A stretch of 54,359 nucleotides of DNA from Selaginella moellendorffii (taxonomy: Eukaryota > Plantae > Lycopodiophyta), in NCBI RefSeq assembly GCF_000143415.4, contig NW_003314294.1, forward strand, positions 1 to 54,359, written 5' to 3'. The position numbers and the translations under genes were made by a program. Under the pieces are notes generated by a model, which worked only from the letters and a program-made list of their open reading frames with translations, did no database searches and was not told where the DNA came from. Positions 1 through 54,359 of the stretch are shown here, piece by piece (positions within the stretch are counted from its first letter, which is position 1; each line of letters opens with the position of its first letter).

Positions 1-1759
1 AAAACATAGGTGTCCGGGTGTCAAGTTAGATATGCTGAGCTTTCACACTAAGCAATCTAACCGTGCATCACGACTCCGAGGCATCCCTCGCTTGGCGGTG
101 TGCCCAAACCAGTCTCCCCACTGAGAGTCCATGACCACCGAAATATGAGTGTCCTTATATTCCAAACCATCACCACGCCCTAGTGATTTGGGACTCGAAC
201 CCAAGCACTAGAGGGTCGGGACTCGAACCCAACCTCCGTATATGCATCTACGGACGGCATCACACAAGATGCCTGGCGTGACTCCCCACGCCGGTGCACC
301 AACCTATTTTTAAAGCGCGCTACAGATCACAGCTTAGGAACCTAGTTCCTCCACACTGCCAAGTCCTCTCACTTGACATGTCTGTGATCATGCATGGACT
401 CCTCCATGCTCGGCCCCCTGGCCCACCCTTTTTGAAGATATAACCTTCAACTAGGGTCTTTGTTCCCCTGACGTGCCAATCTCACTTGGCAAGTCCTCCG
501 ACCTTTGTAACATGGTTCCTGCATAAGCGTGAAAGTCCTTGACCATCGACTTTCGTTCAAAGCCCTCTCTTTGAACACTCGGGAACTACTTCCCTCACCT
601 TGATAACCTTGCCTCATGGCAAGCTTCAAGACCAAGCTCCTGCTGCGCCACTCTGATTTCGCGCGTTCCATGAACCATTTACACTTGGCCTTTTTAGGTA
701 CTACGCTACCTAGAATCGTCTTTGGGAACCTTGAAGGAACTCTGTCCCTCAGCTTGCTAAGGCCTCCCCTTTCGCAAGCTTTATAGTTGCCATATAGTCT
801 AACATGGACAATTCCATATTTTAGACTCTCTATGGCATCACGGTTGCTAGCAACAACATCCTCGAGCACCCTCTTGATTCTCCACTCCCAACTTTCATAA
901 CCACTGTTGGATATGCCCTTTGATTTCTATGGTTCGGTTCCATCCCAACATTACTTGCCTTTGGCTTCACACCTTTCCTTCGGTCATTCTCCTCCAGACC
1001 AGGAGGATAGCTTTGCACTTTCTATCATGCCTTAGCAAGTATTCTTAGGGATGAACCTACCCAATAGCCCAGGGAGTGGTTCCTCAATCCGGGTATGCTC
1101 AGTTTATAATCCCACACACTGGGGTTACATTGTTGCTTATGGGCCTTTACATGCCCATCACTAGCCTTGCCAAAATTCCATTTTTGGCTTTGTCCAACTT
1201 GGGTAGACAGTCCTCTCCTATCTCCGCAACCTTGGACATTTGGATAGCACCTTCTATCCATCATTCGCTAGGGACTTAGTCCCTTGGGCTTTATCCATTG
1301 CCCTCGCGACATCAAACACCACCTTCTGGTGTTCTAGAGTGTTCGGGTGTCCCAATGATGGCTTTCTTGACAATGAGTATTTCCTTTTATGACATTGACT
1401 TACTATATCGCAACATAAGCAACTTATCCCCCGTAAGGGTATATCCGACTTCCCTATACTAGAAGTCTTGGGTAGCTACCTTCTACCCGTTTAACCAGTT
1501 ATTTTGCACCTCTTGCTTAGTTGCCTCATAGTTGTCAAGTCCTACAAATCATTGCTTGGTGCTTTCACACCTCCATCACTATCTGGGTCACCACACTCCA
1601 ACTGCATGCTCTGCAGCTTAGGCTATGCCATTCCCATTTCCATTGGGATTCCTTTGGCAAGGGGTTCTCATGAACCCACCAACATAGCCTCAAGGTATCA
1701 CACCTTGGCACATTTGGTGTCTCCACACCATCGGCTCCACGAGCCTACCTCTATGACAT

Positions 1760-1859
1760 NNNNNNNNNNNNNNNNNNNNNNNNNNNNNNNNNNNNNNNNN
1801 NNNNNNNNNNNNNNNNNNNNNNNNNNNNNNNNNNNNNNNNNNNNNNNNNNNNNNNNNNN
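1760..1859. other. Assembly gap (100 N)
   Basis: Run of N. The homologous segment of copy B between the same flanks is ~13525-13599. Confidence 0.99.
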
Positions 1860-2784
1860 ATAGAGGTCACACACAACTTTATGTCAAGTTGTTTTCTTCT
1901 AGGAACACCTTTTCCTATAACTTTAGCATGGCACATTTTGCCATCGATGAGATACTCTCTGTTCTCATCCTTGGATCCTATGATCCCCCCCCATCCTTTG
2001 TGGGGTACAACGCACCTCAGTCCAAATGCTTCATTCAGTCCTTTTTAGGACCATCCCTTGACTCTACTTGAGTCGTCTAGCAGTTTTGGACTTGGTTAAT
2101 CCACCGACCCGTAAGGTCCTACTTGTGAGGCACTAGCTCACTGGAATACACATCTTGCATTCCGGTCCTACTCAAAAGGACTATTTTCACAAGTGTTACT
2201 CCGACACTTGATTTTGTTCTCTGGGGGCAACCTTTGCCCCTTAGGACTACTTGTCCATGTGATGAGAATACCAACTCATCCACTTAATACACCCCCAACT
2301 CCTTGGGTTGTTCCAGCATTTATTAGAGGTAGCCCCGGCTACCATTTCAAGGACTTGAGTCCTCTTCCGTATTTGACCTTCCACGGTCATTACCTTTGGT
2401 CTCACATTCATGAGCACCAACCTCAACTATATGAGGATAATCTTGTGACTCCTTTATTGTTTTGGAGTCTCTATCTTTCCCGTGATCCCAACTTTAGTTG
2501 TTTACCACAACAACCTAAGCCAATTTGCTGAGACAAATGCTCATCCGGATCACATCCTCAACTCAATGAGGAAAACCTTGCACTGTTCCCAAGATCCCAA
2601 AGTCGTTCCATTATTGGCCCTTTTCTATCCACCACCTCGTCTACAAGTTCACACATGAACTGTAATGGAGAGCCATGTCTTCCCGACTTGCTACTCCTCA
2701 AGGATAGGCCCACTCCTCGGACCTTCCGATGCCAACACTAGTGGTGATATACTTGAGCACCCATAAAAGTCGGACTAAGGAACA

Positions 2785-2796
2785 GCTCTGATACCA
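2785..2796 (-). promoter_or_regulatory. Primer binding site (tRNA-iMet type), TGGTATCAGAGC
   Basis: + strand gctctgatacca, 3 nt from the LTR end at 2800; canonical plant retrotransposon PBS. Confidence 0.93.
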
Positions 2797-2799
2797 AAT

Positions 2800-4469
2800 T
2801 GTAAGGGACTAAATTTTCCATTTTACTTTAGTCACTTAACCACATGTCTGACCACTTGGAGGAGTCTCATTGACAACCTCCATAAGTCCAACTCAGGACT
2901 TGGGGCTTGCTAGCCCCGAGAATGGCATCCATGCCACTCAACCTTAGCACTTGGTCCAAGTGCTCCACGTGTCCGATCCCATGATCGACACCCCAAGGTA
3001 TCACCGACGTACCGGCCCGTTACGCTAAGGCCATGCCCATTTACCTTGGTCACACTGGTGGTCCAACACCACTTGCATCTCCGTCTTGGCCCTCCAAGAC
3101 TAGGCAAACCATCCCTGAGTGGTCATCTCAGATCCACTCCTTAGCATCCTTAGGATGCCCACCGACAAGGGGAATAGCCTTCCCCAATATCCCTCTGTCA
3201 GTCCCCACTAAGTCCCTTTCTGCCCCTGGCCGTGTTTGCCAACACTGCCACTGGATCGAGACCCACAGGCCTGACCACTAAGTCCTACGGTCCTCTGGGA
3301 CTTCCTCACCACACGACTGTGTCCTTGGTCACTACCCCAGAGGACTGCTCCTCTTCCTTTCCACAGTCTGGGCCTTTGGGACAACATTTCGGAACACCGT
3401 GGCCTTACGCGAGCCACCTGGGTACTCTCCCCACCTATCGCCTTTAGGTGCTCTAGCCATGGGCTTAGAGCGAGGTTCCGTTGAGCCACGCCTGGTATCC
3501 AAGTAGGTAGTGCCACCCACACTTGGACTGGGAGCATCGGCCAGTCGATCTCCCGGGGGAACTAGAGCCGGCTCTTGAACACTTCACCAAGCTACCCCGC
3601 TTGTCGGTCTGTGTTCACTCTAGTCTTGGACTTCCCAGTGGGCAGCTCATCACCCAACACTGGGTCTGGCCTTCCTAGGCCAAACTGGCCTTTCCTGGCC
3701 AAACTGGCTCCACTGCAGTCCTCCCCCCACTATACTTTTGGGGCTCACCAAACCCCCCAGGGTCTGGGAGACGAACGCTTTGGGCTTTCACCCTCTCAGG
3801 CTCCGGACTCGGACTCGGACTCGGACTCGGACTCGGACTCGGACTCGGATTCGGGCTCGGACTCGGGCTCGGGCTCGGGCTCGGTCTCGGCCTCGGCCTC
3901 GGTCTCGGTCTCGGTCCCGATCTCGGTCTCGGTCTCGGTCTCGGTCCCGGTCTCGGTCCCGGTCTCAGTCTCGACTTCGGACTCCATCTCGGACTCCATC
4001 TCGGACTCCATCTCGGGTCCATCTCGGGTCCATCTCGGACTCCATCTCGGACTCCATCTCGGGTCCATCTCGGACTCCATCTCGGACTGCATTTCGGGTC
4101 CATCTCGGACTCCATTTCGGGTCCATCTCAGGTCCACCTCGGACTCCACCTCGGACTCCAACTCGGACTCCATCTCGGGTCCATCTCGGACTCCATCTCG
4201 GACTCCATTTCGGACTCCAACTAGAGTCCATCTTGGACACTCCCACGTGTCATGTGTTGGTCCTTTTGGGTCCCTTTTTGGAGCCTCACCTTTTGCTCGC
4301 TTCGTGCTCGTTCCTCGAGCACTTCGTTGGGAGTTCCACTCCCGCTCTTGACTTTTCAAGTCGGAGCTTTTGGTCCAAACGTGTTACGCTCGTTTGGCTC
4401 TCGCTTCGGCCACTACCATGTGGCGCCCTTCCGGCTCCACTTTGGGGCCTAGGGATTTTGTGTCTCACA
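2800..4469 (-). repeat. LTR 1 (5' LTR of copy A, 1670 bp) with internal (GACTCG)n and 12-mer GGACTCCATCTC arrays at ~3803-4230
   Basis: Termini tgtaag... and ...gtctcaca; homologous to 5993-7695, 8622-10446 and 14546-16401. Confidence 0.92.
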
Positions 4470-4582
4470 ACTGGCTTCTTTTAGTAGATCTTGAGTTTCT
4501 TTAGGTTATACACATCTTCGTTATATATTGTCTTGCCCTTTCTTGTACAGTCTTCCTCCCACAACTAAATATGTTATTGTCC

Positions 4583-5085
4583 TCAAAACAAATTGCTTAT
4601 AGTGATTAGAGGTGGAGAATCGACTTGGCATTCTTGCTGTTGTGAGGTAGTAGTAAATATCATCCATGTTGATGATGTGTGGATGTGAAGTATATTGGAG
4701 TCAGAATTGTCATCCATGTTGTATTTCGGTTGTTTGCAGGTTGTAATGTGGCTGAGATGGTCAACTTGTTCATGTTGTTTGCCATGCTTATGAATAATCT
4801 CGAAGTGGTATTCTTGAAGTAATAAGAACCATCGAGCAATTCTACTGGTGATGGTTTTGTTAAGGAGGTGTAAAAGTGCTTTATAGTTGACCATGATCTT
4901 GACTTTGGTGCCGAGTAGGTAGTGTCAAAATTTTTGTAGTGCATAGACCATTCCTAAGGCTTCTTTTTTGGTGGTGGTGTAGTTCATCTCAACTAAGTTG
5001 AGTCTTCACCTAGCATAGTAGATTGGTCAATCTTTGAGGTTTTGTTATTGTTGAGAAAGTATTGCTCTAATGGCATAATAGGAGG
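4583..5085 (-). pseudogene. Decayed Ty3/gypsy pol fragment (RNase H region)
   Basis: Minus-strand translation gives NYTTTKKEALGMVYALQKF*HYLLG...IARWFLLLQEYHFEIIHKHGKQHEQVDHLS, typical of gypsy RNase H, with stops. Confidence 0.8.
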
Positions 5086-5992
5086 CTTGGGATTTAGAGG
5101 GTCCCATAATCAAGCCTTATTGTACCAAGGGATGTTAGGAATCTAAAGGCTTGGTGTGCTTTGCTACTTGTGCCTGTGGGGATTGTAACCGAACCTTAAG
5201 TCTAGTCTAACTCAAGGAGAGGGATTGGGAGAAATTGGGAATTTGTGAATGGATGGCTAACACTTTGTTGCTCGTGCAGTGAGTAGCTGAAACTAAGTAG
5301 GACCAAGTAAGAGCTGGTACAATAGGTGGGAACCTTGGCGAGATAACTTAGCTAAAGCCATGGCAGTGTTGGTTGGATAAATGAGGTAAGCTAGCAAATT
5401 GGAAAGGAAAAATTTGTGGCTTACAATTTGGTATTAGAGCTTTTTCCTTTGTTCTAGCAAAGGATAAAGGCAGATTGCTGGGAGATGGCAAAGGTAGGGC
5501 ATAAACAAACCAAGGCAGAGATGGAACCTCCTCTAGAGTTGGAGCCTCCGATCAAACAAGAGGTTATGGATGAAGAATCTTTGCATGAAGAGGACTCCAG
5601 TGACTCCGGACTAATGGTGCAGTGGCTGGGTGAACCAAGGACTATAAAGTTTGTTCAAGGTAGCCAAAGCACTAATGAGGTACTTCAACAAGCAAGAGTC
5701 AAAGTTGGGACATGGAAAGTAGACATAGATTTGACCATGTTGGACATAGCGGGATTTGATGTAATCTTCAGGATGGATTGGTTCAATTAGTTCTTAGTAG
5801 CCCTACATAGATAATGTAGGAACCTTGTGGTACTAGCAAATACGCAGGGAGAACAATCTAGGATGGAGACCCAAAATCTAAAGGTAGGGCAATTTAAGGC
5901 TAAAGACTCCTACTTGAACTTAATATCCATAAGAGGACAATTTACTAAAGGCACCAAAGCAGCATTTTTGTACTTACTCTCGGTGAGGAGTG

Positions 5993-7695
5993 TGTGAGAC
6001 ACAAAATCCCTAGGCCCCAAAGTGGAGCCGGAAAGGGTGCCACGTGGTAGTGGCTGAAGCGAGAGCCAAACGAGCGTAACACGTTTGGACCAAAAGCTCC
6101 AACTTGAAAAGTCAAGAGCGGGAGTGGAACTCCCAAAGAAGTGCTCGAGGAACGAGCACGAAGCGAGCAAAAAGTGAGGCTCCAAAAAGGGACTCAAAAG
6201 GACCAACACATGACACGTGGAAGTGTCCGAGATGGACTCGAGTTGGAGTCCAAAGTGGAGTCCGAGATGGACTCGAGTTGGAGTCCGAAGTGGAGTCCGA
6301 AATGGACCCGAGTTGGAGTCCGAAGTGGAGTCCGAGATGGACCCGAGTTGGAGTCCGAAGTGGAGTCCGAGATGGACCCGAGATGGAGTCCGAGGTGGAC
6401 CCGAGATGGACCCGAAATGGAATCCAAGATGGAGTCCGAGATGGAGTTCGAAGTGGAGTCCGAAGTCGAGACCGAGACCAGGACCGAGACCAAGACCGAG
6501 ACCGAGACCGAGATCGGGACCGAGAACGAGACCGAGGCCGAGGCCGAGACCGAGACCGAGGCCGAGGCCGAGACCGAGCCCGAGCCCGAGTCCGAGTCCG
6601 AGTCCGAGTCCGAGTCCGAGTCCGAGTCCGAGTCCGAGTCCGAGTCCGAGTCCGAGTCCGAGTCCGAGTCCGAGTCCGAGTCCGAGTTCGAGTCTGAAAG
6701 GGTGAAAGCCCAAAGCGTTCGTCTCCCAGACCCTGGGGGGTTTAGTGAGCTCCAAAAGTATAGTAGAGGGGGAGGACTGCAATGGAGCCAGTTTGGCCAG
6801 GAAAGGCCAGTTTGGCCCAGGAAGGCCAGACCCAGTGTTGGGTGATGAACTGACCACTGGGAAGTCCAAGACTAGAGTGAATACGGACCGACAAGCGGGG
6901 TAGCTTGGTGAAGTGTTCAAGAGCCGGCTCTAGTTCCCCCGGGAGATCGACTGGGCGATGCTCCCAGTCCAAGTGTGGGTGGCACTACCTACTTGGATAC
7001 CAGGTGTGGCTAATTGGAACCTCGCTCTAAGCCCATGGCTAGAGCACCTAAATGCGAAAGGTGGGGAGAGTACCCAGGTGGCTCGCGTAAGGCCACGGTG
7101 TTCCGAAATGTTGTCCCAAAGGCCTAGACTGTGGAAAGGAAGAGGAGCAGTCCTCTGGGGTAGTGACCAAGGACACAGTCGGGTGGTGAGGAAGTCCCAG
7201 AGGACCATAGGACTTAGGGGTCGAGCCTGTGGGCCTTGATCCAGTGGCAGTGTTGGCAAACACGGCCAGGGGCAGAAAGGGACTTGGTAGGAACTGACAA
7301 AGGGACTTTGGGGAAGGCATTTCCCCAGGGCTGTGGGCATCCTAAGGATGCTAAGGAGTGGATCTAGGATGACCACTCGTGGATAGATGGCCCAGTCTTG
7401 GAGAGACGGGTTTGTGATGCAAGTGGTATTGGACCACTAGTGCAGCAAGGGTAAATGGGCATGGCCTTAGCGTAACGGGCCGAGATGTCAGTGGTACCTT
7501 TGGGTGTCGGTCTTGGGACCGGACACGAGGAGCACTTGGACCAGATGTAAGTGTTGAGTGGCATGGATGCCATACTCGGGGCTAGCAAGTCCCAAGTCCT
7601 GAATTGGACTGATGGAGGTTGTGAATGAGACTCCTCCAAGTGGTCGGAGGTGTGGTTAAGTGACTAAAGTAGAATGGAAAATTTAGTCGCCTACA
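5993..7695 (+). mobile_element. Solo LTR (LTR 2, 1703 bp) of the copy A/B family with 5-bp TSD GAGTG
   Basis: TGTGAGAC...CGCCTACA, flanked by GAGTG at 5988-5992 and 7696-7700; no PBS or internal region adjacent. Confidence 0.93.
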
Positions 7696-7759
7696 GAGTG
7701 ACAAAAAGACGGGAATAGAAGAAGTACCTTTAGTGATCCAGTGGGTGTTAGACCAATTC

Positions 7760-8621
7760 TAAGGTAGCATGCCGGAGGAGCTACTAGTGGGGTTAACCCC
7801 CGTATGACCGATAGAACATAAGATTGAGTTACTTGATGGTTCTAAGATGGTGGTTCATCCACCCTATCCTTTGAACGAAAAGGAACTTGAGGAGCCCAAG
7901 TGCCAATTAGAAGAGTTGGTGGACAAAGGGTATGTTAAGTTGAGAAAGTCATTGTATGGGGCACCAGTATTATTTGTGAAAAAGAAAGATGGATTTATGC
8001 ACATGTGCATAGACTACCAATTGCTCAACAAGTATACAAAGAAGAACAAGTACTCTTTGCCAAGGATCGAGGACTTATTTGATAGGTTGGGAAAGGCAAA
8101 ATACTTTTCAAGAATTGACCTAAACTCAGGATACTACCAGATTAGGGTAGCAGAGGAAGATGTTGAGAAAACAACATGTTAGACAAGATATGGGAGCTTT
8201 GAGTTTCTAGTGATGCCCTTTGGGCAGTGCAATTTGTTAGCAATATTTTCAATGTTGATGAACTACATCTTTGTCCCCTATTTGGATCACTTTCTGACTG
8301 TCTATATTGACAACATTCTAATCTATAACAAGACACTAGAAGAATATGCCAAACACTTGATGAAGGTGTTTGAGAAAATAAGGGAACACAAGTTGTATAC
8401 TAAAAAGATGAAATGTGACTTTGCTCAACAAGAGGTAAAGGTTCTCGGGTAAGTGGTGGGCAAGGATGGGCTCAAAGTGGACTTTAAGAAACTCTAGGTG
8501 ATCCAAGAATGGGAGCGACCATCTAATGTATATGAGTTGAGGGTGTTTTTGAAGTTATGCAACTACTATCAAAATTTTATCAAACATTATTTGAGAGTGG
8601 CCATGCCCTTAACAGACCAAA
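7760..8621 (+). pseudogene. Ty3/gypsy reverse transcriptase pseudogene
   Basis: [44 protein letters not shown] and YIDN (for YIDD), with in-frame stops. Confidence 0.93.
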
Positions 8622-10446
8622 TGTAAGCGACTAAATTTTCCATTCTACTTTAGTCACTTAACCACACCTCCGACCACTTGGAGGAGTCTCATTCACAACC
8701 TCCATAAGTCCAATCCAGGACTTGGGACTTGCTAGCCCCGAGAATGGCATCCATGCCACTCAACATTTGCACTTGGTCCAAGTGCTCCACGTGTCCGATC
8801 CCATGACCGACACTCAAAGGTACCACCGACATAGCAGCCCGTTACGCTAAGGCCATGCCCAATCACCTTTGCCACACTGGTAGTCCAATACCACTTGCAT
8901 CACCGTCTTGGCTCTCCAAGACTAGGCAAACCATCCGTGAGTGGTCATCTCAGATCCACTCCTTAGCATCCTTAGGATGCCCACCGACAAGGGGAATAGC
9001 CTTCCCCAATATCCCTCTGTCAGTCCCCACTAAGTCCCTTTCTGCCCTTGGCCGTGTTTGCCAACACTGCCACTGGACCGAGACCCACAGGCCCGACCAC
9101 TAAGTCCCACGGTCCTCTGGGACTTCCTCACCACATGACTGTGTCCTTGGTCACTACCCCAGAGGACTGCTCCTCTTCCTTTCCACAGTCTGGGCCTTTG
9201 GGACAACATTTCGGAACACCATGGCCTTACGCGAGCCACCTGGGTACTCTCCTCGCCTTCTGCCCTTGGGTGCTCTAGCCATGGGCTTAGAGCAGGTTCC
9301 GTTGAGCCACACCAGGTATCCAAGTAGGTAGTGCCACCCACACTTGGACTGGGAGCATCGGCCAGTCGATCTCCCGGGGGAACTAGAGCCGGCTCTTGAA
9401 CACTTCACCAAGTTACCCCGCTTGTCGGTCTGTGTTCACTCTAGTCTTGGACTTCCCAGTGGGCAGCTCATCACCCAACACTGGGTCCGGCCTTCCTGGG
9501 CCAAACTGGCCTTTCCTGGCCAAACTGGCTCCACTGCAGTCCTCCCCCTACTATACTTTTGGAGCTCACCAAACCCCCCAGGGTCTGGGAGACGAACGCT
9601 TTGGGCTTTCACCCTCTCAGGCTCTGGACTCGGACTCGGACTCGGACTCGGACTCGGACTCGGACTCGGATTCGGACTCGGACTCGGGCTCGGGCTCGGT
9701 CTCGGCCTCGGCCTCGGCCTCGGTCTCAGTCCCGATCTCGGTCTCGGTCTCGGTCTCGGTCCCAGTCTCGGTCTCGACTTCGGACTCCATCTCGGACTCC
9801 ATCTCGGACTCCATCTCGGGTCCATGTCGGGTCCATCTCGGACTCCATCTCGGGTCCATCTCGGACTCCATCTCGGACTCCATCTCGGACTCCATCTCGG
9901 ACTCCATTTCGGGTCCACCTCGGGTCCACCTCGGACTCCATCTCGGACTCCATCTCGGGTCCATCTCGGACTCCATCTCGGGTCCATCTCGGACTCCATC
10001 TCAGGTCCATCTCGGACTCCATCTCGGGTCCATCTCGGACTCCATTTCGGACTCCAACTCGAGTCCATCTCGGACTCCATTTCGGACTCCAACTCGAGTC
10101 CATCTCGGACTCCACTTCGGACTCCAACTCGAGTCCATCTCGGACTCCACTTCGGACTCCAACTCGAGTCCATCTCGGACTCCACTTCGGACTCCAACTC
10201 GAGTCCATTTCGGACACTCCCACGTGTCATGTGTTGGTCCTTTTGGGTCCCTTTTTGGAGCCTCGCCTTTTGCTCGCTTCGTGCTCGTTCCTCGAGCACT
10301 TCGTTGGGAGTTCCACTCCCGCTCTTGACTTTTCAAGTCGGAGCTTCTGGTCCAAACGTGTTACGCTCGTTTGGCTCTCGCTTCGGCCACTACCATGTGG
10401 CGCCCTTCCGGCTCCACTTTGGGGCCTAGGGATTTTGTGTCTCACA
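8622..10446 (-). repeat. LTR 3 (3' LTR of copy B, 1825 bp)
   Basis: tgtaagcgac...gtctcaca; expanded 6/12/36-bp arrays at ~9625-10215. Confidence 0.92.
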
Positions 10447-13400
10447 ACTCCACCACCCATAGACGAAGTTCGATGTCCTCATCGAACGGTAAACCATTTT
10501 GTAAAGTAACACTCGTATGTGTTACCATTTCCATCCTTGGCGCGTAGCCAATATTTGTCAATGGTTTGACATTGAAGGCTCACCATGCCTTCTCCATATT
10601 CGTCAATGGTTTGACACCAAAGGCTCACCATGCCTTGCCTATCCTCTAAGGAGGGTAGTCTCCCCAACTTAGAGACTGATTGGACCACATATAGTGGTTC
10701 TCTCCTTTTATTGGTTTAGTTCTCGCTAAACCTCTTAGAGACCCTTCTCTAAGTCAATCCCACTACTCCTTCTCGAGTAGTCTCAATTTCCATCGATATA
10801 ACCTTTGCACTTTGGAACTTTGAATTTTGACTTCTTGGAGTCAATTTCCTAGGTGTCTCCAACACCTTGCCTTGCACCTTTTGTGCAACTCCACTTCCCA
10901 TCCTAGGTAGTTCTCTACTCGAGGGCACCATCATCCTCTCTTCTATTTCGTGCCAAAGTTCCAGTTATCATACTTTGTGCTAGGGCTGTTCATCGCCCTA
11001 TCATTTGGCTACCTTACCGCTCCCTCCCTTGGAGCTTCCACTTTCGCCAAATCGGAGCATTTCGGAATCCCTCCTTGGAAACACACTTCCTTTCCCGCAA
11101 CTTGTTAGCGTCCAACACATTAGTGTTCCTCGCCTAACTTTGTCACTTGGATTCCTTCCAAGGGATTCCACGACCCTATCTTGGCCACTCATTTTTTGCT
11201 CCTATCCGTTGATTGTTGCACCAAGCAACATCGAATCTCTACCTCCCTCCTTGAGGTATTGTTTCGGTTCCATAGCAAAGACTCTTCTTTGCCAAGTCCG
11301 GAGGATGTTCACCCCTAGTACGTCTCTTTAGCATCTTCTGCTATGGGCTCTATCCACGGCCCAACTTCGTGACCCTCCCATGGGTCTTTTATAGAGACTA
11401 CTTTCCTCGGACTCACTATGCCATCGCACGGACATAGTTTATTTCCCTTAAGTGCTCTTCCCACTTGGTCATCACGACCAAGCCACACCACCTTAAACAG
11501 TTCAATTTCAACATTTTGAACCAGGAACTTCATTCCTTAGCCAACCAAGGACCTTGTCCTTATCTGGCCATAAGATCACCTAGTGATCTCACCTTGGCAC
11601 CTTAACAGAGTTGCCAAAAGGTACTTGGTCTTCTAGACCTCCAAGTTGTTGACTATAACCCCGGGGGCATCCCCCACACTTGACGGTGCACCCAAGCCAG
11701 CCCTTACGGCCAAGGGTTCATAGCAACTGAGATTAGGTGTCCCCATCTCACTCACCACGACCTTGGTGCCACTTGCACCAAAGCGTTCAAGTTAGATATG
11801 CTGAGCTTTCACACTAAGCAATCTAACCGTGCATCACGACTCCGAGGCATCCCTCGTTTGGCGGTGTGCCCAAACCAGTCTCCCCACTGAGAGTCCATGA
11901 CCACCGAAATATGAGTGTCCTCATATTCCAAACCATCACCACGCCCTAGTGATTTGGGACTCGAACCCAAGCACTAGAGGGTCGGGACTCGAACCCAACC
12001 TCCGTATATGCATCTACGGACGGCATCACACAAGATGCTTAGCGTGACTCCCCACGCCGGTGCACCAACTTATTTTTAAAGCGTGCTACAGATCACAGCT
12101 TAGGAACCTAGTTCCTCCACACTGCCAAGTTCTCTCACTTGACATGTCTGTGATCATGCATGGACTCTTCCATGCTCGGCCCCATGGCCCACCCTTTTTG
12201 AAGTTATCACCTTCAACTAGGGTATTTGTTCCCCCGACGTGCCAATCTCGCTTGGCAAGTCCTCCGACCACTGTAACATGGTTCCTGCATAAGCGTGAAG
12301 GTCCTTGACCATCGACTTTCGTTCAAAGCCCTCTCTTTGAACACTCGGGAACTACTTCCCTAACCTTGATAGCTTTGCCTCATGGCAAGCTTCAAGATCA
12401 CGCTTCTGCTGCGCCACTCTGATTTCGCGCGTTCCATGAACCATTTACACTTAGCCTTTCTAGGTACTAAGCTACCTAGAATCGTCTTTGGGAACCTTGA
12501 AGGAACTCTGTCCCTCAGCTTGCTAAGGCCTCCCTTTTTTGCAAGCCTTCCAAATGCCACATAGTCTAACATGGACAATTCCATAACTTAGACTCTCCAT
12601 GGCATCACGGTTGCTAGCGGCAACACCCTCGAGCCCCCACTTGATTCTCCACTCCCAGCTGGCATAACCAACCTTGGTTATGCCCTTTGATTCCTACGGT
12701 TCGGTTCTATCCCCTTACTTCTTGCTTTTTGGCTTCACACCTTTCCTTTGGTCATTCTCCTCCAGACCAGGAGGATAGCTTTGCACTTTCTATCATGCTT
12801 TAGCAAGTATTCTTAGGGATGAACCTACCCAATAGCCTAGGGAGTGGTTCCTCAATCCGGGTATGCTCACCTTATAATCCCACACACTGGGATTACATTG
12901 TTGCTTATGGGCCTTTACATGCCCATCACTAGCCTTGCCAAAATTCCATTTTTGGCTTTGTCTAACTCGGGTAGACAGTCCTCTCCTGTCTCCGCAACCT
13001 TGGACATTTGGATAGCACCTTCTATCCATCATTCGCTAGGGACTTAGTCCCTTGGGCTTTATCCATTGCCCTCGCGACATCAAACACCACCTTCTGGTGT
13101 TCTAGAGTGTTCGGGTGTCCCAATGATGGCTTTCTTGACAATGAGTATTTCCTTTTATGACATACTATATCGCAACACAAGCAACTTATCCCCCGTAAGG
13201 GTATATCCAACTTCCCTATGCTATTAAGAAGTCTTGGGTAGCTACCTTCTACCCGTGTAACCAGTTATTTTGCACCTCTTGCTTAGTTGCCTTGTAGTTG
13301 TCAAGTCCTACAACTCATTGCTGGTGCTTCCACACCTCCATCATTATCTGGGTCACCACACTCCAACTGCATGCTCTGCAGCTTAGGCTATGCTATTCCC

Positions 13401-14545
13401 ATTTCCATTGGGATTCCTTTGGCAAGGGGTTCTCATGAACCCACCAACATAGCCTCAAGGTATCACACCTTGGCACATTTGGTGTCTCCACACCATCGGC
13501 TCCACGAGCCTACCTCTATGACATTTCCCCTTCGTGTCTAAGTCTTTGCCAAGACCAACACCGCTCTTTCTCATGCCAACCATCCGTTAGCACTACACCA
13601 TAGAGGTCACACACAACTTTGTGTCAAAGTTGTTTTCTTTTTTTGGGAACACCTTTCCCACGGCTTTAGCATGGCATATTTTGCCATCGATGAGATACCC
13701 TCTGTTCTCATCCTTGGATCCTATGATCCCCCCCCCCATCCTTTGTGGGGTACAACACACCTCAGTCCAAATGCTTCCATCAGTCCTTTTAGGACCATCC
13801 CTTGACTCTACTTGAGTCATCCAGCAGTTTTGGACTTGGTTAATCCACAGACCCGTAAGGTCCTACTTGTGAGGCACTAGCTCACTGGAATACACTTCTT
13901 GCATTCCTGTCCTACTCAAAAGGACTATTTTCACAAGTGTTACTCCGACACTTGATTTTGTTCTCTGGGGGCAACCTTTGCTCCTTAGGACTACTTGTCC
14001 ATGTGATGAGAATACCAACTCATCCACTTAATACACCCCCAACTCCTTGGGTTGTTCCAGCATTTATTAGAGGTAGCCCCGGCTACCATTTCGAAGACTC
14101 GTGTCCTCATCCATACTTGACCTCTCACGGTCATCCATTCCAGTCTCACCTTCATGAGCACCAGCCTCAACCATGTGAGGATAAACTTGTGACTCCTTTA
14201 TTGTTTTTGGAGTCTCTATCTTCCCCGTGATCCCAACTATAGTTGTTTACCCCAACTACATTAGCCCGTTTGCTGAGTCAAACGCTCATCTGGATCACCT
14301 CCTCAACTCGATGAGGAAAACCTTGCACTGTTCCCAAGATCCCAAAGTCGTTCCATTATTGGCCCCTTTTCTATCCACCACCTTGTCTACAAGTTCACAC
14401 ATGAACTGTAATGGAGAGCCATGTCTTCCCGACCTGCTACTCCTCAAGGATATGCCCACTTCTCGGACCTTCCGTTGCCAACACCAGTGGTGATATACTT
14501 GAGCACAAATAAAAGTCGGACTAAGGAACAGCTCCGATACCAAAT

Positions 14546-16401
14546 TGTAAGCGACTAAATTTTCCATTCTACTTTAGTCACTTAACCACACCTCTGACCA
14601 CTTGGAGGAGTCTCATTCACAACCTCCATAAGTCCAATCCAGGACTTGGGACTTGCTAGCCCCGAGAATAGCATCCATGCCACTCAACATTTGCACTTGG
14701 TCCAAGTGCTCCACGTGTCCGATCCCATGACCGACACTCAAAGGTACCACCGACATAGCAGCCCGTTACGCTAAGGCCATGCCCAATCACCTTTGCCACA
14801 CTGGTAGTCCAATACCACTTGCATCACCATCTTGGCTCTCCAAGACTAGGCAAATCATCCGTGAGTGGTCATCTCAAATCCACTCCTTAGCATCCTTAGG
14901 ATGCCCACCGACAAGGGGAATAGCATTCCCCAATATCCCTCTGTCAGTCCCCATTAAGTCCCTTTCTGCCCCTGGCCGTGTTTGCCAACACTGCCACTGG
15001 ACCGAGACCCACAGGCCCGACCACTAAGTCCCACGGTCCTCTGGGACTTCCTCACCACATGACTGTGTCCTTGGTCACTACCCCAGAGGACTGCTCCTCT
15101 TCCTTTCCACAGTCTGGGCCTTTGGGACAACATTTCGGAACACCATGGCCTTACGCGAGCCACCTGGGTACTCTCCTCGCCTTCTGCCCTTGGGTGCTCT
15201 AGCCATGGGCTTAGAGCGGGTTCCGTTGAGCCACACCAGGTATCCAAGTAGGTAGTGCCACCCACACTTGGACTGGGAGCATCGGCCAGTCGATCTCCCG
15301 GGGGAACTAGAGCCGGCTCTTGAACACTTCACCAAGCTACCCCGCTTGTTGGTCTGTGTTCACTCTAGTCTTGGACTTCCCAGTGGGCAGCTCATCACCC
15401 AACACTGGGTCCGGCCTTCCTGGGCCAAACTGGCCTTTCCTGGCCAAACTGGCTCCACTGTAGTCCTCCCCCTACTATACTTTTGGAGCTCACCAAACCC
15501 CCCAGGGTCTGGGAGACGAACGCTTTGGGCTTTCACCCTCTCAGGCTCCGAACTCGGACTCGGACTCGGACTCGGACTCGGACTCGGACTCGGATTCGGA
15601 CTCGGACTCGGGCTCGGGCTCGGTCTCGGCCTCGGCCTCGGCCTCGGTCTCGGTCCCGATCTCGGTCTCGGTCTCAGTCCCAGTCTCGGTCTCAACTTCG
15701 GACTCCATCTCGGACTCCATCTCGGACTCCATCTCGGACTCCATCTCGGGTCCATCTCGGACTCCATTTCGGGTCCATCTCGGACTCCATCTCGGGTCCA
15801 TCTCGGACTCCATCTCGGACTCCATTTCGGGTCCACCTCGGGTCCACCTCGGACTCCATCTCGGACTCCATCTCGGACTCCATCTCGGGTCCATCTCGGA
15901 CTCCATCTCGGGTCCATCTCGGACTCCATTTCGGACTCCAACTCGGGTCCATCTCGGACTCCATTTCGGACTCCAACTCGGATCCGTCTCGGACTCCACT
16001 TCGGACTCCAACTCGGGTCCATCTCGGACTCCACTTCGGACTCCAACTCGAGTCCATCTCGGACTCCACTTCGGACTCCAACTCGGGTCCATCTCGAACT
16101 CCACTTCGGACTCCAACTCGGGTCCATCTCGGACTCCACTTCGGACTCCAACTCGAGTCCATCTCGGACACTTCCACGTGTCATGTGTTGGTCCTTTTGG
16201 GTCCCTTTTTGGAGCCTCACTTTTTGCTCGCTTCGTGCTCGTTCCTCGAGCACTTCATTGGGAGTTCCACTCCCGCTGTTGACTTTTCAAGTCGGAGCTT
16301 TTGGTCCAAACGTGTTACGCTCGTTTGGCTCTTGCTTCAGCCACTACCACATGGCACCCTTTCCGGCTCCACTTTGGGGCCTAGGGATTTTGTGTCTCAC
16401 A
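14546..16401 (-). repeat. LTR 4 (5' LTR of copy B, 1856 bp)
   Basis: tgtaagcgac...gtctcaca; PBS adjacent; arrays at ~15550-16170. Confidence 0.92.
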
Positions 16402-18634
16402 GCAACTAAGCTAACCAAGGTTAAAGATACTTTAGTTAGTATTTGAGACCAATCCTTCAACATTACTCAGGTATAGATAACACTTCCTCAAGGAGTGCAT
16501 CACCACATCCAAGACTCAATGAAATCCAACACTATGAACTAAACGCAACCAAATGATATTAACAGAGGTAGAGTCGACATGCCAACATAGAAAACCCATG
16601 TAAGTCTAACGACACGATCCTCCGCAACCCCATTCGGTAAAGCAAGCCCATCACTGATAAATTTTCATCGAGTGAAGCAAGTGTCAACAGTCCTTGACAA
16701 AGTCTACAAGCAATCACTAGTTGCCAAGCAACTAACCATCACTTTTTTAACTTGCTTTCATGAGACCCAAACACTAAACTCATGTCATTTAGTCATATAC
16801 TTGTCCAACATGAACGTGATACCTTCGGTATGAAATAAAAGTTCATTGACAAGCATAAACTAAATGACCACTCGAATCCAACTCAACTGCAATAAGCTCA
16901 CTAATGCATTTAGCCACTAGCTCTAAGCATGCCTTGAAGAGGCTAGCTATGCATGATCAACACTCAACTGAAACTAAAGTGAAGACCATGAGATGGATCT
17001 ATATTGGTACACAACCTCCTCATAGACAAAGCTATAGTATGGGTACCAACATCTCAAACTCAAACAACTAAGTTGGACATCACCATCCTTAGCCAAGGCG
17101 CAGAGCCACCAAGACCAAATCAAGATCAGTGAGAGCTCACTACTCTCATAGAGTCTAACGAAATGCAAAGTGCAACCTGCCACCAAGCATAACGCTATAA
17201 AAGAAAAGCACAAGGGTCACCTTTCTAGAAAAGTGCAATGGCCACTTTTCTACACTAACTCCAGACTCTATTCAACTCAATTGCCTTAGCCCCAAAAGTT
17301 AGCATCCCTTTCGGCTGCATTATACAAACTATCTACTAAGGTCTAAGCTAACAGAAGTCAACTCTAACCCTTTCACTAGTTTGTATTGGCTTACGAAAAT
17401 GGAATGGTTTTCGGACAAAGTGATCAACAGATCAGCCTTTGGAAAAGTCTAAGAAAATTTATGGAAAATCTTTCCATTCTAGAGAAAGAATGACTCACAG
17501 TCTAGGAATGCAAACTTTCAAGACTCAACCAATTTCTTCCTACCAACAACTTCACATAGGTTCACCTCAACACAAATTCTCATGACCCATAGTATGCTTA
17601 AGCCTCGAACATTTTTTTGCCCATTCTTTCGTCATCCAACACCGATATCCGTAAAAATGCAAATGGAATATCCAAGGCTTGATCACGAAGACCACATCTT
17701 CGAATATCCACATTGCACTAACACTCTTCTTCAACCATCTTCAAGATCCAATGTGAAGCTAAAACACCAATAAGAAAAATGACATGGAAAATCAAGCTCT
17801 AAGGAAAATTCCTCATCACTCGAATCAACAATGCCACTTCCACTAACACAAGTGCTAGCAATATCAATGCTTTAACTACACACCTTTTCCATCCAACAAT
17901 CTACTCCAAGTGTTAATGGATAAACCAACAAGCCATAACAAATGAATGCTATAACCCTTTTCCAACACTTTACGGGTAAATCCTCAAGGAACAAAGAACT
18001 AACTTAAACTTAGCATAATGGACCACCATTGATAATCCAGTCAAAACTACTACAATGCTACTTCGTGCAAGTAGATTAGCCTCACCATCAACCACTTTGG
18101 GGTTGATCATCATAACCAAGCAACTTCGTAAACACATTGCTCATTATCACATGGATATGATATAAGTATCACAATGGCTTGATCATCAATTGAGTAACAC
18201 CACGAGCAATGCCAATGTCATTACTTCAAAGGTTTATGTGAATATCAAGTGTCAACTCGACTCGACAAAATGCAACATAAATGCCACACTCACCGATAGA
18301 GATTTACAACACTAAACACCACTAACTTTTGTTCACAATATGGACAAGCTCATGCCACTCTTTTTTCGACCAAACTCAAAACTAATCCAACACCAAGCTA
18401 CTCAATGAGCAATAGCAAGGTTCCTCATAAAAGAATTGAGCATTGCAACCCAAGTCTTCCCATAGCAAGCCTAGACAAAATGGTTTAGCGCTTCACCGCT
18501 ATCCATCCCATGACTCACCATTTGTAAGACCATCATAATCAACATGCATCAAGATAGGGACTCTTGATTGCATAATGTGAATACGAGCAATGAGTCAACA
18601 CCTCATTGCGAATCATTTCTTCAAGGCCCTCAAA

Positions 18635-18780
18635 GGCCCTCAAAGAGTATGTGGATGAGAACCTTGCCTCAGGGTACATTTAGCATTTGCAGTCCCCAGC
18701 TGGAGCACCTATCTTTATTCTATGTTTTCTTCACACTTATCATAACTCCCTTATTTTATGTGAGTACCTGGGACATCACT
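18635..18780 (+). pseudogene. Small, internally deleted gypsy RT remnant
   Basis: KEYVDENLASGYI*HLQSPAGAPIF followed by CEYLGHH; resembles the RT motifs SPAGAPILFV and EYLGH. Confidence 0.55.
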
Positions 18781-19063
18781 ATATGATTGAAAAGCTATGC
18801 ATTTTTATATTAGCTAGAGATGCAATAAAATATCATCTGATATATGCAAAATTATATCTAGTATCAAACTCATAATACTCCCATTGTGCTACAAAAAAAC
18901 TGTTGGCATGAATTGTAATTTTCTTATTTATTTGAGTTGATGGTGTTCAATTTGATGGGGCCTTTCCATGATTAACTATTAATAATGAGTTATATTATGA
19001 TTGTTTTTGACTACATGACTCAATGGATTGGAGTTAGTGTTTTAGCTAGTGCATCTCCTCTAA

Positions 19064-19450
19064 TGTCAAGACCCCTGACAAGATCAAGACTGGAAAATGC
19101 AAAAAGACAAAGAGAAAAGCTAGTGGAAACAAAGAAGAGGCCTTAGACTGGCATTGATTCAGATTGTGGAGAAATGGAACAAGGCTAACCTATATATACT
19201 ATAGGTTGATGAAGCTCCACCACTCTTGGATCGAGGACGGCCTAAATATAGTTGAGGTCAAGGAAGCGCCACATCATCATCAGGAATGGGGCTCGAGACT
19301 CAGGAATCGGGAAGTGTCTCGAGAGTCAGGAATAGGGAAGTGTCTCGAGAGTCAGGAATAGGGAAGTGTCTCGAGAGTCAGGAATGTGGTCTGCAGGTCA
19401 GGAATCCGGCGAGAGTTAGGAATGTGGCAAGAATTGGGGGATTCCTGACA
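19064..19450. mobile_element. Solo LTR of a different family (387 bp) with 5-bp TSD TCTAA and an internal 26-bp tandem repeat
   Basis: TGTCA...TGACA termini; TCTAA at 19059-19063 and 19451-19455; unit CTCGAGAGTCAGGAATAGGGAAGTGT in about 3.5 copies at ~19292-19385. Confidence 0.85.
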
Positions 19451-19785
19451 TCTAACATCATTGATAATCTTGCTCACTACCTAGCCAAGTTTTATGTCTA
19501 ATAGGAATTTGGTAGCATGGGTGGTAATATAACTGTGTATAACCTTCTTAGTAGACCTTATTTTGGAGATAAACTATCACACCTACCCTAAATTTTTAAC
19601 AATTTTATTAAAAATTCACATATTTTATAATTATACCCTTTAATGATCTAATGAGCTGACCAAACCACATTCACAAAAAGTGTATGCTTCTTTATCTAAG
19701 ATGTCAAAACATGAAATGCCTCATCTATAAATATAAGACCATTATCTAAGAGAATTTAATTGGGACAAGAATTCTAGAGGGATGG

Positions 19786-19786
<1 letters not shown>

Positions 19787-19819
<33 letters not shown>
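19787..19819. repeat. (TA)n microsatellite
   Basis: About 16 TA units. Confidence 0.95.
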
Positions 19820-19821
<2 letters not shown>

Positions 19822-21476
19822 GAGGGGAAAAATATTAGTGGCTCACTATATAAGCTTTTATATAGTCATAATTCTATATTGCCAATGAAATTATATTTAC
19901 CATTGCAATTGTTTCAAATAACTAATATTAGGTCCTAAAACTAGTATTTAAAGAATATTCTTCCATTAGTCCACTACTAAACACTTGGACACTTAGAAAT
20001 CCTATGCAATCTGTGTTAAGTACCTAATGTTAATTTATTTTCCCAATCTTATGGTATATAGTTTGTATAAAGGGGTTCTTGCTTAGTGAAAAAGGAATAT
20101 ATTGAGTGTTATAACAAAGTTTATAAAACTTGACACAACATTTGATCTTGTAAAAATTGTGTATATGCAACAACTAAAACACTTTTTACAAAGGAATCAA
20201 GAACAAGTTGCACTACCTGCAGATCTTCTACTATGTCTTTATGACATTTGTTTAGATCTACCAAAAAACCCTAATTTAGAAAAGGTTTAGTACATACATT
20301 ATTATTAATTTGATTCAATTTGAACCACTTGTTTTTGTATATAAGCTAGTGTTTGGGCTAATTCAAATATGCAATTATAAGTTTTCACATTAGTGGAAGT
20401 AAGGGACAACTCTAATTTATCTATAAGAAGCACTCAAAATTTATGTTTTTTTTTTGCCTAAATCTTCTTTATCTTTCAAAAGAGTCTTTCCACAAAATTT
20501 ATTTCACTCTTATAAATTTACCTTCTTTTCATTCATAGTTGAAGAGTAAGCTCCTCCTTTGCAGTAGCCTCCTCTTTGTTGTGGAGCAATAACTCATACA
20601 ATTGTTCAAAGCTATATAGTGGGTACAATAATTATTAGATGTTAAAATATAATAAGAATATGTTAAAATATAGTAAGAAATTTCATAAATTATAAATATA
20701 GTTAGAGTTTATAAAGATAAACTAATCTAAATATAACATTATAATAGAATATCAAGGCATTTTTTAGGTTTTCCTATAGGTTTGGAAAAACATTTACAAA
20801 TTTATTTCATAATTGAAAAAGTTTATACATATTTATAATTTATCAACACAGGATTAATCTAAATATATATCAAGTAAATTTTCCCAGTCATAAGTCACAA
20901 GTTTGTGGAAAGTGTTTGATAGTTTCAGGTTAAATTCTTCCTTGTAGAACGTGCTATTGCCCAGGTTTCCCTTCTTTTTATTTAAATTTATATTTAGCTA
21001 AAATTTGATGCCAATTTTATTTGTTTGATTTTATTATTCCAGCTTTGTTGATTCTTTTGATACATTCTTCATTTGATACCTGTTTTATCTACAATAGAAT
21101 ACTATATTCTTGCTTAGTTGCTCATCTTTACAAATAAATTTCAAGGAATATATCTATGTTCTTGAAATTTGGTAAATATTTTTATCTATAAATAATAAAA
21201 CAATTAAATAATAATAGAATTAATTTAGGTAAAGGACAAAAGTAGATATAGAGGATTCTTATATAAGCCTTCACATTAGTTTAACTTTAAATTAATTATT
21301 TCAAACTTATCTTGGAGTATTAGAATAAAATATTTGGGTTACAAAAACTTAAATATTTTTTAATAATATTTTGAAAAATTAAAAAATTGATATTGGTATT
21401 ATAAAATAATCTGCTATAATCTGGACCATCCAATATTTCTATAAGTATGGTTATAGTATTTCTTTAAAAAGGTATT

Positions 21477-22400
21477 ATGGCTTTAGGCATTATACTAATG
21501 TTTTTATTTAGATCAATTAATGCTGCTGAGGTTGGCTTTAGACCAGAAGATACAGGTTATATAAATTCAAATGCTACAAATAGGATTATATCATCTCTAC
21601 TTTTAATGGTAAGAGCTCAAATTCCTCCTGCTACAGAAGTTCCATTAGGTCAAGGTATCAAAGGTGAGGTAACTTTGGCAGATGAAGTATACGGTAAAAT
21701 AAGTGTAAATGTACAAATATGGCTTTATAGCCATGAAAGAGGGAAAAGTTTCAGGCATTGTTCTACTTATCCTACTGGAGAGAATGGTAACACTACTGTC
21801 ATTATATTAGATTTACTTTACTTATTAATGTATTACCGTCCTATTCTTGTATCTTTAGGTTCTAGATTGATTGCTTTAACATCAGGAATTTATGGTATTT
21901 ACTATTGGGTTAGAAATGTACCTCCAGCAAGGCAGCCTAGCTTGAGAACATCAAATCAGTTTATTAATACATTAAATAAGCTTAATAGTTTTAATGATTG
22001 TCATATTTCCTTGAATACATTAATTAGCTCTACAATTCATAATATTTTATTAGAATTCCATTTTATAACATCTCCAAATCAAAAAGCATACCTATATTTG
22101 CATCCTAATTGCAAATTAGAATTATATATTGGAAATAAATCAAAGTGGTTTAAATCAGGAAATTATATAAGATGTTATCTTGTATTACAGGATGATGGAA
22201 ATCTAGTTTTATATAGCATAAACAAAAAAATTGTGTGGTCACCAAATGAATATTGTTATCCCCAACCAAACTGTGTTATGAATTCATATCTTTCATTACA
22301 AAACAATTGTAATTTAGTTTTGTACCAAAATATACAAGATACGTTTTCTAAAGTACCAAGAGTTCAAATCCTTTGGTCAACTGGTACTTTTTGTAATTAA
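21477..22400 (+). CDS. Predicted secreted protein: uncharacterised N-terminal domain plus C-terminal bulb-type (GNA/B) lectin domain, 307 aa
   Basis: Hydrophobic N-terminus (MALGIILMFLFRSINA). Lectin subdomain motifs LYLHPNCKLELY, LVLQDDGNLVLY (canonical QxDxNxVxY) and LSLQNNCNLVLY, then terminal LWSTGT. Paralog at 25112. Confidence 0.78.
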   Translation: MALGIILMFLFRSINAAEVGFRPEDTGYINSNATNRIISSLLLMVRAQIPPATEVPLGQGIKGEVTLADEVYGKISVNVQIWLYSHERGKSFRHCSTYPTGENGNTTVIILDLLYLLMYYRPILVSLGSRLIALTSGIYGIYYWVRNVPPARQPSLRTSNQFINTLNKLNSFNDCHISLNTLISSTIHNILLEFHFITSPNQKAYLYLHPNCKLELYIGNKSKWFKSGNYIRCYLVLQDDGNLVLYSINKKIVWSPNEYCYPQPNCVMNSYLSLQNNCNLVLYQNIQDTFSKVPRVQILWSTGTFCN

Positions 22401-22602
22401 AAACATTAATATAAAATTATTATTTATATTGTCTGCGGTACAGAAGGTAACACTTGTCGAAGTTCCCAAAGAGCAAATTTGGGAATTCTTGGGAATGCCA
22501 GCACCGAACACATCATCCCGCCCAGTGGAGATTGAAGCAAGGAATTGCTTCACAAGACATGGGCAATATTTAGTTTTTTCTTTTGTAAGCTTTTGATGGT
22601 TT

Positions 22603-24386
22603 CTAATTAATGGTTTCTACAAGACTGTTTAGTTGTTCCGTGAAATCAATTTGATCAAGCTGCTCCTTGGCCCGGTGGCTATCTCCATGTGTCTTGTAAG
22701 CACCCAGCAGCGTTCTCATTGCGACATCATCAGCCTCTACCGGCATGCCTTGGATCAATTCCTCGGCGTCTCTCAGCTGGCCAGCTCGAGCAAGCAGATC
22801 GATCATGCACATAAAATGGTCACGAACCGGCTGGATCCCGAAGTCTAGCTGCATGGACACGAAGAAGGAGCAGCCATCTTCGTATCGCCCCCCATGGCTG
22901 CAAGAGAAGATGACGCTCACGAACGTGATCTCGTCCGGATCAACACCTCGCAAGACCATCGCTACAAACAGCTCCAGCGCCTCCCAGAAGCAGCCGTTTT
23001 TGGAGTACGAAGCCATCATCGTGTTCCAAGCGACGAGGTGGTTTGGAGCCGGGATTTGCTCGAACACCGCTCGCGATTCCTCCAGGTTCCCACACTTCGC
23101 ATAGAGATTCATGAGAGCGTTCCCGACAACGATGTCCCGATCCAATCCGGCCTCCACAACCGCGGCGTGGATCATCCGTCCCTCCACGATCGAAGGAATG
23201 CTCGCACAGGCGTCCAGCACGCCCACGTAGCTGAACTTATCGGGATGGAAGCCCTCCACCACCATTCTCTTGAAGAGTTTGAGCGATTCGACATGGCCAC
23301 CCTCGCCAGAGCTCGAAGAAGCGTACATCGCGATCATGATGTTCCACGAGTTGAGATCCCGCGTGATCATGGCATCGAACATCTCCCTGGCTTTGGAGAG
23401 GCGCCTGTTCTGCGTGTAAGCCGTGACCATCGCATTCCACGACACAGTGTTCTTTACGGGCATGTCTTGGAACACGGCCTCAGCATCTGCAAGATGCCCG
23501 TTCTGGGCATACGCAGCAACCATCGCCGTCCACGTCACTACATTCTTCTCGGGCATCTCCTGAAAGACTTGAAACGCTTCTTGGGCACTTCCACACTTCC
23601 CATACATGTCTACGAGCGCGGTCCCCAGCACGACGTCGCAATTGTAGTCTTCCCCGGAAGCGACGATCGTGGAGTGGATGATCTTCGCTACTGCAATTCC
23701 CGCAGGCGCATCTAGAGCTTGGATCACACTCAGATATGATACCTTGTCCGGCTCAACTCCCTGGAAATCCATCTCTCGAAACAGCTCCAGCGCCTCTTGC
23801 ATAAGCCCATTCTGGGCAAATGCTGCTACCATCGCGTTCCAGGCCACCACGTCTCGAACTGGCATATGGCGAAACAATGATCTTGCGTCGTCGAGGTTGC
23901 AGCTTTGCGCGCAAGCAACCAAAATCGCCGTCCAGGAAATGGCGTCCCAAAGAGGCATCTTCCTGAACAGCGTATGTGCCTTCTGCAAATGCCCATTCTG
24001 GGCAAATGCGGAGATCATCGTGTTGAGCGAGTAGATGTTGGGTGTCTCGATGCGCTCGAACGCGGCGATGGCGTCGCCGAGTCTCCCACACTTTCCGTAC
24101 ATCTGGACGAGGTTGTTTCCCAGATACGTATCGCGGTCGTAGCCGGCGAGCGCGATCCGTTCGTGGAGCCGGCGACCCTCTCCCAGTGCCTTGGCGCTGG
24201 CGCACCGCCGGAGGAGAGATCCAAATCTTCCCACATCGATCGCGTTCTTTCCAGAGTCGCGGAGGAGGAGCCCATCGATCGCCTGCTTGAGCTGCTCGCG
24301 CAAACTCTTGTCGCTTAATCTGGGCGATGCTGCTGCTGCTGCTGCTGGATGCTCGTCGTCGCAGCTTAAGTTCTTGCCCACCACTT
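22603..24386 (-). pseudogene. PLS-class PPR gene, 5'-truncated duplicate of 26442-28298
   Basis: Near-identical to the downstream copy, but homology stops at ~24386, removing the ATG and the first ~29 codons. The ORF track starts it at a GTG. Frame otherwise open. Confidence 0.7.
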
Positions 24387-25111
24387 TTCCTATATTTTAA
24401 ACTCCATTGGTAATATTAGTTTTGCTTGAACTCTATTGATGTTATGATTAAGTAGTAGTTCTCTAGTAAAGGTTATATATAACTCTAGTACATTAGTGTT
24501 TGCTATCATTTCTTCAAATGCTTAATTTAAAAGATTTTATAACTTGCCTCCAACCTTCAAGGAGGTATTAAGATTTTAATATATAAATAATTTTGTTTTA
24601 TAGATCACAATCACTTTAGAGTTTTTAGAACTTGAGGCTCTGGAAGTTTTTACAAAGAGCTAGACCATTCTTGAGCTCACAAGTTAAAGAGTTGAATTTA
24701 TGAGTTAAGTTTGATACAAACATTATAAGCTTTAACATATTATGGCAAATATTTTCACAACTCTCTGAATATTATATAAATATAAAGGAATACATATATT
24801 GATGGAGCTATTTGTTTGTAAATTATAATAGAAGTAAATTTAGGTGGACTTAAATAATTAAAAGAATTATATAAGCCACTCCATGAATGTAAGCCCTTCA
24901 TATAATATTAATTTTAAATAACTATTCCAAAACTATTTTGGAGTATTAGAAAAAATGACATTGTGAATAACAAAGAATTAAATATTTGTTTTATGAAGAT
25001 GTAAACATATTTAGAAACAGTGAGGTTGGCATTATAAATATCTCAATTTGTTATAATCTGGACCATCCAATATTTGTATAAGTATGTTAGTATTCCTTTA
25101 AAAATTGTATC

Positions 25112-26191
25112 ATGTCTTTAGGCATTATATTAATGTTTTTATTTAGATTAATTAATGCTCCTGAGGTTGGCTTTCGACCAGAAGATACAGATTATATAAA
25201 TTCAAATACTACAAATAGGATTATATCAGCTCTACTTTTAATGGTAAAAGCTAAAATTCCTCCTCATGCAGCAGTACCATTAGGTCAAGGTATCAAAGCT
25301 GAGGTAATTCTGCCAGATGAAATATATGGTAAAATAAGTGTGAATGTACAAATATGGCTTTATAGCCATGAAAGAGGGAAAAGTTTCAGGCATTGTTCTG
25401 CTTATCCTACTGGAGAGAATGGTAATACTACTGCCATTATATTAGATTTACTTTACTTATTAATGTACTACCGTCCTATTCTTATATCTTTAGGTTCTAG
25501 ATTAATTGCTTTAACATCAGGGATCTATGGTATTTACTATTGGGTTAGAAATGTACCTCCAGCAGGGCAACCTAGCTCTAGAACATCAGATCAATTTATT
25601 AATACATCAAATAAAATTAACAATTTTAATGATTGTCATATTTCCTTGAATACATTAATTAGCTCTACAATTCATAATATTTTATTAGAATTCCATTTTA
25701 TAACATCTCCAAATCAAAAAGCATACTTATATTTGCATCCTAATTGCAAATTAGAATTATATATTGGAAATAAATCAAAGTGGTTTAAATCAGGAAATTA
25801 TATAAAATGTTATCTTGTATTACAGGGCCTTCCTCTCCCGCCCCATGCGGCTTGGCTGCCTCCCATTGGCCGGGAGCAAACATCAGCGCGATTATTCTCA
25901 AACACGTGGTTAAAGAAATAACCCCTTTACAGTTACCCCCCATCGGACAGCCCAATTGGCTGGATCCGGCGGCCCACAAAGTTCGGCATTTGCTCCTTAT
26001 AGTAGTAGATAAACAAAAAAATTGTGTGGTCACCAAATGAATATTGTTATCCCCAACCAAATTGTGTGATGAACTCATATCTTTCATTACAAAACAATTG
26101 TAATTTAGTTTTATACCAAAATATACAAGATACGTTTTCTAAAGTACCAAGAGTTCAAATCCTTTGGTCAACTGGTACTTTTTGTAATTAA
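25112..26191 (+). pseudogene. Second copy of the lectin-domain gene, disrupted by a ~170 bp insertion
   Basis: Collinear with 21477-22400. Foreign sequence ~25827-25996 replaces the DDGNLV codons and gives a premature stop at 25921. The lectin C-terminus resumes at ~26009. Confidence 0.85.
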
Positions 26192-26441
26192 GAAACATTA
26201 ATATAGAATTATTATTTATGTTGTTCTTCCCAATCTTCTACTTCATTCCAGCGTCCCATGTCTGTAGTACCCATGTCTGTGGTACACAAGGTAATGCTTG
26301 AAAGAGTAAATTTGGGAATTCCTGGAAATGCCAGCACCAAACCCAGTGGTGATTGAAGCAAGGAATTGCTTCACAAGACATGCCAATTTTTTGTCTTTTT
26401 CTTTTGTAAGGTTCGATAGAACGAAAATGGATGCTTGAATT

Positions 26442-28298
26442 TCACTCTACAAGACTGTTTAGTTGTTCCGTGAAATCAATTTGATCAAGCCCCTCCTTGG
26501 CCCGGTGGCTATCTCCATGTGTCTTGTAAGCACCCAGCAGCGTTCTCATTGCGACATCATCAGCCTCTACCGGCATGCCTTGGATCAATTCCTCGGCGTC
26601 TCTCAGCTGGCCAGCTCGAGCAAGCAGATCGATCATGCACATAAAATGGTCACGAACCGGCTGGATCCCGAAGTCTAGCTGCATGGACACGAAGAAGGAG
26701 CAGCCATCTTCGTATCGCCCCCCATGGCTGCAAGAGAAGATGACGCTCACGAACGTGATCTCGTCCGGATCAACACCTCGCAAGATCATCGCCACGAACA
26801 GCTCCAGCGCCTCCCAGAAGCAGCCGTTTTTGGAGTACGAAGCCATCATCGTGTTCCAAGCGACGAGGTGGTTTGGAGCCGGGATTTGCTCGAACACCGC
26901 TCGCGATTCCTCCAGGTTCCCACACTTCGCATAGAGATTCATGAGAGCGTTCCCGACAACGATGTCCCGATCCAATCCGGCCTCCACAACCGCGGCGTGG
27001 ATCATCCGTCCCTCCACGATCGATGGAATGCTCGCACAGGCGTCCAGCACGCCCACGTAGCTGAACTTATCGGGATGGAAGCCCTCCACCACCATTCTCT
27101 TGAAGAGTTTGAGCGATTCGACATGGCCACCCTCGCCAGAGCTCGAAGAAGCGTACATCGCGATCATGATGTTCCACGAGTTGAGATCCCGAGTGTTCAT
27201 GGCATCGAAGATCTCCCTGGCTTTGGAGAGGCGCCTGTTCTGTGCGTAAGCCGTGATCATCGCATTCCACGACACGGTGTTCTTCACGGGCATGTCTTGG
27301 AACACGGCCTCAGCATCTGCAAGATGCCCGTTCTGGGCATACGCAGCAACCATCGCCGTCCATGTCACTACATTCTTCTCGGGCATCTCCTGGAAGACTT
27401 GAAACGCTTCTTGGGCACTTCCACACTTCCCATACATGTCTACCAGCGCGGTCCCCAAGACAACATCCGACTTGTAGTCTTCCCCGGAAGCGACGATTGT
27501 GGAGTGGATGATCTTCGCTACTGCAATTCCCGCAGGCGCATCTAGAGCTTGGATCACACTCAGATATGACACCTTGTCCGGCCCAACTCCCTGGAAATCC
27601 ATCTCTCGAAACAGCTCCAGCGCCTCTTGCATAAGCCCATTCTGGGCAAATGCTGCTACCATCGCGTTCCAGGCGACCACGTCTCGAACTGGCATTTGGC
27701 GAAACAACGATCTTGCATCGTCAAGGTTGCAGCTTTGCGCGCAAGCAACCAATATTGCCGTCCAGGAAATGGCGTCCCAAAGCGGCATCTTGCTGAACAG
27801 CGTGCGTGCATGATGCAAATGCCCGTTTTGGGCAAATGCGGAGATCATCGTGTTGAGCGAGTAGATGTTGGGTGTCTCGATGCGCTCGAACGCGGCGATG
27901 GCGTCGCCGAGTCTCCCACACTTTCCGTACATCTGGACGAGGTTGTTTCCCAGATACGTATCGCGGTCGTAGCCGGCGAGCGCGATCCGTTCGTGGAGCC
28001 GGCGACCCTCTCCCAGTGCCTTGGCGCTGGCGCACCGCCGGAGGAGAGACCCAAATCTTCCCACATCAATCGCGTTCTTTCCAGAGTCGCGGAGGAGGAG
28101 CCCATCGATCGCCTGCTTGAGCTGCTCGCGCAAACTCTTGCCGCTTAATCTGGGCGATGCTGCTGCTGCTGCTGGTGGATGCTCGTCGTCGCAGCTTAAG
28201 TTCTTGCCCACCACTTGCCTTCTCACGAAATGGGCGTCAAGGATCGCTCTAGCTGGGGACAAGCACGAAAATCTTCTTCGCTGGGAAAGAGCTTGCAT
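26442..28298 (-). CDS. PLS-class pentatricopeptide repeat protein ending in a truncated E region (no DYW), 618 aa
   Basis: Repeated MYGKCG and VVAWNAMVAAFAQNG motifs; Arg/Ser-rich N-terminus consistent with an organellar transit peptide; intronless. Confidence 0.9.
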   Translation of the reverse strand: MQALSQRRRFSCLSPARAILDAHFVRRQVVGKNLSCDDEHPPAAAAASPRLSGKSLREQLKQAIDGLLLRDSGKNAIDVGRFGSLLRRCASAKALGEGRRLHERIALAGYDRDTYLGNNLVQMYGKCGRLGDAIAAFERIETPNIYSLNTMISAFAQNGHLHHARTLFSKMPLWDAISWTAILVACAQSCNLDDARSLFRQMPVRDVVAWNAMVAAFAQNGLMQEALELFREMDFQGVGPDKVSYLSVIQALDAPAGIAVAKIIHSTIVASGEDYKSDVVLGTALVDMYGKCGSAQEAFQVFQEMPEKNVVTWTAMVAAYAQNGHLADAEAVFQDMPVKNTVSWNAMITAYAQNRRLSKAREIFDAMNTRDLNSWNIMIAMYASSSSGEGGHVESLKLFKRMVVEGFHPDKFSYVGVLDACASIPSIVEGRMIHAAVVEAGLDRDIVVGNALMNLYAKCGNLEESRAVFEQIPAPNHLVAWNTMMASYSKNGCFWEALELFVAMILRGVDPDEITFVSVIFSCSHGGRYEDGCSFFVSMQLDFGIQPVRDHFMCMIDLLARAGQLRDAEELIQGMPVEADDVAMRTLLGAYKTHGDSHRAKEGLDQIDFTEQLNSLVE

Positions 28299-28434
28299 TC
28301 ATCCTTCTTGAAGTTTGATTGATCGCATATTCTAGAATCTTTACCTCGAGCTTTTTCTTCCTGGAACAAACCCACACATTAGACGTGTAGAAAGAAAGAA
28401 CTCTTCTACCTCGATCGATCTTGTCGAACTTTCT

Positions 28435-29450
28435 CTAGTCTTCAATGTCTTCGAAAAAGGATCCCAGTGTCTTTCGAAGCATGGTGAAGGATTTGTCTTC
28501 CTGGCACACGACTCTCACTCAGCACGAGAACGAAAAAAAATAAACTTGCCCACCTGAGACTTCTTCTTGACTTGTTCCTCGGCTGCTGCGATTTTGTCCG
28601 AGCAGCTCTTTTGCAGGTCACTCACAAGCGTTTTCTCCTTTTTCCCTGTAGAGAAAAAACACTTTAGTCCATGTTATAATCTGTGTAAGCGATAGCGTAG
28701 GACTCGCGGAAGTGGTTCTTACTCTGCTGCTCAAGTCGCGTGAGCAAGGCCTCTTTACCCTCTTCGAACTTGGAGAAAGTATCTGCAGTAAGTAGCATTA
28801 CTCGACAGAAAGGAAAAGAGAAACGATTAAATGGTACCTTCGTATGATCGAAGATGATCCTCTCTTTCTTTGCAGAACTTCTCGTAGATTGACTGGTACT
28901 TTGTGGCTTCGGCTTTTAACGATGCCTCGCACTGCGACAAAGAAACAAAACAATGGAGCAAATTATTTGAGGAAGAACTAGATTGTTTACTTCTTTCGCC
29001 AGCTTCGTAGCAGCCTTGAGGAGAGTTTGCCTGAATGGATGCACGCAATTCGAATGAGAACGCACAAAACATGGATGAATACCTCTCCTTGTCGGATTTG
29101 AGCTTCGCTTCGTCCGCTAGGGAAAGAATGTCCGACTTGACACTGATTCATTCCACGCAAGAACTAAGCCACACCATACCAAAACACACATGCAAACCTG
29201 TTGAGAATCTCCTCGTTCTTCTTCTGGCCATCAGTCTTCGCCTTCTTGCGCACTTGCTGGAGGGCCGTGAGAATACCCTGGATGTCGCTGCACCAAAAAC
29301 AATCGATCGATCGATCCAATCGACTATAATCCAGACAAGAATCCCTCACCTTGACAGATCTAGTCCAAGATCGGCATCCGCGCCAGGAATTTCCCCTGGC
29401 GCCATCGCAGCGCCATCGCTCCTCGCATGCCTCTTCGACACGGCAGCCAT
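28435..29450 (-). CDS. ASY4: ASY4-like meiotic chromosome-axis coiled-coil protein (8 exons, manually spliced)
   Basis: GT-AG splicing gives MAAVSKRH...LDLSSDIQGILTALQQVRKKAKTDGQKKNEEILNSVKSD...CEASLKAEATKYQ...DTFSKFEEGKE...RKKEKTLV...EDKSFTMLRKTLGSFFEDIED*. This matches my recollection of Arabidopsis ASY4 (e.g. DKTFSILRKTLGSF). Confidence 0.8.
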
Positions 29451-29556
29451 AGGAAGTGAAAATTCCCGCCCAGGGCTCTTGAGTTTAAAATCAAACGGAG
29501 GAAAATCTTCCGCCAGATACCGGCATATTCTGTTAAGAGATGCCGGCATATACCTT

Positions 29557-30146
29557 CTACACGACATCGTCGGCGAGCGAGAGGATCTTCACGAATTTCT
29601 TCGCGCGGAGCTCCGCCGCGACGGGGCCATAGACGCGCGTTCCAACGGGCTCGCCCTCCTTGTTGATGATCACCACCGCATTCTCGTCGAACCGGATGTG
29701 CGATCCATCGCGGCGGCCCTTTTGCATCCTCGCGCGCACGATCACGGCCCGGACGACGTCGCCCTTCTTCACCTTGGTGCTCTCCTTCTCGAATTTCTTG
29801 ATCCTCTTCTTGCCGCTGGCGGCCTCCTTTACCGACGCCACGATCACGTCCCCGATGCTGCCTCCGATCTTGCGCGCCTTGGCCTGGATGCACCCGACGA
29901 TCTTGGCGCCGGAGTTGTCCGCGACATTGAGCTTGGTCCTCATCTGGACGAAGCACCGGGTTTGCTGCGCCACACAAGAGATCGATCGATCGAGCAATGC
30001 GGGAGAAATTCGTGGGAGATCAAGACTAGCACCTGGAATACGGCAGGCCGGGACATGATCTGGTAGCCAGGATCGACGCGTAGCCCGCCAGAGGTCCACA
30101 CTCGGCTCCATAGCGCCCCGGTGGGCGCAATCCCTCGCAGCGCCAT
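29557..30146 (-). CDS. rpl14: Nuclear-encoded mitochondrial ribosomal protein uL14 (HUELLENLOS/HLP-like); exons 30146-30033 and 29964-29557
   Basis: [42 protein letters not shown] phase-0, 68-nt GT-AG intron joins a presequence-like exon 1. Confidence 0.9.
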
Positions 30147-30158
30147 CGCCCTAGCAAT

Positions 30159-30167
30159 AAACCCTAA
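30159..30167 (+). promoter_or_regulatory. Telo-box AAACCCTAA in the divergent intergenic spacer
   Basis: Exact motif next to a ribosomal protein gene start; telo-boxes are known near plant ribosomal protein genes. Confidence 0.6.
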
Positions 30168-30218
30168 ACCTCTGGCAGGAATATGCTCGTCCTGCGCGGG
30201 GAATATACCCGTTTAGCT

Positions 30219-33200
30219 ATGGCGAGCGCCTTGCAAACAAGCTGCCGTATTCTCGGAAGAGCACACGCCCGTCGCGCGAATATTCCACGTTCTTGTAGAG
30301 CTATATTCTTCGCTACTAGGCTTGGGTCCTCCGTGAGCGCCTATACTCCAGCGCTTCCACCGAGGTCTAGGGTTCCTCATTTGTGTTGCTCCGCCGGGAC
30401 GAGGAGAATGGCGGCGCTGGCAATCGACAAGGAGCTAAATCCTCTCCTCAAGGATGGATCGTTGCCTCTCTACGACAAGGTCGATGCAACGCACGTCGTC
30501 CCCGGGATCCGGCAGCTGCTGGAAGAACTGGTAATATTTCTCTGGATTCCACGATTGTCTTGACTTGATCGCGCAGGAAGCGGAGCTTGTCAAGCTGGAG
30601 CAAAATCTCAAGCCTGATTGGGAATCCCTTGTTCATCCCCTGGAGCGCATCACGGATCGATTGACTGTGACGTGGGGAATCGTTGAGCACCTGAAGGCTG
30701 TCAAGGATAGTTCCGAGCTACGCGCGGCTGTCGAAGAAGTACAGGTATCTCTTTCTTTGATCTTCTTTGCAAAAAAGCTATTCTTGCTGTCTTTCTGTAG
30801 CCCGAGAAAGTGGCTTTTTTGCTGAGACTCGGCCAGAGCAAACCTCTCTATAAAGCTTTCAAGGAGATTCAAGACGGACCAGGATTTAAGAATCTCACGG
30901 ACGCTCAGAAGAGAATTGTGGAAGGTAAAATGCTAGCTTTTCTCCTGTTTTTCATCGATGCTTGCTTGTGAAACCTGCAGCTCAGTTGAAGGAGGCCACG
31001 CTTAATGGTGTAGCGCTAGAAGGAGAGGACAAGAAACGATTCAACGAGATTGAACAGGTATTTTGTTCTTCTCATAGGCGTTTGCTGATGGTGTATGTGG
31101 TGGCAGGAATTGGAACTTCTTGGGACGAAGTTTAGCGAGCATGTTTTGGACTCGACCAAGAAGTATCAAAAGTTAGTCGTAGATAAAGCTGATATTGAAG
31201 GACTGCCACCCACTGCTCTTGGTTTGGCTGCACAGACGGCATGCTCAAAGGTAAAGTTGCGACTTAATCACAACTCGGGACTTATTGTTCTCTTTTGTAA
31301 GGGTCACGAGGGTGCTAACGCAGAAAACGGACCATGGATGTTTACGCTAGACCTGCCTAGCTACATGCCCGTGATGAAATTTGCAAAGAATCGAGCTTTG
31401 CGGGAAGAGATGTATCGGGAATTTATCACTGTTGCCTCTGAAGGTGACCTGGACAATACTCCTGTGATCAACAAAATTCTGGAACTCCGCTTGGAGAAAG
31501 CGAAGCTACTTGGCTACAAGAATTTTGCCGAGGTACTTTTTAGCGTCGAGCTTACAATCTGAGCAAAAACGCGTCTTTACAGGTCAGTATGGCTATGAAA
31601 ATGGCAACAACAGAAACTGCTAATGAGCTCTTAGAAAAACTTCGTCTCAGCTCATGGGATGGTGCTCTTAAAGGTGCTTCAACTATTATTGTTTCCTTGG
31701 TTCAAACAATTTTTGTTTCTTCTCCTTTTTTTCAGATTTTGAGGAACTAAAGTCCTTTAGTAAGTCCAAAAATGCACCAGAAGCTGATGATCTTTCTCAC
31801 TGGGATCTAACTTATTGGAGCGAACGCTTGCGTGAAGACAGATACGATGTTAATGAGGTAAATTGTATTCTAGATTTTCTTATATATGATTCGGAGGTCT
31901 ACATTGTGTAGGAAGAACTGCGGCCTTACTTTTCGTTGCCAAAAGTAATGGATGGGCTGTTCAACCTTGCCAAATATCTTTTTGGCGTTCAGATTGAACC
32001 TGCAGACGGCATGGCACCTGTACGTTTGTCAGCGTGTTTGTTGTTTCGCTTTAACTTGTTCTCTTTTTTCTTTTTGTGTTTTTTTTCTTTTGTTTTGTTT
32101 TTGCTAACAGGTCTGGAACAAGGACGTGAGCTTTTTTCAAGTGAAAGACTTGGCTGGTGAGCCTTTAGCTTTCTTTTACTTCGATCCTTATTCGAGGCCC
32201 TCGGAAAAGCGGGGTGGTGCTTGGATGGATATTGTGGTGGGACGGAGCCGTGTCCTTGCACCCCGAGGCAGCTCTGTGCGCTTACCTGTTGCTCACATGG
32301 TTTGCAACCAAACGCCTCCTGTTGGAAACGAGCCTAGTCTAATGACATTCCGGGAGGTACGATTTAAAACGTATTTCACTATTTCAACTTTCTTTGTAGG
32401 TGGAAACTGTGTTCCATGAATTCGGGCATGCGTTACAGCACATGCTCACTAAACAAGACGAAGGTTTAGTCGCAGGAATCCATGGTGTTGAATGGGATGC
32501 TGTGGAGCTTCCTTCTCAATTCATGGAGAATTGGTGTTACGATAGGTTTGTTGATATTTATTTAAAAGTTTGTTTCTAATCATGCAAACTACAGGAAAAC
32601 TCTCATGAGCTTTGCCGTCCACTATAAAACGGGTGAGCCATTATCAGAGGATGTGTACGAGAAGCTCAAGGCCGCAAGGACGTTCCGGGCTGCATCTTTG
32701 ATGATGCGTCAAGTAAGTATTTGCTTAAAAGCTCAGCTGACGCTGGTTTGGTTTTTGCTTTGCAGCTCCACTTTGCGATGACTGATCTGGAGCTCCATGG
32801 AAGATTCAAAGTCGGTGGCTCGGAAACAGTGTATGATGTCAACAGGAGAGTGGCAGAGAAAACTCAAGTCTTGCCCCCCCTTCCGGAAGACAGGTTCCTT
32901 TGCAGCTTTCTCCATATATTCTCATGTAAGTGCCTTTGTTGTCTTGCATTATCCCTTGCTCATCTTTCTGAATGCCTTCTTGCAGCGGCATCATATGCAG
33001 CTGGATACTACAGCTACAAAGTAAGTTCTTGTAGAGTATAAAGTTTTGACTTTCTCTTATCGTTTCTTACCTTTGATTCATGCAGTGGGCAGAAGTTCTT
33101 TCTGCTGATGCTTTCGGGGCATTTGAAGAAGCTGGACTGGACAATGAAAACGTGAGTTTCTCAAAGTTACTGAGGATTTACTAACGCCTTATGTGCGTGC

Positions 33201-33405
33201 AGGCGATCAAGGAGACTGGAAGGCGATTCAGAGACACAGTTCTCGGGCTTGGAGGAGGCAAACCTCCTCTCGAGGTAAATTCACCCAACAAAAAGTTCTC
33301 CTTCCAACTTGTCCATCTATCCAGGTTTTCAAGAGCTTTCGCGGCAGAGAACCTTCCACTGAAGCGTTGTTGCGGCATAGTGGTCTATTGGCTGTGGCAT
33401 CATAG
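30219..33405 (+). CDS. OOP: Organellar oligopeptidase A (M3 zinc peptidase, OOP/TOP-like), ~17 exons; alternative in-frame ATG at 30183
   Basis: NPLL..., [36 protein letters not shown] (HEXXH) at ~32415-32441, [47 protein letters not shown]; transit-peptide-like N-terminus. Confidence 0.93.
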
Positions 33406-33466
33406 GACTCAAAATTTTTCAATCACTCCAAAGGTTTGAGAATCGAAGTTTTAATCTTCTAATGGT

Positions 33467-35449
33467 ATGAGCAGTCAAGACCCAAGAGTAAGAGAGCTCT
33501 ACAGGATTGAGCAAGGGGATATAGACTTGAGTGACCACTCCTATGGGCTTCTCATCAAGAACTTCACCTCTCCCCCCCACTCACTCTCCCTCGCCAAGCG
33601 CCTCCACGCCCAGATCTCCAGGCGCGGCCGCGACCACAACACATTCCTCGGCAACTTGGTTGTGGACATGTATGCCAAGCTCGGCAGCCTCGAGGAGGCG
33701 AGCTCGGCGTTCCAGAGAATCCAGCAGAGGAATGTTTTCTCCTGGAACATCCTCCTCGCAGCACATAGCGCGAATGGGGATCTTGCTACGGCAAAGAAGC
33801 TCTTCGACAAGATGCCCGTGAGAGATACCGTGTCATGGAGCTCCATGGTGGGAGCGTTTGCACAGCACGAGCTTTGCGACGAGGCTGTTTCGTTGTTTCG
33901 AGAGATGCAGCTGGAAGGATCCAAGCCGGACAGGATAACTTTCATCAATGTGATCGATGCCTGTGCCGAGAAGCCGGCTCTCCAAGATGGAAAGTTCGTC
34001 TACAGCGTTTTGGCCGAAGATGGATTGGATTCCGACGTGAAAGTTGGCACCGCGCTGCTTAACATGTATGGGAAGTGTGGAAGTTTGCGGGACGCGGAGG
34101 CTTTGTTTGAGAAAATGCCGGAGAGGAACGCTGTCTCTTGGAACGCACTTCTTTCAGCATATGCCCAGAACGGGCATATGGAAAGTGCGAGGGAAGTGTT
34201 TGGGAGTATGCCTGAGAGGAATGTGGTGTCGTGGACGGGGATGATGGCCGGGTATGTCCAGAACGAGCTTTGTAAGGATGCGCTGGAGCTCTTTCTCTGG
34301 ATGGAGAACGATGGCGTGAAGCCCAACGAGAACACTTTCATCGCTCTTCTCGATGCCTGCGCGAGCATGTCAGCTCTTTCGCAAGGGAGAGTTCTCCACG
34401 CTCGAGTCACTGCGGTGGGATTTGATTCCAAGCTCAAGGTTGGGACTTGTGTTCTTGAGATGTATGGCAAGTGTGGTAGATTGGAAGAGGCGAGAGCGGT
34501 GTTTGACAAGATGGTGAACAAGAGTGTGATCACCTGGAACGCGATGATCGGATCGTACTCCCGGTTTGGACACTGGAGAGAAGCTCTGCGGGTGTTCTTG
34601 GCTATGGCACAGGAAGGAGTGACGCCAACTTGGATAACTTACATCAGCGTTTTGGTCGCGTGTAGCCACTCGGGGCTCTTGAGCCAAGGGAAGGACTACT
34701 TCACTTCTATGAGGCGGGACTTTTGCATCGATCCAACAATCGAGCATTACCACTGCATGATCGATCTCGTTGGCCGGGCGGGAACTCTTGCCGATGCTGA
34801 AGAACTCATCCACAACATGCCGTTTCACTCGGACTCAGTGACTTGGGCGGAGCTCGTTGCTTCTTCTCGGATTCATGGAGACTTGCTAAAGTGTGAGCGT
34901 GCTGCCGAGAATACATTCGAGATCGATCCAAGGGACCCTGCTCACGTCATTCTGTCCAACATGTATGCTGCGGCTGGAAAGCCGGCCTTGGTGAGAAAGG
35001 TGCGAAGAGACATGAAGGAGAGAGGGGTGAAGAGTAGGCCTGGGTGTAGTTTTATAGAGATTGGCAACAAAGTTCACGAGTTTGTATCGGGTGACTCGAT
35101 CCATCCCTTGAACGAGGAGATCCGGGCTAAAACTCGGGAGCTTCACGAGCGGATCAAACAGGAGCTTGGGTACGTGCCAGACACGAAGGAGGTGCTTTAC
35201 GACGTAGATGAGGAGGTGAAAAAGAAGATGCTGAGTTTCCACAGCGAGAAAATGGCTATTGCTTTTGGTGTTCTTGTGACAAGAGCCGGCACACCGCTGA
35301 GGGTCGTGAAGAACCTTAGAGTGTGCATGGATTGTCACACTTTTACCAAGCTGGTCTCCAAGTGCCTTGGAAGAGAGATTATCATGAGGGATGTCAATCG
35401 GTTCCACTCGTTCAAAGGGGGTGTGTGCTCATGTGGAGACTACTGGTGA
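33467..35449 (+). CDS. PLS-E-DYW PPR protein (putative C-to-U RNA editing factor), 660 aa
   Basis: PLS repeats, PG box PGCSFIE, HSEK...CMDCH zinc motif, terminal DYW; intronless. Confidence 0.95.
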   Translation: MSSQDPRVRELYRIEQGDIDLSDHSYGLLIKNFTSPPHSLSLAKRLHAQISRRGRDHNTFLGNLVVDMYAKLGSLEEASSAFQRIQQRNVFSWNILLAAHSANGDLATAKKLFDKMPVRDTVSWSSMVGAFAQHELCDEAVSLFREMQLEGSKPDRITFINVIDACAEKPALQDGKFVYSVLAEDGLDSDVKVGTALLNMYGKCGSLRDAEALFEKMPERNAVSWNALLSAYAQNGHMESAREVFGSMPERNVVSWTGMMAGYVQNELCKDALELFLWMENDGVKPNENTFIALLDACASMSALSQGRVLHARVTAVGFDSKLKVGTCVLEMYGKCGRLEEARAVFDKMVNKSVITWNAMIGSYSRFGHWREALRVFLAMAQEGVTPTWITYISVLVACSHSGLLSQGKDYFTSMRRDFCIDPTIEHYHCMIDLVGRAGTLADAEELIHNMPFHSDSVTWAELVASSRIHGDLLKCERAAENTFEIDPRDPAHVILSNMYAAAGKPALVRKVRRDMKERGVKSRPGCSFIEIGNKVHEFVSGDSIHPLNEEIRAKTRELHERIKQELGYVPDTKEVLYDVDEEVKKKMLSFHSEKMAIAFGVLVTRAGTPLRVVKNLRVCMDCHTFTKLVSKCLGREIIMRDVNRFHSFKGGVCSCGDYW

Positions 35450-35714
35450 TTTGTATGTCTATGAAAGGAAAGAAATACAACCTCTGTTTGCCAATCAAGA
35501 GGAATGCAAAAGTTTACACGAGAATCACGTCGACGTGAGAGATGCACACATTCTTGTGTATAAATGAGCTTAGCCAGAGATTCTTCAAGTTCGAAATGAT
35601 CCACCGCCAGAGCAAGCATTTCCAGCCTTACATATTTATATTAGTTTAGTTTCCAAAATGGAGAAGCGTTTCCAAATAACTTCCTAATCTCTCAATGCTA
35701 AAGACTTCATCAAA

Positions 35715-36035
35715 CTCTTTGAGGTTTCCTCTAGAAGTTATCTTGCACATTGCGGCCAACTTGCAGTGCACCTGAATCACCACCAAGCTCTTGAGCTTGC
35801 CCTCAAAAGTTGTTTTGCACATCTCCACCAACTTGTGCTGTACCACCAAGATCTTGAGGTAGTTCCCAGAAGTTGTTTTGCACATCTCCACCAACTTGTG
35901 CCCAAGCTCTTCCCAAAAGTTGTTTTGCTCATCTCCACCAACTTGTGCCGCACCAGGCTCTTTGAGGTAGCCCCAGGAAGTTGTTTTGCACATCTCAGCC
36001 AGCTTGTGCTGCACCAATCTCTTGAGTTAGCCCCA
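35715..36035. repeat. Degenerate tandem repeat, ~47-72 bp units with a conserved 32-bp core AAGTTGTTTTGCACATCTCCACCAACTTGTGC
   Basis: About 5 copies of the core; the linkers are related to each other. Confidence 0.85.
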
Positions 36036-37399
36036 CCACTAACTCCAAGCTCTTGACTTTGCCCCTAGACATCTCTGCTAGATATAAATATATTAATTAA
36101 AACTCTGTTTTAAATACTGTCACGTCCTAGCATTTTACATTCTTCGGTAATCCCAAGAACCTAAAAATATACTTCAAATATATATGCAAAGAAATATATA
36201 TAGCGGGACACTATGGAGGCATAGTAGCCTAGGCCATGAAGAAGTATCGAAGCAAGGCTTCACTTCATGGGTGTTTAATATGACAATGTTCTTGTGAGTA
36301 AGGATATGACTATACTGCCCCTGTAAGTATATGAACTGGGAAAAAAGAAAACATTTGTTGAGAATAGTCTCACTAGAATATAACTGTGTGAAATCAATAT
36401 AAGGTAGCTTGCTCAAGCGATAAGCATGCTTAACATCTTTTAGATTAATCAACTGATGGCACTCCATAGTGAAAATCATTTTCTTAAAGTACTATGCCAC
36501 CTTACACTAAAAGTGTAAAATGTGCTATAGATTTACTATCATTGCCAATAGAGTACATAAATTTTATTTTGTTATGAATTGATGAACTACTCATACACAC
36601 CCCCTCCCCTCCCATGCATTTGTCAAATTCATCTCAACTTTATTGAGCTCCTCTGCCTAATCATCCTGTATGCAGTTCAATATTAAACAATTGCTTTAGA
36701 GTAGTATTCATATGTAGATTAATCCTCTTGATATGAACATGTTTATAAAGTAATAGGTCTCTTCATAAACAAAACGATGTGTGTTTGTCCAATCAAATAT
36801 ATACTAGCATCAATGAGTCAATCTAAATAGATGCTAAAAAGCTTTAGTTTTAATATGCCACCAAAGAAAAAACATGTCTAAAAGCTAAACATTTTATGTT
36901 GTAACAGATACTTATTATCAATACACTAAAGCTCCATATGTGATTCCATGTTAAAACACGTGGGGAATCACCTCTGCAAAACACACTTCATGCAAATATT
37001 AGCCAATGCAGCTTTTATGACATCAACCGACTCTAAAATCAACATATACTATATATAGATGCATATATCATTTGTGTGAACAAGGTTTTATTAAGGCTCT
37101 AAGTAGATGAATTTTTTTAAAAAACAATTTGCCCCTTTTCTAGAACATTTACTGAAAAATGTAAGAAACCCTATTACATATATCTACAAATGCATCATAT
37201 ATCTTATTTATAGTCACTAAATAATAATTTAAAATAACCTACATGTTCATCAATGAATAAATTGAATAAGTTTTTATCATCTCTATCATGTTTCTTTTGC
37301 ATCTGCAAACTCATCAAGAGTGTGTCAAAATTCAAACTTTACTATCTGATTCTCATCCTCAAATTTAGCCATGTAAGGAATTTTATTTTGGATTTCTCA

Positions 37400-40300
37400 A
37401 CTGCATCAGATTCATCTTGAGCTCTATTTGTTTGTAGGCTCTGCACTTCTGACTACAAGTGCCAATCCTCATGCTCCTAGCACCTATCAAACCATGTTTC
37501 AATTGGCTTAAACACACTTATTCCCACTCTTTTGCATTTGTCTTATGCCTATTTTAATCCCTCTTTCAATGCTTGAACCAGCAACTCATTTTTTATGCAA
37601 GTGTAATCTACCAAGTTACACAGTGCCTTCCTCTATTCAAGCTCTAATCTCTCCTATATATTTTCTTGCATGATGTGGGCTTTTGTAAATTGTAACAAGC
37701 CTCAAACTTCAAAGTCAGCCACTTAATTGATTCCAATAGCACTATCCGCTAGATCTCCATCATCATAACTCCCCTCATGACTAAGCACACCACCTACTTT
37801 GGAAAATAAGTTCTTGCAACAATTAGAACCTGTGCTTATTAACGTAACTGATAAATGGGTGATTACGAAAATACTAGGAGATTTGAATATCCAAGAAAAT
37901 TTCATGGCTAATAAAATTATTTGTCAACATGAAACTTTTGTGCTTCAAGATTTATAAGCACCATAATCTAAAGATACAAACACAAACATTAATAGCCGAA
38001 GTGTAAAAAGAAAGTAATTTTTACCTTAGGAAGAATAAAAGGTCAAGATGTGGCAACAAAATATTCCAATATACTCTCTAATAACACTTAGATAGGTCTT
38101 TATTCCTAAAATCTTTGGGCCTCTTGTTTCCTAGATCTTTTAACTTGAACATAAGGCTATTTGTTGTACAAATCTCTATCTTTCATTTCTATTTGTCTTC
38201 TCTTTGATGTGGTTATGTATAGGCACAATGTCCAGCTTTGAGCTAAAAATCTCAACTGCAAATTGCTTTAGTATTTGTTTGTCTTTTATTATCTATGGTC
38301 CCTTACTATAAACCATGCTCTCTATGGTAGCAGTAGTACACTTTGTTGACATTATTCAAAGTTACAAGATAGTCTCCAAGATAAAGTTATCAAGAAGCAT
38401 TATGAAGTGGATTCATTAGCTTCTTCCCATTGTGTATATAATTTTAATCATGGAGCTTTGCAATTTCTCCATCTCGTCCAACAAAAGTTGACAAAAGCCA
38501 ACCCTCCCATGGAATTTCCTAATTATTGCTTGAAGTCGAGTAGTAATCCTCTAGCATGCATTTCTTTTGCCTTGTATCACCATCAAAGGCATGATTAATC
38601 AACTGACCAAGGACAAGCCTCAAATACTCCTTCCACAAACCTACAATCTTTTCCCATTGCCTCCTCATATTATGATTATTGAAACAATTACAAGTAGACT
38701 GAATTGTAAGTATTAGTTTTGGAAGTTGTTTATGAAGAGGATTACACATGAAGATATGGCTATAGTGAGCAATTTAATTCTACTAGTATGCTTGCACAAT
38801 GTTCTTAAAGCTTTGCTCACTTTCACTTATAGGAACCACAAAGTCATCAATGCAAGTATGATCTTCCCCTTGTTTTCCAAAAAATCTAAGTAAATATCTC
38901 TTTTTGCTCTCCAATACATAATATATTCGATTAAAGTCTCATCTTTTGCAATAATTGCTGGAACTGAATTAGATAGGATACTCAAACACTTTCATTCTTC
39001 TAGTATAGATCAATGCCAATGACTGGAACACCTCATTCAAAATTCCCATTCTGTATTTAAAGCATTTATAACCACTACGTTTGGTTGTTGTCAAGCTTGG
39101 CCCTTTCACATTTATGCTAATCAAGTTGTTTATTCTTGATCCTCCATAGACTTTTGAAACAACTGCTTCATTGATTCAAAAAACATATACCCTTATTTCT
39201 TCCTCAGCAAATTCTAAACTATATTTTTCATAAGATCCCATACAGCTTCTAAACCTTCAAACTTGCCTTGTCAATGAGCTTAAACAATTTTAGAGTAAAA
39301 CTTCCACACGTCCTTGCAAACGATTGCTTCTCTTAAACTCTCTTTGAGAGACTTTACTTAAATTGATATGGCTATAATATGTCACCAAGCCCACCATAAT
39401 TATGTGTGGAGATATTGCTTGCAAATTCAAAAACTTCTAAGTTGCAAAGTACAAGAATATAAATTTTACTTTCTTTGGTTGCTCTATTTTTGTCATGTAG
39501 TCAGAACAAATATTTATCCTATATTCTTTAGGAATTACAGCTTTATATTCCCTCATAGCTCACATTCTGAAATCCTTTTATTGTGAAATATTAGCACACT
39601 TTGTACATTAGAAGTTCTTAAATCCTTTAGTGCTTACAATAACTCACTCACAATCTTGATGTATAAATGTACCTCTCACTTTGACACTTTTATCTCTAAA
39701 GCTAAGGACTTCTATTAAGCACTTCTCTAAAAACCATTTTTGAGGCCCCAAAGAATCATCTAACATTGGCTTCACATCCACTATCTGACTACTATAATAA
39801 TAGTATGATTGCTAATATCCAAAGCACTAAGGTTTCTATATTGAACTAATCCACACACTAAAGTTGAAAGAGATGAACTTAACTCTTACTTGCTCTTGAG
39901 TGTGAACTTTAATTACTAGCTCCAATAGCACTTGAGCTTGCATTGAGTTGGAAATAATAAAAAAATCAAATAGTAAACTAGAACTAAAATGAAAATACTT
40001 TTGTGGAAAAATGTTAAGATATTTCTTTCACTTGTTTTCAAAATTTTCTACTTTACTGGATGCCCTAGTTGTTTTATCTTTTCATCAGCTACAGCTTTGT
40101 GTCCATTTTGACATTAAGTGAGTTGTCGAGTTGTTTTTCAAATTTCCACAATTTAGGAACAAACATAAAATTCTGCATTCCAAACAAATGATATTTCTAT
40201 TTGAGAATCATTAAATTGAAGTATCATAAAACAAAATTTAATACTGCTTTCTTCCTTACAGTCATTCCATTTTTTTCATGTTTTACTTTTGAAACACTGA

Positions 40301-40480
40301 CTACTGAAGTTTTTCCATAAGAATTAAATTATAATTTTCTCCTTTCCAACCAATATTTTCTTATAGTTCTTATCATGTTGCATGCCAAGAGATGTTTAGT
40401 TATAAAATTGTAGTAAGTGCCACTTAATCCTGTCTCATATGCAATACCACATTTGTGACAAAAGATTTGGAATTGCATTT
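37400..40480 (-). mobile_element. Fossil P-element/THAP9-like DDE transposase (many stops and frameshifts); boundaries approximate
   Basis: Collinear minus-strand motifs: IFCHKCG..KHL..C (~40380-40470), YGG...GPSLTTTKR (~39075-39150), PAIIAKDETL (~38930-38962), HAFDGDTRQ (~38570-38593), LHD*NYIHNGKKLMNPL (~38405-38455), EHGL..IDNKDKQ, TGSNCCKNLFS (~37801-37833). Confidence 0.62.
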
Positions 40481-42708
40481 CATTGTCTTTGTCAAATGAT
40501 ATTAACTCACACTTTTCCTTTTACCCTAACTCCTTGATTTTTGCCAGATTTCTTTTGTAAGATGTTATCCAAGTATTGACTTGATTCTTAGTAGCCAATT
40601 TAGAGTTCATACCAATGTTTGCTTGTATATTGTTGAATGTTTCACTATATTGTGTTGATTCTTTTGATTCTAAGCACGGATTGATAAAAATTGGTGCAAC
40701 TGAATTCTTAACTGTACATCATTTTCTTTATTCTTTTAGTGGTTATAATAAGCTGGTGTGGCCCAAGAAACACTTATTATTTCCCTTCCAATCCAAAAAT
40801 CTCATCCCTCTCATAACTGCCTTATAATCTTAAATGAACATTTTTCTGGTGCCCTAATGAAGCACTATCTTTACTAATTAACATATTACGCTCAACTATA
40901 GCTCTTTGCTACTTTACCATTAACTCTATTTCTATATATTTATATATGGTTTAGGGTAGTGGACTTCCCATGGTTCTTGCTTTGTGGGAGAAATTTCTAA
41001 AGAAGTGCTTCAACCTTAGTAAGAGTTTTGACTAGATACACCCCTTTTTCAGTCTATACTCTTGAGGCTACACCTAAAACTGTGATGAGATTTAGCATTT
41101 TATAGCCTTCTATAATTTTGATATTTACCCATGAAAGAATGTCCTTATTTTTTGATAAACCACACGATTATAAAGTCCTACATTATTGTCCTAAGCTAGT
41201 GCTAATTAAAAGTGTAGCTTGCTTTAGAAATTATGCACAAAATGATTTCTTGCACAACAAAAACATTTCCTCATCATAAGTGAAATCTATTTTGTGATCT
41301 AATGGTTTATGATGTTCTGCCAAGTTAGTGCTAAAAAATTCAGCTCACATAATTCTAAATCTACACAAAATATCTGTGTTTTCCAAAAGCCCTAAACCAT
41401 ATGCTATACTGACATGGCAAATAGCTGAGTTGGAATTTGGCACAATTGAACTTGGACATTACTTTTTGATTGTGAGTCTTATTGTTATTTAATTTAAATT
41501 TATGAGATAGATAGTATTATTTGGAATAAATATTCTTAAAAATTTCATCTCATTAATTTTAAATTAAAATAAATCATTTATTTTTAACCCATAATGAAAA
41601 ATAGAATTTTTCCAGCTTTAATCATTATGTTCTTAGACTGATTTTTGCAAACACTGATGCTTTTGATTATCTTACAATGTTTTATGAATCTGTTTTATTT
41701 TATTATTATAAATGAGTTTCTCAAAATATATTTTAGTATTAGAAAATGTAAGTCTTCACTCCACACAAAAAAAATAGTTAATTTGTGTTTAAATAGTAAC
41801 TTTGAAGTCATCATATCAGTCAAACTATTTGTAAACTACAGACAACCTGCCATATACAATCTCAACATAAGACTTGCAAAATCTTATGCATAATGATAGA
41901 TGCAAGATGTATGACCGATTCATCTCTAGATTCGAATACCATTGGAATGATAGTGGACATGCTTAATATGTCTTTATCTGAATTATAATTATAACTTTTA
42001 GAATTTATGAGTCATTGACATCTACAGATTAAGAGTATAAAATATAGATATTTCTAGCCTTATATTAATCTATATTAATATAAATTTCAAGAAGTTAGCA
42101 TAGCAAATTGTTTATTTCTTTTTGTTTCAAGTATTAATTTTACTAATACTTGTGCACGTGTTTATATTAAACATGGTTTGGAGAACCATATATGAATAAT
42201 ATTTAGACTCTTATAGGAAATACAAATGGTAATCTCGCAGTGCTGATTATGAACAAACTTGTTGGAATGCAAAAATTCACCGGTACATAGCATAAAAACA
42301 TGTTGCACAATTGCAGGTAATATCTCTAGATTTGAATAACATTATCGGGAATGATAATGGTAGCATGCATGAATTTTCGCTGTTAATACCATTAGTGGCA
42401 TGGTTTTGCAAGTCACATTTGAACAGATAATAGTAATAAGTCGTAGCATGAAAAATGTCATATCTGTGGTGCGCATCCAGAGACTGTACCTCCATTCCAC
42501 AAATCTAAAGTTTCGGTACAGGCACTATAGGCCACTATGCATGGGCAAGTATCATAAGGGGGGGCTGAACTTTATCTCCTGCACCTTTGCAATGGAATTT
42601 CATGCTCATCCTCCACATCCAATCGGACAATTCAACGGGCAGAAGCCGCCAAGAAGCTCACCCCACCCCCAAGCGATGGTATGCGCTAAAAAACGGTACT
42701 TTACTGTC

Positions 42709-45006
42709 ATGGCAGCTACACACATTCTCCTCCATCTTATACTTTCCCTAGTAGCTTTGCTCTCTCACGGTCCTGTTACACCAACACAAGCATTTGGGGT
42801 CATGGGAACTTTAGCTCCAATGTGGGGGCAATTCGATCCAACACAGGACTCCTCGACTAAGGGTACGTATCACATGTGTGTTATCGAGGCTGGAAGCCTC
42901 CTCCCACACTGCCTTGGCAACATGAGCCGCAATTCTTCCGTGACATTGGTCGATCCGCCGAAAGATACCCCGTTTCTGGCACTATCGGCTGGAGCACAAT
43001 TCACTTGCGGCTTGATATATGGATCCCAGGTACCACTATGCTGGGGGGACTTGGACAACAACAAGCTCGCGGTCCCAGAGAAGCTCCAGAAGGTGAGCTA
43101 CTCGACCATCGCGTCTGGGGCTTACCACGTCTGCGCGCTACGCTCCGGGGCAGCTGCGGCCGTTGACTGCTGGGGCGGAAAGTCAAACGGTGAGAGCCAG
43201 CCCCCGGTGAATGGCGGTCCTTATGTGTCGCTGACCTCCGGCTGGGACTTCTCGTGTGCGTTGACCGCGCTGGGCCGGGCGGTCTGCTGGGGAGCGCTCA
43301 CAAACCGGACCTTCACCCACAACCACGCCGAGCCAAACACCTCATTCGACGCAATCTTTGCCGGGCGGTCGTATGTTTGCGGGGTGGAGAGACAGACAGG
43401 GAATGCTACGTGCTGGGGGGACAACAGCTACAGCCAGTCGAATGTCCCGCCTTACACTAGATTCAAGACCATTGCGCCGTCCATGTTCCACACCTGCGGG
43501 CTCATCCGGGACACGGGCGTGGCGGATTGCTGGGGCGACGACTTTTACAGCCAGGTCAACGCCACCTCGCTAGGGGTGACCTTCTCCACGCTTGCCGCGG
43601 GGGACTTTTACACCTGCGGGGTCAACGCCGAGGATCTGGCCGTCAGGTGCTGGGGGAATGGAGTCCAGGGAACCAAGGATTTTGCCAGAGTCAAAGTGGC
43701 TCCTACTGTTTGCAGAGCGGCCAGATGCAGCAAGCACCAGTATCAACTCCCCTCGAGCTTCTGCCCTGGGATGGGGAACTACAAGGCCTGCGTTGACTGC
43801 ACTCCAGGATTGTGCGGCAAGCGAAAGAATGTTATCACTCTCGCGGTGCTTTGCGTGGTGCTGGTCTTGACGGTGGTGCTGGTGGCTGCTGGGTTTACCA
43901 TCCTTGAGTTTCGAAGGAAAAAGTTGGCGAAGGCAGTGCTGGCTGATCAAGAGCCCGACTTGGAGCTCTTGGAGTACGAGAAACAGGCAAAGAGAGTGAA
44001 GGAGTATACGCAGCAAGAGCTCAGCCTGGCAACCGGTAACTTTAGCAGTGACATGGTGATTGGGAAGGGAGCCTTTGGAATGGTGTACAAGGCGAGGCTT
44101 CCCAGTGGAGAGATTCTGGCCATAAAGAAGGGCAAGCTTGGAAAGGCTGCTTCTTTTGGTGGAGAGCTCAAGCTCCTCAGCCGGCTTCACCACACAAACC
44201 TGGTCAATCTCATCGGCTACTGCAAGCAGGAGAAGCAGCTCGTGTTTGAGTTCATGGCAAACGGGTCGCTGTACGACTGCCTCTTCGTGAAGAACATCAA
44301 GCTCGACTGGTCGACGAGGCTGAAGATCGCGATCCAAGCAGCTCACGGCCTCGAGTACCTCCACCTCTTTGCGGATCCCAGCATCATCCACAGAGATGTG
44401 AAGTCGTCCAACATCCTCCTGGACGAGGGATTCAATGCTCACGTCGCGGATTTTGGAGCCTCCACCTTGGGGCCGACGGAGAACTCCACTCACGTTACGA
44501 GCACCAGCCTTGTTGGAACTCCGGGATATGTTGATCCCGAGTACTTCCAGACAATGCAGCTCAGCCCCAAGAGCGATGTCTACAGCTTTGGAGTTGTCAT
44601 CCTGGAGCTCTTCACAGGGAGAAAGGCTGTGGACTTGGGACAAAGTATCGTCGGAGTTGTGGCATGGGTGGAAAAGGTGGCGAGCGAGTTCTCATCGCTG
44701 GTGCCGGCATTGGACATGGAGCCCCCAGTGGACGAGGAGAAGTCTCGCATTTTGGCCGAAGTTCTGGAGCTGGGAGTGTGCTGTGTGAGGCCAAAGGCAA
44801 TCGATCGCCCTACAATGACGGTAGTCGCGAGTAGTCTTGAGAAGGTCTTGAAACACTTTGGAAATCCTAGCAGCGCGAGGGAGTGGATTTCTTCACCATG
44901 GACAGAGACCACCTCTGGGCCTTCTACGGTTGATGGACCTTCAACGCTAGAGGCAAGCTTTTCAAGCTCATTCCTTGCAGAAATTCGTCTCGTGAGCCCC
45001 AAGTAA
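42709..45006 (+). CDS. CRINKLY4/ACR4-family receptor-like kinase (signal peptide, crinkly/RCC1-like repeats, Cys-rich region, TM, Ser/Thr kinase)
   Basis: Repeated (S/A)GxxxxCG...CWG units; TM VITLAVLCVVLVLTVVLVAAGFTIL; GKGAFG, HRDVKSSN, DFG, GTPGYVDPEY. The likely start is MAATHILLHLILSLVALL at 42709, not the ORF-track start at 42400. Confidence 0.9.
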   Translation: MAATHILLHLILSLVALLSHGPVTPTQAFGVMGTLAPMWGQFDPTQDSSTKGTYHMCVIEAGSLLPHCLGNMSRNSSVTLVDPPKDTPFLALSAGAQFTCGLIYGSQVPLCWGDLDNNKLAVPEKLQKVSYSTIASGAYHVCALRSGAAAAVDCWGGKSNGESQPPVNGGPYVSLTSGWDFSCALTALGRAVCWGALTNRTFTHNHAEPNTSFDAIFAGRSYVCGVERQTGNATCWGDNSYSQSNVPPYTRFKTIAPSMFHTCGLIRDTGVADCWGDDFYSQVNATSLGVTFSTLAAGDFYTCGVNAEDLAVRCWGNGVQGTKDFARVKVAPTVCRAARCSKHQYQLPSSFCPGMGNYKACVDCTPGLCGKRKNVITLAVLCVVLVLTVVLVAAGFTILEFRRKKLAKAVLADQEPDLELLEYEKQAKRVKEYTQQELSLATGNFSSDMVIGKGAFGMVYKARLPSGEILAIKKGKLGKAASFGGELKLLSRLHHTNLVNLIGYCKQEKQLVFEFMANGSLYDCLFVKNIKLDWSTRLKIAIQAAHGLEYLHLFADPSIIHRDVKSSNILLDEGFNAHVADFGASTLGPTENSTHVTSTSLVGTPGYVDPEYFQTMQLSPKSDVYSFGVVILELFTGRKAVDLGQSIVGVVAWVEKVASEFSSLVPALDMEPPVDEEKSRILAEVLELGVCCVRPKAIDRPTMTVVASSLEKVLKHFGNPSSAREWISSPWTETTSGPSTVDGPSTLEASFSSSFLAEIRLVSPK

Positions 45007-48000
45007 GTCAAAGCTAACTTTGAAGGACATGTAACATATAAAATTCAAATTTTTTATCAAGCATTGTTTAATTGCTTTTAGATGGGCACCACAAGATCTA
45101 AAATAGGTTATACATACATACATTATTATTCTTGATAATGTTATTCAAATCTAGAGATGAATTGGTTTTACAATCTACAATTGTACCACATCTTGCAAGT
45201 GATTTTACTTTAAGGTTGTGTGAAGTATCTATTTCTACCTTTAACAACTGTTATCGAAACTAGCACCTCACTTTTTGTGTTTCCTATGCAATTGTGTTAA
45301 ATGGTTCACATACTACATCAAATAAAAACCTTTTGCTTTAGTCATAAGCATCAAGGTAAATATCAAGAAGTTAAAAGTATCAATATTGCATGTAATAGAA
45401 ACCCTTTACTTTTGTTTATGAGCAACATAACTATCAAAAAGTCTATAAGTATTAATAAAATTAGGGGTAACCTAGATTTATTAAGAGTATATTCACCAAT
45501 AATGACCACAGTGGAAATTGAACCTTAAATCTTTACTCATGGGATTTGAATTCAACATATATCATGCACATGGATGGGTATATAAAATTAACATATGAAT
45601 CTAGGATAGATGTGAAAATTCTTCATCCAAATGAAACTTTTACTACTTCTTGGCAATCTAAAGGTAATTCCTCAACAACCAAGACTAATACCAACATCTT
45701 TTTCTATTTCTTGTTGGATGATCTTATGCATACTTATAGGGCTAGGACAATGGGGATCTGTTAGCAAGTGAATTACAAGAGGTCACTCATCCAAAAGGAT
45801 CAAAATTTTAAGTGATTTCCTTAATATTGATATGATTTTGTGTAGGACCACAATTGGATATGTTAATTAGGAGCCTAGTTACTCAATGTGTTATAACAAG
45901 GCAACCAAGATTTGGAGATGAGAATGCCAAACGTTGGAAATTTTTCTTTAGTGTTTTTACTACTAAGTGATCTTGAGGCTAGTCTTGAACTCCTGATGGA
46001 AGAGTTCTGGTGGGAGTGCAAATGTGATGGTGAATAGTTCGACAAGAATGATTGCCACTCCTTGGAAAATGAAGGTGGTGATATTTAAAGCTTAATGTGA
46101 AGTGGCTGCATAACAAAAAAATTGTAATTGCAATTTAACAAACTCTTATTTTGAAAACAAAATCAATAAAAATGAATTAATTTTTTTTATTGAATTCAGG
46201 AAAAAAAACCATATAAAAACCATGAATTTTTAATTGGTATATAGGTGGATACTAATAAGATCTCACATAGAATTAGGATCCTCAACTTACACTCACTCAA
46301 ATGCACTTTTATGCTTTGCACTTAACTAAAATAATCATTTCCTTGCCATTGTGAGTGTCAAGGATGATCATAAGGATTTACTTGATAAAAAGCAAATATC
46401 TTAGTTTTTTTGTTGTTTTAAGCTTGAGAACTTTAAATAACAAAAAGACAAAAGATTTCATAGAAACCCCTACATATGTATACTTTCTATATTAGGAAAA
46501 AGAAGACTTTAATCTCAAGGTTGCACCCAAGCAAGTACAAACTGTGCATGCAAATTTTCAGCACTTGATCTTATGGAGCATGATTCTTTCTTTTAGGAAC
46601 AAAAATATAAAGCTACAAAAATATCAATGAAAAATGTGTTTATGTTAGTGAAACAATGTTGTAATGCTCCTCACTCCTCACAATATAATCATTGCAATAA
46701 TCATGAAGCTCAAGCCAAGAAGCAAAAACCCAATTTTTTTTTTTATATTGTCACTTTGTAACATGCATGAGTGTAACAAACTGTTACAGTGCCAAAAACT
46801 TGTGTGCATAATTAAAAATGCAAAAAGTTGATAGAACTAACCACACAATTCATTTACGCTCAAAAAAGCTATCACTCAATGCCCCAAGCACTAAAAAAAA
46901 GGCTTTGTGCTTGCCTTCACACTTCAATCAATCACTACCTAATTTAGGATGTTATACTACAAATAAACTATAAAAAATGAGAGGCACTCTTAAGAGTGAT
47001 TGAAGCACTATAACTACATTAGGGTGTGTTGTGATTTGAATGTGTTTTATTTCTCCTGGCTTGATTGTAAAACTATAAAAATGAAAGGTGAATGTAACAT
47101 GCCAAAAGTATGAGAGAAATGGTTACAATCAGAAAATCATAAATCTGCATTCAATGATATTAAAATGAGACAAAAAAATCCTTCCTAAATTTGTAATGAT
47201 ATCATGTTATCTGAGATGATGTGGCATTATTTTTGTATGGTAGTTTGAGGTGTTATGCCCCAATCTCATGACAAAACAATCAAAATGTGATTGTGTGTAT
47301 AATACTTTTGCATAGAACTCAAAACAAAAAATATATATCCACACATGTGTAAATATATAATGTTCCAGTCTGCAATTATATATTCATTGCCATAGGTAAT
47401 AAAAAATGCAAAAAAATTATCACATATGTAAATATAAAATAAAACCATATACAATCACATTTTGTTTGCCAAAGGTGTGAACCACTTCTTATTAAATTAC
47501 ATATGCATTTTCTATGTAGTGTATGCTAATAGTTGATAAGAATCCACCCTACCATTGCCACTGCTATAATCATTATTGCTGTTACTTGGTGTGCAAGTAA
47601 CGCAAACATTGGTGAAAATCCAATGCCCTGCAAAGGAAAGACTCTAAGAAAGGACCACCATAATCTTCTTATCCCATATAATAGTTTTTTATGTTGTGAA
47701 TATTCTTTGTAGCTTAAATGTGTTTCTAAACGTCATATACCACAAACAATGTGACAATCACATTAAACATGATTGTCACCAATTTAATATTAAAATATAA
47801 AATATAGCCACATTTGCCTGCCATAGATTGCACAGTGTCTTTAATTTGTCTTATTAGTTTTTTGTGAAAGGAAAAAGCAGAAAATGATTAAGTATCCATT
47901 TATTGTCTTGAGTTCTTGTTTCTATTTGTTTCAAGTATTTCTGAACTTGTATAACTGTTGACATTTACCTTTGATGCTTGTGATGAAAGCAAAAGGGTTT

Positions 48001-49440
48001 CTAGTTGATGCAATATGTCAACCGTTTAAATATAAATTTCCAGGGCTCTCTAGGAATTTGCATCCAAGTGATTGCTCAAGCTGTTGGAGCTCAAGAAGAG
48101 CTTGGGATCGAGATGAGGGCGTGCCGATTGCATTGCCAAGCCGCTTTTTTGCTTGTTGGGGCGAGATTTCTTTGTCGCACTCCTTTTCTTTTTTTCCCTC
48201 TCGCAGTACCATGTGTAGGTGGCAAGTGCCTTATGCCCGCCTCATGCAATATGCATAAGCAGTGATCAAGAAGTTGTAAATCCATCTTTTCCTTCATCGT
48301 TTAAAACTAGAAAAAATCTCGTTTTTCACATATGGAGCAGTGGGACAAATGCACCAAGTTAGTTGAATTTCTACAAATTTTCTTTTAATTTAGTTCATGT
48401 CTCGCATTTAGAGGTCTCAGGCTCAACTAGCTCAAATGCTTTAGGTGCCCCTGTAGCTCCTCGGGCCACGGGAATCTCTGCCAAGTTCTCATTGGGTGAC
48501 AACAAAAGGGTGGTAATCTCCTCAAACTCGTACAATTGCGTGGCTCAACGTCGGCGATCAAGGTCGCGGGTGATGCCCTGGCGATTGTGATGCAAAACAA
48601 GGTGTAGCTTCACAAGAAAAGCTTCCACTTAGAGGCAGCCGAAGAGTTTGAAGTTCTAGAAGAATCCGGGATGTTTAGCTTGAATACGTGAATCGTGCAT
48701 TGTGTCACTGGTGAGCGCCAGCAAGAGAACATGCCATGCTCCAAATATCAGCTTAATCCTTCCCTCTTCAAAGCTGGAAAACGCAGCAAGAGAAGAAGAC
48801 ATTTGTTTCTTACCTCAAACTTTTCCCCCAAAATCCTCATGATCGTCCTTGACACTCGCAGTGGCAAGGAAACGACCATTCTGGCTAAGCGCTAAGCACG
48901 AAAGTGTGTTTGAGTGAGCGTAGGTCTAGAAGGGATGCCCGCGAGCAACATGAACACAAAGGAATCGCGAGAATATCCAGGACACTCCTCGAAGTTTACA
49001 AGTGGTGACGGATTTCCTCGCCGTCTCGTTTGCCCAGACATAAACACATCACAAAATAAAGCTCACAATAAAATCTATGATGTTATGAATGTATGACATT
49101 CTTTTGGTTGTGGATTTTTCTTATGCTTTGGAGAGCAAGCTTGAGAATGTGATGAAGGAGAAGTTTTATATCACTCAGAGTATTGCGGCTGTTAAGGAGC
49201 AACTCCAGATACATGAAATAGTTGACTATAGAAACTTCGACGTGGTGTGGCTGGTGGAAAAACTAGAGAAACAATGTGGCCATGCAGATTTTGTCACCAT
49301 TACTGTTCAATCTTGTGCTTTTAGTTGGGTGCCTTCCAGCTTGTTAGGAAAAGTGTGGAACAACGATGCAATATTTGTCACTATAGTTCGATTTTTCATT
49401 CATGAGAATATTCCACGACTGTCGATTATTTCAAAGGGCT

Positions 49441-51903
49441 CTACCAGTAGTCTCCACAAGAACACGCACCATTCTCAAAGTGGTGGAAGCGTATAGCATC
49501 ACGAACAACGATCTTCCTCCCCACAACCTTGGAGATGGCCTTGACGGCTGCATGGCAATCAAAGCACACGCGGAGGTTCTTGACAATGTGGAGCGCCGTT
49601 CCTGGCGGAGTGGAGATCAGCCCAAACGCGATCGCCAGCCTCTCACTGTGGTACCAAAGCAGCTGCTCCTTCTCCTCCTCCTCCACGTCCCGAAGAACAG
49701 CCCTCACGTCAGCGACATAGCCCGCCTCCTTGACTCGCGCCTTGAGCCTCTCGATCTCTGCGTGAATCCTCCCGAGCTGCGGGTGGAGCTTCTGCGCCGC
49801 CATGAACTCGTGGACGCGATCCTTCACTTCGATGCTGCTCAATCCCGGCTGCTTGGTTATCCCCCTGAGTCTCATCGCCTTCCTCGTTCTCCTGGCCTCG
49901 TCCATCCTCCCGGTCGAGGAGTAGAGGTTTGAGAGCAGTATGTAAGGCCCCGAGTCCTCTGGATCCAGCTCGTAGATAAGCTCCGCGATGCGAGCCCCTC
50001 GATCGACGTCTCCGTGCATCCTACATGCGCCTAGGAGAGCTAGCCATGCCGAGGAGTCGGGCTCGTATGGCATGCTGTTGATGAGATCTTCGCTGAGCTG
50101 CAACTGGCCGGACCTTCCCAGGAGATCGATCAAGTTGAGGTAGTGCTCAAATACCGGCACCACTCCAAAGTCGCGTATCATCGAGACGAAGTAGTCCACC
50201 CCGTCCATGGAGCGACCGGCGTGGCTGCATGCGAAGAGGAGGCCGAGAAAGGTGATGCCGTTCACTTCCAGGGCGCCTTGAACCATCTCGTGGTAGAGCT
50301 CGATAGCCTCCGTCTCGTAGCCGTTCTGTGCGTAAGCAGCGAGTATGGCGGACCAAGTCACGGTGTTTTTCTTTCCCAGGCTGTCGAAGATGGCTCTTGC
50401 GTTATCCAGTCGCCCGCATTTGCCATAGAAGTGCATGACCGCCGTGCCGAGAGCCACGTCCATGGGAATCCCGCTTGCGGTAATGTCGTCGTGGACCATC
50501 CGGCCTTCCGTGTGTGCTGCTAGAGCCGCGCAAGCGTCGATGATGGTGAGGAACGTCACTGCGTCTGGCTGAACCCCCTCCAAGTCCATGGATCTAAACA
50601 CCTGGATGGCCTTCTTGCACTGCCAGTTTTGAGAGTAGACTGCAACCATGTTGTTCCAAGTCACCAAGTTCTTCCGAGGTAGACTGTCGAACACGGCCCT
50701 GGCAGCGTCCACGTTTTTACACTTCCCAAACATGTTGACGAGCGACGTCCCCACCATGATATCGGACTCGAGCCTCTTGTCCACAGCTATAGCATGGACG
50801 ATCCGGCCTTCTTCTTCGGATGGAAGACTGGCACAGGCGTCGATTGCGTTGATCAGAGTGACTTGGTTCGCTATCACACCCTCTAAGTCCATGGTCTTGA
50901 AGAGGTGGAGAGCTTCCTTGCCTAGACCGTTTTGCGTGTAAGCTCCAATGATGCCGTTCCAGGAGATCACGTCCCTGTTCTCCATTCTGTCGAAAAGTAC
51001 CCGAGCTTCGTTCATGTTTCCATCCTGAGCGTATGCCACCACCATCATGTTCCACGTTGCAGTGTTGCGCTGAGGCATGTCGTCAAAGAGTTGTCTTGCT
51101 TCCACCAGGCGACCGTTTTGAGTGTAGGCCGTGACCAAAGATGTCCAGGAAATCACGTCCCTCCTGGTCATCGTATCGAATGCCTGCTTCGCCTTGCCCA
51201 AGCAGCCACACTTGCCATAGAGGTTGATGATGGCGTTGCCGACGTCCACATCTAGATGCAAGCCGTGGAAAACTGCCCTGGCATGATACGTCTTTCCAAG
51301 AACCAAGTTCCGGATGTTCGAGCAGGAGTTTAAGATGCAGACGAAAGTGATCCGGTTTGGAGAGACGCCTTCTTGATCCATCATGCAAACCAACCTGATA
51401 ACTTCGTTTCCTGGCGAGCCCGTGATGATGGTGTTCCATGAAGCAACGTCCCTTGCCGGCATTTCATCGAAGAGAAGCCTCGCTTTGTGTTGATAACCAT
51501 ACTGGCAATATGCTGTGATCATCGTGTTCCAGGACACTGTGTTCCGATCCGGGTTCCGACCAAAGATTTCTTCTGCCTCTTCCAGACGACCGTTGCGGAT
51601 GAAGACCGTCATCATGATGTTCCAGGAAAACGCGTTCTTTTCCTGAATCTGGTCGAACACTGACCTCGCCTCTGCAATGCCCCCACACTTGCCATACATC
51701 TCGATAAGCAGATTCGCGATGAGTCTGTCACTGGCATATCCATCCTTGACAAGGCAAGAATGGACCCGCTTGCCCTCCAGCAGGGCCTTCGAGTCGGCGC
51801 ATTTCTTGAGAAGCAAGACGTAAGTCGAGATTTCTTCTCGCCGCTCATCAACTGTCCTCCTGTTACCATTTGCAACTGACCACCCCGCAGTAGCGACGTC
51901 CAT
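49441..51903 (-). CDS. PLS-E-DYW PPR protein (putative C-to-U RNA editing factor), 820 aa
   Basis: Long PLS array, PGLSSIE, HSERLA...CFDCH, terminal DYW; intronless. Confidence 0.95.
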   Translation of the reverse strand: MDVATAGWSVANGNRRTVDERREEISTYVLLLKKCADSKALLEGKRVHSCLVKDGYASDRLIANLLIEMYGKCGGIAEARSVFDQIQEKNAFSWNIMMTVFIRNGRLEEAEEIFGRNPDRNTVSWNTMITAYCQYGYQHKARLLFDEMPARDVASWNTIITGSPGNEVIRLVCMMDQEGVSPNRITFVCILNSCSNIRNLVLGKTYHARAVFHGLHLDVDVGNAIINLYGKCGCLGKAKQAFDTMTRRDVISWTSLVTAYTQNGRLVEARQLFDDMPQRNTATWNMMVVAYAQDGNMNEARVLFDRMENRDVISWNGIIGAYTQNGLGKEALHLFKTMDLEGVIANQVTLINAIDACASLPSEEEGRIVHAIAVDKRLESDIMVGTSLVNMFGKCKNVDAARAVFDSLPRKNLVTWNNMVAVYSQNWQCKKAIQVFRSMDLEGVQPDAVTFLTIIDACAALAAHTEGRMVHDDITASGIPMDVALGTAVMHFYGKCGRLDNARAIFDSLGKKNTVTWSAILAAYAQNGYETEAIELYHEMVQGALEVNGITFLGLLFACSHAGRSMDGVDYFVSMIRDFGVVPVFEHYLNLIDLLGRSGQLQLSEDLINSMPYEPDSSAWLALLGACRMHGDVDRGARIAELIYELDPEDSGPYILLSNLYSSTGRMDEARRTRKAMRLRGITKQPGLSSIEVKDRVHEFMAAQKLHPQLGRIHAEIERLKARVKEAGYVADVRAVLRDVEEEEKEQLLWYHSERLAIAFGLISTPPGTALHIVKNLRVCFDCHAAVKAISKVVGRKIVVRDAIRFHHFENGACSCGDYW

Positions 51904-54359
51904 CTAATCGTCGTCATCTGTGATTGTGAAGGCCCTTCTTTTGGCTGGCTTCGGTATGGCTTCAGCTTCGGTACCTGCTAAATCCTCCAAGTCCATCATG
52001 TCCTGGCTAGCGTCGTCAGCAGTTTGGTGTTTCACCAGTCTTTTCTTTCTGTTTACAGGGTGCCCTGGAGGAACATCGAGCCTGAAAGAAGCGCTAGGAA
52101 GTTGGCGTCTTGATAAATTGGCAAGTTACAACTTACACTTCCTGAAGGTCCACTTCCGCATCGGATGGCAACCTGTTTTCCTCCACGTAGTCAGCGTTGT
52201 TAGCAGCAGGTAGTGTTCTGTTCTCTGTATCTCCCTTCTCAAGGTCACCTTCATCGTCATCTTCTTCTGATTCAGTCCACTCCTGATTGTCTTCAGAACT
52301 CTCACCGTCCTCCCTGCAAACGTCATGAGAAATCTATAAATCCATCAAGGTTTTGAACTGACCATTCATTCAAAGGCTGGACGCCGTCGTGATTGCCCTT
52401 ATCTAACTCGTCGTCCTCCATATCGTCATTCCTGTGACAAATGTTTTGCAGCTTCTGAGTGTGATGGTAAAAGGCTTTACCTGTCGGCGTCAATTGGACT
52501 TGTTCCATCAGCGTGAATGTGAGATGGTGTAGTCCCGTTACGATGTAGACCGAGCTGTTTTAGCTTTCTTGTTACTTGCGCACTGGATATCTTCCCATCG
52601 CTATCCAATGCTCCTGCAATCAGTTTGGAGCAGCTACGCTTGTGCTTAAACCTGAAACAAAACATCCTCCAGGTGTTAAAGAAAATTAAGGTAAAGTCTT
52701 ACTGTTGGAAAAGCTCAATAATGCGCTTTTCATCTTCCTCATTGAAAGGACCCCTTCTGCGTTTCTTGGGCACAGGTACTGTTCTATGAGCAACTCCTCG
52801 TTCGCCAATAATACTAAGAAGAGGAAAGTCAAGGAACGAACCTAAGTATAGGAAAATGTACCTCGTGGATTCAGAAGCCAGGTTGACAAAACCATCATCA
52901 GCTTCTTCTTGAAGAGCGTCCGCAAGGCAAGTAATAGATGTATCCCCTTCGAACTCGTAATCATCGGCAATGTCACGGGATGATTCACGGCTTCTTGTAA
53001 ACAGCACATCCACGTAAAGCCAAGGATTCGACTTCAGTTTCTTGAAAAAGTTACGAACGACTTTGTTGATGAAGGAGATGAGGAATTTGTACTCTTCTAG
53101 TTTTTGAAGTTTTTCATCCAAAAGGATGGTTTCAAAGGTTTCAAGGATTGAAATCTGCAATATTCAGGCTTAAAACGAATCAATTCGGAAAACAAACTCG
53201 ACAGACCTCGTATAGCAAGGGCTCCAGCTCGCAATCTTTGCATATCCGGTGGAGCATACAAACGATGTAATAATTCAAGGCAGGGCTGTTGGACTGGTAG
53301 AATGTCAGGAGCCAGCAATAGTTGGAAACGGTTGTACTGTCTGCAAACGTATTAACGCATTTGAGGACGTTAAAAGTGCCTTCTCGCGTTGAAACATTAT
53401 CATGGTCGTCTTGGAGGTCGTCAAGCAGTGGCTCTGCTTGCGCCTGCTCCTTATCACCTCCCGCCTGCTCCTGATCACCCCCCGCCTGCTCCTGATCTCC
53501 TCGCAAAATGTCGTTATTTTCCTCTAGTGAAGCCTTCGACGCTTCAATACTCTCAGGTCCCGCATCTGATAAATCTTTAGAGTCATCCTGTTTTTTCCTG
53601 GATACTTTATTTCGAGCCTTTTGGACAACCTGCTCCAAAATACATCTCAAATTTGCGATATAGAGGCATTTATTTAACTTACTCTCAAAGCACCGTCTTC
53701 CTGGATTGTATTTTCCATCAGTTTCAATGCGACATGAGTAATTTCGACCATGTTCTCAAGATATCTACATGGACAAAAATATGCATTCTTTTAAAGTTTC
53801 AAATAAATTCCCTTTACCTCCGAGGTTGTTTGTAGTTGTTGAATGCCTTGATTGATCTACAGCATGTATTCAAGATGCCTCTTTCGGTCTGATCATAGAA
53901 AACCTTATAAGTAAGCGTCCTAGCAGTGCGAACATCACGATTGGAGAAATTTGACCGTTTCTTGAGCACTAAATCCAGAATATGAATCTAGAAAAGAGAA
54001 AACAGAAAAGAAAGAATAAGCCGACACTACGAGGGAACTAGGCTTACCATCTCTTTTAGCAGGGAAACAACCGCGACAACCGGGATCCAGTCATTAGGAG
54101 ATTTAGCAGCTTCCGTATAATCATGCCATTTTGATACAACCATCTGAAACGTCTCTTCATTCATTGTACATGAAACATGACCACAGACTGAATCTGATAA
54201 AGCACTTTCATCTGCCTGTCAAAGGTAGTAAGGAACAGAACTCAAGTAAAGACAACTTACAAGTGTTTTCAGAAGCTTATAGCGTTGATAGCTTAGAAAA
54301 AATTCAGCAACTTCATAAAAGGTAACAAAATCAGAAGTCTCAATCTCTCGCCGTTCTCT
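51904..54359 (-). CDS. TIM: TIMELESS-family protein, 3' exons (gene continues beyond the window)
   Basis: Spliced exons give NYCWLLTFYQSNSPALNYYIVCMLHRI..LEPLLYE/ISILETFETIL...NPWLYVDVLF, a Myb-like C-terminal segment (AQVTRKLKQLGL) and an acidic tail. The last exon 52081-51904 ends KRRAFTITDDDD*. Confidence 0.85.

Follow-up and report, generated by a model that had tools for sequence, protein, structure and literature searches.

Zero spacer between a TIMELESS gene and a PPR-DYW gene, with unbroken spliced RNA across both, in Selaginella moellendorffii

In Arabidopsis, transcription that reads through tandem genes gives rise to bicistronic mRNAs, the second ORF of which is rarely translated (Kurihara et al. 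2022, PMC9768141); each of the genes concerned retains its own promoter and poly(A) site, the spacing between them is normal, and the readthrough RNAs are a minor class targeted by nonsense-mediated decay (NMD). In green algae, polycistronic nuclear mRNAs are translated (Gallaher et al. 2021, PMC7896298); these, like the plant CDC26-TTM3 transcript, have small upstream ORFs and weak start contexts, and work by leaky scanning. Yeast ribosomes can be made to reinitiate downstream of a full-length ORF (PMC11952965), and the expansion of the PPR family in lycophytes has been linked to retroposition (PMC13386178). No paper was found on the locus described here or on bicistrons in Selaginella.

The window analyzed is the whole of a 54,359-nt stretch of S. 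moellendorffii DNA, scaffold GL377598.1. On its minus strand, the base directly after the stop codon of TIMELESS (TAG, 51906-51904) begins the start codon of a PPR-DYW gene (ATG, 51903-51901), the sequence reading ...gat gac gac gat TAG ATG GAC GTC..., with a spacer of zero, as the preliminary description had stated. The second haplotype, scaffold GL377570.1, which that description had named as a place to look for the junction, has the identical TAG-ATG abutment within the identical gattagatgg and in the identical layout, so that the junction is real and not an assembly slip; the public gene calls for the two genes already adjoin on each haplotype. The further claim that the two ORFs lie in the same frame is correct and adds nothing, since a zero spacer puts them in one frame by construction. 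One exact abutment is also not beyond chance, given that the PPR M1 is the sole in-frame ATG before the first conserved PPR motif (residue 28), with some 27 codon positions possible, and that 3,861 PPR genes are reported in this genome (PMC13386178). The locus is compact elsewhere too, with convergent neighbor genes 88 nt apart and, within the window, a second PPR-DYW gene that starts 61 nt past an oligopeptidase-like gene. The junction is gene packing carried to an extreme in a very compact genome, and one mRNA might conceivably make both proteins.

The window contains the 3' two-thirds of TIMELESS, a member of the replication fork protection complex (TIMELESS/Tof1) (51904..54359, minus strand), the 5' part lying outside it behind an assembly gap. 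Eleven exons (54359-54261, 54215-54048, 53987-53818, 53764-53683, 53629-53207, 53154-52862, 52813-52703, 52651-52481, 52431-52363, 52313-52137 and 52081-51904), separated by ten GT..AG introns of 45-60 nt, form a single open frame from the window edge at 54359 to the TAG. This amounts to 640 codons within the window; the public gene call on the other haplotype has 1,049 aa. The public gene calls of both haplotypes carry precomputed PF04821 TIMELESS and PF27570 matches, and PF04821, the N-terminal Timeless domain, was found in single N-terminal exons of the other haplotype with E values of 3.4e-11 and 2.1e-7, above the gathering score. Our own searches used individual exons as queries; neither a Pfam search of the window's own exons (the C-terminal two-thirds) nor a PDB search with the C-terminal exons gave a match. 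The conserved C-terminal end of the protein is present. The last exon (51904..52081, 58 codons plus the stop) encodes an acidic patch, a basic cluster, a hydrophobic pair and a terminal acidic run, ending in AKRRAFTITDDDD before the stop, and this aligns with the ends of land-plant TIMELESS proteins such as RRKLRMVVDFDDDD, RRKGFVIDEDD, KRRHRLVIDDDDDE and similar tails (in Diphasiastrum, Manihot, Acorus, Amborella, Phalaenopsis, Vanilla and others). The position of the stop is therefore ancestral. In another plant, the TIMELESS stop is followed in the transcript by an ordinary AT-rich 3'UTR, and the zero spacer is therefore derived.

As RNA evidence, Logan assembled contigs were used from four runs (X1, X5, X6 and X7) belonging to four independent studies. 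All ten TIMELESS introns are removed exactly in contigs of all four, which means that the runs must be cDNA. The last intron (52082..52136, minus strand; 55 nt, GTAAGT...TTTCAG) would, if retained, bring in a stop at the TAA at its start, and TIMELESS would then end there, an outcome that the preliminary description had named as refuting it. The intron is spliced: the joint 52080>52136, with 55 nt skipped, is found in X1, X5, X6 and X7, the shorter flank measuring 145-177 nt. A model in which the last exon is a neo-exon captured from the PPR leader, the true end being the TAA in the retained intron, was rejected on the strength of this splicing in four studies and of the conserved tail.

Spliced RNA runs unbroken from the TIMELESS exons through the entire PPR ORF. 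X5 record 3 (49377-52640) and X6 record 7 (49419-53154) are each one contig with spliced TIMELESS exons and the complete PPR ORF, and contigs of X1 and X7 likewise bridge the junction; with the whole PPR ORF spanned in four studies, the PPR gene is expressed at the RNA level. Contigs can merge overlapping transcripts and reveal neither single molecules nor 5' ends, so that reinitiation and a hidden promoter are inseparable by them. Their depth is similar over the TIMELESS exons and the PPR region, which is weak evidence, since heterozygous bubbles and 3' bias keep contig depths from ranking the two genes. Between the two stops there is no AATAAA, no ATTAAA and no AT-rich stretch. Such signals start just past the PPR stop, in an AT-rich region (49170..49440, minus strand) that would serve as a shared 3' end: downstream of the TIMELESS stop, hexamers resembling AAUAAA first occur here (AATAAT at 49430, AATGAA at 49400 and TATAAA at 49170), and the RNA contigs end at 49434, 49419, 49377 and 49217. 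Plant poly(A) signals being degenerate, it is conceivable that TIMELESS has a cryptic poly(A) site within the PPR ORF. The earlier premise holds: any 3'UTR of TIMELESS, and any 5'UTR of the PPR gene, has to lie in the coding sequence of the other gene. From this premise three mechanisms had been proposed: termination-reinitiation on a bicistronic mRNA, stop readthrough and a promoter hidden in TIMELESS exons. That interpretation is borne out in part.

The PPR gene (49441..51903, minus strand; RefSeq name of the allele XP_024525730.1) is an intronless PPR-E-DYW gene of 820 aa. Pfam finds PPR repeats (E 2e-76), the E_motif (2e-14) and the DYW_deaminase domain (2e-43, residues 728-820), and the DYW motifs HSE and CFDCH, which match the zinc signatures HxE and CxxCH, and the C-terminal CSCGDYW are intact; by these motifs, the product is predicted to be of the PLS-class organelle C-to-U RNA editing factor type. 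The ORF is intact in both haplotypes, which differ in it by 14 synonymous and 6 non-synonymous changes (pN/pS 0.12, binomial P 8e-6), indicating purifying selection and a live gene; both it and TIMELESS are conserved. The N-terminus evolves fast, with 3 SNPs and an in-frame indel of 3 nt between the haplotypes in codons 2-15 (51859..51900, minus strand), and the RNA contigs of X5 and X6 carry the same allele of this stretch. Only 27 residues lie ahead of the first conserved motif, versus 92 in a 42%-identical homolog, so the N-terminus appears truncated relative to it; with 4 basic and 5 acidic residues, the leader is unlike a classical presequence. No closer relative, ortholog or paralog, was found above 43% identity. 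A PPR start at a downstream ATG was rejected, the next in-frame ATG being codon 69, inside the first conserved motifs. A model in which the TAG is a splice acceptor joined to a PPR exon lying upstream was rejected too; that joint is in no run, and the other frames have no ORF.

Several of these features -- the lack of promoter space of its own, the short leader with its acidic residues, and the absence of any close ortholog or paralog, the next best match being <=43% identical -- would also suit a PPR ORF that is only a passenger in a long TIMELESS 3'UTR, transcribed by readthrough alone, translated little or never, a young retrocopy in decay. Such a copy would hardly have kept 820 codons open in both haplotypes at the pN/pS given above, with every catalytic DYW motif intact. 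Moreover, the very lack of a close paralog makes the ORF old, and an untranslated ORF of such age would have decayed. We consider this explanation very unlikely.

The second mechanism, programmed readthrough of the UAG to give a TIMELESS-PPR-DYW fusion with a deaminase on a nuclear fork protein, has the shared frame and the single stop between the ORFs to recommend it, the former of which is automatic here. Known plant and viral readthrough motifs are of the form UAG-CAR-YYA, or have C at +4. The context UAG AUG GAC has A following the stop and no readthrough-promoting 3' motif of the CAR-YYA type, and no downstream hairpin is seen: a 201-nt fold at the junction gave z +1.16, with 178 of 200 shuffles folding at least as well. 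The TIMELESS tail ends like those of all its orthologs, and the first 15 PPR codons are the most variable between haplotypes, a pattern that suits a free N-terminus or leader rather than a dually constrained linker. There is also no rationale for joining a nuclear fork protein to an organelle factor. This part of the preliminary description is accordingly disfavored, and we regard the fusion as extremely improbable.

With a functional bicistronic mRNA, the ribosome or its 40S subunit would, once it had terminated at the UAG, start again at the neighboring AUG (stop-start coupling) and so make most or all of the PPR-DYW protein, and PPR translation would shield the mRNA from NMD. The zero spacer retained in both haplotypes, the continuous RNA of similar depth over both genes, the lack of a poly(A) signal between the two stops and the truncated PPR 5' end, which leaves promoter space only within TIMELESS, all agree with this, and the algal bicistrons and inducible reinitiation in yeast provide precedents. 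The algal mechanism is impossible here, however, as leaky scanning would have to pass an upstream ORF of >1,000 codons with many AUGs; neither a short upstream ORF nor a weak first AUG permitting it is found (the part in the window already has 640 codons). Unless a TURBS-like element is present, long ORFs normally allow negligible reinitiation. The adjacency of stop and start typical of TURBS is present; the last two TIMELESS exons lack the upstream UGGGA, the motif that pairs with 18S rRNA, the nearest minus-strand TGGGA being at 52593-52597, two exons upstream, and the fold shows no special structure at the joint. The context of the PPR AUG is weak, with U at -3. Arabidopsis readthrough mRNAs, as mentioned, rarely have their second ORF translated, contigs are no proof of single molecules, and where PPR genes number in the thousands and the genome is compact, a few exact abutments should arise by chance. 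Bicistronic translation at this locus is, in our estimation, unlikely. Its broader form, in which UAG-AUG reinitiation after a >1,000-codon ORF is one instance of a genome-wide habit of placing promoter-less PPR (retro)genes as downstream cistrons of unrelated hosts, we also take to be unlikely; such downstream-cistron expression is not known from land-plant nuclear genes.

The explanation we favor, at about an even chance, is that of two separate functional genes, head to tail without a spacer, in overlapping, 3'-coterminal transcription units, TIMELESS reading through and PPR expressed mainly from a shorter mRNA with an internal start. TIMELESS would have no terminator of its own, its mRNA extending over the whole PPR gene into the poly(A) region that directly follows the PPR stop, and most of the PPR protein would come from an mRNA initiated within the 3' portion of TIMELESS. 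The hidden promoter is ranked above reinitiation because of the >1,000-codon upstream ORF and the missing UGGGA in the last two exons; indeed, the whole case for an internal promoter is that an ORF of such length makes reinitiation implausible. Against it, the last TIMELESS exon shows no obvious TATA-like core element, and any leader starting upstream of 51917 carries an out-of-frame AUG (51915..51917, minus strand) 14 nt before the PPR AUG; the out-of-frame AUG begins an overlapping ORF of 101 codons (51612..51917). Two further ATGs, in frame at 51999 and 51996, begin a TIMELESS-frame stretch of 30-31 codons that ends at the TAG. Such weak upstream AUGs in the leader of the shorter mRNA would make for weak translation, fitting a low-abundance editing factor. 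A 3'UTR of 2.5-2.7 kb should make a TIMELESS mRNA a target of NMD, yet the contig depth of the TIMELESS exons is about that of the PPR region, which also counts, if weakly, against two overlapping units. As to origin, a PPR copy, probably a product of the retroposition by which the PPR genes of this lineage have largely spread, would have settled in the 3'UTR of TIMELESS and been left without the 5' end it once had; neither a target-site duplication nor a poly(A) remnant was found at the PPR gene.

Should overlap of the two genes be the whole story, nature offers here a clean example of how far tandem genes can be compressed in a plant nuclear genome: the entire 3'UTR belonging to an essential replication gene would be another gene, whose promoter would sit in coding exons. 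This bears on annotation, on NMD rules for long 3'UTRs, and on how promoter-less PPR copies were expressed during the lycophyte PPR expansion. If bicistronic translation is true, land plants would have operon-like stop-start expression after long ORFs, which would be new.

With the TURBS type of caliciviruses and influenza B, the locus shares a stop and start that are adjacent after a long upstream ORF, and differs in having no UGGGA in its last two upstream exons and no structure enriched at the joint. It is like retrogenes expressed from a host unit in that the PPR gene is intronless, belongs to a family expanded by retroposition-linked duplication in lycophytes (PMC13386178), and sits in the 3' untranslated territory of an unrelated gene with its own 5' region lost; unlike them, it has no poly(A) remnant or target-site duplication, and retroposition is its presumed origin. 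As in the green algal polycistrons and the CDC26-TTM3 transcript, unrelated proteins are encoded in tandem at a very short inter-ORF distance, with assembled RNA over both, but here the upstream ORF is a replisome gene of 1,000-plus codons to which leaky scanning does not apply, and the locus is known from assembled contigs. Shared with the Arabidopsis readthrough transcripts are the co-oriented nuclear genes, the continuous RNA and the long 3' region containing a second full ORF; unlike those, the S. moellendorffii pair has a zero spacer and no visible terminator of the first gene, and readthrough may be the sole form of the TIMELESS mRNA.

On the minus strand of the window the junction reads ...ACA GAT GAC GAC GAT TAG ATG GAC GTC GCT..., with the TAG of TIMELESS (51906-51904) directly abutting the ATG of a PPR gene (51903-51901), as the preliminary description had claimed. 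It had also assigned that ATG to an 820 AA PPR-DYW protein, and this agrees with the ORF found at 49441-51903 (minus strand) and its Pfam matches to PPR repeats (E = 2e-76), the E motif (2e-14) and a C-terminal DYW deaminase domain (2e-43). Because these domains and the HSE, CFDCH and terminal CSCGDYW motifs are all present, the ORF encodes a PLS-class PPR-E-DYW protein that is complete and of the type acting in organelle C-to-U editing. Upstream, the 3' part of TIMELESS, modelled with ten GT..AG introns each 45-60 nt long, forms a single open frame from the window edge at 54359 to the TAG on the minus strand.

Public gene annotation already implies the junction. On scaffold GL377598.1 of GCA_000143415.2 (positions 1-54359) the TIMELESS and PPR gene calls adjoin, the last base of the former (PF04821, PF27570) directly preceding the first base of the latter. 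The second haplotype, scaffold GL377570.1, has the same layout, a 1,049 AA TIMELESS call followed directly by the 819 AA PPR protein XP_024525730.1, and its junction, gattagatgg, is identical, so that the proposed check on the other haplotype found the arrangement kept. The 5' part of TIMELESS in the window haplotype falls in an assembly gap, and individual searches with the TIMELESS exons of the window matched no Pfam model; PF04821 was detected in single N-terminal exons of the second haplotype (E = 3e-11 and 2e-7), confirming the identity of the gene.

Twenty public runs contain the stretch or part of it, and four of them, from four studies, were compared over 48800-54359 as Logan contigs labelled "RNA?". 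All ten introns have been removed precisely at their CT..AC boundaries, which read GT..AG on the gene's own strand, and the contigs therefore represent cDNA. The 55-nt intron at 52136-52082 is spliced out in all four runs, disposing of the objection that TIMELESS might end at a nearby TAA within an unspliced intron. Single contigs cross TAG|ATG in each run: X1 record 2 (50951-52080 plus spliced exons past the window end), X5 record 3 (49377-52080 plus spliced exons up to 52640), X6 record 7 (49419-52080 plus exons up to 53154) and X7 record 11. Every 31-mer over the junction is covered by RNA, and since these contigs continue into the PPR gene, that gene is expressed at the RNA level. They establish continuity of RNA over the junction rather than one molecule, as overlapping transcripts can merge in a contig. 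X5 and X6 carry the second allele, in which 51875, 51883 and 51899 are altered and 3 nt are deleted at 51855 but TAGATG is intact. X5 contigs also keep TIMELESS introns 8 and 7 (52432-52480 and 52652-52702, minus strand), while introns 6, 9 and 10 are spliced; when intron 8 is retained, the TIMELESS frame meets an early stop. These contigs may represent an alternative or incompletely spliced isoform linked to the PPR-containing contig.

One TIMELESS exon, searched without a profile against 1.84 billion representatives, brought up full-length land-plant TIMELESS proteins, among them those from Diphasiastrum, Manihot ("protein timeless homolog"), Acorus, Amborella, Phalaenopsis and Vanilla. Most of the land-plant matches share a C-terminal pattern in which a basic cluster is followed by a hydrophobic pair and then an acidic run, with examples ending in ...RRKGFVIDEDD, ...RRKLRMVVDFDDDD and ...KRRHRLVIDDDDDE immediately before the stop. 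The Selaginella tail, ...AKRRAFTITDDDD, and the acidic patch preceding it align with these C-termini, which rules out the last TIMELESS exon being a captured leader of the PPR gene. Because the tail aligns in this way, the last exon is ancestral TIMELESS coding sequence, and the stop at the junction is a real and old one. The zero spacer is derived, since the TIMELESS stop in a transcript from another plant leads into a normal AT-rich 3'UTR.

Comparison of the two haplotypes gives, for the PPR ORF, 14 synonymous against 6 non-synonymous codon differences and an indel of a single codon (pN/pS 0.12, binomial P = 8e-6); in the TIMELESS exons only 4 of 1,941 positions differ. Such purifying selection on the PPR ORF contradicts the idea that the PPR is an untranslated passenger ORF, which we consider improbable. 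The first 15 PPR codons hold two of the six replacements as well as the indel, their per-base divergence being about that of the non-coding 3' flank. Only 27 residues precede the first conserved motif, and residue 28 aligns to residue 93 of a 42%-identical homologue; the N-terminus looks truncated. The start at 51903 stands, because M1 is the only in-frame ATG ahead of the first motif, the next being codon 69. A search for orthologues or paralogues found none closer than 43% identity, for which reason the PPR gene is judged to be old.

Two conserved genes lie here without a spacer, the upstream one ending at an ancestral stop, with continuous spliced RNA across the junction. Between the TIMELESS stop and the end of the 2.46-kb PPR ORF there is no AATAAA, no ATTAAA and no AT-rich stretch; AATAAT (49430), AATGAA (49400) and TATAAA (49170) come directly after the PPR stop, and contigs end shortly beyond that stop at 49434, 49419, 49377 and 49217. 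TIMELESS transcripts would meet no terminator ahead of the PPR gene and would run on as far as the PPR poly(A) region.

Of the three mechanisms put forward earlier for making the PPR protein, a fusion by readthrough of the TIMELESS stop now comes last and is very improbable, given the UAG-A stop context and the lack of structure at the junction, where 201 nt show no folding advantage over shuffled versions (z = +1.16). Reinitiation after an ORF of more than 1,000 codons is as a rule negligible unless special elements assist it. No such element was seen at the junction, UGGGA (motif 1 of the viral TURBS element) being absent from the last two TIMELESS exons. Around the PPR AUG, positions -3 and +4 are U and G; the last TIMELESS exon contains an out-of-frame AUG at 51917, opening an overlapping 101-codon ORF, and in-frame AUGs at 51999 and 51996 that give a 30-31-codon reading ending at the TAG (all minus strand). 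True bicistronic, operon-like translation by stop-start reinitiation ranks second but is unlikely, the more so as the second ORF of Arabidopsis readthrough bicistrons is seldom translated (PMC9768141). Leaky scanning, which algal polycistrons use (PMC7896298), is excluded by the length of the upstream ORF. On these grounds a PPR mRNA started internally, from a promoter within the TIMELESS 3' exons or introns, is ranked first, with roughly an even chance of being correct.

A likely origin is the arrival of a PPR copy in the TIMELESS 3'UTR, with loss of its original 5' end. The lycophyte PPR expansion, with 3,861 genes credited to S. moellendorffii, has largely been ascribed to retroposition (PMC13386178); the flanks of the PPR contain neither a target-site duplication nor a poly(A) remnant. 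Four PPR genes lie in the window. An intronless 660 AA PPR-E-DYW ORF (33467-35449, plus strand) starts 61 nt after the TAG (33403-33405) of a multi-exon M3-type oligopeptidase-like gene on the same strand, whose HEFGH exon lies at about 32400-32579, while two near-identical ORFs without a DYW domain (22603-24384 and 26442-28298, minus strand; 593 and 618 AA, about 3.83 kb apart) look like a recent tandem duplication. Elsewhere, a unit of about 5.9 kb appears to be repeated some three times over about 3000-16500 (motifs at 3296/9118/15042 and 3377/9199/15123), with strongly negative GC skew and long ORFs at 3575, 9344 and 15268 that have no Pfam match.

The TIMELESS/PPR locus is very compact. 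In the second haplotype, a divergent promoter of 309 nt separates the TIMELESS start from the neighbouring gene, and convergent genes at 2375-6001 of the second-haplotype locus (536 AA on the plus strand, 481 AA on the minus) have stop codons 88 nt apart. Space is not scarce downstream of the PPR, since about 4 kb there (45100-49200) is mostly AT-rich (GC about 0.30 at 46-48 kb) and differs by about 11% between haplotypes, indels included, versus 0.2-0.9% in the genes. No paper describing the locus or Selaginella bicistrons was found in the literature. The junction itself is real and supported by RNA, and it stands at the extreme of a known class, that of tandem genes which overlap or are joined by readthrough.
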